Below, piece by piece: positions 1 to 64,000 of a stretch of DNA of 64,000 bases. Positions within the stretch are counted from its first letter, which is position 1. The number at the start of each line of letters is the position of its first letter. The stretch spans positions 35,969-99,968 of the forward strand of contig JAXHUE010000003.1 in assembly GCA_034189655.1 (NCBI GenBank), given 5' to 3'. The stretch comes from Chloroflexota bacterium. GTDB lineage: Bacteria > Chloroflexota > Dehalococcoidia > E44-bin15. The notes below the pieces were generated by a model. It was not told where the DNA came from. It worked only from the letters and a program-made list of their open reading frames with translations, and did not search any database. Both the position numbers and the translations under genes were made by a program.

Positions 1-879
1 ATCACCGTCGCCTTCCTCATCGTGCTCAAGGTAGCGGTGGGGGTGGCGAGTGGCAGCGTGAGCGTGATCGCCCAGGCCACGGACAGCCTGCTCGACCTCT
101 TCGCGGCGCTGGTCACCTTATTCAGCCTGCGCTTCGCCCAGAGGCCGCCGGACGCCGAGCACCCCTTCGGCCACGGCAAGGCAGAGAGCATAAGCGGGCT
201 GGTGCAGAGCGGCCTGATATTCGCCGCCGCCGCCTTCATCCTGTACCAGGCCATCACCAGGATCATCTCCGGCGCCGTCATCGAGTACGTCACTGCGGGC
301 ATCGCGGTGATGGCGGTGTGCATCGTGGTGAACGTCCTCCTCTCTCGCCACCTGCTCCGGGTGGCGCGCAAGGAGGACTCCATAGCGCTGGAGGCCAATG
401 CCCGCAACATCACCACCGACATCTACACCGCGCTGGGCGTGCTCGCCGGGCTGGTGGTGGTGCAGGTCACCGGCCTGGCCATACTGGACTCCATCATCGC
501 CATCGCGGTGGCCGCGGTCATCGTGAAGACGGCCCTCGATGTCATCAAGAGGTCGCTCGAGCAGCTCATGGACGTGCGGCTGCCCCCGGAGGAAGAGACG
601 GTGGTGCAGGAAATCATCTGCGCTCACTACGGGGAAGTGGTGGGCTTCCACGCGCTGCGCACCCGCAAGGCAGGAGACCAGCGCTACATCGACCTCCACC
701 TGGTGGTGGCCCGCGGGACCAGCGTCGGGGAGTCGCACCGCCTCTGCGAGAAGATCGAGGGGGAGATACAGGAGCGGCTCAGCAACTCCAACGTCACCAT
801 CCACGTCGAGCCCTGCCCGCTGGACTGCCCGCACTGCGTCAACCCGTGCCCTCTCGCCCAAGACCGTCGGGGCCGCTGA
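1..879 (+). CDS. Cation diffusion facilitator (CDF) family metal efflux transporter, 5'-partial (continues upstream of window)
   Basis: The reading frame is open from position 1 and runs into ORF 22..879. TM-rich N-terminal half carries the CDF signature region HPFGHGKAESISGLVQSGLIFAAAAF. C-terminal cytoplasmic domain has His/Cys-rich tail (HVEPCPLDCPHCVNPCP). Confidence 0.8.
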   Translation: MTVAFLIVLKVAVGVASGSVSVIAQATDSLLDLFAALVTLFSLRFAQRPPDAEHPFGHGKAESISGLVQSGLIFAAAAFILYQAITRIISGAVIEYVTAGIAVMAVCIVVNVLLSRHLLRVARKEDSIALEANARNITTDIYTALGVLAGLVVVQVTGLAILDSIIAIAVAAVIVKTALDVIKRSLEQLMDVRLPPEEETVVQEIICAHYGEVVGFHALRTRKAGDQRYIDLHLVVARGTSVGESHRLCEKIEGEIQERLSNSNVTIHVEPCPLDCPHCVNPCPLAQDRRGR

Positions 880-880
880 C

Positions 881-2002
881 ATGGCCGGCCTCTACGTTCA
901 CATACCCTTCTGCCGCTCCCGCTGCCGCTACTGCAGCTTCAACTCGTACATGGGCCTGGAGGGGCTCATCCCCCGCTATGTCTCCGCCTTGATCGCCGAG
1001 GCCCAGGGCTGGGCCGGTGCCATAGAGGTGGACACCATATATTTCGGTGGCGGGACTCCCTCGCTGCTCTCTGCCGGGCAGCTCGGTGACATCCTCGGTG
1101 CCCTTCGCCGCGCCTTCGTCGTCGATCCCGGTGCCGAGATAACCGTGGAGGTCAACCCGGGCACGGCCAGTGCCGGCTCACTGGCGGCGATGCGGGCGCT
1201 GGGGGTGAACCGGGTGAGCCTGGGGGTCCAGAGCCTCGACGACCGTGAGCTTGGGATGCTGGGCCGTATCCACACCGCTGCCGAGGCCGTCGCCGCCTTC
1301 GAGATGGCGCGGGGGTCATTCGACAACGTGAGCATAGACCTGCTCTACGGCCTTCCCGGGCAGGGGCTGGGGCGGTGGCGGCGCACACTGGAGCGGGCCC
1401 TGGGGCTGGGGCCGGAGCACCTCTCACTCTACCCTTTGAGTGTAGAGGAGGGCACCCCACTGGCGCAGGCAATAGCGCAGGGGCGGATGTCGCCGCCGGA
1501 CGCCGACCTCGCCGCCGAGATGTACCAGCTGGCCGAGGAGGCCCTGGGCGCCTACCGCCACTACGAGCTCTCCAACTGGGCGCGGCCGGGAAGGGAGTGC
1601 CGCCACAACCTGGCCTACTGGCACAACCTTCCCTACCTGGGGCTGGGCGCCGGCGCCCACTCCTGCCTTGGGGGGAGCCGCTTTTACAACGTGGCCTCGC
1701 CGCGGGAGTACATAGCGCGGGTGGCGGGCGAGGTGCCCGGTGAGGGGGCCATCGCCGGCTCGGAGCCCATCGCAGAGGCGCTGGAGATGGCGGAGACCAT
1801 GATCCTGGGGCTTCGGCTGGAGGAGGGGGTGGGCCTTGACCGTCTTGCCCTGCGCTTCGGCGGGGACGCCGTCGCCCGCTACCGCTCCCAGATAGACGAG
1901 CTCAAGTGCCTGGGCCTGCTCGAGGAGGGCGAGGGCCACGTCCGCCTCACTGCGCGGGGCCGACTCCTGGGGAACGAGGCCTTTCTGCGCTTCCTGCCCT
2001 AG
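881..2002 (+). CDS. hemW: Radical SAM heme chaperone HemW (HemN-like, oxygen-independent coproporphyrinogen oxidase family)
   Basis: Starts MAGLYVHIPFCRSRCRYCSFNSY, the CxxxCxxC radical-SAM motif. ~374 aa, typical HemW size. The listed ORF 539..2002 is an out-of-context N-terminal extension overlapping the CDF gene; ATG at 881 lies 2 nt after the CDF stop. Confidence 0.85.
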   Translation: MAGLYVHIPFCRSRCRYCSFNSYMGLEGLIPRYVSALIAEAQGWAGAIEVDTIYFGGGTPSLLSAGQLGDILGALRRAFVVDPGAEITVEVNPGTASAGSLAAMRALGVNRVSLGVQSLDDRELGMLGRIHTAAEAVAAFEMARGSFDNVSIDLLYGLPGQGLGRWRRTLERALGLGPEHLSLYPLSVEEGTPLAQAIAQGRMSPPDADLAAEMYQLAEEALGAYRHYELSNWARPGRECRHNLAYWHNLPYLGLGAGAHSCLGGSRFYNVASPREYIARVAGEVPGEGAIAGSEPIAEALEMAETMILGLRLEEGVGLDRLALRFGGDAVARYRSQIDELKCLGLLEEGEGHVRLTARGRLLGNEAFLRFLP

Positions 2003-3033
2003 GCCGTGGGGTGGGACTCCCTGACCGCCTGGAGGAGGGAGTCGATGGGGGGTGCTCCCCACAGGTGAGAGGCCTTACCCAGGGGGTCGGCGATATCTGG
2101 GCTTTCGAGCAGCACGTCCAGGGTGGCCTTCACCGAGAAGGCCAGCGCGTCCAGGTCGTAGCCCCCTTCCAGGGTGAACACGGTGCGCCCGTCGCACAGC
2201 TCCTCTGCCAGCCCCTTGATGATGCCGGCCATGCGGCCGAAGCCGGTCACGCTCACCTGCATCATAGAGATGCGGTCTGCCCAGTGCGCGTCGTACCCTG
2301 CGGAGACCAGGATGAGCTGGGGCTGGAAGCCCCTGGCCGCTGGCACCAGTATCTCCTCGAAGGCCTGGAGGTACTCCTCGTCGCCGCAGCGAGGGGGCAG
2401 GGGGACGTTCACCGTGGCCCCCAGGCCCAGGCCGCTGCCGGTCTCCTCGATGAGTCCAGTGCCGGGGTAGAGGGGGTGCTGGTGCGTGGAGAAGTAGAGG
2501 ACGCCGGGGTCGCTGTAGAAGGCCTCCTGGGTGCCGTTGCCGTGGTGGACGTCGAAGTCGACGATGAGGATGCGCTCGAGCCCGTGGTTGCGGATGGCGT
2601 GCCTTGCGGCGATGGCGATGTTGTTGAAGACACAGAAGCCCATGGCCTCTAATCGCAGGGCGTGGTGTCCTGGGGGCCTCACCAGGGCGAAGGCGCTCTC
2701 CACCTTCCCCCTCATCACGGCGTCGACGGCGGCGATGGTGCCCCCCGCGGCGTAGCAGGCCACCCGGTAGGAGGCCGGCGATACCACGGTATCGATGTCG
2801 AGCCACCCCCCGCCCTGGCTGGTGCAGGTCTCCACGTAGGAGATGAGGCCCGGGGCGTGCACCATCTGCAGCTCCTCCGCTGTGGCGGCGCGGGGGGTCA
2901 AGGGCACCAGCTGGGCCATGGTGCCGCTGTCCTCCAAGAGGGCCACCGTGCTTGCCAGGCGCGAGGGGTGCTCCATGTGGCGCCCGGTATCGTGCTCCAT
3001 ATAGAGTGCGTCGTAGACCAGTCCTACTTTCAC
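1999..3033 (-). CDS. Histone deacetylase-family protein (AcuC/AphA-like Zn-dependent deacetylase)
   Basis: Contains the HDAC-family motif DFDVHHGNGTQ with flanking GFCVFNN and PPGHHA. GTG start at 3033 sits 7 nt after a GGAGG. The stop overlaps the hemW stop by 4 nt (convergent). Confidence 0.8.
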   Translation of the reverse strand: MKVGLVYDALYMEHDTGRHMEHPSRLASTVALLEDSGTMAQLVPLTPRAATAEELQMVHAPGLISYVETCTSQGGGWLDIDTVVSPASYRVACYAAGGTIAAVDAVMRGKVESAFALVRPPGHHALRLEAMGFCVFNNIAIAARHAIRNHGLERILIVDFDVHHGNGTQEAFYSDPGVLYFSTHQHPLYPGTGLIEETGSGLGLGATVNVPLPPRCGDEEYLQAFEEILVPAARGFQPQLILVSAGYDAHWADRISMMQVSVTGFGRMAGIIKGLAEELCDGRTVFTLEGGYDLDALAFSVKATLDVLLESPDIADPLGKASHLWGAPPIDSLLQAVRESHPTA

Positions 3034-3216
3034 GTTATATCCTCCGTATCTATGATAGCAGACCGCTCCTCTACGAGCAACACACAGGGCGAGCCGGGCG
3101 CGGCATGTGCCTCGTGCAACGAGCGAGCGGCCGGGGCAGGCCCCTGGCGCGCCCCCTTACAGAGGTGGCGGATTGCCGCGTCCAGTGGCCTATGCTATAC
3201 TCGTGGCGGAGGCCCA

Positions 3217-4426
3217 GATGCCCATCGACCTGGTGAGGCTGGCGTTGCAGGTAGAGGGGCTCGCCGCCGAGCTCAAGGCAGGGGAGCGGAAGGCAGGGGA
3301 GCGCCTGGAGAGCGCCGTCGCCGCGCTCTGGGCCCAGGCCGACGCACTCGAGCAGTTTCGCGCCCGGCTCGCCGCGAGCCGTACTAGCTGGCTGGTGGCC
3401 GGCCTCGTCGACGGCCTGGGCGGGCGGGTGTCGCCGCCCCCCTGTCCCGGCGAGTTCACCGTCGTTGCCACCGATGGCTCCCACATCGATGTTGACCGTC
3501 ACAGCTCGGTGAGGTGCTGCCTGATTAACATCGGGAGCGCCGTGCTCCGCTACGGTGAGAGCCCTGGGGCCGAGCTCGTGGCCGTGCCCCAGCTCCTCTT
3601 CGGCGATGAGCTTATCATCGCCGACCCCTCCGCCCCCGGGGGTGGCGAGCGCGTCGAGGGGGCGCTCCTGGGGCTTGTGCGCGGCGTGGCCGAGTGCGAC
3701 GCGCTCGCCGCCCTCCTCGAGGGGCAGCCCGTAGAGCGGCCCGTGCTGGGCCTCATCGACGGCTCCCTCATCCTGTGGGGCCTGGCGGGGCGAGACTTCG
3801 AGGAGCAGAAGAGGTTCGTGAGGGAGGAGCTCCTCGACCGCCGTTACCTGGACGCCCTCGAGCGCATGAGGGTGCGCAGCGGGCGCGGGCCCTGTGTCCC
3901 CGCCAGCTACATAAGCTACCCGCGGAGCGCCGACGTAGTGAATGCGCTGCGCGTAGGCCTGTGCCCCCATGATGTCGCCGACTGCGACCGCTACTGCGCC
4001 GGGAACAGGGAGCGGGGGTGCGATGCCGTGTCCGGCGTGTGCGATGCCGACCTCTTCGCGGTGCTCCTCATGCCTGGCCAGAGGTCGGAGGCCTTCGTGA
4101 GCGGCTCCCGCTTCATGCAGCGGCACTATGGAGAGCACCAGATATGCTTCTTCTACTTGAAGCTGGAGGAGGAGGTGGCCCGGGTGGAGGTGCCGCGCTG
4201 GGTGGTGGATGGGGGGCTCCTGGACCTGGTGCACTGCCTGGTCCTCGACCAGTGCCGCCGCGGGCTGGGCTACCCGGTGGCGCTCCAGGAGGCGCACGAG
4301 CAGGCCGTGGTCACCGCCGCCTGTCGCGAGCAGTTCTGGGGGCTCATGGAGGGCGTCCTTGCCGAGGGCGGCGTGGCGCTGGGGGGCTCGGCCAAGCGCA
4401 TGAGCAAGCGCACGCGCTGGGTGTAA
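3217..4426 (+). CDS. nurA: NurA-family nuclease (DNA end-resection 5'-3' exo/endonuclease, RNase H-like fold)
   Basis: Two DGS motifs (VVATDGSHIDV and GLIDGSLILWG) at spacing characteristic of NurA domain catalytic Asp motifs. ~400 aa. The ATG at 3217 is preceded by GGCGGAGG, so the ORF-track start at 3107 is probably too early. First gene of an operon that ends in a HerA-like ATPase. Confidence 0.6.
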
Positions 4427-4516
4427 GAGCAGAGAGGTTCTGCACCGGGGCCAGGCCCCGGCGCAGCGCGTCTGTTTGAGTGTATAAGTATTAAAGTGAG
4501 GCGTGGGAGAGAGAGC

Positions 4517-5104
4517 GTGCCCACCAGGATAGGCGAGGTCATCGAGGCATCCACTGCGGAGTTCGTCGCCCAGTGCTACGAGCTGCACCGTCCGCCCCCC
4601 CTGGGCAGCCTGGTGCGCACCCGCGAGGGGGAGGTGGAGGTCTACGGCGTGGTGAGCCATGCCCAGACCCAGGGCATCGAGCCGGGGCGGCGCCCCATCG
4701 CCAGGGGCCGTGAAGAGGCCGTCGAGGAGGACATCTATCGCGCAAGCCCGCAGCTTGCCCGGCTGCTGCGCACCGATTTCAGCGCCCTCGTGGTGGGCCA
4801 CCGCGACGGCGAGCGCATCAGGCACTACCTGCCCCCGCGGCCGGCCATGCTCCACGGGTTCGTCCATGTCTGTGAGCGGGCGGAGGTCGCCGAGTTCAGC
4901 CAGTCCCTGGACTTCTTGAGCATCCTGGTCGGCGCCTGCGGGCAGGGGAGTGGCGATGAGCTGGTGGCCGCCGCGGTGCGCCAGGCGGCGGCGGCGCACG
5001 GCGACCCCCGCTCCTTCCTGGTGCGTGCCGGCAAGGAGCTCGCCGTGCTCCTGGGCGGCGACAGCCAGCGCCTGGGCATTATCTTGAGGAGGATAAAGGG
5101 GTGA
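4517..5104 (+). CDS. Hypothetical protein with HAS-barrel-like N-terminus (no ATPase domain), operonic between nurA and herA
   Basis: GTG at 4517 is preceded by GGGAGAGAGAG. N-terminus RIGEVIEASTAEFVAQCYELHRPPPLGSLVRT..EVEVYGVVSHAQT resembles the N-terminal HAS barrel of HerA-type proteins. The stop overlaps the herA GTG start (GTGA), suggesting translational coupling. Confidence 0.5.
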   Translation: MPTRIGEVIEASTAEFVAQCYELHRPPPLGSLVRTREGEVEVYGVVSHAQTQGIEPGRRPIARGREEAVEEDIYRASPQLARLLRTDFSALVVGHRDGERIRHYLPPRPAMLHGFVHVCERAEVAEFSQSLDFLSILVGACGQGSGDELVAAAVRQAAAAHGDPRSFLVRAGKELAVLLGGDSQRLGIILRRIKG

Positions 5105-6744
5105 GCCAGGGGAGTGATTTACATAATGAGTCACAGCGGCGGCTCGGCGTCGTCGTCGAGGGCTCGCTCACCAGGGGCGTCGAGGTCAGGCTCGACGGCG
5201 GCGTCTCCATCGAGGACATCGCCGTGGGCCGCTACGTCACCATCGAGGGGGAGAGGCGCCGCTTCTTCGGCATGATCACCGATGCCGAGCTGGGCACCAT
5301 CGACCCGCGGCTGCTCACCATGCCCCCGGATATATCAGACCCCTTCATCGCCGAGGTGCTCGCCGGCACCGGCACCTACGGCCGCATCCACGTCCTGCCC
5401 GTGCTCACCATCGGCGGGGACGCCATGGGCCTCCTGGAGGGGCCGCAGCCGGTGAAGACCGTGCCCGCCCACTTCTCCGCGGTGCGCGAGGCCAGCGAGC
5501 GCGACGTGGAGCAGGTCTTCGGCGGGGTGGAGGAGCGCCAGTTCTACATCGGCACCCCGCTCGACATGGAGACCAAGGTGCGGCTCGACCCCGGGGAGCT
5601 GGTGGTGCGCTCGAGCGGCGTCTTCGGCAAGAGCGGCACCGGCAAGACCTTCCTCGCCCGGCTGCTGCTCATCGGCATCATCCAGGAGGGCGCCGCGGTG
5701 AACCTGGTCTTCGACATGCACAGCGAGTACGGCTGGGAGGGGAGCAGCGAGGAGGGGCGAAAGGTGAAGGCACTCAAGCAACTCTTCCCCTCCAAGGTCG
5801 CCGTGTTCGCCCTCGACGAGGAAGGGGCGCGGCGGCGTAATGTCTCCACCGACTTCGTGGTGAAGATCGGCTATGACGAGGTGGAGCCCGAGGACATCGC
5901 CATGCTCCAGGAGACACTGGGCCTGAGCGAGGCCGCGGTGCAGGCCACGTACCGCCTGGCGCGGCACTACGGCGAGCGCCGCTGGCTGGAGTGCTTCCTC
6001 GACGTGGAGGGCAGGGAGGACATCGCCGCGCTGGCGCAGGGCCTGGGGGAGCACGAGGCCACCCTGGCCGCGCTGCGGCGCCGCCTCGATGTGCTGCGCC
6101 GTCTCTCGTTCCTGGTGCCCCACGCCGCAGACAACGCCATCCGTCACATACTGGAGTACCTCGACCGCGGGATGAACGTCGTCCTGGAGTTCGGGCGCTT
6201 CACCGACATCGTCGCCTACATACTGGTGGCCAACCTGCTCACCAGGCGCATCCACGAGCGCTGGCGCGAGCGCACGGAGCGGGCCATTGGCGGGGACGGG
6301 GACAAGCCGCCGCCCCTGGTCATCACCATCGAGGAGGCGCACAAGTTCCTGAGCCGGGAGCTTGCCGGGCACACCATATTCGGCACCATCGCCCGCGAGA
6401 TGAGGAAGTACAACTGCACCCTCCTGGTCATCGACCAGCGCCCCAGCGGCATCGACGAGGAGGTGATGAGCCAGATCGGCACCAAGATCACCTGCCTCCT
6501 CGACAACGAGCGCGACATAGAGAGCGTGCTCACCGGCGTCTCGGGCAAGGGGGAGCTCAGGGCGGTGCTGGCCAAGCTCGATTCACGGCAGCAGGCCCTC
6601 ATCTTCGGCCACGCCGTCCCCATGCCGGTGGTGGTGCGCACCAGGGAGTACGGCTCGGCGCAGTCCTACAGCGAGCTGGGCATCCGCGATGCCCTGGAGC
6701 GGCGCCGGCAGGCCGAGGAGGAAGGCAGAGACCTGTGGGGGTAG
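5101..6744 (+). CDS. herA: HerA-like hexameric ATPase/helicase (DUF87/FtsK-HerA superfamily)
   Basis: Walker A FGKSGTGKTFLARLL. Walker B/DEAH-like LVITIEEAHKFL. Conserved C-terminal LLVIDQRPSGIDEEVMSQIGTKI. N-terminal HAS-barrel-like region (LGVVVEGSLTRGVEVRL..VGRYVTIEGERRRFFGMI). Adjacent to the NurA-like gene. Confidence 0.75.
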   Translation: MSQGSDLHNESQRRLGVVVEGSLTRGVEVRLDGGVSIEDIAVGRYVTIEGERRRFFGMITDAELGTIDPRLLTMPPDISDPFIAEVLAGTGTYGRIHVLPVLTIGGDAMGLLEGPQPVKTVPAHFSAVREASERDVEQVFGGVEERQFYIGTPLDMETKVRLDPGELVVRSSGVFGKSGTGKTFLARLLLIGIIQEGAAVNLVFDMHSEYGWEGSSEEGRKVKALKQLFPSKVAVFALDEEGARRRNVSTDFVVKIGYDEVEPEDIAMLQETLGLSEAAVQATYRLARHYGERRWLECFLDVEGREDIAALAQGLGEHEATLAALRRRLDVLRRLSFLVPHAADNAIRHILEYLDRGMNVVLEFGRFTDIVAYILVANLLTRRIHERWRERTERAIGGDGDKPPPLVITIEEAHKFLSRELAGHTIFGTIAREMRKYNCTLLVIDQRPSGIDEEVMSQIGTKITCLLDNERDIESVLTGVSGKGELRAVLAKLDSRQQALIFGHAVPMPVVVRTREYGSAQSYSELGIRDALERRRQAEEEGRDLWG

Positions 6745-6778
6745 GCGGCGTGCCGACGTTCCGCTATAATGGAGAGGC

Positions 6779-8251
6779 ATGGTGCCCACCACTGGCCCGA
6801 TGACACGCCGTCCCCTCGTCGAGGAGATCGATGCCCCCTCCGCACTGGAGGCCTTCTCCCTGATCAGGGGGCGTCCCCACAGCTTCTTCCTCGATAGCGG
6901 CATGGGCCGCGAGCGCCTGGGCCGCTACTCGTTCATCGGCAGCGACCCCTTCCTGGTGCTCAAGAGCTACGGCCGCGATGTCTGCCTGGTCGAGGGCTGC
7001 AACGAGACCAGGATGAGCGCCGACCCCTTCGACGTGCTGCGGGAGGTACTGTCCCGGTACGCCCTCGACCCCGGCCCCGCGCCCATCCCCTTCACCGGCG
7101 GCGCCGTGGGCTACCTCGGCTACGACCTGTGCCACTTCGTCGAGCGCCTGCCCCAGACCGCCGCCGACGACCTGGGGCTCCCCGAGCTCTACCTGGCCTT
7201 CTACGACGGTGTCATCGGCTTCGACCACCTGGAGGGGCGGTGCTACGTCGCCGCAAGCGGCCTTCCCTGTGAGGAAGAGGAGCGGCGGCTGCGCCGCGCC
7301 CGGGAGCGCCTCGACGAGCTCAAGGACATCGTGGAGCGGGCCCCGCGGCAGGGAGAGGAGCGCCCCATGGAGCACGGCCAGCCCGCGGCGACCCCTGTGT
7401 CCAGCGTCGTGCCACAGTCAAACTTCACCCACGAGGGGTATGTGCGCGCGGTCGCGGCGGCGCGGGAGTACATCTGTGCCGGCGACATCTTCCAGGTGAA
7501 CCTGTCGCAGCGGTTCCAGGCCCCGCTCGACGTCGCCCCCTTCGAGCTGTACCGGCGCCTGCGCGCCATCAACCCGGCGCCGTTTGCCAGCTACTTAAAC
7601 CTCGACGGGGTGACCATCGTCAGCGCCTCGCCGGAGCGGTTCCTCCGCACGAGCGGCGACCTGGTGGAGACCCGCCCCATCAAGGGGACGAGGCCCCGGG
7701 GGCGCACGCCGGCCCGGGACCAGGCACTGGCCTGGGAGCTGGCGCACAGCGTCAAAGACCGCGCCGAGAACGTGATGATAGTAGACCTGGAGCGCAACGA
7801 CCTGGGGCGCGTGTGCCGCTATGGGACGGTGCGGGTGAGCGAGCTGTGTGCCCTGGAGCGCTATGCCACGGTGTTCCACCTCACCTCCACGGTGGAGGGC
7901 AGGCTGCGCCACGACCGAGACCGCGTAGACCTGCTCAAGGCCACCTTCCCTGGGGGCTCGATCACCGGGGCCCCCAAGGTGCGTGCCATGGAGATCATAG
8001 ACGAGCTGGAGCCCACGCGGCGGGGGGTCTACACCGGCTCCATCGGGTATGTGGGCTTCGATGGAGAGATGGACTTGAACATCGTCATTCGCACCTTCGT
8101 GGTAGCGGGGGGAAAGGCCTACTTCCAGGTAGGAGGGGGCATCGTGTACGATTCCGACCCCGAGGCCGAGTACGTGGAGACGCTGGACAAGGCGAGGGCC
8201 CTCGTCGAGTCGCTTGGGCCCCAGCCGCTCCCGGCACCAGAGGAGAGGTGA
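6779..8251 (+). CDS. pabB: Aminodeoxychorismate synthase component I (chorismate-binding enzyme, PabB/TrpE family)
   Basis: Chorismate-binding domain motifs (NPAPFASYLNL, SASPERFLR, ETRPIKGTRPRG, FPGGSITGAPK, RGVYTGSIGY). Assigned to pab rather than trp because the partner amidotransferase and a class IV aminotransferase (ADC lyase) lie downstream. Confidence 0.75.
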   Translation: MVPTTGPMTRRPLVEEIDAPSALEAFSLIRGRPHSFFLDSGMGRERLGRYSFIGSDPFLVLKSYGRDVCLVEGCNETRMSADPFDVLREVLSRYALDPGPAPIPFTGGAVGYLGYDLCHFVERLPQTAADDLGLPELYLAFYDGVIGFDHLEGRCYVAASGLPCEEEERRLRRARERLDELKDIVERAPRQGEERPMEHGQPAATPVSSVVPQSNFTHEGYVRAVAAAREYICAGDIFQVNLSQRFQAPLDVAPFELYRRLRAINPAPFASYLNLDGVTIVSASPERFLRTSGDLVETRPIKGTRPRGRTPARDQALAWELAHSVKDRAENVMIVDLERNDLGRVCRYGTVRVSELCALERYATVFHLTSTVEGRLRHDRDRVDLLKATFPGGSITGAPKVRAMEIIDELEPTRRGVYTGSIGYVGFDGEMDLNIVIRTFVVAGGKAYFQVGGGIVYDSDPEAEYVETLDKARALVESLGPQPLPAPEER

Positions 8252-8299
8252 CGGGGTGGCCAATTGTAGCAAACCACCTCCAGTACCACGTAATAGCTA

Positions 8300-8328
8300 T
8301 TGACAAACGGGTGGGAATATACTATAAA
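8300..8328 (+). promoter_or_regulatory. Sigma70-like promoter for the repeat-protein gene (TTGACA - 17 nt - TATAAA)
   Basis: TTGACA at 8300-8305 and TATAAA at 8323-8328 with a 17-nt spacer, in a locally AT-rich intergenic stretch. Followed by GGAGAAGGGAGATGAGCC (RBS) and ATG at 8442. Confidence 0.6.
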
Positions 8329-8441
8329 ATAGTGCCAAGGGTGGCGGTGGGCGTGAGTATCACAGGTTCACTTTGCCTGTTTACAGTGTGTCTTGGAAAT
8401 AGGAGTGGTGAGTGGAAAAGACTGGAGAAGGGAGATGAGCC

Positions 8442-11321
8442 ATGAGAAGTAAATATCCTGGGCTCACCAGGCCGACGGCGGTGCTCATAGCGCTGGCACT
8501 GATCGCCACACTTCTCGCCATCGTTATCCCGACGACCATTGGCTCGGCGGTCAACGAGGAGTGGGCCAACGCCGTCGTCGAGGAGGCGACTGAGAGGGTG
8601 GTCAACCCCGATAACGCCCTGGGCCCCAACGATGGCACGTGCGCCACCATGAGGCGCAGCGCCGAGCTTACCCTGGACATGGGAGTCGGCGAGGAGGCGC
8701 TGGACGGCCCGGGCAACGACCTCAAAGTCTATTCCCAGGGCGGTGACTACGAGGTCTTCGTGTGGGACGGCTTCACCTGGCAGTCGCTGGGTATTGGCGC
8801 CGGCACTCAGGAGTTCGACCTGGCCGATGCCGGCGTGGCCCAGTCGCGGTACGTGAGGATTGAGAATCGCACCAAGGGTGATATATGCATCGATGCCGTA
8901 GAGGTGCTGGGCGGCGAGCCCAAGCCCAGGATAACCGCTCCTGGCTACGAGGCCGACCTCACCGGCAATACCCAGATAGTGGCCGAGGACGAGGATGATG
9001 GCAACATCACCGATTGCTGGTTCTACTACTGGTACGACCTCGACCAGGACTGCGTGGCCGATGAGGGCGAGGACACCTGGCACCTCATAGGCCACGATAG
9101 CGTTGGCGGCAATTGGAGCGTGTGGTGGGACACCGGCAACTACAGCGACTGCTGCTACATCCTGAAGGCCGTGATGGAGAACTCCAGGGGCATCCAGGGT
9201 GACAGCTACGAGCAGGGCTTCCCCCACAACGTGCAGCTCACCAACCACGACCCCCAGCCCGAGATAACCGCCCCTGATGACCAGACCCCCTGCGATGCCG
9301 CCCCGGTGAGTGGCAACGTGACCCTCACCGCGGTGGACAACAGCTTTGAGCAGGGGGCAGACGTCACAGAGTGCACGTTCGAGTACTACTACGATGAGAA
9401 CATGAACTGCGACGACGATGACGGCAACCAGTGGACCGACATCGCCGGCATGGGCGCTAGCGGTGTGGTCAAGGGTAACGGTGGCGAGGGCTACGAGTTC
9501 ACCTACGACTGGGACACCACCCAGATGCCAGACTGCTGCTACCTCCTCCGTGTCACCATGGAGGACAAGCACGGGCGTGCCAACACCACGGACCATATCA
9601 ACATCGCCCTCTCCAACCACGACCCGCAGCCCGTGTTCTTGAACCCCGGCGAGGACGACACCGTGCAGGGCACCATCCTGCTGGAGGTAGAGGACGCCAG
9701 CCTTGACCAGGGCAGCGACGTGATATGCACCACCTGGGAGTACTGCTACGCCACCGACGAAAGCCAGTGCAGCGGTGATGACTGGAACCTGATACTGCAG
9801 GACTGCGACCCCGTCGGTGACACCTGGAGGCTGTGGTGGGACACCAACCAGGTACAGGACTGCTTCTACACCATCCGCGCCACCATGGAGGATGAGCACG
9901 GCCGTATCGGGGTGAGCTACCTCCACGTCGGCGTGGGCAACGACCCGCCGGTGGTCGAGATAGAGCAGCCCTACAACAACGACCTCCTCTGTGAGGACAA
10001 CCCGGTGAGTGGCAACGTCACCGTCAGGGCCAAGGACACGCAGCAGGCCACCGACATCGAGGCCGCCACCTTCCGCTACTACTATGACACAAACCAGGAC
10101 TGCGTGGCCAACGACGGCAACTCGTGGGTGCAGTTCGGCTACGATGGGACGAAGGAGATGGTGGGCGGCAACGCCACCTTCGAGGTGAACTGGGACACGA
10201 GCCAGCTCAACGACTGCTGCTACATCGTCCGCGTCTACATATCCGACCTCCACGCGCTGAACGGCTATGACACCCTCTGCGTGGCCCTCACCAACCACAA
10301 CCCGGTGCCCGAGATCACCCAGCCCGAGGGCAACACCACCATAAGCGGCACCCAGAGGATCATCGCCAAGGACACCGGCTTTGACCTGGGCAACGACATC
10401 AACCTGCCTGGCCACGGCAACGTGACCTTTGAGTATGCCACCGCAGACCAGAACTGCCAGCAGGTGGGCCAGTGGACAGACATGGGGGCGACCGTCACCC
10501 AGGTCGGCAGCCCGCCCGACCGCACCTGGTACGTGGACTGGGACACCACCCAGGTGGAGGACTGCTTCCACCTCATCAGGGTGACCCTGGAGGACAAGCA
10601 CGGCAGAACTGGCACCACCACCATCTGCGTGGGCGTGGCCAACAACCCGCCCCAGCCGCGGATGACGGCCCCGCCTGATGCCACTCCCTGCACCGCGGGC
10701 GAGGTGAACGGGAACATCGACCTGGTGGCGGTGGACGACAAGGCCAACAGCACCGTGCAGAGCTGCGTCTTCGAGATCTGGGACGACTTCAACCAGAACT
10801 GCACCGCCGACGAGGGGAACACCACCTGGGTCGCCATCGGCTCGGGCACGCTCTCTGCGGGCAACTGGACCCTCGATTGGGACACCACTGATGTCCCCGA
10901 CGAGTGCTACCTGGTGCGGGCCAACATGACCGACATCCACGGTCTGGGCAACGTCTCCACCCACATCAACCTGTACGTGAACAACCTGCGCCCGGCGCCG
11001 TACTTCTGGTATCCGTACGACAGGTCGGACTATCCTGTGGGCGACCCCGTCAACCTCTACGTGTACGACAAGACCGGGGCCACCGATATCCACGACGCCG
11101 ATGTGTACTTCGAGTGGTGGGACCCGGTAGCGAGGGAGTGGGTCTACATAGGCACCGGCACCTCTTACTATGAGAGCTCCATGGGCATGTGGATGTGGTA
11201 CAACTACAACCTCTACTACCCCGACCGCGACTGGATAGCGGTGAGGGTGACCATGACCGACAAGGGGGCCACACCACAGTCCGGCGACGACATCGTCCAG
11301 ATTTACCGAGTGCAAGAGTAG
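8442..11321 (+). CDS. Large exported Cys-rich tandem-repeat protein (959 aa): N-terminal signal/anchor, ~125-aa beta-sandwich-like domain, then seven ~105-120-aa repeats of an unrecognised domain
   Basis: N-terminus MRSKYPGLTRPTAVLIALALIATLLAIVIP is a signal peptide or type II anchor. Seven repeats (aa ~160-270, 271-393, 394-500, 501-620, 621-735, 736-849, 850-959) share three conserved blocks: PQP(E/V)IT.P at the start, C.F.YYYD.N.(D/N)C..D(D/E)GN.W in the middle, and W.(L/V).WDT.....DCCY..R..MED.HGR at the end. The protein is acidic and N/T/D/W/Y-rich with conserved Cys pairs. The opposite-strand 997-aa ORF is a V/H/G-rich shadow. Confidence 0.7.
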   Translation: MRSKYPGLTRPTAVLIALALIATLLAIVIPTTIGSAVNEEWANAVVEEATERVVNPDNALGPNDGTCATMRRSAELTLDMGVGEEALDGPGNDLKVYSQGGDYEVFVWDGFTWQSLGIGAGTQEFDLADAGVAQSRYVRIENRTKGDICIDAVEVLGGEPKPRITAPGYEADLTGNTQIVAEDEDDGNITDCWFYYWYDLDQDCVADEGEDTWHLIGHDSVGGNWSVWWDTGNYSDCCYILKAVMENSRGIQGDSYEQGFPHNVQLTNHDPQPEITAPDDQTPCDAAPVSGNVTLTAVDNSFEQGADVTECTFEYYYDENMNCDDDDGNQWTDIAGMGASGVVKGNGGEGYEFTYDWDTTQMPDCCYLLRVTMEDKHGRANTTDHINIALSNHDPQPVFLNPGEDDTVQGTILLEVEDASLDQGSDVICTTWEYCYATDESQCSGDDWNLILQDCDPVGDTWRLWWDTNQVQDCFYTIRATMEDEHGRIGVSYLHVGVGNDPPVVEIEQPYNNDLLCEDNPVSGNVTVRAKDTQQATDIEAATFRYYYDTNQDCVANDGNSWVQFGYDGTKEMVGGNATFEVNWDTSQLNDCCYIVRVYISDLHALNGYDTLCVALTNHNPVPEITQPEGNTTISGTQRIIAKDTGFDLGNDINLPGHGNVTFEYATADQNCQQVGQWTDMGATVTQVGSPPDRTWYVDWDTTQVEDCFHLIRVTLEDKHGRTGTTTICVGVANNPPQPRMTAPPDATPCTAGEVNGNIDLVAVDDKANSTVQSCVFEIWDDFNQNCTADEGNTTWVAIGSGTLSAGNWTLDWDTTDVPDECYLVRANMTDIHGLGNVSTHINLYVNNLRPAPYFWYPYDRSDYPVGDPVNLYVYDKTGATDIHDADVYFEWWDPVAREWVYIGTGTSYYESSMGMWMWYNYNLYYPDRDWIAVRVTMTDKGATPQSGDDIVQIYRVQE
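8919..11318 (+). repeat. In-frame coding tandem repeat array (7 diverged units of ~320-370 bp)
   Basis: DNA-level reflection of the seven protein repeats. Units are diverged (protein identity roughly 30-50%), so this is not a recent satellite expansion. Confidence 0.6.
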
Positions 11322-11354
11322 CCCAGCCGCGGTTGCGGCCGGAAAGAGACCGCC

Positions 11355-11389
11355 GGGGGGCGTCCTTCAATGGGCGCCCCCCTTTCGTT
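11355..11389 (+). terminator. Rho-independent terminator after the repeat-protein gene
   Basis: GGGGGGCG - 11-nt loop - CGCCCCCC followed by TTTCGTT, 34 nt downstream of the stop. Confidence 0.55.
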
Positions 11390-11484
11390 GGGGTGGTGTG
11401 CCCCTCCCGTCCCAGCCTTGCCCCCTCCCGCCGTAGCTGCTACAATCTGTGTGGGGGGAGTGCCTTTATAAAGGGGAGGGGGCC

Positions 11485-12087
11485 TTGGTCATCATCATCG
11501 ATAACTACGACTCCTTCTGCTACAACCTGGCCCAGTACATCGGGGAGCTGGGCTGGGAGCCCATGGTGTGCCGCAACGACCAGCTCTCACTGGTGGAGAT
11601 CGCGGCCCTGGCCCCGTCCCACATCGTGATCTCTCCCGGGCCGGGCACCCCGCTCGATGCCGGCATCTCCAACGCAGTGATACGCCGCTTTGCCGGCCAC
11701 ATCCCCATACTGGGGGTGTGCCTGGGACACCAGTGCATCGGCCACTGCTTCGGCGGGCACATAGTGCGCACCGTGCCGGTGCACGGCAAGTCCTCCCTCA
11801 TCTACCACGACGGCAAGACGCTGTACCGCGGCCTGGCCAACCCCTTCGAGGCCGGGCGCTACCACTCCCTGGCCGTCGCCCCGTGGGGCCTGCCCGCGGA
11901 GCTTGAGCTCTCGGCGCAGACCGAGACCGGGGAGGTCATGGGGGTGCGCCACCGCCAGTTCGTGGTCGAGGGCATCCAGTTCCACCCCGAGTCCATCCTC
12001 ACCGCCTGTGGCCACGATGTGCTGCGTGCCTTCCTGGGCATAGAGCATCCGCGGTGGCAGGCCGCCCTGGGGGGGCCCCATGGCTAG
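11485..12087 (+). CDS. pabA: Aminodeoxychorismate/anthranilate synthase component II (class I glutamine amidotransferase)
   Basis: LVIIIDNYDSFCYNLAQY N-terminus and GVCLGHQCIG catalytic Cys motif, with HPES near the C-terminus. Likely TTG start at 11485, 4 nt after GGGGAGGGGG; the ORF-track start at 11449 adds 12 non-homologous residues. Confidence 0.8.
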   Translation: MVIIIDNYDSFCYNLAQYIGELGWEPMVCRNDQLSLVEIAALAPSHIVISPGPGTPLDAGISNAVIRRFAGHIPILGVCLGHQCIGHCFGGHIVRTVPVHGKSSLIYHDGKTLYRGLANPFEAGRYHSLAVAPWGLPAELELSAQTETGEVMGVRHRQFVVEGIQFHPESILTACGHDVLRAFLGIEHPRWQAALGGPHG

Positions 12088-12931
12088 CTGGGTGTACGTA
12101 GACGGGGCCCTGGTGCCCGGCGACCAGGCCGCCGTCTCCCCCCTCGACCGCGGCCTGCTCTACGGCTACGGCCTGTTCGAGACCGTGCGCGCCTACGAGG
12201 GGCGCTGCTTCCGCCTGGGGCGGCACCTGGAGCGGCTCATGGCAGGTGCCGAGCGGCTCGCCCTCGCCGCCGCGCTCGACCGCGATGGCCTGGAGCGGGC
12301 GGTGTATCGCACCATGGAGGCAAACGGCCTCCGCGATGCCCGGGTGCGGCTCACCGTCACCGCCGGCGTAGGCGAGCGGGGGCTCTCCCCACCGCTGTCG
12401 GGGGCTGCCACCGTCATCGTAGTCGCCGAGGGGCTGGCCGCGCCGGGCCACGACGAGGGGGTGAGCGCCGCCATCGTCGGTGCGAGGAGGAACAGCGCCT
12501 CGCCGCTCGCCGGGATAAAGTCGTTGAACTACCTGGAGGCCCTGGTGGCCCACGCCCAGGCCCTGGCCCAGGGTGCCCAGCAGGCCATCATGTTAAACGA
12601 GCGCGGCCACGTCGCCGAGGGCAGCACCAGCAACATCTTCCTGGTCTCCGCAGGGAGACTGCTCACCCCGGCGCCGGCCTGTGGCATCCTCTGTGGCATA
12701 ACCAGGGAGGCCGTGCTGGAGTGTGCCGCCGACCTCGGCATCGAGGCCGCCGAGGTGGAGCTATCCCCGGAGGCCCTCTTCGCCGCCGACGAGGTCTTCC
12801 TCACCAGCTCCATAGTCGAGCTTGCGCCCGTGGCCCGCGTGGACGGCCGGGCCATCGGCGACGGCGGGCGTGGCAAGGTCACCTCCCTGCTCGCCGCCGC
12901 CTACCGGGAGCTGGTGCGGCGGGAGAGATGA
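12080..12931 (+). CDS. pabC: Aminodeoxychorismate lyase (class IV PLP aminotransferase fold)
   Basis: 283 aa, class IV aminotransferase features (YGYGLFETVRAY, EGSTSNIFLV, GITR). Size and operon context with pabA (8-nt overlap) favour ADC lyase over IlvE. Confidence 0.65.
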   Translation: MASWVYVDGALVPGDQAAVSPLDRGLLYGYGLFETVRAYEGRCFRLGRHLERLMAGAERLALAAALDRDGLERAVYRTMEANGLRDARVRLTVTAGVGERGLSPPLSGAATVIVVAEGLAAPGHDEGVSAAIVGARRNSASPLAGIKSLNYLEALVAHAQALAQGAQQAIMLNERGHVAEGSTSNIFLVSAGRLLTPAPACGILCGITREAVLECAADLGIEAAEVELSPEALFAADEVFLTSSIVELAPVARVDGRAIGDGGRGKVTSLLAAAYRELVRRER

Positions 12932-14100
12932 GCAGGAGGAACGCGGCGCGGCTGCTCCCCCTCTATGCCGTAGGCTTCCTGGGCTATGTCGGCTTCAGCC
13001 TGCTCTTTCCCGTCGTCCCCCAGTATGCCGACTCCGTGGGCACGCCCCTGGCACTGGTGGGGGTGGCGGTGGGGATGTTCTCCTACGTCACCGCGGTGGC
13101 CATGGTGCCCTTTGGCCTCCTGTCAGACCGGGTGGGACGGCGTCTCCTCCTGGTGGTAGGGCTGGTGCTGTACACAGTGGCCCCGCTGCTCTACCTCTGG
13201 GCCGACGGCCCGCTTCTGCTCATCGTGGTGAGGGGCATACACGGGCTGGCCTCGGCGGCCTTCATCCCCGCGGCCAACGCCATCGTGGTGGACATGGCCC
13301 CGCCCCAGAGGCGGGGCGAGGCCCTGGGGTGGTTCACCGGTGCCACCATGATGGGCTTCATCGTCGGCCCGGTAACGGGCGGCTTCCTCTTGAGCGCCTT
13401 CGGGTTCGATGCCGTCTTCTACGCGTGCAGCCTCACCTCCCTCATCGCCCTGGTGCTGGTGCTCCCCTGGCTTAAGGGCATGCCGGAGAGCCCCGCCGCC
13501 GCAGAGCGCAGCGAGGGCACCTGGGCCTGGATGGGGCAGCGGCGGGCCATCGGTGCCCTGCTCACCCCCCTGTTCATCACCTTTGGGTCGGGCACCATCG
13601 TGGCCTTCATGCCCCTGTATGGGGAAGAGCTGCTCATAACCGCTGCGCAGGTAGGGGTGATGATAACCGCGGTCTATGCCGCCTCGGCGCTGGTGCGTGC
13701 CCCGGCGGGGCGGCTCTCCGACCGCATGGGGAGGGGGCGGGTCATCCTCTCAGGCTTCGCTGCGAGCGCCCTCTTCGTCGCCCTCATCGCCGTGCCCACG
13801 TCCTTCCCGCTGCTGGTGCTGGTGGGCGTTGCCTTCGGGCTGGGCATGGGGCTGGCCATGCCCGCGGCATTCGCCCTGGTCGCCGACCTGGCCCCGCCTG
13901 ACAGGCGCGGGCTGGCCATGGGGGCCGCCAGCAGCTCGCTACAGGCGGGACTGGCCCTGGGGGCGACGGCCATGGGGGGCGTGGCCGTGGCCGTGGGCTA
14001 TGCCCCCATGTTCGGGGCGTGCGGCGCCGTCATGGCCCTGGGCCTTGCGGTGGTGTACCTCTTGCTGCGCCGCCGCGGGGACAGCGGTCGGCAGGGGTGA
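12928..14100 (+). CDS. MFS transporter
   Basis: 12 predicted TM helices. MFS loop motifs GLLSDRVGRRLLLV and GRLSDRMGRGRVI. ATG overlaps the pabC stop (ATGA). Confidence 0.75.
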   Translation: MSRRNAARLLPLYAVGFLGYVGFSLLFPVVPQYADSVGTPLALVGVAVGMFSYVTAVAMVPFGLLSDRVGRRLLLVVGLVLYTVAPLLYLWADGPLLLIVVRGIHGLASAAFIPAANAIVVDMAPPQRRGEALGWFTGATMMGFIVGPVTGGFLLSAFGFDAVFYACSLTSLIALVLVLPWLKGMPESPAAAERSEGTWAWMGQRRAIGALLTPLFITFGSGTIVAFMPLYGEELLITAAQVGVMITAVYAASALVRAPAGRLSDRMGRGRVILSGFAASALFVALIAVPTSFPLLVLVGVAFGLGMGLAMPAAFALVADLAPPDRRGLAMGAASSSLQAGLALGATAMGGVAVAVGYAPMFGACGAVMALGLAVVYLLLRRRGDSGRQG

Positions 14101-14171
14101 CCGCGGGGCGAACGCGGCGTTCTAGCATCTCGGAAAACGGTGCACGCAGAGGGCCTAGTGGGCAATATTCG

Positions 14172-14209
14172 TTGACCGCCCTGGGTGAGGCGTGCTATCA
14201 TGCTATAAT
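14172..14209 (+). promoter_or_regulatory. Candidate sigma70 promoter upstream of ftsY (TTGACC - 18 nt - TATCAT, with a second TATAAT 2 nt downstream)
   Basis: Sequence match only, located 20-57 nt upstream of the ftsY ATG. Confidence 0.4.
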
Positions 14210-14228
14210 CTCTGCTGTCGGAGTGACG

Positions 14229-15149
14229 ATGGGCGAGCGGGAACAGATGGAGAAGGGGGTGAAGCGCTCCCGGGAGGGCTGGTTCGGCCGGGTGATGCGC
14301 CTCTTCGACCGTGCCGCCATCGACCAGGGGCTGTGGGACGAGCTGGAGGAGCTGCTCATCGCCGCCGACGTCGGGGTGGCCACCAGCGCCAGGCTGCTGG
14401 GGCGGGTGCAGGAGCGGGTGGGCCGGGAGCGGCTCCAGGAGGCCTCCCAGGTCAGGGCCGTGCTGCGCCAGGAGATGGTGGCCATGCTGCGGGTGGACGG
14501 TGCCCCTTCCGGGGGGGGCGTCAGGCTGGCGCCGTCGCCGCCCACGGTGGTGCTGGTGGTGGGGGTCAACGGGGTGGGCAAGACGCTCTCCATCGCCAAG
14601 CTGGCCCACATGCTGAAAGGGGAGGGGAGGCGGGTGGTGCTCGCCGCCGCCGACACATTCCGCGCCGCGGCCGTCGAGCAGCTCCAGGTGCTGGGCAGGC
14701 GCATCGGGGTGGAGGTCATCGCCCAGGGGCCCGGCGCCGACCCCGGGGCCGTGGTGTACGACAGCCTGGAGGCGGCGAGGGCGCGCGGCGCCGACGTGGT
14801 AATCGTCGATACCGCGGGCCGGCTGCACACCAAGTTCAACCTGATGGAGGAGCTCAAGAAGATCAGGCGGGTGGCCTCTCGCAGCGACCCCGAGGCCCCC
14901 CACGAGGTGTTCCTGGTGCTCGACGCCACCACCGGGCAGAACGGCCTGCTCCAGGCGCGGCGCTTCACCGAGGCGGTGGAGGTCACCGGCGTCTTCCTCA
15001 CCAAGCTCGATGGCACTGCCAAGGGGGGCATCGTGCTCGCCATATGCGACGAGCTCAAGGTGCCCATACGCTTCATCGGAACCGGCGAGTCGGTGGCAGA
15101 CATCGCCCCCTTCGACGCCGACTCGTTTGTCGAGGTGCTCTCGTCGTGA
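14229..15149 (+). CDS. ftsY: Signal recognition particle receptor FtsY (short form, NG domain only)
   Basis: [15 protein letters not shown] (G1), DTAGRLH (G3), [10 protein letters not shown] (G4). ~306 aa. Confidence 0.9.
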
Positions 15150-17509
15150 GCGGCGTGACCTTCGCCTCGATGTGGTGGCTCACGGTCGAGCTCCTGGGGC
15201 TCATCGCCCTGCCGCTCACCCTGGTGGTGTTCAAGCGCCTCCCCGACAGGGGCTATGCCTTCAGCAAGGCGCTGGCCATACTGCTGGTCTCTTTTATCTT
15301 GTGGCTCCTGGCCTATGCCCACATCCTGCCCAACACCTGGTGGGCCATCATACTCATCATAGCCGCGGGTGCTATAGGCTCCCTGGTGCTGGCGGTGCGC
15401 CGTCGCCGCGAGCTCGCCGAGTTCTTCAGGCGGGAGCGCACCATCATCATCGCCACCGAGGCCGTGTTCCTGCTCGCCTTCGTCGCCTATCTCGCGATAC
15501 GCGCCTTCAACCCGGACATCCTCTTCGGCGAAAAGCCCATGGACTTCGCCTTCATGAACGGCATCTTGAGGAGCACCTACTTTCCCCCCATCGACCCGTG
15601 GCTTGCCGGCTACAGCATCAGCTACTACTACGGCGGCTACCAGATAATGGCCATGCTCACCATGCTTACCGGCGTGCCCGCGGCGGTGTCGTTCAACCTC
15701 TCCCTGGCACTGGTCTTCGCCCTGACCACCGTCGGCGCCTTCAGCGTGGTCTACAACCTGGTACGCATGGGCAGGGGTGGGGTCAGGGCGGCGGTGGGGA
15801 TGGGCCTGGTCGCCGCCGGCCTGCTTTTAGTCCTGGGCAACCTGGTGGGGGTGCTGGAGATGCTGCATGCCCACGGGTTCGGCAGCGCCGGGTTCTGGGA
15901 GTGGGTGGGCATCGCCGGGCTGGACCACCCCTATAGCGGCGTGACCTGGTACCCCAACGAGCACTGGTGGTGGTGGCGCTCGACGCGGCTGATAAACACC
16001 CTGTCCCCCGGCGTCAGCAACGGTCTGGACTACACCATCACGGAGTTCCCCGCCTTCAGCTTCCTCTTCGCCGACCTCCACCCCCACCTCATGGCGCTGC
16101 CCTTCTCCCTGCTCACCATGGCGATGTGTCTGGAGCTCATGGTGTCGGCGCAGTCGCCGGGGGTGGCCTGGTTCAAGGCCAACTGGCCCCGCTTCCTGGT
16201 CTTTGCCATCGCCCTGGGGTCGCTCGGCTTCATCAATACCTGGGACATCACCACCTATAGCCTGCTCTTCGCACTGGCCGCGCTCATCGGGGGCTACCTG
16301 GCCTGGGGGCGGATGAGCCTCGGCCTGCTCAAGGACGTGGCCCTGTTCGTCGCTGCCCTCGTTGCCTGTGCCTTCGTGCTCTACCTCCCCTTCTACATCG
16401 GGCTCGACACCCAGGTCCAGGGCATCGGACTGGTGGGCGATATCGACACCCAGCCGCACCACTTCTTCCTCTTCTGGGGGGTCCTGCTGTTCATCACCGT
16501 GTCCTTCGTGGTGGCCCAGTCGTGGGGCGCGCTCAAGGAGGGCCTGCCGTCGTGGGGGTATGTGCTCCTGGCGGTGGCGGTGCCCGTCCTGCCGTTTGTC
16601 ATATGGGCCGTGGCCAGCCAGGCCGGCGGTGTGGGCCTCCTCGCCGCGATGGGCAAGCTGTGGCACGTGCTTCCCTTAATAATAGTGCTCATACTGGCCC
16701 TCCTGGTCATCGTGAAGAGGGCGCAGCGCGTCGTGGCCAGCGACGACGGGGACGGCGGTGAGGAGCGGGCCTCCATCTTCGCCATGGTGCTCCTGTTCAC
16801 CGGCTTCCTCCTCGTCATGGGCTGCGAGCTCTTCCTGGTGAAGGACTTCTTCTATCCCTGGCGCATGAACACCATGTTCAAGCTGTACTACATGGCGTGG
16901 CTGGTGCTCGCCATCTCAGCGGCCTATGGCCTCTACTGGATCGCGGTGCACTGGCGGCCGGCCTCACTCGCTGCCATGGTAGGTCGCGCCACCTGGTGGG
17001 TGGTCTTGGGCTTCCTCATCCTGGGCAGCCTCATCTACCCGGTGGCGGCCTCCATCACGATGTACGATTTCAACCGCTCGCCCACGCTCAATGGCCTGGC
17101 CTTCGTGGAGAGCGCCCGTCCATCGGAGTACGAGGCCATCGCCTGGCTCAACAGCGATGTCGAGGGGGCGCCGGTCATCGTGGAGGCCACCGGCGGGTAC
17201 TTCACCGACTACTTCCGCATATCGGCGCGCACCGGGCTGCCCACCATCCTGGGCTGTCCCGGGCACGAGCGCCAGTGGCGTGGCGGGGACGAGCTCTTCG
17301 TCGGCCGCGAGGCAGACATCGATGCCATCTACGAGGGCGAGGACATGGCCCAGGTCGAGGCCCTCTTCCAGGAGTACGATGTCACCTACGTCTACGTGGG
17401 CCACCTGGAGCGGGAGCAGTACGGTGAGGCAGTGGCCGACCGCTTCGCCGGCTTCATGGACGTGGCCTTCGCCAACGAGGGCGTCACCATATACCAGGTG
17501 AGGGAGTAG
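15146..17509 (+). CDS. DUF2298 / TIGR03662 (Chlor_Arch_YYY) family integral membrane protein
   Basis: Polytopic membrane protein of ~790 aa with the hallmark [10 protein letters not shown] triple-Tyr motif. GTG at 15146 overlaps the ftsY stop. The ORF-track 14192 start is an artefact of an open frame overlapping ftsY. Confidence 0.7.
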
Positions 17510-17511
17510 CG

Positions 17512-19263
17512 GTGGAGAGGGTGAAGGCGTGGGCCGTGCGCTGGGCGCGCCCCCTGCTCAACTGGGAGGTTGCGGCATACGTCTTTCTAGCGGTGGTGGC
17601 GCTGGGGATGCACCTGTGGGCCCTGGACGCCCGCGCCTTCCAGTACGATGAGACCCTGCACGCCTTCTATAGCTGGAAGCTGTATACCGGGGAGAGCTAC
17701 CAGCACAGCCCCATGATGCACGGCCCCTTCCAGTTCTACGGCACCGCGGCGTTGTTCCACCTCTTCGGCGATAGCGATGTTACGGCGCGCCTCCTCCCCG
17801 CCCTCTTCGGCACCGCGCTGGTGGCGCTGCCGTACCTTCTGCGTCGCCAGATGGGCCGCTGGGGGGCCATGGCCGCTGCTGTCCTGCTGGCCTTCTCCCC
17901 CACGCTGCTCTACTTCGGGCGCTTTGCCCGCAACGACATCTACATCGTGTTCTGGACGCTGCTCCTGGTGGTGTGCCTGTGGCGCTACATCGACGAGGGC
18001 AAGTCGCGCTACCTGTACATCGGGGCCGCCGCCTTGAGCTTGAGCTTCTGCACCAAGGAGGTGAGCTGGATCACCACCGGCATCATCGGCCTCTTCCTCC
18101 TCATCTGGGCCGGCCGTGAGCTCGTCGGCCGGGTGCGGCGCCGTGTCGACCTGAAGGCCCTCTCGCCACCCGCCGACTACCTGATCGTCGTCGGCACCCT
18201 CTCCCTGCCCCTGTTCGCCGCCTTCTGCCAGCTCATCCCCGGCGTGGACATCGATGGCGGGGCGGTGTGGCAGAAGGCGCTGGTGGTGGGGATACTCTTC
18301 GCGGTATCGCTGGCCGTCGGGCTACGCTGGGACTGGCGGCGCTGGTCGATCGCGGCCATCATCTTCTACGGCATCTTCTGCCTGTTCTACTCGTCGTTCT
18401 TCTCCAACGTAGATGGCCTGGCCAGCGGGATATGGGGCTCGGTGGACTACTGGCTGGCCAACCGCGACGCCCCGCGCATCGTGCAGCCCCTGTTCTACTA
18501 CCCCATGGTGCTGGCCACGTACGAGTTCCTGCCCCTGCTCTTCGGCCTGGTCGGCGGGGTGTACTACGCGATAAAGGGGGACGCCTTCTCCCGCTTCCTG
18601 GTGTACTGGGCGGCGATGGCCCTCATCCTCCAGGTGTGGTCCGGGGAGAACACCGCCTGGCTCTCCGTCCACATCGCCCTGCCCCTCATCCTGCTCGCCG
18701 CGATGTTCATCGGCCGCGCACTGGCCGGAGGCTGGCCCGGGCGCTGGGCGCGGGTGGTGCCCGCCGCCGTCGTCCTGGCGCTTGCCGTCGTCTTCCCCTT
18801 CAGCGTGCACGTCGCCCTCCAGGCGAGCTACAATGTGAGCGACGAGCCGCCGCAGATGCTGGTCTACGCCGGCATGAGCCACGAGATGCGCCAGGTCGTG
18901 GACCAGATAGAGGGGCTGGCCGCAGACAGCGGCAAGGGGACAGGGTTGAGGATAAGCGTCGATAACCCCCTCTACTGGGACTGGGCGTGGTACATCAGGG
19001 ACTACGACGTGCAGTGGCTGTACGCCACCGACCTGGTCCCCGACGGGGACGTGCTGCTGCTGGCCCCGGAGAACGAGGCCGCCTTCGAGCCCCACCTGGG
19101 CGGCTACGGCGAGGGGCAGCACTTCCACGAGCGTATCTGGTTCCCCGAGGAGTACCGCGACCACGGCATCGGGTGGTGGTGGCGCTACTTCTTGAGCAAG
19201 GAGACCGAGGGCCCCTACTGGTCGAGCGAGAGCATCGTCTACGTCGCCCAGGGGGTGCCGTGA
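17512..19263 (+). CDS. TIGR03663-family GT-C-fold membrane glycosyltransferase-like protein (PMT/ArnT-like, 2-TM-rich, 583 aa)
   Basis: N-terminal region with ...DETLHAFYSWKLYTGESYQHSPMMHGPFQFY, typical of GT39/ArnT-like dolichyl-phosphate-mannose transferases. The family is characteristically adjacent to TIGR03662. Confidence 0.65.
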   Translation: MERVKAWAVRWARPLLNWEVAAYVFLAVVALGMHLWALDARAFQYDETLHAFYSWKLYTGESYQHSPMMHGPFQFYGTAALFHLFGDSDVTARLLPALFGTALVALPYLLRRQMGRWGAMAAAVLLAFSPTLLYFGRFARNDIYIVFWTLLLVVCLWRYIDEGKSRYLYIGAAALSLSFCTKEVSWITTGIIGLFLLIWAGRELVGRVRRRVDLKALSPPADYLIVVGTLSLPLFAAFCQLIPGVDIDGGAVWQKALVVGILFAVSLAVGLRWDWRRWSIAAIIFYGIFCLFYSSFFSNVDGLASGIWGSVDYWLANRDAPRIVQPLFYYPMVLATYEFLPLLFGLVGGVYYAIKGDAFSRFLVYWAAMALILQVWSGENTAWLSVHIALPLILLAAMFIGRALAGGWPGRWARVVPAAVVLALAVVFPFSVHVALQASYNVSDEPPQMLVYAGMSHEMRQVVDQIEGLAADSGKGTGLRISVDNPLYWDWAWYIRDYDVQWLYATDLVPDGDVLLLAPENEAAFEPHLGGYGEGQHFHERIWFPEEYRDHGIGWWWRYFLSKETEGPYWSSESIVYVAQGVP

Positions 19264-19291
19264 TTGCATGCCGGTACCCGTTGTACTATAA
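19264..19291 (+). promoter_or_regulatory. Candidate sigma70 promoter (TTGCAT - 16 nt - TATAAT) for the flippase-like gene
   Basis: Near-consensus hexamers 40 nt upstream of GTG 19331. Confidence 0.45.
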
Positions 19292-19330
19292 TGGGCCGAA
19301 TAGAGGGCAGGCGTCTTTCCGTGAGGGGGG

Positions 19331-20365
19331 GTGAGGGCGTTTAGGAACAGACGGTTCTGGATAGGCCTGGTCATCACGCTGGTGTTTCTGGCCCTCTTCC
19401 TCTACCCCCTGCTGCGGACGGGCTTCGCCGACATGGGCCGGGCCCTCGCCGAGGCCAACTACCTCTATCTCATCCCCGCGCTCGCCGTATACTTCGTGGG
19501 CGTCTTCCTGCGCTCCGTCCGCTGGAGCTACCTGCTCCTGCCCCTGGGCCGCTTCTCCCCCTTCCGCCTCTTCCCGCTCGTCGTCATCGGCTTCATGGTG
19601 AACAACGTGCTGCCGGCGCGCCTGGGCATCGTGGCCCGGGCCATCATCCTGGGGGAGCGGGAGCGCATGAGCAAGATGGCCGCCGGGGGCACCATGGTGG
19701 TGGAGCAGGTGTTCGATGGCGTGACCCTCCTCTTCTTCATCGCCGTGGTCGCCATCTTCGGGGTATCACTGGCCGGGGTGTTGCAGGGCACGGTATACGT
19801 GGTGGCCGGCCTCTTCATATTGGCCCTGGTGCTGTGCCTGGCCCTGGCCTCGTCGGAGCGGCTGGCGCAGTGGGTGGTATCGCTCGTCGTGCGCCTGCTG
19901 CCCCATCGCTGGCGGGAGCGGGTGGGGCTGTGGCTTGTGCGGCTGGTGGAGGGCCTGGGTATCATGCGCAGCCCGTGGCGGCTCCTGGTGGTGTTCCTGC
20001 TCTCGAACCTGGTGTGGCTCGCCGAGGCGGGCACCTTCTACTTCGTCGCCCTCTCCTTCGACCTGGGGCAGCCCTTCTACGTGCTGCTGCTGGCGACGGC
20101 GGTGGCCAACCTGGCGTGGGCGCTGCTCATGACCCAGGGCGGCCTGGGCTCCTTTGACCTGGCCGCACAGCAGACGCTGGTGTTCTTCGGCGTCGGCGTG
20201 GGGCTGGCCAGCTCCTACGTGCTGGTGCTCCACGCCGTGCTCCTCCTGCCCATGACCGCTCTCGGGTTCGTGTTCCTGTGGCTGGAGAACCTCTCGCTGT
20301 CACGCCTGGTGTCACGTGGCGAGGAGCTCTCGGCGCAAGAAGATACAGCGGAGGGCGAGACATGA
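19331..20365 (+). CDS. Flippase-like / lysylphosphatidylglycerol-synthase TM-domain (UPF0104) membrane protein
   Basis: 8 TM helices. Architecture and length match the UPF0104/TIGR00374 flippase-like family commonly paired with membrane glycosyltransferases. Confidence 0.55.
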   Translation: MRAFRNRRFWIGLVITLVFLALFLYPLLRTGFADMGRALAEANYLYLIPALAVYFVGVFLRSVRWSYLLLPLGRFSPFRLFPLVVIGFMVNNVLPARLGIVARAIILGERERMSKMAAGGTMVVEQVFDGVTLLFFIAVVAIFGVSLAGVLQGTVYVVAGLFILALVLCLALASSERLAQWVVSLVVRLLPHRWRERVGLWLVRLVEGLGIMRSPWRLLVVFLLSNLVWLAEAGTFYFVALSFDLGQPFYVLLLATAVANLAWALLMTQGGLGSFDLAAQQTLVFFGVGVGLASSYVLVLHAVLLLPMTALGFVFLWLENLSLSRLVSRGEELSAQEDTAEGET

Positions 20366-21678
20366 GGGTCGGCATAGTTGGCGGCGGCATCGCCGGGCTC
20401 ACCGCGGCCTACGAGCTGGGCCAGCGGGGCCACACCCCCGTGGTCTTCGAGAAGCGGCCTGAGCTCGGCGGCCAGGCGGCCACCATAGAGGTCGGTGGGG
20501 AGCGCCTGGAGGGGTTCTACCACCACATCTTCACCAGTGACCAGGAGGTACGCCAGCTCATCGATGAGCTGGGGCTGGGGGGAGACCTCCGCTGGCTCGA
20601 CTCTAGGGTAGGCTTCTACCACAGGGGGAGGGTATACCCCTTCGTCACCCCGCTGGACCTGCTGCGCTTCCGCCCCTTACGTCCCGTCGACCGGGTGCGC
20701 CTGGGGCTGGCCTCGCTGTACCTGAGGCGCTACCGGGACTGGCAGCGCCTCGAGGGGGTCACCGCGCGCGAGTGGGTGACGCGCTATGCCGGCAGGCGCA
20801 GCTACGAGGTGGTGTGGGGCCCCATGCTGCGCAACAAGTTCGGCGACAGCCTCGATGAGGTGGGCATGGTGTGGCTGTGGGGCAAGATACACCTGCGCCT
20901 CACCTCGCGCCAGGGGGAGCACGAGCAACTGGGATACCTCGATGGGAGCTACGGCCGGCTCATCGATGCCCTGGGCGAGGCCGTCCTCGGCTCAGGCGGG
21001 GAGATTTACACGGAGGCGACGGCCACCGCCGTCGCCGTCGAGGGGGGGAAGGTGGTGGGGCTGCGGGTGGGGGGAGAGGTGCACCCCTGCGACGCCGTGA
21101 TCGCCACCGTGTCATCGCCGGACTTCCTCCAGCTCGCACCTCCGCTGCCCGCGGAGTATGGCGCAATGCTGCGGATGGCGCGCTACCAGTCGGCGGCGTG
21201 CCTGGTGCTCGCCTTGAACCAGCCCTTCATGGACTACTACTGGCTGAACATCGGCGAGAGCACCATGCCCTTCGTCGCCGTCATCGAGCACACCAACTTC
21301 GTCGAACCGTCGCGGTACCGGGGACGGCGCATCCTGTATGTCTCCAACTATCTCTCCAGTGAGAGCCCTCTCTACGGCATGGGCCCACAGGGGCTTCTGG
21401 ACGAGTACCTGCCCTACCTGCAGCGCATAAACCCCCGCCTCGACCTCTCCTGGGTGGAGGAGAGCCATGTCTTTCGCGAGGAGTGGGCGCAGCCCATCGT
21501 CACCACCGACTACCTGCGGCAGATACCCGACCATCGCACCCCGGTCCCCGGCCTCTACCTGGCCAACACCACCCAGATATACCCTGAAGACCGGGGGATG
21601 AACTACAGCGTGCGCCTGGGACGGCAGATAGCCGATATCGTCACCGCCGACGGCGCCCGCCACGGCGAGGAGGGTTGA
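20362..21678 (+). CDS. FAD-dependent oxidoreductase (amine oxidase/phytoene desaturase-like)
   Basis: N-terminal Rossmann MRVGIVGGGIAGLTAAYEL...FEKRPELGG. The start overlaps the previous stop (ATGA). Confidence 0.7.
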   Translation: MRVGIVGGGIAGLTAAYELGQRGHTPVVFEKRPELGGQAATIEVGGERLEGFYHHIFTSDQEVRQLIDELGLGGDLRWLDSRVGFYHRGRVYPFVTPLDLLRFRPLRPVDRVRLGLASLYLRRYRDWQRLEGVTAREWVTRYAGRRSYEVVWGPMLRNKFGDSLDEVGMVWLWGKIHLRLTSRQGEHEQLGYLDGSYGRLIDALGEAVLGSGGEIYTEATATAVAVEGGKVVGLRVGGEVHPCDAVIATVSSPDFLQLAPPLPAEYGAMLRMARYQSAACLVLALNQPFMDYYWLNIGESTMPFVAVIEHTNFVEPSRYRGRRILYVSNYLSSESPLYGMGPQGLLDEYLPYLQRINPRLDLSWVEESHVFREEWAQPIVTTDYLRQIPDHRTPVPGLYLANTTQIYPEDRGMNYSVRLGRQIADIVTADGARHGEEG

Positions 21679-21902
21679 AATTCTCACTGCCCCGTAGTAT
21701 AGTGAGTAGGGCCCGCCAGGGGCTTACCCCGCACACACGTTTTAGCTATGAGAGAGAGCGCCAGCCAGGTTCCTCGCCCGTCCGCACTCGTAGCGGGTAC
21801 CCATTTTCTATTCAGGCCATCTTCCATCGCAGCGCGGGCATGTCGGCGGCCTTACAGGCTCTTGCCGGGCGAGGTACCGGGAAGACACGGAGGGTCTAGA
21901 GT

Positions 21903-22760
21903 ATGTACCGTATAGTGCACCGAGAGGACCTGGTCCCCAACATACACCTGTTCGACGTTGAGGCCCCGCTGGTGGCACGCAAAGGCCAGGCGGGGCAGTT
22001 CGTCATCGTGAGGGTGGGCGAGACCGGGGAGCGCATACCGCTCACCATCGCCGACTGGGACCGGGAGGCCGGCACCATCACCATCGTGTTCATGGAGGTA
22101 GGTGCCACCACGCGCAAGCTGGCCACCCTGGGCGTCGGCGACCACCTCGATAACTTCGTGGGGCCCCTGGGGTTGCCCACCCACATCGAGCGCTTCGGCA
22201 CGGTGTGCTGTGTCGGCGGCGGTGTGGGGGTGGCCCCCATCATGCCCATCGCACGGACGCTCAAGGAGGCCGGGAACCGGGTGGTCTCCATCATGGGGGC
22301 CAGGAACAGAGACCTCCTCTTCTGGGAGGACCGCCTCCGTGAGGTGAGTGACGAGCTCATCGTGACCACCGACGATGGCTCCTATGCCCGCAAGGGGGTG
22401 GTCACCGAGCCCCTCAAGGAGCTCCTGGAGGGGGACGAGCGCATAGACCTGGTGATCGCCATCGGGCCGGTGGTGATGATGAAGTTCTGCTGCCGCACCA
22501 CAGAGCCCTTCGGGGTAAAGACCATGGTGAGCCTAAACCCCATCATGGTAGACGGTACCGGGATGTGCGGCTGCTGCCGCGTCGAGGTAGGTGGCGATAC
22601 CAGGTTCACCTGCGTCGATGGCCCCGACTTCGACGGCCACCAGGTGGACTGGGACCTCCTGCTCTCCCGGCAGCGGATATACCTTGACGAGGAGCGAAAG
22701 TCCGTGGAGCACTGGGAGCACCAGTGCCAGTCCCTAGGCCGAGAGGTACGTCATGGCTAA
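21903..22760 (+). CDS. nfnA: NfnA/SudB-type ferredoxin:NADP oxidoreductase small subunit (FAD/NAD-binding, 2Fe-2S)
   Basis: Dihydroorotate dehydrogenase electron-transfer-subunit-like fold. C-terminal Cys cluster GMCGCCRV...FTCVDGP. GGAGGG RBS. Followed by a GltD-like partner. Confidence 0.75.
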   Translation: MYRIVHREDLVPNIHLFDVEAPLVARKGQAGQFVIVRVGETGERIPLTIADWDREAGTITIVFMEVGATTRKLATLGVGDHLDNFVGPLGLPTHIERFGTVCCVGGGVGVAPIMPIARTLKEAGNRVVSIMGARNRDLLFWEDRLREVSDELIVTTDDGSYARKGVVTEPLKELLEGDERIDLVIAIGPVVMMKFCCRTTEPFGVKTMVSLNPIMVDGTGMCGCCRVEVGGDTRFTCVDGPDFDGHQVDWDLLLSRQRIYLDEERKSVEHWEHQCQSLGREVRHG

Positions 22761-24150
22761 GATAGACCTAAACCGCATGTCGATGCCCAAGCAAGACCCC
22801 GAGGTGCGGGCCCACAACTTCAACGAGGTGGCGCTGGGGTACACCGAGGAGATGGCCAGGGCGGAGGCCGCCCGCTGCATCCAGTGCAAGAAGCGAAACT
22901 GCGTCACCGGCTGCCCCGTAGATATCGACATCCCTGAGTTCATCGCCGCAGTTGCCGAGGGTAACATGCCAGAGGCGGTGCGCGTCCTGAAGGGCAAGAA
23001 CAGCCTGCCCGGCATCTGCGGCCGGGTGTGTCCCCAGGAGAGCCAGTGCGAGGAGACCTGCTCCCTGGCCAAGAAGGGCGCCCCCATCGCCATCGGGAGA
23101 CTTGAGCGCTACGTGGCCGACTGGGAGCTGGCCCAGGGACGGATGGAGCGCCCCCAGATGGCCTCCTCGTCGGGGAAGCGAGTGGCCGTGGTGGGGTCGG
23201 GGCCGGCGGGGCTCACCGCCGCCGCTGACCTGGCCAAGCTGGGACACCAGGTCACCATGTTCGAAGGCCTCCACGTCGCCGGGGGGGTGCTGATGTATGG
23301 CATCCCTGAGTTCCGCTTGCCCAAGCACATCGTGCAGCAGGAGGTGGAGTTCGTGAAGTCGCTGGGGGTGGAGCTGGTGCTCGATGCCGTGGTGGGCAAG
23401 ACCATGACCGTGGACGAGATCATGGCCGACGGCTATCACGCCGTGTTCCTGGGCACCGGGGCCGGGCTGCCCATGTTCATGAACATACCGGGAGAGAACT
23501 TAAACGGCATCTACTCCGCCAACGAGTACTTGACCCGCACCAACCTGATGAAGGCCTACCTCTTCCCCGACTACGAGACCCCCATCAAGCTGGGGCAGCG
23601 GGTGGCGGTGGTCGGCGGGGGCAACGTGGCCATGGACTCAGCGCGCTGCGCCCTGCGCCTCGGTGCCGAACAGGTATACATCATCTACCGCCGCTCCGAG
23701 GCCGAGATGCCGGCGCGCCGCGAGGAGGTAGAGAACGCCCAGGAGGAGGGCGTCATCTTCAAGCTGCTCACCAACCCCAAGCAGTTCCTGGGCAACGACC
23801 AGGGATGGGTAGTGGGCGCCGAGTGCTACGAGATGGAACTGGGGGAGCCCGACGCCAGTGGCCGCCGTCGCCCCGTGGTCAAGGAGGGCAGCGAGCACAC
23901 CATCGATGTCGATACCGTGGTGGTGGCCCTGGGCACCACCCCCAACCCCCTGGTTCCCACCACCACCGAGGGGCTGGAGGTCACCAAGCGGGGCACCGTG
24001 GTCGCCGACGAGGAGACGGGGAAGACGGTGAAGACCGCCGTGTGGGCCGGCGGCGATGTGGTAACCGGCGCCGCCACCGTGATCAGCGCCATGGGGGCGG
24101 GGAAGCGGGCCGCCGCCTCCATCGATACCTACCTGCGTAACGGGGCCTGA
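22753..24150 (+). CDS. nfnB: NfnB / glutamate synthase small-subunit-like (GltD family) NADPH-dependent FAD oxidoreductase with 2x[4Fe-4S]
   Basis: CIQCKKRNCVTGCPV...CGRVCPQESQCEETC and GKRVAVVGSGPAGLTAAADLAKLGH. Confidence 0.8.
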   Translation: MAKIDLNRMSMPKQDPEVRAHNFNEVALGYTEEMARAEAARCIQCKKRNCVTGCPVDIDIPEFIAAVAEGNMPEAVRVLKGKNSLPGICGRVCPQESQCEETCSLAKKGAPIAIGRLERYVADWELAQGRMERPQMASSSGKRVAVVGSGPAGLTAAADLAKLGHQVTMFEGLHVAGGVLMYGIPEFRLPKHIVQQEVEFVKSLGVELVLDAVVGKTMTVDEIMADGYHAVFLGTGAGLPMFMNIPGENLNGIYSANEYLTRTNLMKAYLFPDYETPIKLGQRVAVVGGGNVAMDSARCALRLGAEQVYIIYRRSEAEMPARREEVENAQEEGVIFKLLTNPKQFLGNDQGWVVGAECYEMELGEPDASGRRRPVVKEGSEHTIDVDTVVVALGTTPNPLVPTTTEGLEVTKRGTVVADEETGKTVKTAVWAGGDVVTGAATVISAMGAGKRAAASIDTYLRNGA

Positions 24151-24468
24151 TCCGGGCCCTGCATCCCGCCGGGAAGAGAGATATGCCGCGGCGGCGGCCC
24201 GCCGCGGGAGGGGCGGGGTGCTCCGTGCTCCTGGCGGCGGCTATTCAGTCATGCCGAGAGCGTCTCCCTTGAGGTGCGTAGTGTTAAGGCCAGGCTGACC
24301 CTCGGAGGGGGCCTTCACTCATGTCACCGGCGAGATAGCGTCCGTCGTCCCCTACGGCCACGTGCATCGCGAGCCCCCACATACCCGTACCGACGCTATC
24401 GAGAGGGTCTGCACATCCCCCCCCGAACAGGCAGGCGAGCGGCCATGCCATGCTCCCCGTGCCCCTGG

Positions 24469-27400
24469 TCACGCCCGCTCCACGCGCACCGCGGCCACCT
24501 TGAGCTCTGGTATCTTGGCCACCGGGTCCAGGCCTGGGTTGGTGACGATATTGGTACGGCTCTCGGTGAAGTGGAAGCTCATGGAGACCACCCCCGGCGG
24601 CGAGCCATCGGTCACGCGGGCGTGAGCGAAGACCTCCCCCCGCCGCGAGGCAACGCGCACCCTGTCGCCGCCGCCTATGCCCAGCCTCTCGGCGTCCGCG
24701 GGGTTGATCTCCACCAGCTCCTGCCCCCGTATCTGGTTTAAGCCGGCCACGCGCCTGGTCATGGTGCCGGTGTGGTACTGGTTGAGCAGGCGCTCCGTGG
24801 TGAGCACCAGGGGGTAGTCGCTGCTGGGCTCCTCCAGGGGCGGCCGGTAGGTGAGCGGGATGAAGCGGCCCAGGCCGCGGGAGAAGAGCTGGGTGTGGAG
24901 GATGGGCGTCCCCGGGTGGTCGTCGAAGGGGCAGGGCCAGGCCAGGCCCCCCTCCTCCAGCCGCTGGTAGGAGATGCCGCCGTAGGCCGGGGAGAGCCCG
25001 GCGATCTCGTCGAAGACCTGCGAGGGGTGGGAGAAGTCGAAGCCCCCGGCCCCCATGCGCTGGGCGATGCGGCACACTATCTGCCAGTCGGGCAGGGCCT
25101 CTCCCACCGGGTCGATGGCCCGGCGCACCCGCTGCACGCGGCGCTCGGTGTTGGTGAAGGTGCCGTCCTTCTCGGCGAAGCTCGCTGCCGGCAGCACCAC
25201 GTCGGCGAGCTGGGCGGTCTCGCTCAAGAAGATGTCCTGCACCACCAGGAAGTCCAGGTTCTTCAAGGCCTGCTCCACGTGGGTGGCGTCGGGCTCACTC
25301 AAGAGCGGGTTCTCTCCCACCAGGTAGATGGCGCGCACCTCGCCGCGGTAGGCGGCATCTACCATCTCGGTGAGGGTGAGACCGGGCGCGGGGTTTAGCG
25401 TCACATCCCAGGCCGACTCGAACTTCACCTGGAGGTTGGGGTCGGCCACGCCCTGGTAGCCAGGGTAGACGTTGGGCAGGGCGCCCATGTCACAGGCCCC
25501 CTGCACGTTGTTCTGCCCGCGGAGGGGGTTCACCCCCGTCGAGGGGCGGCCCACGTTGCCGGTGAGCATTGCCAGGTTGGCGGTGGCGATCACGTTATCG
25601 GTGCCGTGGGAGTGCTGGGTGATGCCCATGGCGTAGAGGATGGTGGCCGGGCTGCCCTCGGCGTAGAGGCGGGCGGCCTCGGCGACGCGCTCCTGGGGCA
25701 CGCCGGTGAGCTGCTCCACTCGCTCTGCGTCGAACCACTCGAGCGACTCCCGGAACTCGGCATAGTTCTCGCAGCGCTCCTCGATGAACTGCTTGTCGAT
25801 CAGGCCCTGCTCCACGATGACCCGCATCATCCCCATGAGCAGTGCGACGTCGCTCCCCGGCCGCTGCTGCAGCCAGACGGTGGCGAAGCGGCACAGGTCG
25901 ATGTGGCGCGGGTTGGCCACGATGAGAGCGGCCCCCCTCCTCACCGCGTCCTTTATCTCGAGGCCGATGATGGGGTGGCTCGCCGTGGTATTGGTGCCGA
26001 TGGCGAAGATACAGCGGGCCTGGCCGATCTCGGCGATGGAGTTGGTCATGGCCCCGCTGCCGAAGCTCTGGGCCAGCCCGGAGACGCTGGGGGCGTGGCA
26101 CAGGCGGGCGCAGTGGTCGACGTTGTTGGTGCCCATCGCGGCACGGGCGAACTTCTGCAAGAGGTAGTTCTCCTCGTTGGTGCAGCGCGCCGAGGCGATC
26201 AGGGCAAACCTCTCGCCCCGGTACTGGGGGAGCCTGCTGGCGATGAGCTCCAGGGCCTCGTCCCACGAGGCCGGCACCAGCCCCCCTGCTTTCCTGACGA
26301 GGGGGGTGGTGAGCCTCTCGGGGTGGCTCACGAAGTCGGCGATGCCGAAGCGGCCCTTGACGCATGTCTTGCCCCGGTTCACCGGGCTCTCCGGGTCGCC
26401 GCGCACGTCGACGATGGTGTTGCCGACGACGCCCAGGTACAGGCTACAGCCCACGCCGCAGTAGGGGCAGACGGTCTTCACCTCGGCCAGTGGCGGCCGG
26501 CTCCCCTTGGACACCAGCGCCCCCACCGGGCAGCTGGCGATGCACAGGCCGCACGACTCGCAGGTGGTATCGGCCAGGGAGCGGGCCCCAGGCGGCACTG
26601 CCACCCGGTAGGCGAAGCTCCACGCCCCCACGCCCTGCACGGAGAGGCAGGTGCGGGCACAGCGGGCGCACATGATGCACTTATTGGCGTCGATCTCCAC
26701 GAAGGGGTGGGAGCTGTCCACGGGATAGTGGTAGCCTGCCTCCCTGGCGAGCGAGGGGGAGACCCCGTAGTCAGCGGCGAGGTGGCGCAGGGTGCAGCTC
26801 TCCACGGCGCCGCAGCCGCAGGCAAGGCAGCGCTGCGCCTCCTTCTGTGCCAGGTCCTGGGTGTAGCCGCGCTCTATCTCCTGGAAGTTGCCCTGTCTCT
26901 CGTCGGGGCGGAGCCGGGGCATGGCGCGCCGCGGCTGCCGCTCTATGGTGGCGAACTCCTCGCCCCCCAGCTCATCGAGCTCGCCCTTGCGCCAGTTGAA
27001 GGGCTTCGTGGCATCGGCGAGCGGCTCCCCGCGCAGGTAGCGGTCGATGGAGATGGCCGCCTTTCGACCCGCGGCCATGGCGTCCACGGCGCGCGCCGGC
27101 CCGGTGACGGCATCGCCGCCGGCAAAGACCCCCTCGATGTCGGTCTGGAGCGTCTCCTCGTCGGCCACGATGACGTCGCCCCTGCCTATCTGGAGGCCGT
27201 CGGCGCTGAAGGAGATGTCGGGGCCCTGCCCGATGGCGGCGATCACCGAGTCCACGGGCACGGTGAACTCGGAGCCGGGGATGGGCTCGGGGCGGGGGCG
27301 CCCGCTCGCGTCGGGCTCGCCCAGGGCCATGCGGGTACAGCTCAGGCTGGCCACCCGGCCGTTGCGGCCGTTCACCGTGGTCGGCGCCGCCAGGAAGTGG

Positions 27401-28536
27401 AGCCTGATCCCCTCCTCCTCGGCCTCCTCAACCTCCCACTCGCTGGCCGGCATCTCGGCGCGAGAGCGGCGGTAGACGATGGTGACCTCCTCGGCGCCCA
27501 TGCGCAGCGCGGTGCGGGCGGCGTCGATGGCGGTGTTGCCGCCCCCGACGACCGCTACCCGCCGCCCCACCTCCATGGGCTGGCCCAGGGCGCAGGCGCG
27601 GAGGAAATCGGTGCCCGGCAGCACCCCCTCCAGCTCCTCCCCCTCCACCCTCATGCGCTGGCTCTTGTGGGCGCCGATGGCGAGGAAGCAGGCGTCGTAG
27701 CCCTCCTGGAGCAGGCCCTGGAGGGTGATGTCCCGGCCCAGGGCGCACCCCGTCCTGATGTCGACGCCCATCTGGGCGATGGCCGCTATCTCCCGGTCGA
27801 GGATATCCTTGGGCAGGCGGTAGTCCGGTATCCCGTAGCGCAGCATCCCCCCCGGCTGGGGCAGGGCCTCGAAGACGACGACGGCGTGCCCCATGCGCGC
27901 CAGGTAGAAGGCGCAGGCCAGCCCCGCCGGCCCCGCGCCGACCACGGCCACGCGGCGGCCGCTGTCCGGCCCCCGGGGCGGGACGTACATAGGCTCCGAG
28001 GAGAACAGGTCATAGTCGGCGGCGGCGCGCTTTAGGTGGCAGATGGCCAGGGGCTCGTCCACCAGGTTACGGCGGCACGCCTCCTCGCAGGGGTGGGGGC
28101 ACACCCTGCCCAGGACGGCGGGCATGGGCACCCGCTCCTTGATGAGGGCGACGGCGTCCCGCAGGCGCCCCCTGGCGATCAAGTGTATGTAGCCCTGGAC
28201 GTCTATCCCCGCGGGGCAGGCCAGCTCACAGGGGGCGGTGCAGTCGCCGTAGTGGGAGGCCAGGAGCTCCTCCAGGCGGCGCTTCCTGGCGCTGCGCACC
28301 CTCTCGCTGTCGGTCTGCACCGTCATGCCCGGCCAGATGGTGGTGGCGCAGCTGGGCACCATGCCGTGACCGGCCACCTCGACGGTGCATATCAGGCAGC
28401 CGCCCAGCGGCTCCAGGTGGTCGTCGTGGCACAGGGTGGGGATGGGGATGCCGCTCGCGCGGCAGACCTCCAGGATGGTCTCGTGGGCCTCGGCCCGTAG
28501 CTCTCTCCCGTTTACGGTAATGCTTACCTCGGTCAC
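24469..28536 (-). CDS. fdhA: Formate dehydrogenase catalytic (alpha) subunit fused to N-terminal 2Fe-2S ferredoxin and GltD-like NAD(P)H/FAD domain (1355 aa), Cys-type (non-seleno)
   Basis: N-term 2Fe-2S (CHDDHLEPLGGCLICTV). GltD-like domain (RRVAVVGAGPAGLACAFYLARMGH). MopB N-terminal 4Fe-4S (CPYCGVGCS). Fdh active-site region NVDHCARLCHAPSVSGL with Cys at the Sec/Cys position and AMGITQHSHGTDN. Long opposite-strand ORF (25606..28035) is a shadow. Confidence 0.8.
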   Translation of the reverse strand: MTEVSITVNGRELRAEAHETILEVCRASGIPIPTLCHDDHLEPLGGCLICTVEVAGHGMVPSCATTIWPGMTVQTDSERVRSARKRRLEELLASHYGDCTAPCELACPAGIDVQGYIHLIARGRLRDAVALIKERVPMPAVLGRVCPHPCEEACRRNLVDEPLAICHLKRAAADYDLFSSEPMYVPPRGPDSGRRVAVVGAGPAGLACAFYLARMGHAVVVFEALPQPGGMLRYGIPDYRLPKDILDREIAAIAQMGVDIRTGCALGRDITLQGLLQEGYDACFLAIGAHKSQRMRVEGEELEGVLPGTDFLRACALGQPMEVGRRVAVVGGGNTAIDAARTALRMGAEEVTIVYRRSRAEMPASEWEVEEAEEEGIRLHFLAAPTTVNGRNGRVASLSCTRMALGEPDASGRPRPEPIPGSEFTVPVDSVIAAIGQGPDISFSADGLQIGRGDVIVADEETLQTDIEGVFAGGDAVTGPARAVDAMAAGRKAAISIDRYLRGEPLADATKPFNWRKGELDELGGEEFATIERQPRRAMPRLRPDERQGNFQEIERGYTQDLAQKEAQRCLACGCGAVESCTLRHLAADYGVSPSLAREAGYHYPVDSSHPFVEIDANKCIMCARCARTCLSVQGVGAWSFAYRVAVPPGARSLADTTCESCGLCIASCPVGALVSKGSRPPLAEVKTVCPYCGVGCSLYLGVVGNTIVDVRGDPESPVNRGKTCVKGRFGIADFVSHPERLTTPLVRKAGGLVPASWDEALELIASRLPQYRGERFALIASARCTNEENYLLQKFARAAMGTNNVDHCARLCHAPSVSGLAQSFGSGAMTNSIAEIGQARCIFAIGTNTTASHPIIGLEIKDAVRRGAALIVANPRHIDLCRFATVWLQQRPGSDVALLMGMMRVIVEQGLIDKQFIEERCENYAEFRESLEWFDAERVEQLTGVPQERVAEAARLYAEGSPATILYAMGITQHSHGTDNVIATANLAMLTGNVGRPSTGVNPLRGQNNVQGACDMGALPNVYPGYQGVADPNLQVKFESAWDVTLNPAPGLTLTEMVDAAYRGEVRAIYLVGENPLLSEPDATHVEQALKNLDFLVVQDIFLSETAQLADVVLPAASFAEKDGTFTNTERRVQRVRRAIDPVGEALPDWQIVCRIAQRMGAGGFDFSHPSQVFDEIAGLSPAYGGISYQRLEEGGLAWPCPFDDHPGTPILHTQLFSRGLGRFIPLTYRPPLEEPSSDYPLVLTTERLLNQYHTGTMTRRVAGLNQIRGQELVEINPADAERLGIGGGDRVRVASRRGEVFAHARVTDGSPPGVVSMSFHFTESRTNIVTNPGLDPVAKIPELKVAAVRVERA

Positions 28537-28674
28537 CTGGGCAGTCCTCCTTAGCTCTGTAGCGCTGGGGATACGCTAGAGGTGGCCATGGTATATCTGG
28601 ACCCTCGGCGATGATTATAAAGAAAAGGGGGCCCAGGGTCAAACCTCCCTCCAGGTGGAGAGTGCCTCACTGTT

Positions 28675-28699
28675 ATCGGGCGCCCGATTCTGGTAGAAT
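28675..28699 (+). promoter_or_regulatory. 14-bp perfect palindrome ATCGGGCGCCCGAT abutting an extended -10 (TGGTAGAAT) upstream of mutS
   Basis: Palindrome at 28675-28688. TGGTAGAAT at 28691-28699, 60 nt upstream of the mutS ATG. Lies in the divergent fdhA/mutS intergenic region. Confidence 0.4.
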
Positions 28700-28759
28700 A
28701 GCCCAGGGGCGGCCCCCGGACGTACTGGCCACCTCAAGGTCGGTGAAAGGCCCTAGGAG

Positions 28760-31312
28760 ATGACCCCGCTCAGGCGGCAGTACCTAAAGATCAAGCAGCA
28801 GTACCCCGATGCCATCGTCTTCTTCCGCCTCGGCGACTTCTACGAGACCTTCGAGCAAGACGCCGAGGTGGCATCGCGGGAGCTGGAGATCGTGCTCACC
28901 TCGCGCGAGATGGGCAAGGGGCTCCGCGTGCCCATGGCCGGCATCCCGTGCCATGCCGTGGAGAACTACCTGGCGCGGCTCATCGCCCGCGGCCACAAGG
29001 TGGCCATCTGTGAGCAGGTGAGCCCGCCGCCGGCGCGGGGCCTGGTGGAGCGGGAGGTCATCCGCGTGGTGACGCCGGGCACCGTGGTGGAGCCCGGCCT
29101 CCTGGAGGGCAAGGCCAACAACTACCTCCTGTCCATCGTCGAGGAGGGGGACGACGTAGGCCTGGCCCATGTTGACATAACTACTGGCGAGTTCGCCACC
29201 ACCCAGGTGCCGGCAGAGGACGCCCCCGCCGAGCTCGAGCGCCTGCGGCCCTCGGAGGTCATCTGTCCCCAGGGCGCCGAGCCTGCCTGGCTACCCATCG
29301 CCGCGGCGCTGACCCCGCTCGACGGGCGCTTCTTCCAGCTTGAGGGTGCCACCCGTCTCCTGCTCGAGCACTTCGGCGCGGCCACGCTCGAGGGCTACGG
29401 CTGTGCCCACCTCCCCCTCGCCACAAAGGCCGCCGGCGCCATCGTTCACTACCTGGGCCAGACCCAGCGCCAGGCCCTGGGGCAGCTCGGTGCCCTCTCC
29501 ACCTACTCCGTGCAGTCGTTCATGGTGCTCGACCCCCAGACACGGCGCAACCTGGAGCTGTTCAGCGGCATGCGCCAGGGGACGGCGTCGGGCTCGCTGC
29601 TCTCCGTCATCGACGCGACGAAGACGGCGATGGGGGGCAGGCTGCTGCGCCGCTGGCTGGGGCAGCCCCTGCTGGACATAGCGCAGCTTGAGCGACGCCT
29701 CGATGCCGTGGAGTGGTTCCATGGCAGGGCAGGGCAGCGCGCGGGCGTCATCTCCGTGCTGGGCCGCGTGGCCGACATCGAGAGGCTGTGCCACCGCATC
29801 GGGGCCGGCATCGCCACGCCGCGGGAGGTGGTGGCGCTGCGCCACGGCCTGGAGGCCGCGGCGAGGGCAGGGGAGGTGGTGGCGCAGGCGGAGGGGGCAG
29901 CCGCCATCGGCTGGCTCATCGAGGGCCTGCGGCCGTGCACCGACGTCGTCGACCTCATCGCGCGCGCCATCGCCGAGGAGCCACCGCCGAGCATGGGCGA
30001 CGGCGTCATCAGGGAGGGCTTCTCCGAGGAGCTCGATGGCCTGAGGCGGGCGGCGGGCGATGCCAGGAGGTACCTGGCCACCCTGGAGCGCACCGAGCGA
30101 GAGCGCACCGGGATAAAGTCGCTCAAGGTGGGCTACAACCGCGTCTTCGGCTACTACATAGAGGTATCCAAGGCCAACCTCTCCCAGGTGCCCGCAGACT
30201 ACATCCGCAAGCAGACCCTGGTCGGTGCCGAGCGCTTCTTCACCCCCGAGCTCAAGGAGTACGAGTCGCTCATCTTGAGCGCCCAGGAGCGGCTCGCCGA
30301 GCTTGAGGGGGGGCTCTTCCGCCGGGTGATGGCCCAGGTGGCCGAGGCCCAGGGGCGCATCCAGCCAGTGGCCCAGGCGCTGGCCCAGATGGACTGCTTT
30401 GCCGCCCTCGCCGAGGTAGCGGTGCGCCATGGCTATGTGCGCCCCGTGCTCGACGAAAGCGATGCCATATCCATAGCCAACGGGCGCCACCCTGTGGTGG
30501 AGCTTCTGGCCGAAGAGCCCTTCGTCCCCAACGATACCCACCTCTCCGCGAGCGATGTGCAGGTAGTGGTGCTCACCGGCCCCAACATGTCAGGCAAGTC
30601 CACCTACCTGCGGCAGGTGGCGCTCATCGTGCTTCTGGCCCAGGTGGGCAGCTTCGTCCCCGCCGATGCCGCCACCATCGGCGTGGTAGACCGCATATTC
30701 ACCCGCGTTGGCGCCCAGGACGAGCTCGCCATGGGGCGCTCCACCTTCATGGTAGAGATGGTGGAGACCGCCGCCATCCTAAACCACGCCACGCCGCGCT
30801 CGCTCATCATCCTCGACGAGATCGGGCGCGGCACCAGCACCTATGACGGCCTCTCCATTGCCCGGGCGGTGGCCGAGCACATCCACAACAGCCCGCGGGT
30901 AGGGGCCAGGACACTGTTCGCCACCCACTACCACGAGATGGTGGGGCTCGCCGCCTGCCTGCCCCGGGTGAGGAACTACAACGTCGCCGTTGCCGAGGAG
31001 GGGGGGAAGGTGGTGTTCCTGCACAGGATCGTCCCCGGCGGCGCCGACAAGAGCTATGGCATACACGTGGCCCAGCTTGCCGGGCTCCCCCGCTCGGTGG
31101 TCCAGCGTGCCCACGAGGTCCTCTACGAGCTGGAGGACGGACAGCGGGGGAAGGCGGGGCGGGCCCGGCGCCCTGGGGGGCAGCAGCTCTCGCTGTTTGC
31201 GGCGCCGTCGCCGCTCCTTGAGGAGCTTGCCGCCCTCGACGTCGATGCCATGACCCCGCTTGAGGCGCTCACCGAGCTCTACCAGCTGAAGAAACGGGCG
31301 GTAGAGGGGTGA
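28760..31312 (+). CDS. mutS: DNA mismatch repair protein MutS
   Basis: N-terminal mismatch-binding domain (TPLRRQYLKIKQQYPDAIVFFRLGDFYE) and Walker A GPNMSGKST. 850 aa. Confidence 0.95.
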   Translation: MTPLRRQYLKIKQQYPDAIVFFRLGDFYETFEQDAEVASRELEIVLTSREMGKGLRVPMAGIPCHAVENYLARLIARGHKVAICEQVSPPPARGLVEREVIRVVTPGTVVEPGLLEGKANNYLLSIVEEGDDVGLAHVDITTGEFATTQVPAEDAPAELERLRPSEVICPQGAEPAWLPIAAALTPLDGRFFQLEGATRLLLEHFGAATLEGYGCAHLPLATKAAGAIVHYLGQTQRQALGQLGALSTYSVQSFMVLDPQTRRNLELFSGMRQGTASGSLLSVIDATKTAMGGRLLRRWLGQPLLDIAQLERRLDAVEWFHGRAGQRAGVISVLGRVADIERLCHRIGAGIATPREVVALRHGLEAAARAGEVVAQAEGAAAIGWLIEGLRPCTDVVDLIARAIAEEPPPSMGDGVIREGFSEELDGLRRAAGDARRYLATLERTERERTGIKSLKVGYNRVFGYYIEVSKANLSQVPADYIRKQTLVGAERFFTPELKEYESLILSAQERLAELEGGLFRRVMAQVAEAQGRIQPVAQALAQMDCFAALAEVAVRHGYVRPVLDESDAISIANGRHPVVELLAEEPFVPNDTHLSASDVQVVVLTGPNMSGKSTYLRQVALIVLLAQVGSFVPADAATIGVVDRIFTRVGAQDELAMGRSTFMVEMVETAAILNHATPRSLIILDEIGRGTSTYDGLSIARAVAEHIHNSPRVGARTLFATHYHEMVGLAACLPRVRNYNVAVAEEGGKVVFLHRIVPGGADKSYGIHVAQLAGLPRSVVQRAHEVLYELEDGQRGKAGRARRPGGQQLSLFAAPSPLLEELAALDVDAMTPLEALTELYQLKKRAVEG

Positions 31313-31404
31313 CAGGTGGGTGCCTGCGATAGTACGATATGGTAGAGTGGTATGTGGAATAGACGGAGGCCCTATCCCATTCTGCTGAGTTGGAGGGAGT
31401 GCCC

Positions 31405-31596
31405 ATGACCATGCCCACAGAGGTTGAACACGTCCCCAAGAAGTGTGCCAAGTGTGGCAACGACATCATCAAGCGGGAGCAACTGGAGATGCACTCCCGC
31501 TGGGGCTTTGCCGGTCCCGCCTACCGCTTCAACGTCTACACCTGCGGCAACTGCGGCTACTCCGAGTTCTTCTACCAGAAGAGCACGTGGATCTAG
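31405..31596 (+). CDS. Small zinc-ribbon protein (63 aa, CxxC...CxxC)
   Basis: KKCAKCGN ... YTCGNCGY four-Cys ribbon. GGAGGGA RBS 6 nt upstream of ATG. Nested between mutS and mutL on the same strand. Confidence 0.45.
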   Translation: MTMPTEVEHVPKKCAKCGNDIIKREQLEMHSRWGFAGPAYRFNVYTCGNCGYSEFFYQKSTWI

Positions 31597-31615
31597 CGAG
31601 AGAGGCAACCTGGCC

Positions 31616-33307
31616 GTGCCCATCAAGGTGCTAGAGCATGACATGGTCTCCCGCATCGCCGCCGGCGAGGTAGTGGAGCGCCCCGCCTCCGTGGTCAAGG
31701 AGCTCATCGAGAACTCGCTCGATGCCGGTGCCACCGCCGTCTCCGTCGAGGTACGTGGTGGGGGGGTGAGCCTCATCCGGGTGAGCGATAACGGTGTCGG
31801 CATCCCCGCCCCCGAGCTCCCCCTCGCCTTCCAGCGCCACGCCACCAGCAAGGTAGAGACCCCCCAGGACCTGGCCGCCATCGCCACCCTGGGCTTTCGC
31901 GGCGAGGCGCTGCCCAGCATCGCCGCCTGCGCCGAGGTAGAGGTGGTGACCCGCACCCCGGGCGAGGTAGCGGGGGCCTTCGTAAGGCTGCTGGGAGGTG
32001 TCGTCGTCGAGGAGGGCGGGCGTGGCTCGCCCCAGGGGACCGTGGTGACCGTGCACCACCTCTTCCGCGACCATCCCGCCCGCCTGAAGTTCCTGAAGCC
32101 TGCCGCCACCGAGAGCGGTCACATCAGCCACATCGTGGGCCAGTATGCCCTGGCCTTCCCCGAGGTGCGCTTCACCCTCACCGTTGACGGCCGCCGCGCC
32201 CTGGTGACGGCGGGGAGCGGTCGGTTGGGCGATGTGCTGGTGGAGGTCTACGGGGCAGACATCGCCGGTGCGATGGTGCCCGTAGTCGAGCGAGACGGAG
32301 TGCCGCGGGTGACCGGCCACGTGAGCCGGCCCGAGCTGACCCGCTCCAGCCGCAGTCATCTGTCATTTTTCGTAAATCGTCGCTTTGTGAGGAGCCGCGT
32401 GTGCGTCCGTGCTGTGGAGGAGGCCTATCGCGGGCTGCTGATGACGGGGAGGTACCCCGTTGCCGTGCTCACCGTGTGGCTGCCCCGCGAGGAGGTAGAT
32501 GTCAACGTGCACCCGGCCAAGGTCGAGGTCAAGTTCCGCAGCGAGAGAGAGGTCTTCGAGGTCGTGCAGCGAGCGGTGCGGGAGGCCCTGGTGGAGGAGA
32601 TGGCCGTTCCCGCGATGAGGGGCGCCCCCCGCACCCCTGCCCCGCCCCTCCCGCCCACCCGCCGCCCCTCCCCCCTGGCGGCGGCCCAGGGGCCGCCGCC
32701 CGCAGCCCCTGCCGGCGCCGAGTTGGGTTTACGCCTGCCCATCCTGCGTGTGCTGGGCCAGCTATTACAGACCTACATTGTCGCCGAGGGCCCTGACGGC
32801 CTGTACCTCGTTGACCAGCATGCCGCTCACGAGCGCATCCTCTTCGAGCGAGTGCGCTCCCAGCGAGAGAGGGGAGAGGTAGAGGTACAGGGGTTGCTCG
32901 AGCCGCTGGCTGTTGAGCTCATGCCGCGGCAGGCAGAGACACTGTTGTCCGAGGGGGAGTGTCTTGCGTCGTATGGTTTCGCCGTGGAGCCGTTTGGCGA
33001 GAGGACGTGCCTGGTGCGCGCCGTGCCCGCGGCGCTTGCCCGTGGTGAGGTGGTCACGGCCCTGGTCGACATCCTGGATGCCCTGGGCCAGGTAGGGGAG
33101 CCTGATACGAGAGAGGAGCGGATAGCCCAGTCCCTGGCGTGCCATAGTGCGGTACGTGCCGGGCAGGCACTGAGTATGGAGGAGATGCGCCACCTGCTGG
33201 GGGAGCTAGAGCTGGCGCATCTCCCTCACACCTGTCCTCATGGCAGACCCACCATGGTCTGCACGAGCATAGCGCAGCTAGAGCGTGATTTTGGGCGCTC
33301 CCTATAG
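31616..33307 (+). CDS. mutL: DNA mismatch repair protein MutL
   Basis: GHKL ATPase N-terminus IAAGEVVERPASVVKELIENSLDAGAT...SDNGVGI. GTG start at 31616 after GAGAGAGG; the ORF-track start at 31424 overlaps the small ORF out of context. Confidence 0.9.
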   Translation: MPIKVLEHDMVSRIAAGEVVERPASVVKELIENSLDAGATAVSVEVRGGGVSLIRVSDNGVGIPAPELPLAFQRHATSKVETPQDLAAIATLGFRGEALPSIAACAEVEVVTRTPGEVAGAFVRLLGGVVVEEGGRGSPQGTVVTVHHLFRDHPARLKFLKPAATESGHISHIVGQYALAFPEVRFTLTVDGRRALVTAGSGRLGDVLVEVYGADIAGAMVPVVERDGVPRVTGHVSRPELTRSSRSHLSFFVNRRFVRSRVCVRAVEEAYRGLLMTGRYPVAVLTVWLPREEVDVNVHPAKVEVKFRSEREVFEVVQRAVREALVEEMAVPAMRGAPRTPAPPLPPTRRPSPLAAAQGPPPAAPAGAELGLRLPILRVLGQLLQTYIVAEGPDGLYLVDQHAAHERILFERVRSQRERGEVEVQGLLEPLAVELMPRQAETLLSEGECLASYGFAVEPFGERTCLVRAVPAALARGEVVTALVDILDALGQVGEPDTREERIAQSLACHSAVRAGQALSMEEMRHLLGELELAHLPHTCPHGRPTMVCTSIAQLERDFGRSL

Positions 33308-34222
33308 TTGCAGGTAGCTGTGGGCGTAGATGGTCTTGTTCTCCAGCACCCTGATGGTCTTCAAGATATCGCTCTGCATTGGGTCGTTCTTATCGGCCAC
33401 CGAGGGGTCGAACTCCTCGTCGGCGGCGTAGGCATCGTAGAGGGCCAGGTAGAGCTTGCCCTTGGGTGTAGAGCCGTCGCGGCCCTCGATGATGCGGATG
33501 GTCTCCATCATCTCGTCGTCCAGCGGGTCGAGGATGGCCGAGTCCATGCCCGCCCCCATGAGCATGATGAGGAAGACGCGGTTGATGAGGGGTCTTATCT
33601 CGTTGGGGGCCCCGTTGGAGACGTTAGAGAGGCCGCAGGTGGTGTGGAAGGGGGGGTCGCTGATCTGCTTGAAGATACGAGTTGCCTTCACGATCTCTGG
33701 TGCGTGCTCCTGGCAGCCGTTCACCGTGAGCACCAGCGGGTCGAGGTAGACGTTCTCCAGGGGGACCCCGTACTGGTCGACGGCCGGCATCAGGTCTTCA
33801 GAGACGATCTCCACCCGGGCGTCCGAGGTTGCCGGCAGGCCGGTGGCGCGCAGGGTGAGGGCGATGATGTTGGCGTTGTGCTCCACGGCGAGGGGGAAGA
33901 GTACCGCCATGCGCTCCGGGTCGGCGTTGGTGCTATTGATGAGGGGCTTGTGCTTGCACACCTTGAGGCCCGCCTTGATGGCCTCGGCGTTGGTGGTGTC
34001 GAGTGAGAGGGGGACATCGGTCACCTCCTGCACGGCACCTACCAGCCACTCCATCACCTCAGGCCCGTCCTTCTTGCGGGGGCCGATATTGAGCTCCAGG
34101 ATATTGGCGCCCCGCTCTACCTGGCGCGTGGCCACATCCTGGATGAAGCCCTTGTCCCGCTCGTCGATGGCCTCCCTGACCCTCTTGGCCAGGATCTGGA
34201 TGCTTTCCCCGATAACCAGCAT
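33302..34222 (-). CDS. acsE: Methyltetrahydrofolate:corrinoid/iron-sulfur protein methyltransferase (pterin-binding, AcsE/MeTr-like)
   Basis: Pterin-binding (DHPS-like TIM barrel) domain. Last gene of the acs cluster. Confidence 0.7.
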   Translation of the reverse strand: MLVIGESIQILAKRVREAIDERDKGFIQDVATRQVERGANILELNIGPRKKDGPEVMEWLVGAVQEVTDVPLSLDTTNAEAIKAGLKVCKHKPLINSTNADPERMAVLFPLAVEHNANIIALTLRATGLPATSDARVEIVSEDLMPAVDQYGVPLENVYLDPLVLTVNGCQEHAPEIVKATRIFKQISDPPFHTTCGLSNVSNGAPNEIRPLINRVFLIMLMGAGMDSAILDPLDDEMMETIRIIEGRDGSTPKGKLYLALYDAYAADEEFDPSVADKNDPMQSDILKTIRVLENKTIYAHSYLQL

Positions 34223-34274
34223 GCTTGTCCTCCTTTCTTAAAAGACCGCAAAGTAATGGGCGGGGCCATATCCG

Positions 34275-35033
34275 CTATAGCAGGCCCAGCTCCTCCGCGA
34301 CGGCGGCCACTGCCTGCCTGACTGGCGAGTCGGTGGCGAGCTCGGTGAGTGGGGCTCCCACCTGCTCCAGCGCAGCCAGGGCCGGGTCCTCGGGGAGGGT
34401 AGTGATGAGCTCCAGGCCGGCCTCCGTGATGGCCTGCTGGATCTGGGGGCTCAGGCCGTCGCCCACGCGGTTCACCATCAGGACGACGCGCTCCACGTGA
34501 GTCCTCATCTCGGTGATGAGCTCCTTGGTGCGGATAGCGGCGGAGATCCCCCTCATCGTTGGGTCAGAGACGATGAGGAGGACATCCACGTCGCGCGTTG
34601 TCTGGCGGCTGATGTGCTCCATGCCTGCCTCGGAGTCGATGACCACGAACTGGTAGTTGCTCCCCAGGCGGTCGATGGAGTGGCGCAGCATATTGTTGGC
34701 GGCGCAGTAGCACCCTGGGCCCTCGGGGCGTCCCATGGCGAGCAGGTCCACCCCCTTGGACTCCACCAGTGCCTCGAATATCTTCATCTCCAGGTAGTCC
34801 GGTTTGGATATCCCGCCCTCCAGGCGTCCCTTGCTTGCCAGCTTGGCCATGTCCTCCCGCACCCGGCCCACGGTCTCGTCCAATGGGAGGCCCAGGGCCA
34901 TGTGGAGGTTAGAGCTGGGGTCGCCGTCGATGGCGAGCACTGCACCCTTCTCCTTGAGCATTGTGATGAGCAGGGCAGAGATGGTGGTCTTGCCCGTGCC
35001 CCCCTTTCCTACCACGGCTATAGTCTTGGTCAT
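34275..35033 (-). CDS. cooC: CooC-family Ni-insertion ATPase (CODH/ACS maturation factor)
   Basis: Deviant Walker A AVVGKGGTGKTT. MinD/ParA-like. CooC-type CxC motif region (GPGCYCAANN). Confidence 0.8.
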   Translation of the reverse strand: MTKTIAVVGKGGTGKTTISALLITMLKEKGAVLAIDGDPSSNLHMALGLPLDETVGRVREDMAKLASKGRLEGGISKPDYLEMKIFEALVESKGVDLLAMGRPEGPGCYCAANNMLRHSIDRLGSNYQFVVIDSEAGMEHISRQTTRDVDVLLIVSDPTMRGISAAIRTKELITEMRTHVERVVLMVNRVGDGLSPQIQQAITEAGLELITTLPEDPALAALEQVGAPLTELATDSPVRQAVAAVAEELGLL

Positions 35034-36475
35034 CGCTCGGTATCACCCCGATTCTCACTATACTTGATGAAGCGGCTTATGGCAATGGCGGCCCGGGCCA
35101 CGGTGGGGAACACCGGGAAGCCGGCGTCTAAGCACCTCTCCTGGAGCGTGAGGAAGGTCTGCCACGCCTCCATGGCACCCGCGGTGCGCAGCACCACGGC
35201 GATGGGCTTATCGGTCTCCCTGCCGGCGCGGATGACGTTCTCGGCCACGTGCTCCATGAGGTTGTAGCCCGTGGGCTGGCGGGCGCTGAAGTCGATGCCC
35301 AGGTGGACGATGAGGAAGTCGATCTGGGGGCACCGGGCCACGGTGCTTATGGTGCGGTAGAAGTCCTCCGGGTTGAAGATGAGCAGGGAGTCCACCGGGT
35401 TGGCCACGCTGGAGCCGGCGTCGGGTGTGAAGCGGCGCAGCTCCTCCCGCACCTCTGGTGGCAGAGGTGGGACAGAGAGGCCGGCGAGGCCGCAGTCGTC
35501 CGTCGCCTGGACGCTGGCGCCGCCGCCCACGCCGACGACCCCGGCGTTGCGACCCCGGGGCAGGCCCATGCGCAGGAAGCACTGGAGCACGTCGGCCATC
35601 TCCTCCAGGCTGGCCACCCCTATCACGCCCATCTGGCGACAGAGGGCGTCCCATATCGCCACCGCCCCTGCCAGAGAGCCGGTGTGCGAGGCCACCGCCC
35701 TGGCGCCGCTCTCCGTTCTTCCCCCTTTGAGCAGTATCACCGGCTTTGTGGCGGAGGCCTCGCGGAGCGCCCGTATGAAGCCGGGGCCGTTGCGCACCCC
35801 CTCGATGTAGCCGGTGATGATCCCGGTCTCCGGGTCGTGGGCCAGGTACTCCATGAAGTCGGTCTCGTTCAAGTCGCAGGCATTGCCGTAGCTCACCACC
35901 TTGCTGAAGCGGATGCCGCGGAGGCGGGCGGCGTTGGTGATATCGGTGGCGTTGCCCCCGCTCTGGGAGATGAAGGCCACCGGGCCGCTCTCCTTGGGCA
36001 GGCCCTGTGCGTTGAACACCAGGCCGCTCCGCGGGCAGTAGACGCCTACGCAGTTGGGGCCGATGATGCGCAGGTTGCCCTTCCTGGCGATGCTCACCAT
36101 CTCCTGCTCCAGCTTGGCCCCCTCCGCGAGGCCGGTCTCGGAGAATCCGGCGGTGAAGAGCTGGAGCGTCTTGACCCCCATGTCCACGCAGTCCCGGACC
36201 ATCTGGATGACGTGCTGTGCCGGGATGTTGGAGATGGCGTAGTCGATGGGTGGCGGGGCGTGCCTTATGCTGGGGTATGTCTTTATCCCCAGCACCTCTT
36301 CCCGGTTGGGGTTGATGGGGTAAATGTTCCCCTCGAAGCCGAGCTCCATGATCCCCTTCAAGTAGCCGTAGCCGAACTTCACCGGGTCGCTGGTGGCCCC
36401 TACTACCGCCACCGAGCGGGGGTGGAACACGTCTTCCAGGTCTGGTCTCCCCTTGCCATTAGTCATGCTGTACAT
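35030..36475 (-). CDS. CoA-binding domain protein (ADP-forming acetyl-CoA synthetase alpha-like / succinyl-CoA synthetase-like)
   Basis: N-terminal CoA-binding Rossmann (RSVAVVGATSDPVKFGY), ligase-CoA domain, 481 aa. Embedded in the acs cluster. Confidence 0.65.
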   Translation of the reverse strand: MYSMTNGKGRPDLEDVFHPRSVAVVGATSDPVKFGYGYLKGIMELGFEGNIYPINPNREEVLGIKTYPSIRHAPPPIDYAISNIPAQHVIQMVRDCVDMGVKTLQLFTAGFSETGLAEGAKLEQEMVSIARKGNLRIIGPNCVGVYCPRSGLVFNAQGLPKESGPVAFISQSGGNATDITNAARLRGIRFSKVVSYGNACDLNETDFMEYLAHDPETGIITGYIEGVRNGPGFIRALREASATKPVILLKGGRTESGARAVASHTGSLAGAVAIWDALCRQMGVIGVASLEEMADVLQCFLRMGLPRGRNAGVVGVGGGASVQATDDCGLAGLSVPPLPPEVREELRRFTPDAGSSVANPVDSLLIFNPEDFYRTISTVARCPQIDFLIVHLGIDFSARQPTGYNLMEHVAENVIRAGRETDKPIAVVLRTAGAMEAWQTFLTLQERCLDAGFPVFPTVARAAIAISRFIKYSENRGDTER

Positions 36476-36525
36476 CCTCGCTGTGCCGGGAGCTGCCGTG
36501 GCCCCTCCTCCGGGCCTGGTGCCCC

Positions 36526-38478
36526 CTACTTCGTTTCTCTTGCCTCCAGGAGCGCCTTCACCGAGGGGAAGCTGCCTATATCGGTGTGGGGCAGGAAGAG
36601 GGCGGCGGTGAACTGGTCCATGAAGGAGCCATCGGCGATGAGCTCCAGGTAGGTGAGCGTGTCCGCGACCTCCTCCCCCTTGGCCCGGGCGTACTTTGAG
36701 AGGAGGACGTTGTCGGCCCCCCAGGCCGAGGTGTTGCCCAGGAAGCGGAATCGCTCCCAGGGCAGGTCGGGGAGCAGCCCGATCTGGATGGACTGCTCCA
36801 CGTTGATGTGCTGTCCGAACGCGCCGCCGATGAGCACCTCCTCGACGTCGGAGAGGGGGATGCCGATGCTCTTGGCCATGATGGTGATGCCGGCATAGAT
36901 GGCGGCCTTGGCGCGGACGATGTTATCGATATCGACGCTGGTGAGCACTATGTCCTCGCCGCTGCCCGACTCCCGGGCCCAGGCCAGGACGAACTCCGGG
37001 CCGTGGTCTCCCCTGCGGGCGCGGCTCCGCTTTTTCCCCATCACCCCCTCCACGAAGGGGATGTTGATGCGGCCCGCCTTGTCGATGACGCCGGTGATGA
37101 GCATCTCGGCCAGTGCCGCTATCATCCCGGAGCCGCAGATGCCCAGGGGTGGGCCGCCGCCGATGACCTTGAGGGACGGCTCCAGCGTCGTGGAGCTGAT
37201 GGTGACGTTCTCGATGGCCCCGTCCACGGCGCGCATGCCGCAGCGCACCCCGGCCCCCTCGAAGGCGGGGCCGGCGCTACAGGCGCAGGTCACCATCCAG
37301 TCGCTGTTGCCCAGGGCTATCTCCCCGTTGGTGCCCACGTCGAGGAAGAGGGTGAGCTGCTCGGCCTGGAACATGCACGAGCTGAGCACCCCGGCGGTGA
37401 TGTCGCCGCCGACGTAGGCGGCGACGGCGGGTAGACAGTACACCCGTGCCTCGGGGTTAATGGCGATGCCGAGCTCGGTGGCGGTCGTCAGTGGGAAGTG
37501 GCTGGCGGTGGGGACGTAGGGCTCCTCGCGGATGTGGCGGGGATCGAGCCCCAGGAAGAGGTGTATCATGGTGGTGTTCCCCGCCACCGCCATGTCCTGG
37601 ATGTCGGTGGTGGCGAAGCCGTGCTGCCGTGCCAGCTCCTCCAGGAGCTCGTTCACGGTGCCCACCACCAGCCCCTGGAGCTCGGCCAGCCCCCCGCGGT
37701 GGCGCTCGGCGTAGATGATGCGCGAGATGACGTCCTCGCCTTTGACCACCTGCTTGTTGCGCTGCGACACGCGGCCCAGGGAGCGGCCGTTACGCAGGTC
37801 GAGGAGGTCGACCACCACGTTGGTGGTGCCGATGTCTACGGCCGCTGCGAGCAAGGGCCCCCGTGCCCGTCCCGGGCGCAGGTCTATTAAGCGGGCCGTC
37901 TCCCCCTCGAGGGCCAGGGTGGCGGTGACCCGCCACTGGGCCTGGCGCAGGGAGGCGGCAAGCCTCTGCATCAGGGGCAGCCCGACGTGGAACTCGTCGA
38001 TATCGGCCTTCTTCTTAAGCGCCATGCGCAGCCGCTCCAGGTCGGTGGCGTTGTCCTCCAGTGACGGCGGCGTGATATCCAGGTAGACCTGGCGCACCAG
38101 CGGGTAGTGCGGCCAGTCGCAGGATACAGAGAGGGCGGCCCGCTCCGCGGCCTCCTCGCTCACCACCCGCTCCCGCTCCTTGCGCGGGGGCACCGACACC
38201 GTGGCGTCCCCGCTCACCCTGGCGGTGCAGGAGAGCACCCAGCCCTCCTCGCGCTGCCCCGCGGTGAGGTGGGGATTGGGAGGCATGGAGACCTGGCCCT
38301 CCTCCACCCTCACGATGCAGCGCCCGCAGCGGCCCTGGCCGCCACAGGGGGTATCGATGGCCACCCCGGCGGCTACAGCGGCATCCAGGAGCAGGGCCCC
38401 GGCGGCGACCTGGGCGCTCTTCCCCTGCGGCCGGAAGGTGATGGTAGAGGTATTTCCGTCGGCGCTCAAAGGTGCCAT
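36526..38478 (-). CDS. Corrinoid activation/regeneration protein RACo (ASKHA-fold ATPase with N-terminal 2Fe-2S ferredoxin)
   Basis: N-terminal plant-type ferredoxin Cys pattern (CGGQGRCGRC...C). ASKHA/actin-like fold motifs (AVDIGTTNVV, DVGTNGEIAL). Confidence 0.7.
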   Translation of the reverse strand: MAPLSADGNTSTITFRPQGKSAQVAAGALLLDAAVAAGVAIDTPCGGQGRCGRCIVRVEEGQVSMPPNPHLTAGQREEGWVLSCTARVSGDATVSVPPRKERERVVSEEAAERAALSVSCDWPHYPLVRQVYLDITPPSLEDNATDLERLRMALKKKADIDEFHVGLPLMQRLAASLRQAQWRVTATLALEGETARLIDLRPGRARGPLLAAAVDIGTTNVVVDLLDLRNGRSLGRVSQRNKQVVKGEDVISRIIYAERHRGGLAELQGLVVGTVNELLEELARQHGFATTDIQDMAVAGNTTMIHLFLGLDPRHIREEPYVPTASHFPLTTATELGIAINPEARVYCLPAVAAYVGGDITAGVLSSCMFQAEQLTLFLDVGTNGEIALGNSDWMVTCACSAGPAFEGAGVRCGMRAVDGAIENVTISSTTLEPSLKVIGGGPPLGICGSGMIAALAEMLITGVIDKAGRINIPFVEGVMGKKRSRARRGDHGPEFVLAWARESGSGEDIVLTSVDIDNIVRAKAAIYAGITIMAKSIGIPLSDVEEVLIGGAFGQHINVEQSIQIGLLPDLPWERFRFLGNTSAWGADNVLLSKYARAKGEEVADTLTYLELIADGSFMDQFTAALFLPHTDIGSFPSVKALLEARETK

Positions 38479-38619
38479 CTCCTGTACAGGCCCGGCCCCG
38501 CGGCGGAAGACAGACGCCCCCTCACGTCATCGACATCGAAGAGGTGCCTGCGCAGCGAGGGCCCAGGCACATATGCCCGGGCCCATGCCTTTACCCACCC
38601 GGTGCCGTGCCGGCGGGCG

Positions 38620-39975
38620 CTAGTTGGTCCACTGCTGCTTGAGATAGCCACCCACGTCCACCGCCTCGCGGGGGCCTACCATGACCGTCCAGTCGGGGAG
38701 TTCCTCCTCGAGCTCTCCCCTGAGCACGGCGACGTGCCCGGGGAGGATGACCTTCTTGTGGCTCACGCTCTCGGCCACGTTGAACTCCTTGACCGTCTTG
38801 GCGATCTTCTCGGCGTCGAACTTGCCGGCGGCCCACGCCGTGAGCACGGAGAGGCCCTCGGTATCGCACACCAGGAGCCACGAGGGGAAGCCGCTGGACT
38901 CGAGCTCGCCGGCGATGGAGAAGTAGGTGAGAGAGAAGTTGGTGGTGACGCACAGCGGGCTGGTAGCCTTGGGGGTGCCTATCTCGTACATCCCTGGCGA
39001 GAGCTGGATGGGCTTCTGCGGGTCGGTGTAGATGTTCAGGCGCAGCGTGAGCAGCGGATATACCATGGCCGGGGAGAAGTGGTCGAGCACGATGAGGCTG
39101 GCGTACTTGGATATCTGCTGCCCGGCGAGGACGGCCTCATCCTCCTCCGTGGAGGTGGCCTCACCGGGGAAGGCGATGATGGGGAACCCCAGTGGCTGGA
39201 AGCTCTTCTTGAGCGCCATGCGCCTGATCTGGGTCAGCGTAGAGAGAGACTCTCCGAAGTCGCGGGCGCCGGGGTCGAGGACGATGTCTTCCACACCCTT
39301 GTCCATGACCTGCTCGGTGAGCGCGGCCAGCTCATCGAGGCCCCCGGCCTCACTGACCGCCAGCGGGCACTTGAACTGGGTGGCCAGCCCCGCCATCTGC
39401 TCCCAGTTCTCCTTGGTGGCGGTGTAGATGAGCGGCCTTGTCTGGCTATCGGCCTTGGCCAGGGCCTGCTCCATGGCCGTGGGATTGCTTGACATAAGGA
39501 TTAAGGGCAGCTTGGTCTTGGCCCGCACCGCCGCCACGCACGCGGCAAAGGTGGCGGCATCGCCGGAGGCGTTCTCGATGGCGAAGCCGTCCATGGAGAT
39601 CTCGAGCCCCACGCGCTCCACGTTGTAGCCGGCGACGGCATCGACGCGGCTGGCGATGGCATCGGCGGGGTCGGAGTCCTTCAAGCGCACCACGATCCCG
39701 GGCTGGTGGTAGAAGGTCTTCTCGTGGCGGAACATGACCACCTCGTTGCCCACCTCTATCTTCTTATCGTCTCCACCGACGGTGACCAGGCGGATGGGGG
39801 GCCGGGAGGCCGCCTCCAGGGCCTGCGTGGCCTCTTCGGTGACGTAGGGGCACTGCGCCAGCTCCACGCTCTTGGCCGCCAGCTTCATGGCGAAGGCGAG
39901 GCAGGTGGGGAAGCCGCACTCCTTGCAGTTGGTCTTGGGGAGGTACTTGTATATCTCTATTCCGGTAAGTGCCAT
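38620..39975 (-). CDS. acsC: Corrinoid iron-sulfur protein large subunit (AcsC/CdhE, 4Fe-4S + TIM barrel + B12-binding)
   Basis: N-terminal CxxCxxxxC...C ([4Fe-4S]: KTNCKECGFPTCLAFAMKLA...CPY). ~450 aa. Confidence 0.8.
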   Translation of the reverse strand: MALTGIEIYKYLPKTNCKECGFPTCLAFAMKLAAKSVELAQCPYVTEEATQALEAASRPPIRLVTVGGDDKKIEVGNEVVMFRHEKTFYHQPGIVVRLKDSDPADAIASRVDAVAGYNVERVGLEISMDGFAIENASGDAATFAACVAAVRAKTKLPLILMSSNPTAMEQALAKADSQTRPLIYTATKENWEQMAGLATQFKCPLAVSEAGGLDELAALTEQVMDKGVEDIVLDPGARDFGESLSTLTQIRRMALKKSFQPLGFPIIAFPGEATSTEEDEAVLAGQQISKYASLIVLDHFSPAMVYPLLTLRLNIYTDPQKPIQLSPGMYEIGTPKATSPLCVTTNFSLTYFSIAGELESSGFPSWLLVCDTEGLSVLTAWAAGKFDAEKIAKTVKEFNVAESVSHKKVILPGHVAVLRGELEEELPDWTVMVGPREAVDVGGYLKQQWTN

Positions 39976-39990
39976 TTCGTGCTCCCTCCT

Positions 39991-40956
39991 CTACCGGGCA
40001 CTCTGGCCCATGAGATTATCGAGTACCGCTTTGGTGCTCTCCACTGTCCTGGGGTGGCGTAGTACCACGATATCGGCGCCGGAGTAGAGCAACTGGGTGG
40101 CGGTGATCTTCTCCCACAGCAGCGACCGCTCATCGTTGTCGCCCCATGTATCGGGCACGCCCTCGACGACCTTGGACTCCTTCTGTCGCCACGACTCCTC
40201 GCCCACGTTGCAGATCATGGGCATCGCCGTCATGTTGTCGCCGCCCAGCGCCGAGAGGCGTAGCCGCTCCATCACTGAGTAGGTGTACTCCAGGCCATAG
40301 CCCAGGCTCCCCGTCGTCGGGTCCATGAGGATGGAGTTAGGGGTCAGGCCGACATCGCAGAGCAGGACGTTTAACTGCTTGGCCAGATTGATCTCGATGG
40401 GGCTCTTGGCGATGGCTACGTGGCCGTCGGCGATGCAGGCCGCGGCAATGGTGCGGTGGTTCTTCTCTAAGCAGCTGCCCAGGGCGATACGCTGCCCCCT
40501 GGCCGCGTCCGAGGCTGCCACCAGCACCTCGTTGTCCTTCTCTGCCACCTCGGGCCCGATGACGATTACCGGGATGTCCACTGCCGAGAGCACCTTCTCC
40601 ACGCTCTTCTTGGCATCGTCGGCGCTGGTGTTGCCCTCCTCGGGGTGGGCACTTCTCAGGTACAGCGCGACGATATCGGCACCGAACTCAACCGCCTTCT
40701 TGGCCCAGGCCCCGGGGTCGCCAAGGCAATCGCCCCACACCGAGACCAGGGAGGGCGGCCAGTCATTGGGCTCGCGGTCCTGTACCTCGATGGCGACCAG
40801 CGGCCTGTGGGGCATCTGGCCCTCGAAGTGGAGGAAGGGCAGGGTGGACGCGCCGCCTAAGACTACGCTCTTCCTACCGTTCCCTCCCAGGGTCACCTCA
40901 TGCACCTTGCCGGTCCACTTCTCAATGGGCACTTCCACTGTGGACATAGCGGTCAC
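39991..40956 (-). CDS. acsD: Corrinoid iron-sulfur protein small subunit (AcsD/CdhD)
   Basis: TIM-barrel DHPS-like fold protein of ~320 aa, positioned between acsB and acsC as in canonical acs operons. Confidence 0.7.
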   Translation of the reverse strand: MTAMSTVEVPIEKWTGKVHEVTLGGNGRKSVVLGGASTLPFLHFEGQMPHRPLVAIEVQDREPNDWPPSLVSVWGDCLGDPGAWAKKAVEFGADIVALYLRSAHPEEGNTSADDAKKSVEKVLSAVDIPVIVIGPEVAEKDNEVLVAASDAARGQRIALGSCLEKNHRTIAAACIADGHVAIAKSPIEINLAKQLNVLLCDVGLTPNSILMDPTTGSLGYGLEYTYSVMERLRLSALGGDNMTAMPMICNVGEESWRQKESKVVEGVPDTWGDNDERSLLWEKITATQLLYSGADIVVLRHPRTVESTKAVLDNLMGQSAR

Positions 40957-41038
40957 TCCTTTCTAAAGACCTGTCATAAAACAAGGGCCGAGGAACGACC
41001 CTTGTCTATGGGTGTTTCCTCCGGGCGACGGCCCGTGT

Positions 41039-43264
41039 TTACATAATAGGCTCCATGGTGAGGGCGGGGTGCCCCTTCTCCTCGAGGAAGGGGAGCATCT
41101 CCTCTACCGTGGTGGCGACGGTGCCGTCGGCCATCTTATCGATGAGGTCGGGAACGCCCTCGCGTTCGCAGGCCGCCTGGATCTCCTCTGCGAACTCCTC
41201 CTTGACGTTCTTGGAGAGCCACACCACCCGCTTGATGCCGCCCTCTACCGGGATGAACTTCTTGGAGGTGACGTAGAGCTTGCTGTGTCCCATCATGCCC
41301 GGCGTCTGCAGGCCGCCTCCCACCATGCCCATGAGCGTGGTGAAGGTCATGCCGCAGGGGGTCATGCTGTAGTCGTCGCGGGACACGATCATGACCCCGT
41401 TGGCCTCGGGGATGACCACCATGACGCACTCGCAGCAGCCGCAGGTGGTGAGCGGGGCGTCCATGAGCGAGTAGATGGTGAAGCGATCTATGGACCGGTT
41501 AGAGTTCTCGTAGACGAACTGGTTCACCCCTTCCCACTCTCCCAGATGCTCGCTTATGATCTTGCCCTTGGCCACTGGCTGGTTGGGGCCGGTGGGCTTA
41601 ATCTCGTACGCGGCGCGGCAGTCCAACCAGGAGTAGGCCCCGCACAGCCCGGTGCGCTCCGGGTTGATGACGCACACGTGGTTGGGGGCGAAGGACTGGC
41701 ACAGGGTGCAGCTGTAGTAGGTGTCTACAGCCTCGTCGGTTAAGCCCTGGATCCGCGCCTCGCGCTCCCGGAAGATGTGGCGTGCCTGCTCCATGAGCTC
41801 GTTTACCTTGTCGAGATCGGTGTAGAGCGTGATCTGCACCTTGTCCACGATGGCGCCGAAGTCGTTGTGCAGGTTGGCGTGGAGGATGCTGCCCAGGTGC
41901 TGGATGGTGAAGCCGCGCTGCACCGCGCCCTTGGAGAAGCGGATCCAGGTGATGTCGCGCTGCCCGATGTGCTGGATCCCCTCGGCGCCGTTGATGAAGT
42001 GGTGTATCTGGCGCTCCAGGACGGGCTCGAAGTCCTTCTGCATCTTGCGCCCGGCCACGTGGACCACTATGCCCAGGGGCAGCTTGCCCCCTTCCGCCAC
42101 GGTGTCGATGTCGGGCCCCACCAGGGTGATCTTGCCGTCCTCTACCTCGTCCATGTCCTTCTGGGTGAGCCACTCGAAGCACACGCCGCCCTTGCCGCCG
42201 AACTCCACCTGGAGGCTGTCCTTGCGCACTACCTCGCCCTCGAAGGCGGGGCCGTAGGCCACCGGGATGGGCACCTTGGCGATCTTGACCTTGATGCCGC
42301 GCACCTCGATGCAGCGCTGCACTAGCCTCTCGGCGCGCTCCATATCGTCGGCGCCGGGGATATCGTCGAAGGGCATGCTCACCACGTGCTCGTACCTGGT
42401 GACGCCGGTGGGCAGGATGTTGGGTATGGTGGTGTCGGCAATGACCGGGAAGCCGTAGTTGATGGCCCCGGCGGCGGCGGCGTACTTCAGGTCGTCGACC
42501 GGCCCCAGGGCCAGGACGAAGGCAAAGCAGCGGAACTTGTTGTAGAGCAGGTTGGCCCGTGCGTCGCCCGGCTTGAAGCCGCCGAAGCTGATGGCGGCCC
42601 TGGTGGCGTAGCCCAAGGCGTATATCGCCGAGATGGTATCGGAGCCGAAGGGCACGGTGAAGGTGTTGTAGCCCAGCTCCACGCCCTCCTCCAGCAACTG
42701 GTCGACGATGCTGCGGCCGCCGCTGTTCGCAGAGGAGAGAAAGACGAGCTGGCCCTTTGACTGCAGCTCGCGCACTATCTTGACCGCGACCTCGTTGCTC
42801 TTGGCGGCGCCGACCAGTGCGGCGAACCCGGGCATGCTGCCGTCGACCATCTGGATGCCCCAGGCGCGCATCTGCACGTCGTCAATGGGCCCGTTGAAGG
42901 TAAAGCCGTTGCGCGCTTCGGGCTGTTCCCCCCTGGCAAAACGAACGCCCTCGATGGTCTCGAAGGCGTAGAGGGTAGCCATGCCGGCGTCGAGCGTCTC
43001 TCCGAGGTAGGGCAGCCACAGGTTCTCACTGGGCACCGGTGGCAGCAGGCTCCTGGCGTGCTCCAGGGGCCATGTCAGGTCGCCGATCTTCTCTACCTTG
43101 TGGCCAGTGAGCCCGTAGATGACCGGCAGGTAGTATGCGGTATGGGGGAAAGCGACAGGGGTATCAGGTCCAATAGTCTCCAGGGCGTCCTTCAACACCC
43201 TGTCTGCTTCGTCGACTGCGGCGTGGGCACCCCGTATCGCTGAGGTGGCAATAAATCTCGACAT
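41039..43264 (-). CDS. acsB: Acetyl-CoA synthase catalytic subunit (A-cluster protein AcsB/CdhC)
   Basis: 741 aa with the A-cluster Cys motifs (CGCCEC in ...TTCGCCECVM..., plus upstream CTLCQSF...C). AcsB length and organisation. Confidence 0.85.
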   Translation of the reverse strand: MSRFIATSAIRGAHAAVDEADRVLKDALETIGPDTPVAFPHTAYYLPVIYGLTGHKVEKIGDLTWPLEHARSLLPPVPSENLWLPYLGETLDAGMATLYAFETIEGVRFARGEQPEARNGFTFNGPIDDVQMRAWGIQMVDGSMPGFAALVGAAKSNEVAVKIVRELQSKGQLVFLSSANSGGRSIVDQLLEEGVELGYNTFTVPFGSDTISAIYALGYATRAAISFGGFKPGDARANLLYNKFRCFAFVLALGPVDDLKYAAAAGAINYGFPVIADTTIPNILPTGVTRYEHVVSMPFDDIPGADDMERAERLVQRCIEVRGIKVKIAKVPIPVAYGPAFEGEVVRKDSLQVEFGGKGGVCFEWLTQKDMDEVEDGKITLVGPDIDTVAEGGKLPLGIVVHVAGRKMQKDFEPVLERQIHHFINGAEGIQHIGQRDITWIRFSKGAVQRGFTIQHLGSILHANLHNDFGAIVDKVQITLYTDLDKVNELMEQARHIFREREARIQGLTDEAVDTYYSCTLCQSFAPNHVCVINPERTGLCGAYSWLDCRAAYEIKPTGPNQPVAKGKIISEHLGEWEGVNQFVYENSNRSIDRFTIYSLMDAPLTTCGCCECVMVVIPEANGVMIVSRDDYSMTPCGMTFTTLMGMVGGGLQTPGMMGHSKLYVTSKKFIPVEGGIKRVVWLSKNVKEEFAEEIQAACEREGVPDLIDKMADGTVATTVEEMLPFLEEKGHPALTMEPIM

Positions 43265-43290
43265 TCCTTCCGCCTCCTAATTTGCGAATG

Positions 43291-43794
43291 CTAATACTTT
43301 CGGAAGTCTCCTGACATAGGGGCATCGATGGGGTTAGTCTCCAGCATACGTTCCGCCACCTCGAAGGTGGGGTTGGTCGTCGCCGGCTCGTTCCACGGCG
43401 ACGCTGGCAGGGAATCGACCCCTCTCATGATATCCCTGGCCTGGGCCAGACGCGATTCATCGGCGTGGACGCTTAGCAAGATGCCGCCCACTGAGACACT
43501 GAAATCGTAGTAGAGAATGGCCTCCTCGGGGAGCCCCAGCAGGCCGCCTAAGGCCAGGGCAGTCTCAGCTTCGTCGCCCTTGGGCAGGGATGTGGCCATG
43601 GCACCCAGGGCCACGGCGCTTCCCGCTTCGGGCAGTTGCACCTTTGTGGGGTTGGTGCCGAAGCCCTCTGCCCTCTTCGCCTCGTGGACCAGGACGCCGA
43701 TCTCATCGGCCTTGAAGCCATTCGCCTGTAGCTCCTCCACCGCCCTCTTGGCTACCAGGGGGTCTTTATAGAGCCTCGCGTGTGCCTTTGGCAT
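43291..43794 (-). CDS. YflT/general-stress-protein-17M-like domain protein
   Basis: ATG 43794 after GGAGGG. Gly/Ala-rich amphipathic central segment typical of YflT domain. Low confidence on family. Confidence 0.35.
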   Translation of the reverse strand: MPKAHARLYKDPLVAKRAVEELQANGFKADEIGVLVHEAKRAEGFGTNPTKVQLPEAGSAVALGAMATSLPKGDEAETALALGGLLGLPEEAILYYDFSVSVGGILLSVHADESRLAQARDIMRGVDSLPASPWNEPATTNPTFEVAERMLETNPIDAPMSGDFRKY

Positions 43795-44034
43795 CGAGCC
43801 CTCCTTTCTCACGGTCAGAGATAAATAGAGCACCTCTTACCAGAGCGAGCCTTTACGCTCCGGGCAGAGGCGCACCGATTCGAGGAACACTAATGGCAGC
43901 CATGGTGAGCGTAGTTTCCTGGACTTATTTTATCATGCACAGGTAACCCACGTCAAGGATGGATGCGGCGCGCGGGGGCGGTAGCAGACCCCTCGGCAGG
44001 GCAGGGCAGGGCCGCGATGGGGCTGGAAAAGAGT

Positions 44035-44377
44035 TGGTGGAGACGGGGGAGAGTCGAACTCCCCGTCCAGAGGGGGCACAATCAGGATATGCTACAGGCT
44101 TAGTCGGCTCCTCGCTCTTGCCTGGCCGTCCTCTGCCGACCGAGCCGCGGCCAGACCAGCCGATTGTTCTTATTCAGCCCTTACCGGCGTGGGGGCTGCT
44201 GCACCTCGACTTCGCTCACCTATCCCGCCCATCGAGGGAGGCGAGGGGGTGTGTCTGCCTTTCTTATGAGGCGTAGACGTAGTTGTCGGTTATTTTTTGC
44301 CACTTGTTTAGCGAGGTGAGTGGCACCTCGGCCTGCAATCCTGTCACGCTCCTCCCCTGTCGAAACCACTCGTCCCC
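44035..44377 (-). ncRNA. ssrA: tmRNA (ssrA), ~343 nt, encoded CCA end
   Basis: Minus-strand 5' end GGGGACGAGUGGUUUCGACAGGGG and 3' end GGGGAGUUCGACUCUCCCCCGUCUCCACCA (T-arm plus CCA). Acceptor stem 7 bp with the G3-U wobble characteristic of tRNA-Ala-like tmRNA. Immediately downstream of smpB on the same strand. Confidence 0.85.
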
Positions 44378-44422
44378 ACGTTTTCCTTCCTCGCCATGGG
44401 GCTATGCCCCGACAGACGCCTT

Positions 44423-44878
44423 CTATCTCTTGGCCCGCTTCACCACGCGCTCCATGTGGCGCTCCGCCTCCCGCCTGGCGATGGTGTGGCGCTTGTCGTG
44501 GAGCTTCTTCCCCCTTGCCAGGCCCAGCTCTACCTTGGCCACGCCGTTCTTGATGTAGAGCTTCAAGGGCACCAGGGTGAAGCCCTTGGCCCTCACCTTG
44601 ATGGTGAGCTCGTCCAGCTCTCTGCGGTGGAGCAAGAGCTTCCGGGGGCGTGTTGGCTCGTGGTTGTAGCGGTTGCCGCCCTCGTAGCGGGCGATATGTG
44701 CATTGTACAGCCACAGCTCGCCGCCCTGGGGGTGGGCGTAGGCCTCGCGGATATTCACCTTCCCGGCGCGGACCGACTTTATCTCGGTGCCAGTGAGGAC
44801 CAGCCCAGCCTCGATGCTCTGGCTGATTTCGTAGTCGTGGTGGGCCTTTCGGTTGATGGCGATGGTCTTTGCTGTCAC
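44423..44878 (-). CDS. smpB: SsrA-binding protein SmpB
   Basis: 151 aa, IAINRKAHHDYEI...GTEIKS... consensus. Confidence 0.95.
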   Translation of the reverse strand: MTAKTIAINRKAHHDYEISQSIEAGLVLTGTEIKSVRAGKVNIREAYAHPQGGELWLYNAHIARYEGGNRYNHEPTRPRKLLLHRRELDELTIKVRAKGFTLVPLKLYIKNGVAKVELGLARGKKLHDKRHTIARREAERHMERVVKRAKR

Positions 44879-44921
44879 AGCCGATTATAGCACAGGGGGC
44901 GCCTGTTTTCAATCGAGGAGG

Positions 44922-46097
44922 TCACAGAGACTCCAGGTAGTCGATGGCGAACTCCAGTTGCGTGTCGGTGCCGCTCGCCCAATCCTCGTCGGTGATCTCG
45001 ACCGTGAAGTCCGGGGTGAGCCCCTCTCCCTCGATGAGGCGCATGGAGGGGGTGAGCCAGCGGGCGGTGGTTACGTAGACAGCGGAGCCGTCGCTCAGCT
45101 TGTCCACCACGTTCACGCTGCCCTTGCCGTAGGTGGTGGTGCCGACGAGCACGGCGCGTCCCCGGTCCTGGAGCGCCCCGGCCAGGACCTCGCTGCCGCT
45201 GGCGCTGGCCTCGTTGACCAGGACGGCCACGGGTATATCGGTGGCCAGCCCGCCGCGCCGCGCCGACCAGGTCTGCACCCTGCCGTCGCCGTGCTGCTCG
45301 TAGAGGACGGGGCCGCCGTCGAGGAAGTGGCTGGCCACCTCTACCACGGCGGAGAGCAGGCCCCCCGGGTTATTCCTCACGTCGAGGATGAGGGCGGTGG
45401 CGCCCTCGTCGATGGCCTGGGAGATGGCGCTCTGGGCCTCTCCGGCGGTGCGCTCCGAGAAGTAGGTGATGTGGATGTAGGCGATGTCGCCGGGGAGCAT
45501 CTCCAGGTAGACGCTGTCGAGCTCGATCTCGGCGCGCACGATCTCGATGGTCACCGGGGCGTCGGCCCCCTGGTGCTGTACGAGGAGGGTCACCGTGGTG
45601 CCCTGGGGCCCCCTGATGCGGAGCACGGCCTCGGCGAGGCTTATGTCAGAGGTGGCCTCGCCGTCAATCTCCAGGATGACATCGCCGGCCTCGAGCCCCT
45701 GCTGCTCGGCGGGGCTGCCGGCGATAGGGGAGACCACGGTGAGCTGGCCATCATCCATGGTGACCACGGCGCCGACACCCTCGAAGGAGCCCTCGAAGGA
45801 GGCCTGGTCCAGCTCGTAGGTCTCGGCGTCCAGGTAGGAGGTATAGGGGTCATCGAGGGCCTCGAGCATCCCCTCGATGGCGCCCTGGGCCAGCGTATCC
45901 GCGTCGAGGGCGCTCTTATCGACATAATCTCGCTGCAGGTAGGTCCACGTCTCCCACAGGGCGTCGAACCCCTCTGGGAGGTCGGGGGGTGCCGATTGAT
46001 AGGAGAAGAGGAAGCCGGCCCCGAAGGCGAGGGCAACCAGGATGAGGACGAAGAGCGGGAGCAGTAACCTGTTCTCATTCATGGCGCGACGGTACAC
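44922..46097 (-). CDS. ctpA: S41 family C-terminal processing peptidase (tail-specific protease, PDZ-containing)
   Basis: N-terminal TM anchor, PDZ (GDVILEIDG), S41 catalytic region (TYGKGS ... Ser-Lys dyad context). Confidence 0.85.
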   Translation of the reverse strand: MYRRAMNENRLLLPLFVLILVALAFGAGFLFSYQSAPPDLPEGFDALWETWTYLQRDYVDKSALDADTLAQGAIEGMLEALDDPYTSYLDAETYELDQASFEGSFEGVGAVVTMDDGQLTVVSPIAGSPAEQQGLEAGDVILEIDGEATSDISLAEAVLRIRGPQGTTVTLLVQHQGADAPVTIEIVRAEIELDSVYLEMLPGDIAYIHITYFSERTAGEAQSAISQAIDEGATALILDVRNNPGGLLSAVVEVASHFLDGGPVLYEQHGDGRVQTWSARRGGLATDIPVAVLVNEASASGSEVLAGALQDRGRAVLVGTTTYGKGSVNVVDKLSDGSAVYVTTARWLTPSMRLIEGEGLTPDFTVEITDEDWASGTDTQLEFAIDYLESL

Positions 46098-46355
46098 ATG
46101 GCAGTTAAGGCACTATACCACAGAACGGGGCCGGTGGACAATGATGGGTGCCGGGCAAATGGAGGGGCTTTCGCGCTCGTGGTCTCCAGGGCTGCGGTGA
46201 ATATTTATGTAAAGTACAGGCAAGGGGGCACGCAATAATGTGACATAATGGATATTGTGCGTACATGGGAGACACAATACTCTACATAATGTTCGTCTTG
46301 AACAGCAGGACACGCCTTTTCGACCCTGGCGCTCCATGCACGGGTGGAAAGACGG

Positions 46356-47561
46356 TCATGCCGGGGTGACCTCCCGCCGCAGCCGCTCGATGAGCTGTTG
46401 CGGGGCGGCGTCCTCGGGCGCGGCACCGGGCCCGGTGCCGGCCACCATCTCATCGATGCGGGCAAGCAGCCCGTCCAGGCCCCACCCCCTGGCCGCCGAG
46501 ACCAGGAGCGCTGCCTGTCCGCTCTCCCTCACCGAGCCGTTGAACTCTTCGAGCTCGTCGGCGGATGCCAGGAAAAGGTCTACCTTGTTTAAGACGGCGA
46601 GCCTGGGCTTATCGCCCAGCCCCAGCTCGTCGAGGATATGCTCCACGGTGGTGCTCTGCTCGACGGCATTGGGATGATTTATGTCAATTACATGGAGGAG
46701 GAGGTCGGCCTCGGCCAGCTCCTCCAGGGTGGCCCTGAAGGCGGCGATGACGGCGTGGGGCAGCTTGTTGATGAAGCCCACGGTATCCGATATGAGCAAC
46801 TGACCCCCGCCGGGCATCGAAAGCCGCCTGGTGGTGGGGTCGAGGGTGGCGAACAGGCGGTCCTCGACGAGGACGCCGGCGTGGCTCAAGGCATTGAAGA
46901 TGGTGCTCTTGCCGGCGTTGGTGTAGCCGATGAGGGCGGCGACGGGGATGCCGCTCGCCGAGCGCTGGCGGCGGTAGAGGGCGCGGTGCCTCCTCACCTG
47001 CTCTATCTCCCGTTTGAGCCTGCCTATGCGCTCGCGGACGAGGCGGCGGTCGGTCTCGATCTGGGTCTCGCCGGGCCCCCTGGTGCCGATGCCGCCGCCG
47101 AGGCGTTCCAGGTGGCTCCACTGGCCGGCCAGGCGGGGCAGGAGGTACTGGTGCTGGGCCAGCTCCACCTGGAGGCGGCCCTCGTGGGTATGGGCACGGC
47201 GGGAGAAGATATCCAGGATGAGGGCGGTGCGGTCTATTATCTTCACCTCCAGGGCGCGCTCCAGGTTGCGCTGCTGGGTGGGAGAGAGCTCATCGTCGAA
47301 GATGGCCAGGTCGTAGCCCAGCCTGTCACGGAGCTCGACCAGCTCCTGTACCTTCCCCCGGCCTATGTAGTAGGCCGGGGTGGGCCGGGCCAGGCGCTGC
47401 ACCGTGGCCCCGACGATCTCGGCGCCGGCGGTGGTGGCAAGCTGTGCCAGCTCCTCGATGGAGTCCTCGGCGCTCCAGGCATCGCGTGCCCCCTTCACCG
47501 CCACGCCGATGAGGAAGGCCCTCTCTGCCGGGCTGCGGGTAGGAACGGTGCTCCTGGTGAT
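46356..47561 (-). CDS. hflX: GTPase HflX (start codon uncertain: annotated GTG 47504, probable upstream non-canonical start near 47561)
   Basis: G-domain GYTNAGKSTIFNALS, DTVGF, NKVD. The frame stays open upstream of GTG 47504 and encodes ...TRSPAERAFLIGVAV, matching the conserved HflX N-terminus (E.coli ...DAGEQAVLVHI). An AGGAGG lies 6 nt before an in-frame ATC at 47561. Confidence 0.8.
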   Translation of the reverse strand: MTRSTVPTRSPAERAFLIGVAVKGARDAWSAEDSIEELAQLATTAGAEIVGATVQRLARPTPAYYIGRGKVQELVELRDRLGYDLAIFDDELSPTQQRNLERALEVKIIDRTALILDIFSRRAHTHEGRLQVELAQHQYLLPRLAGQWSHLERLGGGIGTRGPGETQIETDRRLVRERIGRLKREIEQVRRHRALYRRQRSASGIPVAALIGYTNAGKSTIFNALSHAGVLVEDRLFATLDPTTRRLSMPGGGQLLISDTVGFINKLPHAVIAAFRATLEELAEADLLLHVIDINHPNAVEQSTTVEHILDELGLGDKPRLAVLNKVDLFLASADELEEFNGSVRESGQAALLVSAARGWGLDGLLARIDEMVAGTGPGAAPEDAAPQQLIERLRREVTPA

Positions 47562-47574
47562 GGTCTTCCTCCTT

Positions 47575-48741
47575 CTAACCCTTCCTGTGCCAGGTGCGCA
47601 GCCTGCGCATGGCCTCCTCCAGGTGGTGGTCGGGGGTGGTGAGCGAGAGCCGGATATACCCCTCGCCGTGCCTGCCGTAGCCTATGCCCGGGGTGACCAC
47701 CACGCCTGTCTCGTCGAGCAGCGTGGCGGCGAACCCCACGGACGAGTGCCCCGGGGGCACCCGGGCCCACACGTAGAGGCTGGCGCGGGGGGTGTGGGCC
47801 TCGAGCCCGATCTCGTGGAGGGCCTGGAGCAGCAGGTCGCGGCGGCGCTGGTAGATGGCGTTGTGCTCCTCGATGCATCCCTGGGGCCCGGAGAGCGCCT
47901 CGATGGCGGCGAGCTGTATTGCCTGGGGGATGCCTGAGTCCAGGTTCGACTTCACCCTGGTGAGGGCATCGATGATGGTGGCGTTTCCCACCACCATGCC
48001 CACGCGCCACCCCGTCATGTTGTAGCTTTTTGAGAGGGAGTGGAACTCCACGGCCACCGCTTTGGCCCCTGGGACCTGGAGAGGGCTTGGTGGCCGGTAG
48101 CCGTCGAAGGCCACCTCGGTATAGGGCCCGTCGTGGCACAGCGCGATGTCGTGCCGCTGGGCGAAGGCCACCGCCCGCTCGAAGAAGTCCAGGTCGGCCA
48201 CCGCCGCCGTGGGGTTGTTGGGGTAGTTGAGCCACATGAGCCTGGCCCGCTCAGCGACATCCCTGGGTATGGCCTCGAGCTCTGGGAGGAAGCCGTTCTC
48301 CTCCAGGAGCGGCATGAAGTGCGGGGTGCCGCCGCAGAACATGGTGCCGATAGAGTACACCGGGTAGCCGGGGTCTGGCACCAGGGCGATATCGCCGGGG
48401 TCGATGAAGCACAGGGAGATGTGCCCGATGCCGTCCTTGGAGCCGATGAGGGGCAGCACCTCCCGCTCCGGGTCGAGGCTGATGTCGAAGCGGGCCTGGT
48501 ACCACCGGGCGATGGCCTGGCGTAGCTCGGGGAGCCCCTCGGACTCGGGGTAGCGATGGTTACTGGGGTCCCTGGCCGCCTGGCACAGGCGCTCGATGAC
48601 GTGGCCCGGCGTAGGGATATCCGGGTCACCGATAGCCAGGCTGATGACGTCCTCGCCCCGCGCCCGCTTCTCCGCGATCTTACGGGATATCTCGACGAAG
48701 AGGTACGGGGGCAGCTCCTTGATGCGCTGGGCCAGCCGCAT
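47575..48741 (-). CDS. dapL: PLP-dependent aminotransferase, LL-diaminopimelate aminotransferase (DapL)-like
   Basis: N-terminus LAQRIKELPPYLFVEI...ISLAIGDPDIPTP resembles DapL. SLSKSYNMTGWRVG carries the PLP-lysine. dapF lies 500 bp downstream. Confidence 0.6.
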   Translation of the reverse strand: MRLAQRIKELPPYLFVEISRKIAEKRARGEDVISLAIGDPDIPTPGHVIERLCQAARDPSNHRYPESEGLPELRQAIARWYQARFDISLDPEREVLPLIGSKDGIGHISLCFIDPGDIALVPDPGYPVYSIGTMFCGGTPHFMPLLEENGFLPELEAIPRDVAERARLMWLNYPNNPTAAVADLDFFERAVAFAQRHDIALCHDGPYTEVAFDGYRPPSPLQVPGAKAVAVEFHSLSKSYNMTGWRVGMVVGNATIIDALTRVKSNLDSGIPQAIQLAAIEALSGPQGCIEEHNAIYQRRRDLLLQALHEIGLEAHTPRASLYVWARVPPGHSSVGFAATLLDETGVVVTPGIGYGRHGEGYIRLSLTTPDHHLEEAMRRLRTWHRKG

Positions 48742-48776
48742 TACTCTACCTTCTTCCCGCGCCGGTATGATTTATG

Positions 48777-49208
48777 TTAAGTGCTCATCCGCTTCTTGAG
48801 CACCTCGAGCACCGGCGGGTCCCACGAGGCCTGGTCCCAGGCGCGGGAGCCGGAGATATCGAGCTTCTCGGCGTCGAGCGTGGCCCCCCTGAAGTTGGCC
48901 TCCTGGAGGTCGGTGCGGGCCAGCACGGCACCTGTCAGGTCGGCGCCGCCGAAGTCGGCCCCCCTGAGGCGGGCCCGGGTGAGGTCGGCGCCTTTGAGGT
49001 TGGCGCCGGAGAGGTCGGCGTCGGTGAGGTCGGCGCCGTTCATGTTTGCCTCCGAGAGGTTGGCGCCGGAGAGGTCACAGTTCAAGAGGTTGGCCTGGAC
49101 CAGGGTAGCGCCTGAGAAGTCGTACCCGCTCAAGTCCTCGCCGCGGAAGTTGGCCTCGGGCAGTATGGCACCTGCCATGTTCTTTCCTGCTTGTTCGCTC
49201 ATGTGCAA
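48777..49208 (-). CDS. Pentapeptide-repeat protein (143 aa)
   Basis: Consecutive A(D/N)LxG-type pentapeptide repeats (ANLLNCDLSGANLSEANMNGADLTDADLSGANLKGADLTRARLRGADFGGADLTGAVL). Confidence 0.75.
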   Translation of the reverse strand: MHMSEQAGKNMAGAILPEANFRGEDLSGYDFSGATLVQANLLNCDLSGANLSEANMNGADLTDADLSGANLKGADLTRARLRGADFGGADLTGAVLARTDLQEANFRGATLDAEKLDISGSRAWDQASWDPPVLEVLKKRMST

Positions 49209-49251
49209 TCTTCCTCCTCGGTACGTATTTTACCCTCCCTGCCGCCAGATG

Positions 49252-50091
49252 TCATCCGTCCCCGGGCCACTCGCCCCGGAACACCAGCCCCGCCGCCCCC
49301 TGGAGCACTACCTCCCCTGCCCCTGCCCACTCGATGGTGAGCGTGCCCCCGGGCAGCACTACGTCGACCGGGCTCTCGGCGAGGCCCAGGCAGCGCGCCG
49401 CCACGGCGATGGCACAGGCGCCGCTGCCGCAGGAGAGGGTCTCCCCTGCCCCGCGCTCCCACACCCGGGCCTGGATCTCCCTGCGGCTGGCGATGGTGGC
49501 CACCTCGAAGTTGGTGCGGTTTAGGAAGAGGGGGTGGTCTTCCACCTCCGGCCCCACCTGGGAGAGGGGGAATTCCTCCACAGGCCCCGGTGTGAAATGG
49601 ACAGCGTGGGGGTTCCCCATAGAGAGGCAGCTTACGGAGAGCTCCTGTCCCGCCACCGCGAGCGGGAAACCTATTGTTATGTCAATATCATCGCTCACCA
49701 GCATCGGTATCTGCCACGCCCCGAAGCCGGGCACGCCCATACCCACCCGGGCCCCGGTGACCGCGCCTCCTTCCCTGGTGACGTGCGCCCTTCTCGTCCC
49801 GGCCCTGGTCTCTACCGTGAGCTCGTCGCCGCTGGCGAGGCCGTGCGTCACGGCGTACACCGCCAGGCAGCGCAGGCCGTTGCCGCAGGCCTCGGCCTCC
49901 GAGCCGTCGGGGTTGAGCATGCGCATGCCCACGTCGGCGTGCTGCGAGGGCGTGACCAGGATGAGGCCGTCGCCCCCGACGCCCAGGTGGCGGTGGCACA
50001 TGGCCACGGCCAGGCGGGGCCAGTCCCGCTCCTCGTGGGCCTCGACCAGGACGAAGTCGTTGCCCGTGGCCTCCATCTTGGTGAACTTCAC
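49252..50091 (-). CDS. dapF: Diaminopimelate epimerase
   Basis: N-terminus VKFTKMEATGNDFVLV (E.coli MQFSKMHGLGNDFMVV) and the two active-site Cys contexts (CGNGLRC, SCGSGACA). The ORF-track N-terminal extension to 50628 is low-complexity P/G/R-rich and spurious. Confidence 0.85.
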   Translation of the reverse strand: MKFTKMEATGNDFVLVEAHEERDWPRLAVAMCHRHLGVGGDGLILVTPSQHADVGMRMLNPDGSEAEACGNGLRCLAVYAVTHGLASGDELTVETRAGTRRAHVTREGGAVTGARVGMGVPGFGAWQIPMLVSDDIDITIGFPLAVAGQELSVSCLSMGNPHAVHFTPGPVEEFPLSQVGPEVEDHPLFLNRTNFEVATIASRREIQARVWERGAGETLSCGSGACAIAVAARCLGLAESPVDVVLPGGTLTIEWAGAGEVVLQGAAGLVFRGEWPGDG

Positions 50092-50198
50092 TCTTTCGCC
50101 CTCTCCCTCTCTAGTGCCTTTTCCGTGATGGCCCGGCACGAGCCGATATACCGCCGGCCACCAACGTTTTTCCGCCCCGCCATTACAGGCCAGCCCGT

Positions 50199-51128
50199 CT
50201 AGCGAGCCGCCCTCTCGCCCGCGAGGAAGCCCTCGGCCAGGTGTCGGGCCTGGGCGTTCGCGCCCTCGGCCGCGTCGAGCCAGTGGATGCGCTCGTCGTT
50301 GGGGCGGAACCAGGCGTACTGCTTGCGAGCGAGGCGGTGGGTATCGTGCTTGGTGTGCTGCACCGCCTCGTCGAGGGTGATGTCCCCCTGGAGGTAGCGG
50401 CCGATGTAGCGGTATCCCAGGGAGGACATGGCGGGCAGGTCGAGCCCGTAGCCCCGGGCCACCAGCCCCTCCACCTCCGCCACCAGGCCCCGCCGCATCA
50501 TGTCCTCCACCCTTCGGTCGATGCGGTGGTAGAGGTCGTCCCGCTCCATGGTAAGCCCGATGATGAGGGTGCGGAAGAGGGGCTCGCTGCGATAGAGCTG
50601 GGAGAAAGGCGTCCCCGTCGCCTGGCACACCTCCAGCGCGCGCACCACCCGGCGCACGTTGCGTGGGTCGATGCGCCCTGCGGCTTCGGGGTCCCGCTCG
50701 AGGAGCTCCTGGTGGAGCGCCATGTAGCCGTGGCGCGCCGCCCTCTCCTCCAGCTCGCGGCGCAGCGCCTGGTCCGGCGGGACGTGAGGTATCCTCATGC
50801 CGGCGAGCACCGACCAGACATAGAGGCCACTGCCGCCGACGAGGAGGGCGCTCCTGCCCCTTGCCCCGATGTCCTCCACCGCGCGGAGCGCCATGTCCTG
50901 GTAGCGGGCCAGGCTGAAGTCCTCGTCGGGGTCGGCGACGTCGATGAGGTGGTGCGGTGCCGCCGCCCTCTGCTCCGCGGTGGGCTTTGCCGTGCCGATG
51001 TCCATGAAGCGGTAGACCTGGCGGCTATCGGCGCCCACGATCTCGGCGTCCAGGGCCTGGGCCAGGTGCAGGGCCAGGTCGCTCTTGCCGGTGGCGGTAG
51101 GCCCCACGATGGCGACGAGCTCCCTCAT
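50199..51128 (-). CDS. miaA: tRNA dimethylallyltransferase
   Basis: P-loop IVGPTATGKSDLALHLA and DSRQVYR. Confidence 0.9.
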   Translation of the reverse strand: MRELVAIVGPTATGKSDLALHLAQALDAEIVGADSRQVYRFMDIGTAKPTAEQRAAAPHHLIDVADPDEDFSLARYQDMALRAVEDIGARGRSALLVGGSGLYVWSVLAGMRIPHVPPDQALRRELEERAARHGYMALHQELLERDPEAAGRIDPRNVRRVVRALEVCQATGTPFSQLYRSEPLFRTLIIGLTMERDDLYHRIDRRVEDMMRRGLVAEVEGLVARGYGLDLPAMSSLGYRYIGRYLQGDITLDEAVQHTKHDTHRLARKQYAWFRPNDERIHWLDAAEGANAQARHLAEGFLAGERAAR

Positions 51129-51889
51129 GGGCCTCCCCTGCCCCGTGCCGCCTGCTGCACGATGCTCACGAACTCCTCGGCCTTTAAGCTGGCCCCGCCG
51201 ACCAGGGCGCCGTCGATATCGGGCTGCTCCATGAAGCCGGCGATGTTGGCCGCGGTGACGCTGCCGCCGTAGAGGATGCGCATCGCCCCTGCCGCGTCCT
51301 CGCCGAAGAGCCCGGCCACGGTGCGGCGCAGCAGCGCGATGGTGTCGTTCGATTCAGAGGGGGTGGCGGCGCGGCCGGTGCCTATGGCCCACACCGGCTC
51401 GTAGGCGATGACCGTGTCGCCCGGGGCGTCGATGCCGTCGAGCCCCTTCCTGGTCTGGGACACCACCACCTCCTCGGTGCGTCCCGCCTCCCGCTCCTCC
51501 AGCCTCTCCCCGACGCACAGGATGGGCACCAGGCCGTGGGCCAGGGCGGCCTTCACCTTGCGGTTTATGGCCTCGTCGCCCTCGCCGAAGACGTGCCTGC
51601 GCTCCGAGTGCCCCAGGATGACGAGCTGGCACAGCCCTTTGAGCATGAGGGGCGAGACCTCACCGGTGAAGGCGCCTCGCTCCTCGAAGTGCATAGTCTG
51701 CGCCCCCAGCCGTATCGAGGAGCCAGTGGTGAGCGCGGCCACCGCGGCCAGCGAGATGAAGGGGGGGCAGAGCACCTTGTCCACCCCCTCGGTGGCGTCG
51801 AGGGCCCCCTTCATCGCCGTCACCAGGTCGACGGCCTCCGCGATGGTGGTGTTCATCTTCCAGTTGCCAGCGATCATCGGTCTTCGCAT
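51125..51889 (-). CDS. tpiA: Triose-phosphate isomerase
   Basis: [26 protein letters not shown]. Confidence 0.95.
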
Positions 51890-51901
51890 GGTAGCCGTCC
51901 T

Positions 51902-53104
51902 TTATGCTCCGTATTTGTCCAGCTTGCCCGCGTTGGCCATGGCCAGGGGCATCAGGCTGGTAGCGGGGAGGGTGCCCAGCCCCCCGGCACGGCACGCCGC
52001 CTCGGAGAACTGCGTGACTTGGTCGCGGCGGCACAGGCGCGAGCGCAGCAGGCAGGGCACCGGGTGCCAGCTATGGCTGGCCATGGCCGCCGGTGTGGAG
52101 TGGTCGGCGGTTATGACCATGACGTCGGGCTCGAGGGCGACGATGCCGGGCAGGTGGCGGTCCACCTCCTCGATGACGCGCACCTTGCGCTCGAAGTCGC
52201 CGTCCTCGCCGGCGCTGTCGGTCTCCTTGACGTGGAGGAAGAAGAAATCATAGCCGTCGTAGCTCTCTACGAGGGTGGCCACCTCGTCCTCGATGCTGGG
52301 GCCGGTGTCCAGGACCTCCATGCCCACCACCTTGGCCAGGCCGCGGTACATGGGGTAGGCGGCGATGGCCGCGGCCTTGAGCTTGTAGACCTGCCCCATG
52401 GGGGGGAGCTTTGGATACTGGGCGAAGCCGCGCAGCAGCACCATGTTGGTGGGGTGATGGTCGGCGAGGATGGTGGCGGCCCGGGCCAGGAACTCGTTGG
52501 CGATGTAGGCCGTCCGCCGCGACGCCGCGTCGAGGGCGGCCACCTTCCTGGGGGCCAGCCCCTCCTGTTGCGGGTCGCTGCCGGTGAGGGCGCCAGAGAG
52601 CCCTTCGCCGCGGAAGACGGCGGCGAGGCGGTGCTCCTTGACCGCGGTGACCAGGACGGTGGTGCCCTCGATCTCCATGCCGTCGAGGAGGCGGCACATC
52701 TCGGTGCAGCGCTCGGTGGCGATGCGCCCGGCGCGGCGGTCGGTTATGGTGCCCTCCCGGTCCACGGTGCACAGGTTGCCGCGGGCGGCGACGTCCCCAT
52801 CCTTGAGGTCGAAATCTATGCCCAGCGCCTCCAGGATGCCGCGCCCCACGGTGAAGCGCAGCGGGTCGTAGCCGAAGAGGGCCAGGTGGCCCGGGGCGCT
52901 CCCCGGCGTGATCCCGGGGGCCACCGGGTCCAGGAGGCCGCATATCCCCTCGCTGGCCAGGCGGTCCATGGTGGGGGTGTGGGCCGTCTCCAGCTCCGTC
53001 TTCCCCGTCTCGGGGTGAGGCAGCCCTCCCAGGCCGTCCATGACCACCAGCACTATCTTGGTGGGGGTGGTGCGGGCGATATCGGCGATGACATCCAGCT
53101 CCAT
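51902..53104 (-). CDS. apgM: Cofactor-independent phosphoglycerate mutase, archaeal type (ApgM)
   Basis: 400 aa alkaline-phosphatase superfamily. ApgM-type N-terminus ([12 protein letters not shown]) and C-terminal ADHSTP motif. Confidence 0.75.
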
Positions 53105-53106
53105 GG

Positions 53107-54300
53107 CTATCCCTCTCTCTCGGCTAACACTGCGATCCCGGGGAGGGTCTTGCCCTCGAGGAACTCCAGGGAGGCGCCGCCCCCGGTGGATACGTGGGTC
53201 ATCCTGTCGGCGAGGCCCAGCTCGGCGACGGCCTCGGCGGTGGAGCCGCCGCCGATGATGGTGGCGGCGTCGAGCCCGGCGAGGAGCCTGGCCATGGCGT
53301 AGGTCCCTTCCTGGAACTTGGGGTACTCGAAGACCCCCATGGGCCCGTTCCAGATGACCGTCCTGCAGGTGATGAGCTCCTCTTCGAAGCGCGCGATGGT
53401 CTTGGGCCCGATGTCCATGATGAGCCAGCCGTCGGGTATGTCGCTGAGGGGCACCACGCGGCTTGCGGCCTCGGGGTGGAACCCGTCGGCGACGCAGACG
53501 TCTTCGGGCAGGAGGAGGCGGACGTCCCGCTTCCGCGCCCGCTCCATGAGGTCCTGGGCCAGCTCTATCTTGTCCTCCTCCACTGCCGAGCTGCCCACGG
53601 TGTGGCCCAGGGCGCGTGCGAAGGTGGAGACCATGCCGCCGCCGATGAGCAGGCTGTCCACGCGGGCGAGGATGTGCTCCAGGACGCCTATCTTATCGCT
53701 TATCTTGGCCCCGCCGATGAGAGCGGCCAGGGGGCGGGCCGGGCTCTCCAGTGCACCGCCCAGGGCATCGAGCTCCCGCTCCAGCAGGAGCCCGGCCACT
53801 GCCGGGAGGTACTGGGCCACGCCCACGGTGGAGGCGTGGGCGCGGTGGGCGGTGCCGAAGGCATCGTCGATATAGACTTCGCCCAGCCTGGCCAGCGCCC
53901 GGGCGAACTCGGGGTCGTTGCGCTCCTCCTCAGGGTGGAAGCGCAGGTTCTCCAGGAGGAGGACATCGCCGTCGTTCAAGGCGGCGGCCGCCGCCTCCAC
54001 CTCGGGGCCGATGCAGTCAGTGGCCGTTGCCACCTCCCTGCCCAGGAGTGCAGAGAGGGCCTGGGCCACCGGGGCCATCCTCATCGACTCCACCACCTTG
54101 CCCCCGGGCCGGCCCAGGTGAGAGCACAGGACCACCCTGGCCCCCTGCTCGACGAGGTACCTGATGGTGGGGAGCACCGCCTTCAGGCGGGTGTCGTCGG
54201 AGATGGCGCCCGTCTCCCGGCCCATGGGGACGTTCAGGTCTACCCTGACCAGGACCCTCTTTCCCCGCACGTCGATGTCGCGCAGGCCCTTCTTGCTCAT
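53107..54300 (-). CDS. pgk: Phosphoglycerate kinase
   Basis: [13 protein letters not shown]-terminus and GGGASLE C-terminus. Confidence 0.95.
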
Positions 54301-55076
54301 CGCCTTACCTCGCTGTCGAGTTTCTCCTTTATGGCGCGGGCGTCGGCCACCGCCTGCGGGGCGGCCTCGAACACGCTCACGCCCTTGCGGTCGGCCTCAA
54401 TTATCTCGGGGTTGTAGCTGATGAAGCCCAGCACCTCGAAGTCGCCTGCGCCTTCGCGGATGAACTGGCGGTCGGCCTCGCCCTGGGCCTTGGAGCCTAC
54501 CGCGTAGCACTTCTCGACGCCGATATCCCTGGCCAGCTGTCTGATGGCCTGGGCCGTCTGCAGGCTGCGCCTGCCCGGCTCTACCACCACGATGAAGGCG
54601 TCCACCGCGGCGGCGGTGCCGCGCCCGATGTGCTCCATGCCGGCGTCCATGTCCATGATGACCACGTCGGACTCGCGCAGCAGCAGGTGGTTCATCAGGC
54701 CCTTCAAGAGGGCGCTCTCTGGGCACATACAGCCCCCGCCCCCCTTCTTCACCGCACCCATGACCAGGAGCCTCACCCCGTCGACCCGTGCCGAGAAGCG
54801 CTCCGGGATATCGTCCACGCGCGGGTTCAAGGTGAAGAATGCCCCCTGGCTCCCCGGCCGGGCCCCGGTGCGCTCCTCGATCAAGTCCTCCATCTCGGCG
54901 ATGGGGGTGATGAGGCGCGCCTGCTCCGCCGGGAGGCCCAGTGCCATCCCCAGGTTGGCGTCGGGGTTGGCGTCTATGGCGAGCACGTTCATACCATCGG
55001 CTGCGTACAGCCTGGCCAGCAGGCTGGCCAGCGTGGTCTTGCCCACGCCCCCTTTTCCGGTGATTGCCACCTTCAT
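54297..55076 (-). CDS. cooC: Second CooC-family Ni-insertion ATPase paralog
   Basis: MKVAITGKGGVGKTT deviant Walker A and CMCPES CxC motif. 259 aa. ~40% identity by eye to the acs-cluster cooC. Confidence 0.7.
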   Translation of the reverse strand: MKVAITGKGGVGKTTLASLLARLYAADGMNVLAIDANPDANLGMALGLPAEQARLITPIAEMEDLIEERTGARPGSQGAFFTLNPRVDDIPERFSARVDGVRLLVMGAVKKGGGGCMCPESALLKGLMNHLLLRESDVVIMDMDAGMEHIGRGTAAAVDAFIVVVEPGRRSLQTAQAIRQLARDIGVEKCYAVGSKAQGEADRQFIREGAGDFEVLGFISYNPEIIEADRKGVSVFEAAPQAVADARAIKEKLDSEVRR

Positions 55077-55089
55077 AGCTGCTACCTCA

Positions 55090-55656
55090 CTATAGCGTAG
55101 TGGGCCTGCTAACGCCCTTTTTCAATTGTAACTCGATCCCCTGTTGGGAGGCAAAGTCCTCTATGGCGGCCCTCATCGCCCTGGCCCTGGCCTTGATGTC
55201 GGGGCCCTGGCCCTCACCTGCCGCCACCTCGTCCGCCGCCGCGTGGAGCGAGCCTGGCGGCATGAGCGTGGCCGCCGTGCAGTAGAAGCTCATGGAGCGG
55301 CCGTCGTTGTAGCCGTCGAGGAGCCGCTCCAGCGCGATACGTCGCTCCCGCTGCTCGCCGAGCCAGGCCCAGATGCCGGCCCCCCGCACCCGTTCCAGGC
55401 CTTCCATGGCCGCCCTGCTGCTCCAGTCGCTCCCCCATCCCCTCCTGGCGAAGCGCTCGCAGGGGTACTCCTCGCACTCGACGCAGGTGACGAGCCCGCG
55501 CTTCACCACGGCGCAGCGGTAGATGCTGCACCAGGAGTGCTGCTCCCCTATGCGGCAGCCCAGGCAGCGCGAGGGCGCCCGCGACTGGTACTTGGTGCAC
55601 AGCCCGCAGTATATGCCACAGGGGCCGGCGATATCGAGCTCACCCGCCAGCACCAT
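55090..55656 (-). CDS. DUF3795-like Cys-rich metal-binding protein
   Basis: CGIYCGLC...CLGCR...CSIYRC...CVECEEYPC pattern. Start taken at internal M (55656); the ORF-track N-terminal extension is low-complexity S/R-rich. Confidence 0.5.
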   Translation of the reverse strand: MVLAGELDIAGPCGIYCGLCTKYQSRAPSRCLGCRIGEQHSWCSIYRCAVVKRGLVTCVECEEYPCERFARRGWGSDWSSRAAMEGLERVRGAGIWAWLGEQRERRIALERLLDGYNDGRSMSFYCTAATLMPPGSLHAAADEVAAGEGQGPDIKARARAMRAAIEDFASQQGIELQLKKGVSRPTTL

Positions 55657-56227
55657 GCCGGCGCCTCCTGAACCTGGGGATGAACATGGGCACCTGCTCC
55701 TTGTAGCGCAGGTACTCCTGGCCGAACTTGCGCTCAAGCTCCCGCTCCTCGACACCCTTTAAGTAGAGCACATTGAGCAGGGCGAAGAGGGGCGCGGCGA
55801 TGAAGGTATAGGATATCGAGCCCAGCACTATGCCCAGGCCCACCATCCCCACCAGCCAGCCGGCGACCATGGGGTTGCGCACAGAGCCATAGAGGCCGGT
55901 GGTCACCAGCTCCTGTGGCGAGTTCAAGGGCACCGGCGAGCCGCGGGCGATGAAGAAGCGGGCCGCCGTCCACCCGCAGAGCGCTGCCCACAGCAGGAGG
56001 AGGGGGACGCCCAGGGCGATGCTCGCCGGCGGCGAGACGAAGTGGGGGAGGTGGGCGGCCCCGTCGAGCCACAGGGAGGCGAACACCAGGAGGGCCGCGA
56101 TGCCGAACCAGAAGGTGAGCCCGATGGGGGTCACCACGGCGCGGTACCGTGGCCCCCGCGTGGTGGTGCGGTAGATGAGGTCGGCCCAGCTATCGAGAAG
56201 GCCCAAAGGGCACCTCCGTTGCGGCAC
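55640..56227 (-). CDS. Isoprenylcysteine carboxyl methyltransferase (ICMT/PEMT) family membrane methyltransferase
   Basis: TTGLYGSVRNPMVAGW ... EEREL..KFGQEYLRYKEQVPMFIP C-terminal signature. 4-5 TM helices. Start uncertain (GTG at 56227 overlaps the dxs stop). Confidence 0.6.
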   Translation of the reverse strand: MPQRRCPLGLLDSWADLIYRTTTRGPRYRAVVTPIGLTFWFGIAALLVFASLWLDGAAHLPHFVSPPASIALGVPLLLLWAALCGWTAARFFIARGSPVPLNSPQELVTTGLYGSVRNPMVAGWLVGMVGLGIVLGSISYTFIAAPLFALLNVLYLKGVEERELERKFGQEYLRYKEQVPMFIPRFRRRRHGAGG

Positions 56228-58125
56228 TATCTCTTGCTCTTGGCCTCCATGGATGGGATGAGCTCAGGGAAGGAGCCGGCTATCCGCTCCGCTATGCCCG
56301 CGGCGTCGAGGTGGTACTGGGCCAGGAGCGCCCGTCGCGGGCCGTGCTCCACGAACTCGTCGGGGAGGCCGATGCGCTCGGTGCGGAGCCCCGGTATGGC
56401 ATAGTCCTCTAAGAGCGCGACGACGGCGCTGCCGAATCCGCCGCGGAGGGCGTTGTCCTCCACGGTGACGATGCGCCCCGTGCGCCGCGCGGCGTCCACG
56501 ATGAGCGCCTCGTCGAGCGGCTTGGCGAAGCGGGCGTTGAGCACGGAGCACTCCACCCCGCGCTCGGCCAGGGCGTCGGCCGCCTCCAGCGCCGCGGCCA
56601 CCGTGGAGCCTATGGCGACGATGGCCACGTCGTTCCCCTCACGGAGCTGCTCCCCGCGGCCGATAGCCAACTCGTGGAGCTCCCCGTCCAGGGGCACCCC
56701 CTGCGCCCTGCCCTTGGGGTAGCGGATGGCCACGGGGCGTCCCGCCCCCACCGCGGTGAAGAGCATGTGCTGGAGCTCGTTCTCGTCCTTGGGTGCCGCT
56801 ATCACTATATTGGGGATGGGGCCCAGGTAGGAGAGGTCGAAGGAACCCTGGTGGGTCTTGCCGTCCTCGCCCACGATGCCAGCGCGGTCGATGGCGAACA
56901 CCACCGGCAGGCCCTGGAGGCACACGTCGTGGATGACCTGGTCGATGGCCCGCTGCAGGAAGGTGGAGTACACCGCCACGATGGGGACATAGCCCCCGGT
57001 GGCCAGGCCCGCGGCCATGGTGACCGCGTGCTGCTCGCAGATGCCGGTATCGAACACCCTGGAGGGGAGCTCGTGGGCGGCGGTGGTCAGGCCCGTGCCC
57101 TCGATCATGGCCGCGGTGACCGCCACCACCCTGGGGTCCTCCCTCATGATGCGGAGCACGGTCTGCCCCACGACGTCGCTGTAGCTCGGCGCATCTTCAG
57201 CCGCTGCACCTTCGCTGCGTCGGGGCGACACACCGTGGAAGCCGATGGCGTCCTGCTCTGCCCCCGGGTGTCCCTTGCCCTTGGTGGTGACCACGTGGAC
57301 CACGATGGGCTTGCCGAAGTACCCCTTGGCCTTGTGCAGTGCCGTGTCCAGCTCGGCGATATCGTGCCCGTCGATGGGGCCGATGTAGGTGAACCCCATC
57401 TCGTCCCAGAACATAGAGGGGATGATGATACCTTTGAGCCCCTTCTTCACCCGCCTGAACAGGTAGCGCATCTCGTGGCCCAGGGGCACATGGGAGAGCA
57501 TGTGGTCCGCCTCTTCCTTGGCCCGGTAGTAGCGCCAGTTGAGGCGGCGCTGGGAGAACACCCTGGAGAGGGCGCCCACGCTGGGCGATATGGCCATCCC
57601 GTTGTCGTTGAGCACCACGATGAGCCTGGTGCCCAGGTGCCCCGCCTGGTTCAGGGCCTCGAAGGCCATGCCGCCGGTCATGGCGCCGTCGCCGATGACG
57701 GCGATGACGTGGTGTCTCTCCCCCCTCAGGTCGCGGGCGATGGCCATGCCCAGCGCTGCCGAGACCGAGGTGGAGGCGTGGCCGGCGCCGAAGCAGTCGT
57801 GGGGGCTCTCCGTGCGCTCGGTGAAGCCGCTCAAGCCCCCCTGCTGGCGGATGGTAGGGAACCGCTCGCGCCTGCCGGTGAGCAGCTTGTGGGCGTAGGT
57901 CTGGTGTCCTACGTCCCAGACGAGCTTGTCCCTGGGGCTGTCGAAGCAGCGGTGCAGGGCGATGGTGAGCTCCACCACGCCCAGGTTGGAGGCCAGGTGG
58001 CCCCCGGTGGCGGTGATGGTAGAGACGATGCGCTCTCTTATCTCGGCGGCGAGCTGCTCCAGCTCCGGGATGGAGAGCCGCTTTAAGTCGGCAGGCCCTT
58101 CGATGGTATCCAATAGTGTGGGCAT
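56227..58125 (-). CDS. dxs: 1-deoxy-D-xylulose-5-phosphate synthase
   Basis: TPP motif GDGAMTGGMAFEALN, DVGHQTYAHK. Start chosen at MPTLLDTIEGPADLKRL (58125) rather than 58179 to match the Dxs N-terminus and avoid overlap with rpiB. Confidence 0.9.
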   Translation of the reverse strand: MPTLLDTIEGPADLKRLSIPELEQLAAEIRERIVSTITATGGHLASNLGVVELTIALHRCFDSPRDKLVWDVGHQTYAHKLLTGRRERFPTIRQQGGLSGFTERTESPHDCFGAGHASTSVSAALGMAIARDLRGERHHVIAVIGDGAMTGGMAFEALNQAGHLGTRLIVVLNDNGMAISPSVGALSRVFSQRRLNWRYYRAKEEADHMLSHVPLGHEMRYLFRRVKKGLKGIIIPSMFWDEMGFTYIGPIDGHDIAELDTALHKAKGYFGKPIVVHVVTTKGKGHPGAEQDAIGFHGVSPRRSEGAAAEDAPSYSDVVGQTVLRIMREDPRVVAVTAAMIEGTGLTTAAHELPSRVFDTGICEQHAVTMAAGLATGGYVPIVAVYSTFLQRAIDQVIHDVCLQGLPVVFAIDRAGIVGEDGKTHQGSFDLSYLGPIPNIVIAAPKDENELQHMLFTAVGAGRPVAIRYPKGRAQGVPLDGELHELAIGRGEQLREGNDVAIVAIGSTVAAALEAADALAERGVECSVLNARFAKPLDEALIVDAARRTGRIVTVEDNALRGGFGSAVVALLEDYAIPGLRTERIGLPDEFVEHGPRRALLAQYHLDAAGIAERIAGSFPELIPSMEAKSKR

Positions 58126-58150
58126 CTCTATCGCCCCCAGGGTCACGACA

Positions 58151-58621
58151 TCATAGCAATGTGGGCCGAGCCCTGTCAAGCGTGCTGGACTCTATGGCCC
58201 TAATCTTCTCCACTCGTGCCGCGTGCCGGCCCCCCTCGAACTCGGCCTCGAGGTAGGCCTTCACGATATCCGTGGCGACGTCCTCCCCCAGCCCCGATGC
58301 CCCCAGGCAGAGCACGTTGGCGTCGTTGTGCTCCCGGCTGCGGCTGGCGCTTAGGGGCTGGTGGCACAGGGCGGCGCGTACGCCCGGCACCTTGTTGGCC
58401 GCCATGCTCATACCGATGCCGGTGGCGCATATGAGGATGCCGTGGCGGCAGCGCCCCTGGGCCACGGCACCGGCCGTAGCGGCGGCGATGTCGGGGTAGT
58501 CCACCGCCCCCTCGTCGTAGCAGCCCATGTCGAGAGGCGTGTGGCCCATCTCGGCGAGGCAGCCGATGAGATGCCTCTTCAGGTCGAGACCCCTATGGTC
58601 GCAGCCGATGGCTATGTCCAT
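58151..58621 (-). CDS. rpiB: Ribose-5-phosphate isomerase B
   Basis: MDIAIGCDHRGLDLKRHL N-terminus, 156 aa RpiB/LacAB fold. Confidence 0.85.
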   Translation of the reverse strand: MDIAIGCDHRGLDLKRHLIGCLAEMGHTPLDMGCYDEGAVDYPDIAAATAGAVAQGRCRHGILICATGIGMSMAANKVPGVRAALCHQPLSASRSREHNDANVLCLGASGLGEDVATDIVKAYLEAEFEGGRHAARVEKIRAIESSTLDRARPTLL

Positions 58622-59240
58622 GGCCGTCCTCCTCGAGAGTGGTCACCGGGCACACCCTCTCTATCTCCTCGCGGGGCAGTGCCCCCTGGCGCAGGATGGT
58701 GGGCGTCTGCGCGGTGAGGTCGAGCACCGTGGACTCGACACCGCCGGGGCAGCGCCCGCCGTCGACGATGATGTCGATGTGCCCCCCCAGTTGCAGGTGC
58801 ACGTCCCCCGCGGTGAGGGGGCTGGGGCCGCCGCTCCTGTTGGCGCTGGTGCCGGTGATGGGGTGGCCCAGGCCCTCGATCAGGGCGATGGGGGTGGGGT
58901 GCCTGGGTACCCGCACCGCTATACGGTCGCCGCCGCCGCTTAAGATGCTGGGTACAGAGGGCGCACGGTGCAGCACCAGGGTCAGGGGGCCGGGCAGGAA
59001 GCGCTCGGCGAGGAGCCACGCGATGTCGGGCACGCCCTGGGCCACGCTGGCGATCTGTGAGATGTGCGAAAGGAGCAATGGGAGTGCCATGGTCGGTGGC
59101 CGCTCCTTGGCCCGGTACACCCTGGCGATGGCCTCCTCATTGCGGGCATCGGCCCCCAACCCGTACACAGTGTCGGTGGGAAAGGCGACGATACCCCCTC
59201 CTTTCAGGGCTTCGATGGCCTGCCGCGTCTCTACCTCCAT
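58593..59240 (-). CDS. tsaC: L-threonylcarbamoyladenylate synthase (TsaC/YrdC)
   Basis: GGIVAFPTDTVYGLGADA YrdC signature, 215 aa. 3' end overlaps the rpiB start by 29 nt. Confidence 0.85.
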   Translation of the reverse strand: MEVETRQAIEALKGGGIVAFPTDTVYGLGADARNEEAIARVYRAKERPPTMALPLLLSHISQIASVAQGVPDIAWLLAERFLPGPLTLVLHRAPSVPSILSGGGDRIAVRVPRHPTPIALIEGLGHPITGTSANRSGGPSPLTAGDVHLQLGGHIDIIVDGGRCPGGVESTVLDLTAQTPTILRQGALPREEIERVCPVTTLEEDGHGHSHRLRP

Positions 59241-59443
59241 CCTCCCTCTAGAGGCAGTATATCACAGAAGCGCGCCCCACGAAAGGATGGGTGGGCGAGT
59301 GCCGCTCGAGCGATGGCCGTACCGTCGTCGAAAAAAGGCCCATCTGTGCCACCACGGTGACCCTTTTCCCTGGGGGGGGCGTTGCCTGGCCATGTGTAGT
59401 ATAATAGGGACACATCCACATAGATATCGTGGGAGGTTTAGCG

Positions 59444-59908
59444 ATGCGGCAGATACGTGTCGACGAGGTGTTTGATCCCACAGAGAACCTCTGTACCATA
59501 GTGGATGAGAATGAGCCCTTCGACCGGGTGGTGGCCAGGCTCTCCGGACAGCGCCAGCTGCGCTGCGTGGTGGTGGTGGATAGCGAGTACAAGTTGCGGG
59601 GGGTTATCACCAGGCAGATAATACTGAGGTGGGCGCAGATGAAGCTGCGCGGCGGGGTTGACGAGCCTTCCTCTGACGTGATGGGGCTGGTGCGCCTGGC
59701 CTATGGCAGCAGCGCCGGCGCTGTGGCGCGGCCTACGCCGGGCATAAAGCTAAGCGATAGCATTGAGAGGGCGATACAGGTGATGATGGACACCGACCTC
59801 ATCGACATGCCGGTGGTCGATGACGACAATCACGTGCTGGGCGACCTCAGGCTCTCCGAGATCCTTTCCCAGATGATAGACATCACCGAGGGGGGGACCG
59901 AGGTGTGA
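59444..59908 (+). CDS. CBS-domain pair protein
   Basis: Two CBS motifs. ATG after GGGAGG (the ORF-track GTG 59429 lies inside the RBS). Confidence 0.6.
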   Translation: MRQIRVDEVFDPTENLCTIVDENEPFDRVVARLSGQRQLRCVVVVDSEYKLRGVITRQIILRWAQMKLRGGVDEPSSDVMGLVRLAYGSSAGAVARPTPGIKLSDSIERAIQVMMDTDLIDMPVVDDDNHVLGDLRLSEILSQMIDITEGGTEV

Positions 59909-59926
59909 GCTGGGGCCCCCTCTGCC

Positions 59927-60448
59927 CTACCCTCCCCCGCCCCCAAGCTGTTCCCTGGCCCTGGTGAGCAGCTCCTCCTCGCTGCTGGCGTGGGCCTCCA
60001 GCAGGTTGGCGGTATGGCGCATATAGGCGCGGATGCCCCAGGCCTTTGCCTGCCACACCTCCAGGCTTGTCTGCTCCGAGAGCAGCTCGGCGACGTCCTT
60101 TCTCAAGGTGGCGATGCGCTGTCGCAGCTCCTGGTGCTCGCCGAGGAGCGCCGCGAGCGCCCCGGCCATGGCCTTGTTCGCCTGCCGCTCGAAGGCGCCG
60201 AGGAGGGCCCGCTCCTCGCGCTGGAAGTGCTCCTCCAGCCCGGCCTGGAGCGTGACCAGCGACTCCTGGAGGCGCTCCATGGCCGCTCTCTGGCCGCCCA
60301 GCCTTCCCGGCGTCATTTGCTCCCTGGCCTCGCTCAGCCACATGCTGGCACACACGTCCTCGGCGATGGTCTGCGAGTCGAGGGCGCAGTGCAGCACCGA
60401 CTTGTGCTCTTCTATGGTCTTATCTACGGTAGCGATGATGTCTTCCAT
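59927..60448 (-). CDS. Hemerythrin HHE cation-binding domain protein
   Basis: H...E/HxxxEE spacing (IEEHKSVLH ... LEEHFQREERALL ... EAH). Start at internal Met (MEDIIATVD). Confidence 0.4.
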   Translation of the reverse strand: MEDIIATVDKTIEEHKSVLHCALDSQTIAEDVCASMWLSEAREQMTPGRLGGQRAAMERLQESLVTLQAGLEEHFQREERALLGAFERQANKAMAGALAALLGEHQELRQRIATLRKDVAELLSEQTSLEVWQAKAWGIRAYMRHTANLLEAHASSEEELLTRAREQLGGGGG

Positions 60449-60578
60449 GGTGCACCTCTTTTTTCGATGGGGCGTTTCGGGGGCAGGCAGCCGCCCCCGA
60501 TGCCATTGTAGCGGTACGCTCGAAGTCCTCCCCGGCCAGTAGAGCGATGCGTCTTCCCCCACGCGTCATATCGTCCCC

Positions 60579-61427
60579 CTAGATGAACTCGTCGAGCAGT
60601 GCCTCGGCCGCTGTCGGGTCGAGGGCGCGCCCCACCAGGGGCCCCTTTGCCAGGGCGGGGAGCCGCTCCTCGAAGGTGGGCCGCTCCTCCAGGTAGAGCA
60701 CCCCGATGGGGATGTGGTCGCCCCACTCCCAGGCCCGTGCCATGGCCGTCTCCTTGTCGCGGGGGTTGTAGTCGTCGCCCAGCGCGTAGACCCGTTGCCG
60801 GTACCAGTCGAAGGTATTCTTCGCGTTGAAGGTGGGGCAGGGCTGGAGCGTGTCGATGAGGGCGAGGCCGCGGTGCCTGATGCCCACCATGATGGTATGG
60901 GAGAGGTGGTCTATGTCCCCGGCGAAGCTGCGGGAGACGAAGGTGCCGCCGGCGGCGATGGCCAGGGCCATGGGGTTTAACGGGACGTCGGCACCCTGGG
61001 GCGTGGTCTTGGTGACGAAGCCCAGGTCGCTGGTAGGGGATGCCTGCCCCTTGGTGAGGCCGTAGACCTGGTTGTTGTGCACGATGTAGGTGATGTCGTG
61101 GTTACGGCGCAGGGCGCTCAAGAAGTGGTTCCCCCCCTCGCCGTAGCCGTCGCCGTCGCCGCCGATGGCGATGACGATGAGCTCCGGGTTGGCCACCTTG
61201 GCCCCGGCGGCCACGGGCAGGGTGCGCCCGTGGAGGCTGTTGAACACGTTGCCCCTGGTGTAGTGGGGCGTCTTCCCCGCCTGCCCGATGCCCGATACCA
61301 TGAGCACGCGGTGTGGCTCTATCTCCAGGGCCACCAGCGCCCGCTTCAGCGCGGTGAGGATGCCGAAGTTGCCGCACCCCGGGCACCATGCCGTCTTGGG
61401 CCCGGCGTAGTCCTTCAAGGTCACCAT
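60579..61427 (-). CDS. korB: 2-oxoacid:ferredoxin oxidoreductase beta subunit (TPP-binding)
   Basis: WCPGCGNFGI N-terminus, GDG...N TPP motif. Confidence 0.85.
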   Translation of the reverse strand: MVTLKDYAGPKTAWCPGCGNFGILTALKRALVALEIEPHRVLMVSGIGQAGKTPHYTRGNVFNSLHGRTLPVAAGAKVANPELIVIAIGGDGDGYGEGGNHFLSALRRNHDITYIVHNNQVYGLTKGQASPTSDLGFVTKTTPQGADVPLNPMALAIAAGGTFVSRSFAGDIDHLSHTIMVGIRHRGLALIDTLQPCPTFNAKNTFDWYRQRVYALGDDYNPRDKETAMARAWEWGDHIPIGVLYLEERPTFEERLPALAKGPLVGRALDPTAAEALLDEFI

Positions 61428-61428
61428 G

Positions 61429-63132
61429 TCACGCCACCCCCTCTCGTTTCAGCTCGCGCGCGATGGAGGCCGGGGTGAAGGGGCGCCCGTCGAACTTGAG
61501 GATGCTCCCCGTGACCGCCTTGCCGGTCTCGGCGCGGATGAGTCGTGCCAGCTGTCCGCTGGCGTTGTTCTCCACCGTAAAGCACCTTCCCGTGGCCTGT
61601 AGGGCCTCGGCCACCTGGGTTGCGGGGAAGGGCCACAACTCGCTCACGTGGAGCATGGCGACATCGAGGCCCTCGCCGCGCAGGCTGTCCACCGCCTCGC
61701 GGAGCGCGCCGCGGGTGCTGCCCCACCCGATGAGGGTGACCTCGGCCTGGGGCGGCCCGTAGCTATAGGGAGGGGCCACCTCCTGGCGCAGGCCGTCGAG
61801 CTTGCGCTGCCGCTTGAGCACCTGCTCCGTCCTGGTGGCGGCGGCCTCGGTGAGGTGTCCCCACTCGTCGTGCTCGTCGCTGTCGGTGACCACCAGGGCT
61901 GGGCCCTGCAGTGGCAGTGCCCGCGGCGATACGCCGTCGGGGGTGACGAGGTGCCGCCTGTAGTCGCCGTCGGTCTCCGCGGCCGAGAGGAGCGCCCCGC
62001 GGTCGATGCTCACCTGGGAGAGGTCGAACCTGTCCACCGTGGTGTAGGAGCTGGCCAGGTGCTGGTCGGTGAGCAGTATCACCGGTATCTGGTACCTCTC
62101 GGCGATGTTGAATGCCTTGACGGTGAGCCAGAAGGCCTCCGCGACGTCCCCCGGAGCCAGGACGGCGCGCTGGGCATCGTCGTGGTGGGCGTGGAGGGCG
62201 AAGAGGAGGTCGCCCTGCTCCGTCCTGGTGGGGAGCCCCACCGCCGGGCCTGGCCGCTGTGCGTCCACGATGACCAGCGGCGTCTCGGTGATGGCGGCCA
62301 GGCCCAGCCCCTCCACCATGAGGCAGAACCCGCTGCCTGATGTAGCGGTGAGGGCGCGGGCGCCGGCGAACCCGGCCCCGACGGCCATGGTGATGGCCGC
62401 GATCTCGTCCTCGGCCTGCACCACGGCCAGCCCCAGCCCCTCCGAGTGGCCTGCCAGGTACTCCATTATCGAGGTGGCGGGGGTCATGGGGTAGGCCGAC
62501 ATGAAGGTACAGCCGGCGGCGACCGCCCCCAGTGCGATGGCCTCGTTCCCGTTGAGCAGCAGCCTGGTGCCGTCGCCCCGCGGTGACACGTCGCGGTCCA
62601 GCCTCCGCCCCGCGCTGCGGGCGAACTCATAGCCGGCCTCGGCCGCCCGCACGTTATCCTCCGCCGACTCGCCGTGGCCGAACTGGTGGCGCACCACGTC
62701 GCTCAAGATGGCCAGGTCGAAGCCGGCGACCCCCGCGGCCACGCCCAGGGCCACCGTGTTGGCCATGCGCCTGCCCCCGGCCTGCTGCTCGGCGAGCCGC
62801 TCCAGGGGCACGGCGAAGCGGTCGCCTGTGCCCGTGGCCACGGCCTCGTCGCAGATGATGACCCCTCCCGGTGCCAGCTCCCCCCGGTGGTGCTCGATGG
62901 TGTCCTCGTTGAGCGCAAGCAGGATGTCCACCGTCTCGGATGCCGCCGACACCTCTGCGTCGGCGACGCGCACGCGGAAGAAGTTATGGCCGCCCCTCAC
63001 CCTCGACTCGTAGTCCTGGTCGGCGAACACGTGGAACCCGGCGTGGGCGAAGGCGCGGGCGAGGATCATGCCCATGGTCTGTACCCCCTGGCCGGCCTCG
63101 CCCCCGACCATGATAGTGAGCCTCGTCTCCAT
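61429..63132 (-). CDS. korA: 2-oxoacid:ferredoxin oxidoreductase alpha subunit (fused gamma-alpha)
   Basis: N-terminal gamma-like domain (IMVGGEAGQGVQT) fused to alpha domain (SAYPMTPAT). Start at METRLTIMV. Confidence 0.8.
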   Translation of the reverse strand: METRLTIMVGGEAGQGVQTMGMILARAFAHAGFHVFADQDYESRVRGGHNFFRVRVADAEVSAASETVDILLALNEDTIEHHRGELAPGGVIICDEAVATGTGDRFAVPLERLAEQQAGGRRMANTVALGVAAGVAGFDLAILSDVVRHQFGHGESAEDNVRAAEAGYEFARSAGRRLDRDVSPRGDGTRLLLNGNEAIALGAVAAGCTFMSAYPMTPATSIMEYLAGHSEGLGLAVVQAEDEIAAITMAVGAGFAGARALTATSGSGFCLMVEGLGLAAITETPLVIVDAQRPGPAVGLPTRTEQGDLLFALHAHHDDAQRAVLAPGDVAEAFWLTVKAFNIAERYQIPVILLTDQHLASSYTTVDRFDLSQVSIDRGALLSAAETDGDYRRHLVTPDGVSPRALPLQGPALVVTDSDEHDEWGHLTEAAATRTEQVLKRQRKLDGLRQEVAPPYSYGPPQAEVTLIGWGSTRGALREAVDSLRGEGLDVAMLHVSELWPFPATQVAEALQATGRCFTVENNASGQLARLIRAETGKAVTGSILKFDGRPFTPASIARELKREGVA

Positions 63133-63249
63133 GGCTGTCCCCCTCTCGTCGGGGCGGCCCATTCTCTGTGGCCACCCCTCGCTCCCACCTGGCCGTCTCA
63201 TGCGTTATGACAAGTAATGCCCCGCCTCCGATGGGGTATCGGCTATGTA

Positions 63250-63705
63250 CTAGTTCTCCGCGAGGAAGAGCTCATCGTAGAGCAGCTCCAGCCTGAGCTT
63301 GTGCGTGAGCTCCTCGTGCACCATCCGCTGGCACAGTGCCTTGGCGTCGGGGTTTCGCAGTGCGCCCATCATCCGCGAGTAGAACTCCACGCTCTCCTGC
63401 TCCCGCTTCATGGCGAAGAGGAGCGTTTCCTGGAGCCCGGCCCCTGCCAGCGAGTCGCCGCCAGCCAGGTACTCGCTGATCATGAGGTGGGGCACCCGCT
63501 CCCGGTGCCAGTCGCCCCCCTGCCAGTCCTGCTCCTTGAGACCTTTCAGCACCTCTGAGTGGTGGTGCTCCTCCGCGGCCAGCTCCTTCATCAGGGCCTT
63601 GGCCCCGGGATCGTTGGTCCTCTCCTGCCCCGCGATGTAGTAGGCCTCGGAGGCGACCTCCTTGTACATGGCGGTCTCCAGGAGCTCACCGAGCTCGTCC
63701 TGCAT
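63250..63705 (-). CDS. Rubrerythrin/ferritin-like diiron-domain protein
   Basis: Two ExxH-containing helices (AAEEHHHSE..., VHEELTHK). Confidence 0.5.
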   Translation of the reverse strand: MQDELGELLETAMYKEVASEAYYIAGQERTNDPGAKALMKELAAEEHHHSEVLKGLKEQDWQGGDWHRERVPHLMISEYLAGGDSLAGAGLQETLLFAMKREQESVEFYSRMMGALRNPDAKALCQRMVHEELTHKLRLELLYDELFLAEN

Positions 63706-63809
63706 AGCGCACCCCCTCTGTGTACGGTATCGCTCTTCCCGGCCGCCCCTGCCGTGCCACCCGTGGTATCAACTATAGCTCCCGGGGCGTGCCCCCGATA
63801 GGACTTTCG

Positions 63810-64000
63810 TCATATCGGCCTGGCCCCACCTTCGAGGGCCCGCTCCAGCATATCGAGGAGCGCCTCCTCCCGGGCGGCGTGCTCCCCCACCAGGTGCCCG
63901 ATGCCGTCCACGGCCTGCTGTATGCGGGCGTCCTGTGCCATGGCCTCTTCCCGCCCCAGCCCCTCGGTGGTCATGGACGCCGCCATTGAGATGGCCCCCC
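63810..64000 (-). CDS. Hypothetical protein, 3' portion only (gene continues past the window end)
   Basis: Open minus-strand frame from the window edge to TGA at 63810-63812 (..HLVGEHAAREEALLDMLERALEGGARPI*). Confidence 0.3.
   Translation of the reverse strand, partial: GAISMAASMTTEGLGREEAMAQDARIQQAVDGIGHLVGEHAAREEALLDMLERALEGGARPI

Follow-up and report, generated by a model that had tools for sequence, protein, structure and literature searches.

We describe here a gene for a cysteine-rich repeat protein found in a window of 64,000 nucleotides of DNA from a member of the Dehalococcoidia (Chloroflexota); all positions are those of the window. The gene is an ATG-started open reading frame of 959 aa (8442..11321, plus strand) that sits between pabB and pabA of a pabB-pabA-pabC operon. 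Two expression signals were read from the sequence upstream of it. The first is a sigma-70-type promoter (8300..8328, plus strand) with TTGACA at 8300-8305, a 17-nt spacer and TATAAA at 8323-8328, which a consensus promoter scan missed because the -10 hexamer ends in A; the block is kept as TTGACA-N17-TATAAA/TATATC upstream of the orthologue P0002 (35% identical) and of its paralogue P0010. The second is a Shine-Dalgarno-like GGGAG (8430..8434, plus strand), 7 nt before the ATG, which is conserved in orthologues as AGGA or GGAG. Downstream of the gene lies an intrinsic terminator (11355..11392, plus strand) with an 11-bp stem of which 10 pairs are G-C, followed by TTTCGTT. As judged from these signals, the gene forms a transcription unit of its own, with a conserved promoter and a terminator. 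Neither the gene nor its long 5' leader matched an entry of Rfam. An antisense reading frame of 997 aa (8322..11315, minus strand) was rejected as a high-GC artefact; the homologues and the domain structure belong to the plus frame.

The gene is an accessory, patchily distributed and fast-evolving insertion in the pab operon. Synteny was compared by means of a HerA-based scan of GTDB genomes, which also gave the taxonomic placement of the window; when the same genomes were scanned with the whole protein, no relative appeared. At the corresponding locus of the nearest relatives (L003, L004 and L006) the gene is absent, and pabB adjoins pabA directly in these three and in L058. Between the window and L001, the surface protein is 35% identical, compared with 78% for HerA and 67% for PabB. 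One lineage of the Dehalococcoidia is documented here as having a fast-evolving accessory surface gene inserted in its pabBAC operon. Recent horizontal transfer was considered on grounds of composition and rejected, because the GC3 of the gene (0.88) matches that of its neighbours (0.90-0.94); its lower overall GC content (0.63 vs 0.67) results from the D/N/T/Y-rich composition of the protein. A second, independent assembly contains a 959-aa gene call that is 99% identical to the window protein. The reading frame is unbroken in both strains, which differ by five synonymous and five nonsynonymous changes, too few for any inference on selection.

The protein has a mass of about 103 kDa and is very acidic (pI ~4), with 159 Asp and Glu residues against 41 Lys and Arg residues. 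It contains 28 cysteines, 26 of them in Repeats 1 to 6, two in the N-terminal domain and none in Repeat 7; a reading of the sequence for haem and Fe-S motifs found no CxxCH. The signal region (8442..8546, plus strand; aa 1-35) represents a Sec signal peptide or an N-terminal signal anchor and consists of a basic n-region and a hydrophobic core of about 22 residues (aa 11-33), with the motif G-S-A preceding V36; P0002 and P0010 keep this layout as well. A Kyte-Doolittle analysis of the protein showed no hydrophobic segment other than this core. On the basis of this single N-terminal segment and the acidic composition, the product is predicted to be a Sec-exported, cell-surface protein of an anaerobic member of the Dehalococcoidia; the organism possesses a CODH/ACS cluster and is an anaerobe. 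The signal peptide or anchor is followed by a predicted jelly-roll domain of about 124 aa, six Cys-bearing Ig-like domains, and one degenerate, aromatic-rich Ig-like domain.

The first Cys-bearing domain, Repeat 1 (8919..9251; aa 160-270; this and all other repeats on the plus strand), has four cysteines and the acidic loop DLDQDCVADE, and was found by an independent HMM with an E-value of 2.9e-25. Repeat 2 (9252..9623; aa 271-394), with five cysteines and the loop DENMNCDDDD, was used for the structure model. Five cysteines are also present in Repeat 3 (9624..9947; aa 395-502; E 1.4e-27), whose Cys dyad is reduced to DCF, and in Repeat 4 (9948..10301; aa 503-620; E 4e-34), which has the loop DTNQDCVAND. 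The dyad is again reduced to DCF in Repeat 5 (10302..10649; aa 621-736; three cysteines; E 3.5e-29) and to DEC in Repeat 6 (10650..10991; aa 737-850; four cysteines; loop DFNQNCTADE; E 2.7e-30). Repeat 6 shares 52% identity with Repeat 7 of P0002. Repeat 7, together with the stop codon (10992..11321; aa 851-959), is a degenerate, Cys-free and aromatic-rich Ig-like domain with 18-30% identity to the other repeats of the protein.

A sequence-only reading of the same DNA had described an exported, Cys-rich protein of 959 aa made up of seven tandem repeats of about 110 aa with three conserved blocks, the last repeat being degenerate. This description holds in all its parts. An HMM built only from the repeats of other proteins recovered Repeats 1 to 6 with independent E-values of 1e-25 to 5e-40, so that the repeats are far beyond chance; the same model covered Repeat 7 over nearly its whole length (model positions 4-103) with an E-value of 8e-4. 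The conserved blocks are visible in the repeat alignments as PxPxIT.P, F.YYYD.N.C..DDG..W and W...WDT....DCCY..R..M.D.HG.

The repeat had been called unrecognised in the sequence-only reading, which is correct in so far as searches of the whole protein, of single repeats and of the repeat profile against Pfam, NCBIfam and PDB sequences returned nothing at threshold. The whole protein scored 9.1 bits (E 2.7) with Pfam Big_7 (PF17957), compared with a gathering threshold of 24.1 bits, and the best single-repeat match in Pfam was also to Big_7 (Repeat 4, E 0.0035) and sub-threshold. At the profile level, by contrast, the domain is clearly related to a known family. Alignment of the repeat profile with Big_7 domain instances by hhalign gave a probability of 99.5% and an E-value of 2e-22 over 98 columns. 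Searching with the profile gave 4757 protein matches at E<=1e-3 and 81 at E<=1e-30, giant proteins with multiple repeats being frequent among them, and the matched residues are Big_7 domains above the gathering score in P0035 (514-590), P0042 (259-334) and P0048 (465-546); the search for relatives of the repeat thus led to Big_7 and not to a new domain. Big_7 is present in 23 of 29 sampled relatives (best E 4.9e-23), and the family consensus reads P...IT.P..G..VSG.VTI.A.A.D...V.F.Y...WT.IG.D...Y...WDTT.L.DG.Y.LRA.ATD..GNT...V.VDN. Structure prediction for Repeat 2 yielded an ordinary Ig-like sandwich that qualifies as an E-set fold. Big_7 ("Bacterial Ig domain") is itself an Ig-like beta-sandwich of the E-set; it is very common in bacteria and occurs both as tandem copies in giant surface proteins and as an accessory module of chitinases and other glycoside hydrolases. 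The repeats are therefore, with high confidence, divergent Ig-like domains of the Big_7 type.

The divergence concerns mainly two elements of a Cys subtype that accounts for 35 of the 346 domains examined (~10%). In the turn before strand F, the canonical D-G-x-Y of Big_7 is replaced by D-C-C-Y; the Gly of this turn is present in 274 of 311 non-Cys domains, whereas Repeats 1 to 6 have Cys or Glu in its place (D-C-C/F-Y/H or D-E-C-Y) and thus lack the canonical turn. After strand C, there is an acidic insertion of about eight residues with one or two cysteines, D-x-[DN]-x-[DNQ]-C-x-x-[DNE]-[DE]-G-N, whose motif up to the second acidic position, compared with the DxDxDG or EF-hand-like Ca2+-binding pattern D-x-[DN]-x-[DN]-G/C-x-x-D, is found in Repeats 1, 2, 4 and 6. 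Within each domain, the loop and dyad cysteines would share one pole, the C-terminal one, and they probably form disulfide staples. Against such pairing count the often odd numbers of cysteines per repeat (3, 5, 5, 5), and extracellular disulfides are less certain in an anaerobe; co-occurrence of cysteines across the 35 Cys-type domains gave weak correlations (maximum 0.41) with no strong pairing signal. For both C67 and C149 of the N-terminal domain, P0002 and P0010 have Tyr at the aligned position, which hints at a disulfide. The acidic loops may bind Ca2+ and make the junctions between domains more rigid, in the manner of adhesins of the cadherin and SiiE types. The orthologues and the other carriers of the Cys subtype score 17-22 bits with Big_7, all below the threshold of 24.1, and are systematically missed by the Pfam model; a subfamily model would therefore annotate such surface proteins in Dehalococcoidia and anaerobic archaea.

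The N-terminal domain (8547..8918, plus strand; aa 36-159) is not of the repeat type. Its predicted structure (pLDDT 67, moderate confidence) is a beta-jelly-roll of the CBM/discoidin type, with carbohydrate-binding modules (CBMs) as the best matches, and we assign the resemblance to CBMs with moderate confidence on the strength of this model. A search of its profile against PDB sequences gave no match. The module is rare, belongs to no curated family, and is also present in Thorarchaeota and in PEP-CTERM proteins; the present analysis brings this small orphan jelly-roll to notice.

We favour the view, as somewhat better than an even bet, that the gene encodes a Sec-exported surface protein with Big_7 repeats that works as a fibrillar adhesin or surface spacer, and the cell-surface role proposed in the sequence-only reading is plausible. 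The seven Ig-like domains would make up an elongated stalk some 25-30 nm in length, and the terminal modules (the jelly-roll, the aromatic-rich last repeat, or both) may bind a ligand, with a glycan or the surface of another cell as the likeliest candidates. The odds for this mechanism of stalk and adhesion are about balanced. Pfam, NCBIfam and hydrophobicity analyses detected no SLH domain, sortase signal, other wall or S-layer anchor, or C-terminal transmembrane segment, and the one stretch that could act as an anchor is the hydrophobic segment at the N-terminus. Cleavage of the signal peptide would set the protein free instead of keeping it on the surface; with the N-terminus as anchor, the CBM-like module would be membrane-proximal, an odd site for an adhesive tip.

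It is possible, if rather unlikely, that the protein is instead a structural glycoprotein of the envelope or S-layer, or one associated with the S-layer. It would then be an acidic rod, anchored at its N-terminus and perhaps glycosylated, which spaces or builds a proteinaceous wall. Such a role would suit the cell envelope of Dehalococcoidia, which are monoderms with S-layers and in some cases without peptidoglycan (PMC10284905), and the very acidic composition of the protein. It would also agree with the enrichment of N-X-S/T sequons (16, compared with 7.8 +/- 2.5 in shuffled sequences), although several of them fall within conserved motifs (GNVT, GNWS), where their role may be simply structural; with the presence of GT-C-type membrane proteins 3-8 kb downstream (DUF2298, 14192-17509; PMT_2, 17512-19263); and with the closest relatives of the Cys domain subtype being archaeal surface proteins. 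However, the absence of the gene from the locus in the nearest relatives and its much faster evolution than that of its neighbours are unlike a core wall component, and Pfam and NCBIfam searches returned no SLH or other S-layer domain. The association with the S-layer that had been suggested from sequence has no direct support.

We consider it improbable that the protein is a secreted scaffold that binds polysaccharides or particles, in analogy to cellulosomes and glycoside hydrolases, with a cleaved signal peptide, the jelly-roll as CBM and the Ig-like repeats as linkers. The likeness of the N-terminal domain to CBMs, the small-x-small motif (G-S-A) after the hydrophobic core, and the cohesin and dockerin modules in distant relatives of the Cys subtype (P0003, P0004, P0159, P0163) would be consistent with this role, but the Pfam search of the window protein returned neither a catalytic domain nor a cohesin or dockerin, and no glycoside hydrolase gene adjoins its gene.

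Quite doubtful is the more far-reaching idea that Big_7 domains with D-C-C-Y and the acidic Cys loop form a module of their own, held together by disulfide and Ca2+ staples, specific to anaerobic archaea of sediments and hydrothermal systems (ANME-1, Archaeoglobus) and to Dehalococcoidia, and horizontally exchanged among them. On this idea, the module and the jelly-roll together might bring about contact between the cells of syntrophic consortia, with the gene as a hypervariable "contact" locus placed within the pab operon. The suggestion of the sequence-only reading that the repeat is a previously unknown, metal- or disulfide-stabilised domain of possibly novel fold has in its favour the lack of a threshold call in curated libraries and a CC dyad and acidic Cys loop unusual for Big_7, but is extremely improbable and was abandoned in view of the clear Big_7 homology at the profile level, the ordinary Ig-like sandwich predicted, the sub-threshold Big_7 match of every Cys-subtype carrier, and the label "Ig-like domain-containing protein" that NCBI already gives to the Archaeoglobus relative.

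The preferred reading, that of a surface stalk of Big_7 repeats, places the protein among several known systems. With Big_7 domains in general, the repeat shares the pattern PxxxIxxPxxGxxVxGxVxIxAxAxD ... VxFxY ... W ... WDT ... D-x-x-Y-x-L-R-A ... D ... G ... VxVxN and the tandem use in stalks; it differs in its length (~110 aa, compared with the 70 positions of a Pfam model without the last strands) and in scoring under the gathering threshold. Relatives of the Cys subtype include cohesin/dockerin, DUF11 and membrane-anchored archaeal surface proteins. Among them, the cohesin/dockerin or PGF-type proteins of ANME-1 (PXF51487.1) and Archaeoglobus sulfaticallidus (WP_015591511.1) have the same subtype (YYYDxNCNxxADDG..W ... 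WDT..DCCY), but in only one to three copies, in contexts with cohesin, dockerin, DUF11 and C-terminal anchors, and without the N-terminal jelly-roll. The BIg domains of Salmonella SiiE (PDB 2yn3) are likewise tandem Ig-like domains with acidic, D/N-rich loops at their poles, and an elongated shape is predicted for both proteins. In contrast to SiiE, whose stalk is stiffened by Ca2+, the window protein is far smaller, has an N-terminal Sec signal or anchor instead of a T1SS signal, would carry Cys staples, which are no feature of SiiE, and has only a putative role for Ca2+. With its tandem stalk of seven Ig-like repeats, it resembles the fibrillar adhesins and is a fairly ordinary repeat-stalk surface protein, neither a new fold nor a new kind of system.

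The surface gene (8442..11321, + strand) encodes 959 aa, and a 959-aa gene with 99% identity and the same context was present in an independent assembly (Logan SRR24907505). Between the two strains, the gene shows 5 synonymous and 5 nonsynonymous changes, and the reading frame is intact in both. An antisense ORF of 997 aa (8322-11315, - strand) covers the entire gene; it is unsupported and was rejected as a by-product of the high GC content. The sole hydrophobic segment of the protein is located at aa 11-33, where it may serve as a cleaved signal or as an anchor, and the mature protein is strongly acidic (pI about 4.05; 159 D + E vs 41 K + R).

Seven tandem repeats were delimited from landmark motifs together with HMM scans and a MAFFT alignment: R1 (aa 160-270), R2 (aa 271-394), R3 (aa 395-502), R4 (aa 503-620), R5 (aa 621-736), R6 (aa 737-850) and R7 (aa 851-959), which share pairwise identities of 18-47%. 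An HMM trained solely on the repeats of other proteins matched R1-R6 at 1e-25 to 5e-40, and R7 at 8e-4 over nearly the entire model; this establishes the repeat structure and the degeneracy of R7, both as proposed in the sequence-only reading. The three sequence blocks described there are the conserved blocks in both repeat alignments (A1 and A2).

The repeats had been regarded as an unrecognised domain, possibly of a novel fold. Searches against Pfam gave no match at threshold (Big_7, a bacterial Ig-like domain, reached 9.1 bits with the whole protein and E 0.0035 with the best single repeat), and no match was obtained with NCBIfam or in sequence searches of the PDB, including those with the repeat profile. 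A word-indexed protein search returned only four relatives, namely the 99% strain variant, the 35%-identical orthologue P0002 (1144 aa) from a Chloroflexota MAG, and two cohesin/dockerin proteins with two repeat copies. An exhaustive HMM search with the 17-repeat profile from A2 recovered 4757 proteins at E<=1e-3, of which 1088 also passed E<=1e-10 and 81 passed E<=1e-30; numerous giant proteins with 10-49 matched stretches are among them. The proteins recovered belong to Big_7: Pfam assigns this domain, above its gathering score, to the very residues of P0035, P0042 and P0048 that the repeat profile covers (starts 514, 259 and 465), and Big_7 was matched in 23 of 29 randomly sampled non-Cys relatives (best E 4.9e-23). 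Profile-profile comparison of A2 with the sampled relatives gave a probability of 99.5% (E 2e-22, 98 columns), and the consensus of the broad family reads P...IT.P..G..VSG.VTI.A.A.D...V.F.Y...WT.IG.D...Y...WDTT.L.DG.Y.LRA.ATD..GNT...V.VDN. Structural matches were a module of a Thermotoga GH5 mannanase (6tn6; 11.4), the Fn3-like modules of CbhA (3pdd/3pdg; 10.1), the BIg domain of CelAly (9kvu; 10.1, 23% identity) and SiiE (2yn3; 9.1); Foldseek yielded generic Ig matches only. The repeat is thus a divergent, Cys-bearing and loop-expanded subfamily of Big_7 within a common architecture. The guess of an Ig-like sandwich was right, and the match to a known family that had been named as its refutation removes the claim of an unrecognised domain or new fold.

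The N-terminal domain (aa 36-159; window 8547-8918) had no match in Pfam. Its sequence relatives are very few: P0002, its paralogue P0010, a membrane-anchored metagenomic protein of 210 aa (P0154), a Thorarchaeota protein (P0165) and a PEP-CTERM protein of 186 aa (P0166). This module of ~124 aa is without a curated family and may merit its own.

The HerA-type ATPase (HAS-barrel + DUF87; 5101-6744, +) immediately upstream of pabB is 76-82% identical to those of Dehalococcoidia MAGs, which places the window in a Dehalococcoidia bacterium. The surface gene lies between pabB (6779-8251) and pabA (11449-12087), which is followed by pabC (12080-12931; pabA-pabC together 11449-12931). It is preceded by a promoter (TTGACA-N17-TATAAA, 8300-8328) that is kept upstream of P0002 and P0010 despite protein identities of 35-36% to the window, and is followed by a strong intrinsic terminator (11355-11382). 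The leader of about 110 nt had no match in Rfam. A promoter-like site (TTGCCC-N17-TACAAT with TG, 11418-11446) precedes pabA. The para-aminobenzoate operon pabB-pabA-pabC is interrupted in the window and in L001, the locus carrying the orthologue. In L003, L004 and L006, which are the nearest GTDB representatives, and also in L058, which is more distant, pabB directly adjoins pabA-pabC (gaps <=15 nt). Since the gene is missing even from L006, the nearest relative of L001 (HerA 86%), it is an accessory insertion of patchy distribution, which reflects either repeated loss or recombinational transfer. The herA-pabB linkage is retained among the closest relatives only; in L001 (positions 1-1125 and 3459-5096), a NurA nuclease gene is found a few genes further upstream.

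Identity between the window and L001 is 78% for HerA, 67% for PabB and 35% for the surface protein, a rapid divergence of the pattern typical for exposed surface proteins. The repeats are roughly colinear (R2-r2, R3-r3, R5-r5 and R6-r7 at 41-52%). Codon usage is native, and a GC3 of 0.88 vs 0.90-0.94 does not indicate a recent foreign origin. In the MAG SVP26, P0002 is followed by the second paralogue P0010 (68% identical), with REP/MITE-like repeats between them (a 100-nt unit in 2.3 copies and hairpin-forming 'ctctcccctcaagggagaggg' elements; L083 35-264 and 300-770, L001 10816-11018); the assembly break falls inside these repeats.

Elsewhere in the window, a Wood-Ljungdahl cluster with RACo for corrinoid activation (36526-38478, -) and the ACS/CODH beta subunit (41039-43264, -) identifies the organism as an anaerobe. 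A 1354-aa fusion (24469-28536, -) of a 2Fe-2S domain, a GltD-like module (Fer4_20 and Pyr_redox_2), and 4Fe-4S and molybdopterin oxidoreductase domains looks like a formate dehydrogenase joined to an NAD(P)H-binding module; mutS (28760-31312, +) and mutL (31424-33307, +) are neighbouring, ordinary housekeeping genes.

The gene product is an exported, acidic protein of multiple Ig domains with a predicted terminal jelly-roll module, transcribed on its own, accessory and fast-evolving. At about 4 nm per Ig domain, the seven would make up a stalk some 25-30 nm long, and the Cys and acidic loops where one domain meets the next may stiffen it; the terminal modules would bind a ligand, and the whole would most likely resemble a fibrillar adhesin or surface spacer. 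Alternatively, and less probably, the protein may be an envelope or S-layer-associated glycoprotein, which is favoured by an enrichment of N-X-S/T sequons (16 vs 7.8 +/- 2.5 expected), by GT-C genes 3-8 kb downstream and by the S-layers of Dehalococcoidia (PMC10284905). The downstream genes encode a DUF2298 membrane protein of 1105 aa (14192-17509, +) and a PMT_2/PMT-type GT-C glycosyltransferase (17512-19263, +), and together with the sequons they hint at protein glycosylation. A further alternative is a secreted, CBM-bearing scaffold. An anaerobe-specific contact module that is shared horizontally is improbable.

Compared with the broad Big_7 family, which has a short loop after 'F.Y', the window repeats carry an expanded 'YYYD.NC.C..DDG..W'. 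In the D-G-x-Y turn, the Gly that is near-invariant in non-Cys domains (274 of 311) and the next residue are replaced by Cys-Cys. Of the 28 Cys residues, two are in the N-terminal domain and 3-5 in each of R1-R6; R7 has none. Judging from the model strand order and textbook Ig-sandwich connectivity, the inserted C-C' loop and the Cys-dyad E-F turn would share the sandwich pole facing the following domain, and a loop-to-dyad disulfide would be geometrically plausible. Co-occurrence of Cys within the repeats gave no clear pairing. In the N-terminal domain, C67 and C149 are both opposite Tyr in P0002 and P0010, a co-variation that may be a small independent pointer to structural Cys pairs. In R1, R2, R4 and R6, an acidic loop with the motif D-x-[DN]-x-[DNQ]-C-x-x-[DNE]-[DE] resembles Ca2+ loops of the DxDxDG type. 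The Cys form occurs in 35 of 346 near-full-length domains (top 153 proteins); its D-C-C-Y carriers include P0002 and P0010, an ANME-1/Methanophagales protein with cohesin and two repeats (PXF51487.1), an Archaeoglobus sulfaticallidus protein already named 'Ig-like domain-containing protein' by NCBI (WP_015591511.1), and a number of metagenomic proteins that bear DUF11, cohesin, dockerin or C-terminal anchors. Each of these carriers scores 17-22 bits against Big_7, below the threshold of 24.1, so that the Pfam model systematically and narrowly misses the Cys subtype.

Follow-up and report, generated by a model that had tools for sequence, protein, structure and literature searches.

A four-gene cluster of two predicted GT-C-fold proteins, a flippase-like protein and a flavoenzyme in Dehalococcoidia, with a likely role in lipid-carried surface glycosylation

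Organization of the locus

The analysed window (a 64-kb stretch of Dehalococcoidia DNA) contains four co-directional open reading frames, designated G1 to G4, located directly downstream of the ftsY gene. The following features were distinguished:

14229..15149, + strand, ftsY (SRP receptor), with SRP54 and SRP54_N Pfam matches; the upstream neighbour of G1
15146..17509, + strand, G1, a DUF2298 / TIGR03662 "YYY" protein of 787 aa (family matches and AF2 model)
15527..15643, + strand, loop 1 of G1, the first long predicted extracytoplasmic loop, with E129, D133, D150 and the YYYGG motif
15962..16087, + strand, loop 2 of G1, a lower-confidence second long loop (residues 243-314) in which WWWW, TITEFP and DLHPH motifs are conserved
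17512..19263, + strand, G2, a TIGR03663 / Agl23-family protein of 583 aa (family matches and AF2 model)
17644..17736, + strand, first loop of G2 after TM1, with D46-E47 and the H70-G71-P72 motif
19265..19293, + strand, candidate internal promoter TTGCAT-17 nt-TATAAT in the G2-G3 spacer, read from the sequence by consensus resemblance only
19331..20365, + strand, G3, a stand-alone MprF-type flippase-like domain protein (PF03706 / UPF0104 / "PplT") of 344 aa with ~8 TM helices (family matches)
20362..21678, + strand, G4, a PRK07233-family FAD enzyme of 438 aa, cytoplasmic and without TM helices (family matches)

The likely start of ftsY is ATG 14229, just behind a promoter-like sequence (TTGACC-18-TATCAT, 14172-14201). 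This gene is probably located on one transcript with the cluster and is not counted as a functional part of it. The sequence-only reading had placed start/stop overlaps at 15146, 17512 and 20362. The last of these is real (ATGA), and G3 and G4 are, judging by this overlap, translationally coupled. The GTG at 15146 does overlap the ftsY stop codon (TGA, 15147-15149), but GTG 15155 is the better fit to the N-termini of homologues, with ATG 15170 as a further possible start of G1. At 17512 there is no overlap: G2 starts 2 nt past the G1 stop codon (TAG, 17507-17509) and is preceded by a GGGAG Shine-Dalgarno sequence. G2 and G3 are separated by a 67-nt spacer, whose promoter-like site was missed by the promoter scan because its -35 hexamer fits only three of six positions.

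Families, predicted folds and candidate catalytic residues

All four proteins belong to the families proposed from the sequence (TIGR03662/DUF2298, TIGR03663, PF03706/TIGR00374 and PRK07233), with scores far above the curated cut-offs; for the two large membrane proteins, matching TIGR03662 and TIGR03663 had been set in advance as a test. G1 scores 545.7 bits against TIGR03662 (cut-off 300.25) and 382 bits against PF10060 (DUF2298). Its topology is estimated at ~16 TM helices (three N-terminal, 13 in the core); residues 640-787 form a C-terminal alpha/beta domain, for which an extracytoplasmic location is predicted. The AF2 model (pLDDT 90.6, pTM 0.94) points to a GT-C fold, matching AglB, DPY19, STT3 and AftA (target TM-score 0.52 for the last) with a Foldseek probability of 1.0, and its C-terminal domain resembles the globular domain of AglB-S2. 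In an alignment of 40 sequences, E129, D133 and D150 occupy invariant or near-invariant columns, and the previously noted motif [10 protein letters not shown] (YYYGG motif) was found at residues 157-166 (nt 15614-15643); the first long outer loop is thus a candidate catalytic loop. The WWD motif of oligosaccharyltransferases is absent from G1 in the 40-sequence alignment, the STT3 Pfam model gives no match to this protein, and neither G1 nor G2 has a sequence-level match to solved structures.

G2 scores 286.7 bits against TIGR03663 (cut-off 126.25) and also matches the PMT_2 and PMT Pfam models. Its AF2 model (pLDDT 87.8, pTM 0.89) likewise suggests a GT-C fold, with Foldseek probabilities of 1.0 against STT3A, AglB, PglB, ALG12 and ALG9 (query TM-score ~0.5) as well as ArnT and Pmt4 (~0.38); AftD and EmbA/B/C are also among the structural matches. 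A C-terminal alpha/beta domain (~residues 441-583) is predicted to lie outside the cell. The GT-C catalytic Asp/Glu motif that had been expected in this protein has its counterpart in D46-E47, which is invariant and is placed just past TM1, opening the first loop helix. The description of TIGR03663 as a family of unknown function is outdated: it is the Agl23 family, titled "flippase activity-associated protein Agl23" by NCBI / NCBIfam after work on Haloarcula hispanica, and in liposomes the purified HhAgl23 protein moved M5GN2-PP-Dol across the membrane, while HhAgl23 also suppressed a yeast rft1 deletion (PMC11182771). The activity on record for this family is translocation of lipid-linked oligosaccharides and not transfer, which weighs against a transferase reading of G2 (PMC11182771).

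The whole length of G3 matches PF03706 (150.7 bits), and the protein also matches TIGR00374 (82.2 bits). UPF0104 proteins are predicted lipid flippases, whose archaeal genes lie near those of a PMT/STT3-like enzyme and an AglD-like GT2 (PMC5898192), and the family role of such "PplT" proteins is the subject of the bioRxiv PplT preprint.

G4 scores 511.2 bits against PRK07233 (cut-off 252), matches PF01593 (Amino_oxidase), and belongs to the amine-oxidase / phytoene-desaturase / HpnE-like fold group (HpnE match 100 bits). Its closest characterised relatives, HpnE and phytoene desaturase, use isoprenoid chains and not sugars, which counts against the pathway proposed below. Members of the G4 family occur in fusions of (i) PF03706 and a G4-like domain (P0451), (ii) GtrA_DPMS_TM, a G4-like domain and two GT2 domains, and (iii) GT2 and a G4-like domain. 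Around distant homologues (33-40% identity), only six contexts, selected as contigs of at least 8.9 kb, were compared. All six contain a GT2 gene within three genes, and in five the closest GT2 either carries 2-3 TM helices or forms a fusion with the flavoenzyme. These contexts also hold a PMT_2 protein, DUF2298 or YfhO, or unannotated multi-TM proteins; one homologue is located between GT2 and YfhO genes. The fusions to GT2 and GtrA-like domains, together with the GT2 and GT-C neighbours in distant lineages, tie the flavoenzyme to glycosylation.

Conservation of gene order

Synteny was analysed in 80 related genome loci, down to ~35% identity of G2, all but two of which are labelled Chloroflexota, Dehalococcoidia or SAR202; the proposed restriction of TIGR03662 and TIGR03663 to Chloroflexi and Archaea was thereby viewed on the Chloroflexota side only. 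The expected co-occurrence of the four genes was borne out, the complete set being present in 31 of the 46 loci with enough flanking sequence. G1-G2 and G3-G4 form tight pairs: G1 lies immediately upstream of G2 in 59/65 loci, the tightest association, both G3 and G4 are found downstream in 37/51, and the gaps between them are mostly below 100 nt. The two pairs are separable, since inserts between G2 and G3 reach 7.8 kb in some loci and some Chloroflexia loci carry G1-G2 without G3-G4. Tandem G1 paralogues are present in loci L009, L014 and L082.

In 45/55 related loci ftsY lies on the same strand as the first G1 and no more than 600 nt ahead of it, and an rnc-smc-ftsY backbone precedes G1-G4 in most loci. 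Some of the block conservation could thus stem from inheritance of the gene order and not from selection acting on an operon. In locus L081 the four-gene block is intact within quite different flanks, without ftsY. Of 82 related loci, six have a GT2 gene within or next to the cluster, in L002 and L082 between G3 and G4, and no GT2 gene was found within the 64-kb window. A DprE2-like partner is not consistently present; only in a few loci is G4 followed by an SDR gene.

Proposed pathway and alternative explanations

The cluster most likely decorates the cell surface via a lipid-carried sugar. We infer every biochemical step, as well as the carrier, sugar and acceptor, from gene order and coupling, protein families, GT-C folds, the acidic residues conserved in the loops, the conserved block itself, and the fusions and neighbourhoods of the flavoenzyme family. 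On balance, we favour the view that the four genes represent the membrane and outer-face part of a "three-component" polyprenyl-phosphate-sugar glycosylation system, extended by a flavoenzyme tailoring step. In such a pathway a GT2 polyprenyl-phosphate glycosyltransferase would place a monosaccharide on polyprenyl phosphate at the cytoplasmic face; this step would depend on a gene outside our view, given the lack of GT2 in the window and its rarity in related loci. The soluble G4 would then alter the lipid-linked intermediate, still at the cytoplasmic face, by a redox change either of the sugar (as DprE1 does on decaprenyl-P-ribose) or of the isoprene chain of the carrier; pre-flip tailoring by cytoplasmic enzymes is established in three-component systems (PMC11127046). 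The flippase-like G3 would carry the product to the outer leaflet, where G1 and G2 would pass the sugar to extracytoplasmic acceptors (surface proteins or envelope glycan), with chemistry by the acidic residues of the first outer loop of each protein and acceptor engagement by their C-terminal globular domains. The lipid-carrier glycosylation or envelope function suggested by the sequence-only reading is strengthened by the predicted GT-C folds, the GT2 genes in or beside the cluster in 6/82 loci, and the flavoenzyme fusions.

This scheme shares its logic (a lipid-linked monosaccharide donor, a flippase and an outside-acting GT-C transferase) with GtrB/GtrA/Gtr*, CsbB/GtcA/YfhO and Citrobacter O-antigen ribofuranosylation (GT136), including the documented auxiliary tailoring of the lipid-linked sugar (PMC11127046), a role proposed here for G4. 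The cluster differs in its MprF/UPF0104-type flippase (not GtrA, SMR or MATE), in having two unrelated GT-C proteins and a GT2 usually encoded elsewhere, and in a tailoring enzyme that is an amine-oxidase-fold flavoprotein instead of an SDR or DprE1-type enzyme. Among archaeal systems, G2 falls in the family model of Agl23 of the haloarchaeal Agl22/Agl23 pair, and the cluster resembles, from its published description, the predicted glycosylation module of arCOG00563 (PMT/STT3-like), UPF0104 and an AglD-like GT2 (PMC5898192); in contrast to these sets, the host is bacterial and the cluster adds DUF2298 and the flavoenzyme.

With STT3/AglB/PglB, G1 and G2 share the predicted GT-C fold, a ~13-helix core and a C-terminal globular domain predicted outside, but neither sequence-level similarity nor the WWD(Y/W)G motif, and G1 has its long TITEFP loop between the third and fourth core helices instead of at the EL5 position. 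In the decaprenyl-P-arabinose pathway (DprE1/DprE2, Rv3789, Emb/Aft) a lipid-linked sugar is also altered cytoplasmically by enzymes of which one is a flavoprotein, flipped and used by GT-C enzymes, although DprE1 and G4 fall into different flavoprotein fold groups and no consistent DprE2-like partner is present. The Arn pathway (ArnC, ArnD, ArnE/F, ArnT) follows the same order, with alteration at the cytoplasmic face, flipping and GT-C use. The flippase domains of MprF, GpgF and HexF belong to a family whose members pair or fuse with the cytoplasmic enzyme producing the lipid that they presumably flip, as G3 is paired with G4 (fused in P0451), although the partner of G3 is an oxidoreductase and not an aminoacyl- or glycosyl-transferase, and flipping by stand-alone members in Chloroflexota, G3 included, is a prediction.

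Two further accounts divide the cluster differently. According to one, which we consider rather unlikely, G2 is chiefly a scramblase or flippase of a lipid-linked glycan, G1 is the sole transferase, acting on surface proteins in the manner of an oligosaccharyltransferase, and G3-G4 serve another lipid. The NCBIfam name of TIGR03663 and the HhAgl23 experiments (PMC11182771) agree with this assignment, as do the tightness of the G1-G2 pair (59/65) and the ranking of AglB and STT3 as the best structural matches of G1, the AglB likeness including the C-terminal domain. However, G2 has a full GT-C fold in its model, an invariant DE at the canonical catalytic position and a C-terminal domain, features that translocation is not known to need, the cluster already contains a dedicated flippase-like protein, and G1 lacks both the WWD motif and an STT3 Pfam match. 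It is still less probable that G3 and G4 produce a modified membrane or isoprenoid lipid and flip it with no connection to glycosylation, their adjacency to G1-G2 being inherited order behind ftsY in Dehalococcoidia. Isoprenoid substrates of the families nearest to G4 (HpnE, 100 bits; phytoene desaturase), the known action of G3-type flippases on aminoacyl- and glycosyl-phospholipids, the TATAAT-containing spacer ahead of G3, the inserts of up to 7.8 kb, the loci with G1-G2 only and the conserved rnc-smc-ftsY backbone would all suit two such modules. They are set against the intact block of L081 in its different flanks, the GT2 between G3 and G4 in L002 and L082, and the fusion of the G4 family to GT2 and GtrA-like domains and its adjacency, in distant lineages, to GT2 and GT-C proteins (PMT_2, YfhO, DUF2298).

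There is also a slim chance that the cluster is a set of synthases for a cell-wall polymer, in which G1 and G2 would build or polymerise a polysaccharide of the envelope, like the Emb/Aft arabinosyltransferases, instead of decorating proteins. The best matches of G1 include AftA (target TM-score 0.52), AftD and EmbA/B/C match G2, and tandem G1 paralogues (L009, L014, L082) recall the Emb/Aft families, but the top structural matches are the protein-modifying AglB, STT3 and DPY19, and fold similarity does not separate protein from glycan acceptors. This alternative bears only on the acceptor and does not conflict with the lipid-carried glycosylation pathway favoured above.

A repeat protein encoded upstream (8442-11321) had been tentatively linked to the cluster; related loci do not conserve its gene as a neighbour of G1-G4, and the link is speculative. 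Its N-x-S/T count, previously described as near compositional expectation, is about twice that value, with 16 sequons against 7.7 +/- 2.6 in composition shuffles, the counts being non-independent owing to the repeats.

Organization of the four-gene cluster and its flanks

The window, with a GC content of approximately 67%, carries four adjacent genes, designated G1 (DUF2298), G2 (Agl23 family), G3 (flippase-like) and G4 (flavoenzyme), flanked by genes of the housekeeping type. The following features were distinguished:

upstream flank: pabB, pabA, class IV aminotransferase, MFS transporter and ftsY genes
15146-17509, + strand: G1, 787 aa, TIGR03662 and PF10060 (DUF2298)
17512-19263, + strand: G2, 583 aa, TIGR03663, PMT_2 and PMT
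19331-20365, + strand: G3, 344 aa, PF03706 (LPG_synthase_TM) and TIGR00374
20362-21678, + strand: G4, 438 aa, PRK07233 and Amino_oxidase
21903-24150, + strand: pair of an Fe-S/NAD-binding protein and a GltD-like flavoprotein (NfnAB- or sulfide-dehydrogenase-like)
24469-28536, - strand: 1355-aa fusion of 2Fe-2S, GltD-like, 4Fe-4S and molybdopterin (formate-dehydrogenase-type) domains

All four family assignments made in the earlier sequence-only reading were borne out by profile scores above the curated cut-offs. The same reading placed overlaps of start and stop codons at 15146, 17512 and 20362. The overlap is present at 15146, where the GTG codon is overlapped by the ftsY stop (TGA, 15147-15149), and at 20362, where G3 and G4 share an ATGA; at 17512 the spacing is tight only, the GTG start of G2 (with a GGGAG Shine-Dalgarno sequence) being situated 2 nt past the TAG of G1. 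Alternative starts of G1 are GTG 15155, which fits the N-terminus of the homologues better, and possibly ATG 15170. G2 and G3 are separated by a 67-nt spacer with a TTGCAT-17 nt-TATAAT element (19265-19293, + strand), unreported by a consensus promoter scan, which is a possible internal promoter for G3-G4; such a candidate fits the separability of the two gene pairs in other genomes. A further promoter-like sequence (TTGACC-18-TATCAT, with TG in front; 14172-14201, + strand) lies just 5' of the likely ftsY start (ATG 14229), and ftsY, G1 and G2 may have one transcript in common.

In more distant relatives, G4 is followed instead by NuoE-, NuoF- and FDH-like genes. The window also contains Wood-Ljungdahl genes within 36526-43264 (- strand), including those for the ACS/CODH beta subunit (41039-43264) and the corrinoid activase RACo (36526-38478).

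A gene inserted between pabB (6779-8251) and pabA (11449-12087), in a region of lower GC content (0.615 vs. about 0.68), encodes an acidic repeat protein (8442-11321, + strand; 959 aa, D 10.9%) that has a membrane anchor or signal at its N-terminus and contains ~100-aa repeats, and for which no Pfam match was obtained. Its number of N-x-S/T sequons had been judged near compositional expectation; it is in fact about twice that (16 observed vs. 7.7 +/- 2.6 expected). The link of this protein to the cluster is speculative, as was already recognized. The gene is not conserved near the cluster in related loci, and no more than a 95-aa ORF is present at its position in the close relative L082.

Conservation of the block

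Related loci were collected by scanning GTDB, each species being represented by one genome, with a narrow alignment of G2 homologues as seed. At least 579 stretches encoding G2 relatives were found, of which the best 80 loci were kept, and gene presence was counted by tblastn of the window proteins against these best 80 of at least 579. All but two of the 80 are labelled Chloroflexota, Dehalococcoidia or SAR202, the exceptions being one "bacterium" and one Acidobacteriota. Three homologue searches gave only close Chloroflexota relatives among the matches listed (120), and the close relatives of G2, again among the matches listed, all come from Dehalococcoidia/Chloroflexota MAGs. G2 itself is identical to P0001, a protein of a 76.8-kb ENA metagenome contig.

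G1 lies immediately 5' of G2 in 59 of the 65 loci having at least 3 kb of upstream sequence. Downstream, in loci with at least 4 kb, G3 was found in 39/51, G4 in 39/51 and both in 37/51. The four genes thus co-occur in other genomes, as proposed, with the complete set present in 31 of the 46 loci with both flanks. The gap between G3 and G4 is mostly shorter than 100 nt and that between G2 and G3 reaches 7.8 kb, with insertions including LRR proteins and a probable mobile element; the block thus consists of two tight pairs that usually travel together. In L030 (11968-17794) four leucine-rich-repeat lipoprotein-like genes, encoded on the opposite strand, separate G2 from G3, and L076 has one such gene at this place.

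Clustering of ORFs revealed a wider backbone composed of rnc, smc, ftsY, G1, G2, G3, G4 and then NuoE-, NuoF- and FDH-like genes. In 45 of 55 loci ftsY precedes the first G1 by no more than 600 nt, and inherited gene order could therefore be behind part of the conservation. Against mere inherited order counts L081, a 2.8-Mb metagenome contig, in which G1-G2-G3-G4 stand in very different surroundings that lack ftsY. Little is understood about the envelopes of Dehalococcoidia, which are abundant (the marine SAR202 group among them) and difficult to culture; this block of four genes, retained throughout the class, makes a strong candidate for a core pathway of envelope glycosylation.

Predicted GT-C folds of the DUF2298 and Agl23-family proteins

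G1 scored 545.7 bits against TIGR03662 (cut-off 300.25), covering model positions 7-727 of 727, and 382 bits against PF10060. The YYYxG motif, which we take to be the mark of the TIGR03662/DUF2298 ("Chlor_Arch_YYY") family, is found as YYYGG within residues 157-166, which confirms the ten-residue motif noted from the sequence; among 40 G1 homologues Y161 and G164 never vary, and the conservation of Y162 is 90% or higher. Two or three tandem DUF2298 paralogues, sharing 28-32% identity with the window G1, are encoded in L009, L014 and L082.

Comparison of G1, G2 and G3 with PDB chains, by sequence as well as by profile, yielded nothing meaningful. Structure models based on 40-sequence alignments were of high confidence for G1 (AlphaFold; pLDDT 90.6, pTM 0.94) and G2 (pLDDT 87.8, pTM 0.89). 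At a Foldseek probability of 1.0, the G1 model matched archaeal AglB (E 7.7e-7), the C-mannosyltransferase DPY19, human and yeast STT3, and AftA (PDB entries 7e9s, 7zlg, 8pn9, 6ezn and 8if8), and its C-terminal domain separately matched the globular domain of AglB-S2. Global TM-scores were low (0.3-0.4), so the GT-C assignment (a membrane glycosyltransferase fold) of G1 rests on the Foldseek probability, the E-values and the consistent list of matches. The G2 model matched 24 GT-C chains (E <= 0.001, probability 1.0; best query TM-score ~0.5), including STT3A, AglB, PglB, ALG12, ALG9, ArnT and Pmt4. These matches point to a GT-C fold in both proteins, each with an alpha/beta domain at the C-terminus. 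Comparison of the G1 and G2 family profiles gave no significant similarity (probability 2.4%), and the two are therefore not recent paralogues.

G2 scored 286.7 bits against TIGR03663 (cut-off 126.25), a family presumably marked by an invariant DE dipeptide, an HGP tripeptide and N-terminal arginines. In 40 sequences of the G2 family D46, E47, H70, G71, R93, R111, R137 and R140 show no variation, and the conservation of P72 is 90% or higher. Prediction of catalytic Asp/Glu motifs in the first extracytoplasmic loop of this protein had been proposed as a check, and the invariant D46-E47 is located there, at the start of the first helix past TM1 in the model. The GT-C enzymes PMT, ArnT and STT3 have their catalytic acid at this position. 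Some longer homologues of G2 (P0071, P0079, P0085, P0108, P0109 and P0117; 800-1010 aa) have extra NHL, SBBP or SGL beta-propeller repeats, which, if extracellular, may bind acceptors.

Three extra N-terminal helices, followed by a core of ~13 helices, are predicted for G1 from hydropathy, the positive-inside rule and the model helices. In this predicted topology the first long outer loop (residues 122-178) contains the YYYGG motif and conserved E129, D133 and D150. Both G1 and G2 have conserved acidic residues in such a first outer loop; for G1, on topology rather than residue-level superposition, this loop would correspond to EL1 of GT-C enzymes. The second long loop (residues 243-314) carries WWWW, TITEFP and DLHPH. 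TITEFP, with invariant I298 and E300, was placed between predicted core helices 3 and 4 by topology rather than by residue-level structural alignment, and the TIxE/SVSE motif of STT3 lies in EL5, between TM9 and TM10. Identification of TITEFP with TIxE was not adopted, the WWD motif being absent as well, and the likeness is probably coincidental because the loop position differs. STT3, AglB and PglB have the WWD(Y/W)G motif and match the STT3 model; in contrast, the G1 and G2 alignments contain no conserved WWD, and 40 G1 homologues gave no match to PF02516 even at E <= 10. G1 was therefore not classed as an oligosaccharyltransferase.

Almost no literature was found on DUF2298, TIGR03662/3, PRK07233 or the "YYY domain", and what was found describes neither the predicted GT-C fold of DUF2298, which is a testable point arising from this work, nor the full GT-C architecture modelled for the Agl23 family.

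The flippase-like protein, the flavoenzyme and a proposed pathway

G3, with an estimated ~8 TM helices, scored 150.7 bits against PF03706 (model positions 2-302 of 302, above the gathering score) and 82.2 bits against TIGR00374 (cut-off 43.2). UPF0104 proteins were predicted to be flippases by Makarova and co-workers, who also described an archaeal neighbourhood in which UPF0104, a PMT/STT3-like enzyme and an AglD-like GT2 are encoded together (PMC5898192).

G4 scored 511.2 bits against PRK07233 (NF005560; cut-off 252), has an FAD-binding GxGxxG site (GGGIAGL, residues 7-13) and is predicted to have no TM helices. Its nearest characterised relatives are all well under their cut-offs: HpnE (100.2 vs. 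283 bits), phytoene desaturase (44.5 vs. 569) and protoporphyrinogen oxidase (TIGR00562; 28.1 vs. 97.85). The likeness to UDP-galactopyranose mutase is confined to the Rossmann segment (residues 5-68).

Among 1.84 billion representative proteins, 1196 G4 homologues were found at E <= 1e-30, and within the best 150 of these the G4-like domain was seen fused to a PF03706 flippase domain (P0451), to GtrA_DPMS_TM and two GT2 domains (P0479), to GT2 (P0495) and to a SAM methyltransferase (P0410 and P0458). Gene contexts were inspected for nine G4 representatives; two contigs were too short, and the other seven (contigs of at least 8.9 kb) represent six distinct contexts, L083 and L084 being near-identical contigs from sister samples:

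Acetivibrio: 9-TM protein without annotation, GT2, rmlABCD, G4-like gene
L086: GT2, PplT-G4 fusion
L087: PMT_2 protein, three unannotated multi-TM proteins, two amine-oxidase genes, GT2
L088: GT2, G4-like gene, methyltransferase, GT2, DUF2298
L090: GT2, G4-like gene, YfhO
L083/L084: GT2-G4 fusion between methyltransferases; additional GT2 in L083

GT2 occurs within three genes of the G4-like gene in 6/6 contexts, and in 5/6 the closest GT2 either ends in 2-3 TM helices or forms one protein with the flavoenzyme. The sample, though small and favouring long contigs, is consistent, and these six gene contexts tie the flavoenzyme family itself to polyprenyl-phosphate-sugar glycosylation. That amine-oxidase-fold flavoenzymes recur among GT2, flippase and GT-C genes, or as fusions with them, may point to an undescribed modification of the lipid-linked sugar donor; such recurrent embedding of PRK07233-type enzymes in glycosylation systems is not described in the literature found.

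The cluster is a variant of an already known kind of system. We consider it reasonably probable that it specifies a pathway of the three-component type (GT2 synthase, flippase and GT-C transferase) with a tailoring step; fold, motifs, coupling, synteny and fusions were observed, and from them we infer every chemical step. A GT2 encoded elsewhere would put the sugar on polyprenyl phosphate, G4 would alter the lipid-linked intermediate at the cytoplasmic face, G3 would flip the modified intermediate to the outer leaflet, and G1 and G2 would hand the sugar to extracytoplasmic acceptors. It is established that three-component systems can include cytoplasmic epimerases that work on the lipid-linked sugar (PMC11127046). 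In three-component systems a GT2 polyprenyl-phosphate glycosyltransferase is encoded with the flippase and GT-C genes, whereas none was found within the 64-kb window, and only 6/82 related loci have one (240-256 aa) inside or beside the cluster.

The main competing reading, in which G2 is a translocator, as published for Agl23, and G1 the only transferase, seems rather unlikely to us. It draws on the purified Agl23 of Haloarcula hispanica, which translocated M5GN2-PP-Dol in liposomes and suppressed a yeast rft1 deletion, this protein having been proposed earlier as a hexose-P-dolichol flippase; translocation of lipid-linked glycans is reported for the H. hispanica protein only (PMC11182771). 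The modelled complete GT-C fold of this "flippase-associated" family, with the invariant DE at the catalytic position, suggests that the published flippase reading may cover only part of its function. That G3-G4 constitute an unrelated lipid module is improbable. PF03706/UPF0104 members do pair with a cytoplasmic enzyme making the lipid they presumably flip (MprF, GpgSDF), and in some Chloroflexia loci G1-G2 are followed by pheS/pheT, without G3-G4; on the other side stand the intact block of L081 and the GT2 genes beside, or fused to, G4 relatives. The least probable alternative concerns the acceptor only, which would be an envelope polysaccharide instead of protein.

The boldest reading is a long shot, about as improbable as the separate lipid module: the PRK07233 flavoenzyme would be an unrecognised tailoring enzyme of polyprenyl-phosphate-linked donors. 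In its most interesting version the enzyme would saturate the alpha-isoprene unit and so produce a carrier of the dolichol type, and DUF2298 would represent a novel class of glycosyltransferases for surface proteins of Dehalococcoidia. Such a carrier would suit the archaeal/eukaryote-like GT-C enzymes predicted for G1 and G2. No enzyme is known for this step in dolichol-using prokaryotes, including the saturation of the alpha-unit of archaeal dolichol phosphate (PMC5088576). A short-chain dehydrogenase gene (cluster c14) follows G4 in L027 and L044 and lies just downstream of G2 in L040 and L060; it is the sole hint of a possible reductase partner for an oxidase, in the style of DprE1/DprE2.

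Follow-up and report, generated by a model that had tools for sequence, protein, structure and literature searches.

The operon studied here encodes an acetyl-CoA synthase (AcsB) with no acsA gene beside it, which raises the question of whether this enzyme works without a Ni-CODH or with one that is encoded elsewhere in the genome. The operon lies in a stretch of 64,000 nucleotides of Chloroflexota DNA, referred to here as the window (67.3% GC; related contigs are about 45-65% GC). The first-pass annotation had proposed that AcsB works without CODH. The reading preferred in this study, with a probability of roughly 60%, is that this acs operon comes from an uncultured Dehalococcoidia bacterium of high GC, that acsA was excised once in the ancestor of its clade, and that the cell has kept a Ni-CODH, its gene having been moved elsewhere or replaced by an unlinked cooS.

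Gene content of the acs operon

ORFs in the window were called by codon-position GC and identified by Pfam scan or through the Pfam table of a near-identical contig; all called ORFs were covered by this assignment, and two of them had no Pfam match. Positions 33302-43794 of the minus strand form one operon consisting of a small leader gene, acsB, acsD, acsC, RACo, an ACD-alpha-like CoA-binding gene, an AcsF-like cooC and acsE. Pfam and NCBIfam scans placed all eight genes, all on the minus strand, at the same coordinates as the first-pass annotation and confirmed the identities it had given to the acs cluster.

43927..43956, minus strand, candidate operon promoter by consensus match only (10 of 12): TTGACG, 18 nt spacer, TAAAAT, TG-extended
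43291..43794, minus strand, operon leader gene, 167 aa, 26 nt upstream of acsB (PF11181, marginal at 28.6-28.9 bits against 26.2)
41039..43264, minus strand, acsB, acetyl-CoA synthase, 741 aa with all three domains (NF040764, 993.6 bits against a cut-off of 800; PF18537, PF03598, PF19436)
39991..40956, minus strand, acsD, small subunit of the corrinoid Fe-S protein (NF003376, 387.4 bits against 280)
38620..39975, minus strand, acsC, large subunit of the corrinoid Fe-S protein (NF003195, 586.9 bits against 306; PF04060, PF03599)
36526..38478, minus strand, RACo/AcsV, ATP-dependent reductive activator of the corrinoid protein (Pfam domains Fer2, RACo_linker, Raco_middle, RACo_C_ter)
35030..36475, minus strand, ACD-alpha-like protein, resembling the alpha subunit of NDP-forming acyl-CoA synthetase (PF13607, PF13380, PF19045)
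34275..35033, minus strand, cooC paralogue of the AcsF type (P-loop GKGGTGKT, CxC motif GPGCYCA; 71 bits to CooC1, PDB 3KJE)
33302..34222, minus strand, acsE, methyl-THF:corrinoid Fe-S protein methyltransferase (NF005719, 267.5 bits against 259; PF00809)

The candidate promoter sits between the tmRNA gene and the leader gene. Intergenic gaps inside the operon range from -4 to 141 nt, the reading frames of all eight genes are uninterrupted, and RBSs are kept. The gene order is retained in about 50 related genomes, and the juxtaposition is therefore not due to chance. AcsC has the N-terminal Fe-S motif (PF04060, 51 bits), and the four Pfam domains of RACo match strongly, with NF040756 at 655 bits, under its cut-off of 800. 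The ACD-alpha-like protein has CoA-binding and phosphohistidine-type domains (TIGR02717 at 390 bits, under the cut-off of 567) and its gene occupies the equal operon position in two related loci (L019 and L043); Pfam assignment of the ORFs found no ATP-grasp beta part for it in the window. The margin of acsE on NF005719 is narrow and the stricter model NF040758 is not reached (213.9 against 370); acsE closes the operon in most clade loci that are long enough to show the position. Judged by its gene content, the operon encodes all that is needed to interconvert methyl-THF, CO and CoA with acetyl-CoA, except for the CO2/CO step.

AcsB is conserved at its active site and in its CODH-contact domain

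The window AcsB matches C. hydrogenoformans ACS (PDB 7ZKJ/1RU3) with 727 bits. When it was aligned, as the first-pass annotation had suggested, all A-cluster ligands were intact (Cys519, Cys522, Cys531, Cys541 and Cys608-Gly609-Cys610, with Moorella C506, C509, C518, C528 and C595-G596-C597 as reference positions). The CO alcove at the tunnel end, formed in Moorella by G145, I146, V149, F229 and F512, is also complete (G136, I137, V140, F227 and F525), and at least F229 is needed for productive CO binding and autotrophic growth (PMC11321310). [quoted passage not shown] Conservation of the alcove holds for the acsA-less and the acsA-linked clades alike, the exceptions being four I-to-V replacements and one F-to-Y replacement. 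Conservation of the N-terminal Rossmann part equals that of the catalytic C-terminal domain (0.77 each), and the helical part of the N-terminal domain shows a slight drop, at 0.63 in the acsA-less clade versus 0.71 in the acsA-linked clade, which counts somewhat against the preferred reading. As far as alignments can tell, AcsB is under full functional constraint.

One explanation that has to be weighed is that the operon is a decaying, non-functional remnant of a Wood-Ljungdahl operon after the loss of acsA, and its sole support is an operon without its usual first enzyme. The eight intact frames with preserved RBSs speak against decay, as do catalytic residues kept across 53 genomes of widely differing GC, where substitutions are confined to those four positions, and an AcsB identity within the clade of 63-77% per domain. 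These conservation data effectively refute this explanation, which is barely credible.

The same alignment argues against the proposal that AcsB works without CODH, because AcsB keeps the CODH-contact domain at its N-terminus in full (PF18537 and the Rossmann part) as well as the five alcove residues. The first-pass annotation had held that a retained CODH-interaction domain together with a partner nearby would contradict its proposal; the domain is retained, but a partner CODH was not found nearby.

Probable excision of acsA from the operon in the ancestor of the clade

All 52 of the nearest AcsB relatives, at 66-83% identity, come from Dehalococcoidia/Chloroflexota MAGs, so the link to Dehalococcoidia drawn in the first-pass annotation can be put more directly, as membership of the window in the class itself. 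An AcsB neighbor-joining tree unites the window and the acsA-less loci of 49 species-level MAGs in one clade, which now covers several GTDB orders and about 50 species. In those 49 loci acsB follows the leader gene at a distance of 15-90 nt (283 nt in a single case), with no acsA within 10 kb. The order in 13 other loci is leader gene, acsA, acsB, and Anaerolineae and Thermoleophilia relatives have acsA directly upstream of acsB. The same operon as in the window occurs in two closed or near-closed records of relatives, CP070819.1 (2.14 Mb) and CAWKAJ010000002.1 (1.75 Mb), and a further clade member, JBAZEO010000001.1 (1.2 Mb), has acsB with neither acsA nor the leader gene next to it. From this synteny we infer that the ancestral order was leader gene, acsA, acsB and that acsA was cleanly removed once, in the ancestor of the clade.

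Is the Ni-CODH lost or encoded elsewhere?

A tblastn search with three Pfam-verified AcsA proteins found no Ni-CODH in the 64 kb (best E = 0.009 over 37 aa), and the called ORFs of the window included no match to Prismane, MetF, FTHFS or FolD. Both the search and the domain assignment bear out the first-pass annotation in that neither the cluster nor the 64 kb contains cooS/acsA. No cooS was found either in about 4 kb past the right end of the window, in about 50 acs loci searched with flanks of up to 10 kb on either side, or in the surroundings of about 45 CooC2 homologues.

This consistent absence from the window and from every related acs or CooC2 locus examined is what would be expected of a truly CODH-free ACS as in D. 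mccartyi, where AcsB would cleave acetyl-CoA, CoFeSP and AcsE would hand the methyl group to THF for use in methionine and C1 biosynthesis, and the CO would be released from the cell or consumed by neighbors. The excision of acsA from the operon throughout the clade also favors a CODH-free ACS, and the small genomes of the JAUVWM01 MAGs (1.3-1.5 Mb) fit reductive evolution. With acsE present, the route to methyl-THF that was first proposed would be workable, and the sole experimentally established users of a CODH-less ACS are in Dehalococcoidia (PMC7005905, PMC7918482, PMC11334346). Cultured Dehalococcoides and Dehalogenimonas are without CODH and excrete CO (PMC7005905, PMC11334346), so the clade, in part or as a whole, could realistically have lost CODH rather than relocated it.

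However, the window encodes a second CooC.

54297..55076, minus strand, second cooC, CooC1 type (185 bits, full length, to C. hydrogenoformans CooC1, PDB 3KJE; GKGGVGKT, GGGCMCPE)

This gene is retained throughout the clade. It is unlinked to the operon, 11 kb away between dxs/DUF3795 and pgk, and its neighborhood is found, whole or as far as the contig reaches, in roughly 40 metagenome contigs. More distant homologues lie beside acsA in two loci (L130 and L138) and inside an acsA-containing operon in a third (L085). By analogy with C. hydrogenoformans, the CooC1-type paralogue may serve CODH maturation. The cooC in the operon, which keeps its place between acsC and acsE across the clade, is probably an AcsF-type nickel insertase for the A-cluster. 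That a full-length, CooC1-type nickel-insertion ATPase has been kept under purifying selection argues against AcsB working without CODH, and so do the conserved alcove residues, which matter for CO capture in synthesis (PMC11321310).

Published annotations of a close relative point the same way. The acsA-less operon of the window, ACD-alpha gene included, recurs in the representative genome of the GTDB species JAUVWM01 sp030604105 (JAUVWM010000042.1), which is placed beside the window in the AcsB tree; the AcsB of this species is 79% identical to that of the window. Both high-quality MAGs of the species (at least 85% completeness, namely 86% and 89%, with contamination of 0-0.2%) were scored with one K00198 (cooS/acsA) gene each, together with acsB, acsC, acsD and acsE (PMC12766754, Tables S6/S7), where the scores are GhostKOALA calls in MAGs that the authors had preselected for acsA and acsB. 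The metF scores of the two MAGs are 0 and 1 (PMC12766754). In other Dehalococcoidia, CooS without association to CODH/ACS subunits has been reported (PMC9751293). The K00198 genes count against a CODH-free ACS, which on the combined evidence is considered unlikely. Most likely, a gene elsewhere in the genome still encodes the Ni-CODH, and the pathway is therefore probably an ordinary one and not CODH-free.

Redox genes near the operon and the direction of the pathway

Genes with predicted roles at the redox and C1 ends of the pathway adjoin the operon.

24469..28575 (start approximate), minus strand, fused formate dehydrogenase with 2Fe-2S, GltD-like FAD/NAD(P) module and molybdopterin FdhA (Pfam; 763 bits to PDB 9T1S)
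21900..24150, plus strand, NfnAB-like pair of a DHODB-type Fe-S/FAD subunit and a GltD-like subunit (Pfam)

The catalytic position of the formate dehydrogenase is Cys-His (ARLCHAPSV) versus selenocysteine in the solved enzyme, and a homologue lies beyond MutL/MutS in loci L012, L013, L016 and L042. The enzyme is predicted to supply or consume the C1 unit of the methyl branch, and the NfnAB-like pair is, by domain content only, a candidate for linking ferredoxin and NAD(P)H. A formate dehydrogenase that is predicted to be competent and NfnAB-like genes next to the operon are further points against a CODH-free ACS. If the Ni-CODH is supplied by an unlinked cooS, as preferred here, the acs module would be part of an ordinary Wood-Ljungdahl pathway that runs either reductively, toward acetogenesis, or oxidatively. 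AcsB would then dock onto the unlinked CODH via its conserved N-terminal domain, or capture free CO via its intact alcove, and the nearby genes for the Cys-type formate dehydrogenase, the NfnAB-like pair and a 2-oxoacid:ferredoxin oxidoreductase would handle the redox and C1 ends.

Capture of free CO could also be imagined in a cell with no CODH of its own, in which environmental or syntrophic CO and a formate-derived methyl group would yield acetyl-CoA, the intact alcove giving micromolar CO affinity. The intact A-cluster and alcove residues and the adjacent formate dehydrogenase are consistent with such scavenging, and the ACD-alpha-like gene in the operon hints at acetyl-CoA/acetate turnover. 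Additionally, the monomeric ACS of C. hydrogenoformans is active on free CO. PDB 1RU3 is a monomer of that ACS. However, the evidence for an unlinked cooS (the CooC1-type maturase and the K00198 MAGs) counts here too, an independent sign of CO supply is absent, and the window is without an ATP-grasp partner for the ACD-alpha-like protein. CO scavenging is thus rated as quite improbable.

Comparison with known systems

The incomplete Wood-Ljungdahl pathway of D. mccartyi has AcsB and AcsCD without CODH, according to Zhuang et al. 2014 as relayed in PMC7005905 and PMC7918482. Closed D. mccartyi genomes are without acsE, metF and any CODH; CO is released and the methyl group is passed to core-MetE (PMC7005905). 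The window is similar in that it belongs to the same class, has AcsB and CoFeSP genes without an adjacent acsA, and has acetyl-CoA cleavage as a suggested role. However, the match to the arrangement reported for Dehalococcoidia, as claimed in the first-pass annotation, does not hold for D. mccartyi, since acsE is absent there (PMC7005905) and present here. RACo, two cooC paralogues and the Cys-type formate dehydrogenase and NfnAB-like genes next door also set the window apart, and this unlikeness is another point against a CODH-free ACS.

The canonical acs operon of Moorella thermoacetica and Carboxydothermus hydrogenoformans has the order cooC-acsA-acsB-acsC-...-acsF-acsD-acsE. The A-cluster and alcove residues of the window AcsB are identical to those of the canonical enzyme (structures 1MJG/1OAO and 7ZKJ), and the window likewise has CoFeSP, AcsE and the two types of CooC. 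In contrast, the window operon has no acsA, begins with the tail-bearing small protein, and includes RACo and the ACD-alpha-like gene, and the CooC1-type gene is 11 kb off among glycolysis genes.

The closest acsA-containing operons are those of Anaerolineae, Thermoleophilia and Ardenticatenia MAGs (loci L058-L085), with an AcsB that is 62-65% identical. Thirteen of them are headed by a small protein with the C-terminal peptide of the window leader. However, the leader there has an HMA fold in which the CxxC metal site is replaced by ADHH, acsA comes next, and AcsB has an insertion of 15-25 residues in the N-terminal domain that the clade of the window does not have. By their published description, the acetogenic subsurface Chloroflexi RBG-2 and RBG-1351, which are related to Dehalococcoidia, have a complete Wood-Ljungdahl pathway including CODH, and an ADP-forming acetyl-CoA synthetase was proposed to make ATP from acetyl-CoA (PMC3971608).

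The leader protein and its C-terminal peptide

The first-pass annotation took the gene upstream of acsB for a YflT-like stress gene instead of acsA. The gene is indeed not acsA, and it does match PF11181 marginally, but it is not unrelated to acs, since it is a member of the operon and shares its tail with proteins that precede acsA. Its RBS (AAGGAGG) lies 6 nt 5' of the ATG. Residues 1-128 of the protein fold into a YflT-like domain, and the C-terminal tail after it is disordered, with AlphaFold2 pLDDT of about 80 at 1-128 and about 50 at 130-167. It had no NCBIfam model match, and a PDB fold search gave no match at E below 0.4.

43294..43374, minus strand, conserved 27-residue C-terminal peptide of the leader protein, NPTFEVAERMLETNPIDAPMSGDFRKY in the window, ending in ...MSGDFRKY

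The consensus of the tail family is SP[GW]F-x4-R-[MIV]-[ST]-x-T-[ND]-x2-D-x2-M-[SA]-G-D-F-R-[KR]-Y-COOH, with R, T, G, F, R and Y invariant. An HMM of the tail matched 49 acsA-less and 13 acsA-containing loci, and in complete operons it is the HMA-domain proteins preceding acsA that end in this peptide. An exhaustive search of 1.84 billion representatives recovered about 98 clusters/members, nearly always with the motif at the extreme C-terminus. This tail-bearing leader family is undescribed.

It is tentatively proposed that the leader protein assists acetyl-CoA synthase as a so far undescribed accessory factor, with a tail that docks on a partner common to operons with and without acsA and an N-terminal domain that is exchangeable. 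The tail (...R-M-S-x-T-N-P-x-D-A-x-M-S-G-D-F-R-K/R-Y-COOH) could dock onto AcsB, CoFeSP or the AcsF/CooC ATPases, for instance. Operons with acsA would have an HMA fold with an Asp-His-His site, a possible nickel carrier, as the N-terminal domain, and those that have lost acsA a YflT-like one, and in the acsA-less clade the leader protein might occupy or regulate the CODH-facing side of AcsB. The leader protein is identical to NCBI MDY6906882.1, which is annotated as 'general stress protein', and the family name of PF11181 says nothing about the conserved tail.

The acs operon carries no linked CODH gene

Eight successive reading frames on the minus strand (43794-33302, intergenic gaps of -4 to 141 nt) form the acs operon of the window, which has a GC content of 67.3%. 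Its neighbors are smpB and ssrA at one end and convergent mutL/mutS at the other end, and strong ribosome binding sites are present on the leader gene and acsB. When Rfam was searched for a riboswitch or leader RNA before the operon none was found, the tmRNA being the sole match. The Pfam and NCBIfam matches across 33302-43794 agree with the coordinates and gene calls of the first-pass annotation.

Features of the acs operon and its upstream border
44035-44377, minus, tmRNA gene (Rfam RF00023, 155 bits), immediately following smpB and shortly before the acs promoter region
43956-43927, minus, promoter-like site TTGACG-18-TAAAAT, between the tmRNA gene and the leader gene
43291-43794, minus, YflT-like leader gene, 167 aa (PF11181, 28.6 bits, cut-off 26.2)
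41039-43264, minus, acsB (NF040764, 994 bits, cut-off 800)
39991-40956, minus, acsD (NF003376, 387 bits, cut-off 280)
38620-39975, minus, acsC (NF003195, 587 bits, cut-off 306)
36526-38478, minus, RACo (all four RACo/Fer2 Pfam domains)
35030-36475, minus, ACD-alpha-like CoA-binding protein (PF13607, PF13380, PF19045)
34275-35033, minus, cooC paralogue (CbiA/AAA_31-type Pfam matches; 71 bits to CooC1, PDB 3KJE)
33302-34222, minus, acsE (NF005719, 267.5 bits, cut-off 259)

AcsA proteins encoded upstream of acsB in three related loci, verified as Prismane family members (532-540 bits), were used as tblastn queries, and their best match in the window had E = 0.009 over 37 residues. Window ORFs were called by codon-position GC and all were assigned by Pfam scan or from the precomputed Pfam table of a near-identical contig, two of them being without any Pfam match; no match to Prismane, MetF, FTHFS or FolD was found among them. 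Both approaches bear out the earlier statement that the 64 kb contain no CODH gene. Roughly 4 kb past the right end of the window were also searched for cooS, and genes for a hemerythrin, a Rieske protein, a ferritin-like protein and GMP synthase were found there instead.

The ACD-alpha-like protein resembles the alpha subunit of ADP-forming acyl-CoA synthetase, and its gene has the same operon position in two related loci (L019 and L043). No ATP-grasp (beta) part for it was found anywhere in the window, and it either pairs with a beta subunit encoded elsewhere or acts alone as a CoA/acetyl-CoA-binding protein.

The operon belongs to a clade of Dehalococcoidia

The exact AcsB of the window is found in metagenome assemblies only, and a "Chloroflexota bacterium" MAG contains the leader protein as NCBI MDY6906882.1. 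With each GTDB species represented by one genome, a scan yielded 80 AcsB relatives. Sediments, groundwater and crustal fluids are the sources of the 52 closest (66-83% identity), all Dehalococcoidia/Chloroflexota MAGs, and the next, at 62-65% identity, were Anaerolineae, Thermoleophilia and Ardenticatenia. Three of the closest relatives were traced to the GTDB orders E44-bin15, SZUA-161 and JAUVWM01, all of the class Dehalococcoidia. Because the closest relatives are Dehalococcoidia, the window comes from a high-GC member of this class and not from a foreign lineage with a Dehalococcoidia arrangement, so the proposed link to this class holds for the window itself. When the window proteins were mapped on the related loci, about 50 genomes showed the order leader, AcsB, AcsD, AcsC, (RACo), (ACD-alpha), CooC, AcsE, followed by MutL on the opposite strand.

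A tail-bearing protein family heads the acs operons

Among 44 aligned orthologues of the leader protein the N-terminal region is variable and a C-terminal peptide, sPGF..A.RMs.TNP.DA.MSGDFR(K/R)Y, is nearly invariant.

43294-43374, minus, tail of the leader protein (...MSGDFRKY-COOH), of a family found across related loci L006-L056 and L058-L082

An HMM of the last 34 alignment columns was searched against 17,473 ORFs, drawn from all DNA of the analysis. It matched the proteins of the acsA-less relatives (clade A) with 60-75 bits, and also small ORFs ending just before acsA in 13 loci of the acsA-linked Anaerolineae, Thermoleophilia and Ardenticatenia relatives (clade B; 21-31 bits, E 1e-7 to 1e-4), the next match being noise (E = 0.39). 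The clade-B tail proteins are HMA-domain proteins (PF00403) with ADHH in place of the CxxC site, and in the acsA-less operons the N-terminal domain is YflT-like. In a gap-free alignment of the two kinds of tail, 27 residues long, the R, T, G, F, R and Y positions are invariant. An exhaustive search of 1.84 billion representatives with a profile built from the two tail types found 102 proteins, four of which were long repetitive false positives, leaving about 98 clusters. The motif ends at the last residue in nearly all of these proteins. Apart from fragments, they are mostly about 110 aa long if of the HMA type and 140-173 aa if of the YflT type.

AlphaFold2 predicts that residues 1-128 of the leader protein are folded (pLDDT ~80) and that the tail is disordered (~50). 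No PDB fold was found by Foldseek with this model, no PDB sequence with the tail as query and no NCBIfam model, and a literature search for the tail motif gave no match; in databases such proteins are named "general stress protein", "CopZ" or "HMA domain-containing protein". The first-pass annotation had placed a YflT-like stress protein, rather than acsA, upstream of acsB. The PF11181 match supports this description, but judging by the shared tail the leader gene is part of the acs system and not an unrelated neighbor. The tail may serve for docking to a partner shared by both kinds of operon. The leader family is undescribed, and this tail-bearing family, rather than the missing acsA, is the most novel element of the locus: it is compact (about 100 clusters), is always encoded at the start of acs operons and makes a concrete candidate for an ACS assembly or regulatory partner yet missing.

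Arrangement upstream of acsB in the related loci
Leader gene 15-90 nt upstream of acsB (283 nt in one), acsA absent within 10 kb: 49 loci
Leader gene, acsA, acsB: 13 loci
acsA without a tail match upstream: 9 loci
acsA and leader gene both absent: 7 loci
Upstream sequence too short to judge: 2 loci

Five of the nine loci with acsA and no tail match are cut off upstream, and the other four encode an HMA protein that lacks the terminal motif. A neighbor-joining tree of AcsB unites the window with every acsA-less leader-bearing locus in one clade, and no acsA remnant was found between the leader gene and acsB. We infer from these sequence comparisons that acsA was cleanly excised once, from an ancestral operon of the order leader gene-acsA-acsB.

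The AcsA proteins of the Chloroflexi and Actinomycetota relatives (L058-L085) have a C-terminal extension past the CODH fold with a conserved Y[DN]Pxx[FW]GxSGD motif (L071, L072, L075, L079). In Thermoleophilia this extension includes a long terminal His/Asp/Gly-rich tail (e.g. HGHGDGHDHGHGDGHGH), reminiscent of nickel-storage tails. The idea that the leader tail resembles the C-terminal extension of clade-B AcsA (YDPxxFGxSGD) was rejected, as the tail HMM matches separate ORFs upstream of acsA and never AcsA. One metagenome contig (L158, 789-3336) has the order fhs, HMA-tail gene, 98-aa ORF, acsA, and its 98-aa ORF (P0187) consists of the first ~55 AcsA residues fused to a duplicated tail. 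This was rejected as a true AcsA-tail fusion and is attributed to local tandem duplication or an assembly artefact of the leader gene/acsA junction.

AcsB does not have a degenerate CODH interface

The CO-alcove residues of ACS are G145, I146, V149, F229 and F512 in Moorella (PMC11321310). The AcsB of the window matches C. hydrogenoformans ACS with 727 bits, and 8 of the 12 A-cluster and alcove positions are invariant across 53 acsA-less and 23 acsA-linked AcsB sequences, the other four having 1-4 substitutions in the acsA-less clade.

Mean identity of AcsB domains
N-terminal helical part: acsA-less 0.63, acsA-linked 0.71
N-terminal Rossmann part: acsA-less 0.77, acsA-linked 0.83
Middle domain: acsA-less 0.72, acsA-linked 0.72
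C-terminal domain: acsA-less 0.77, acsA-linked 0.76

The N-terminal helical part is the one that contacts CODH in the Moorella structure. By these identities the N-terminal domain is slightly relaxed in the acsA-less clade, yet clearly under selection. The degenerate interface expected of an AcsB operating without CODH is therefore not seen, though this does not prove a CODH partner. A true CODH-free ACS like that of D. mccartyi, a reading with which the lack of a CODH gene in the 64 kb agrees, is considered unlikely.

The acsA-linked AcsB proteins (L058-L085) have an insertion of 15-25 residues in the N-terminal domain, at about residues 118-125 of the window's AcsB, that neither the acsA-less clade nor C. 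hydrogenoformans ACS has. It was rejected as a CODH-specific marker: since the C. hydrogenoformans enzyme binds CODH and also lacks it, the insertion is not diagnostic.

A CODH gene may be encoded elsewhere in the genome

The reading we prefer, with a probability of roughly 60%, is an ordinary Wood-Ljungdahl module with an unlinked CODH gene. The evidence for this is circumstantial and comes in part from the window itself.

54297-55076, minus, second cooC, CooC1-type (full-length match to C. hydrogenoformans CooC1, 185 bits; CxC nickel motif)
24469-28575, minus, fused formate dehydrogenase, 1368 aa (stop-to-stop ORF), a single polypeptide

Whereas the second cooC is of the CooC1 type, the operon cooC is distant from C. 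hydrogenoformans CooC1 (71 bits) and AcsF-like. More distant CooC1-type homologues lie beside acsA (L130, L138) or within an acsA-containing operon (L085). The operon is also richer than that of D. mccartyi, which lacks acsE (PMC7005905), while the window has it. The formate dehydrogenase combines 2Fe-2S, GltD/NfnB-like FAD-NAD(P), 4Fe-4S and molybdopterin formate dehydrogenase modules and is probably NAD(P)H-linked; its catalytic position is Cys-His, in contrast to the selenocysteine of the solved F420-dependent enzyme (PDB 9T1S). Near the operon there are, in addition, NfnAB-like genes and a 2-oxoacid:ferredoxin oxidoreductase.

Further evidence comes from relatives. L043 (JAUVWM010000042.1), whose operon is the same down to the ACD-alpha gene, is next to the window in the AcsB tree; from its accession-based name it is taken to represent GTDB species JAUVWM01 sp030604105, which is a relative of the window's organism and not the same organism. 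Both MAGs of this species with at least 85% completeness (86.4% and 89.4% complete, 0-0.2% contaminated, 1.3-1.45 Mb) score one K00198 (cooS/acsA) each, as well as acsB, acsC, acsD and acsE, by the KO calls of PMC12766754, whose table holds only MAGs preselected for acsA plus acsB. For other Dehalococcoidia, PMC9751293 describes CooS that is unassociated with CODH/ACS subunits. Apart from Tables S6/S7 of PMC12766754, no clade-resolved statement on cooS was found in the subsurface Dehalococcoidia literature. A protein search with Thermoleophilia AcsA listed 120 matches, all with at least 68% identity to the query, so that a possible Dehalococcoidia CooS was beyond its reach; the few matches named by organism were Thermoleophilia, Anaerolineae or Chloroflexi. 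That the organism scavenges external CO would also agree with the lack of a CODH gene in the window, but beside the K00198 calls in JAUVWM01 sp030604105 it is improbable, and is the least favored of these three readings.

The observation made by the first-pass annotation, an acs cluster with no CODH gene in 64 kb, is confirmed, and its interpretation is partly supported. A true lack of CODH in the clade would make net CO producers, reliant on partner organisms, of a large and abundant group of Dehalococcoidia in the subsurface; the D. mccartyi oddity would extend to marine and aquifer sediments, and carbon-flux models would change. The data suggest the more ordinary situation of an unlinked cooS, in which case these organisms will be misclassified by marker-gene surveys that deduce CODH/ACS from operon context or an "incomplete" pathway from a single contig.

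Other features of the region

At 54297-55758 (minus) the CooC1-type ATPase gene adjoins that of a Cys-rich DUF3795 protein, flanked by dxs and pgk-apgM-tpi, which puts a metallocentre maturase in the midst of glycolysis genes. Roughly 40 metagenome contigs with a GC content of 48-62% share this neighborhood, dxs-(PEMT-like)-(DUF3795)-cooC-pgk-apgM-tpi, or as much of it as each contig covers.

3059-6744, plus, NurA nuclease and HerA-type (DUF87/HAS-barrel) ATPase pair, with a 225-aa ORF without Pfam match between
8439-11321, plus, predicted secreted or anchored protein, 960 aa, with about eight repeats of roughly 100 aa
59927-63768, minus, oxygen/iron-related small proteins (two hemerythrin-like, one rubrerythrin-like)

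The NurA/HerA pair is an archaeal-style DNA end-resection module. Asp, Cys and Trp abound in the repeats of the 960-aa protein, in which ...W..WDT...DC.Y..R... motifs recur; the protein has no Pfam match at E <= 1e-8, and the GC content of this region is lower (61-64%). Beyond the window (L152/L153) the oxygen/iron-related genes continue with Rieske, ferritin-like and encapsulated-ferritin-like proteins. Since this cluster surrounds a two-subunit 2-oxoacid:ferredoxin oxidoreductase, it suggests protection of oxygen-sensitive enzymes against oxidative stress.
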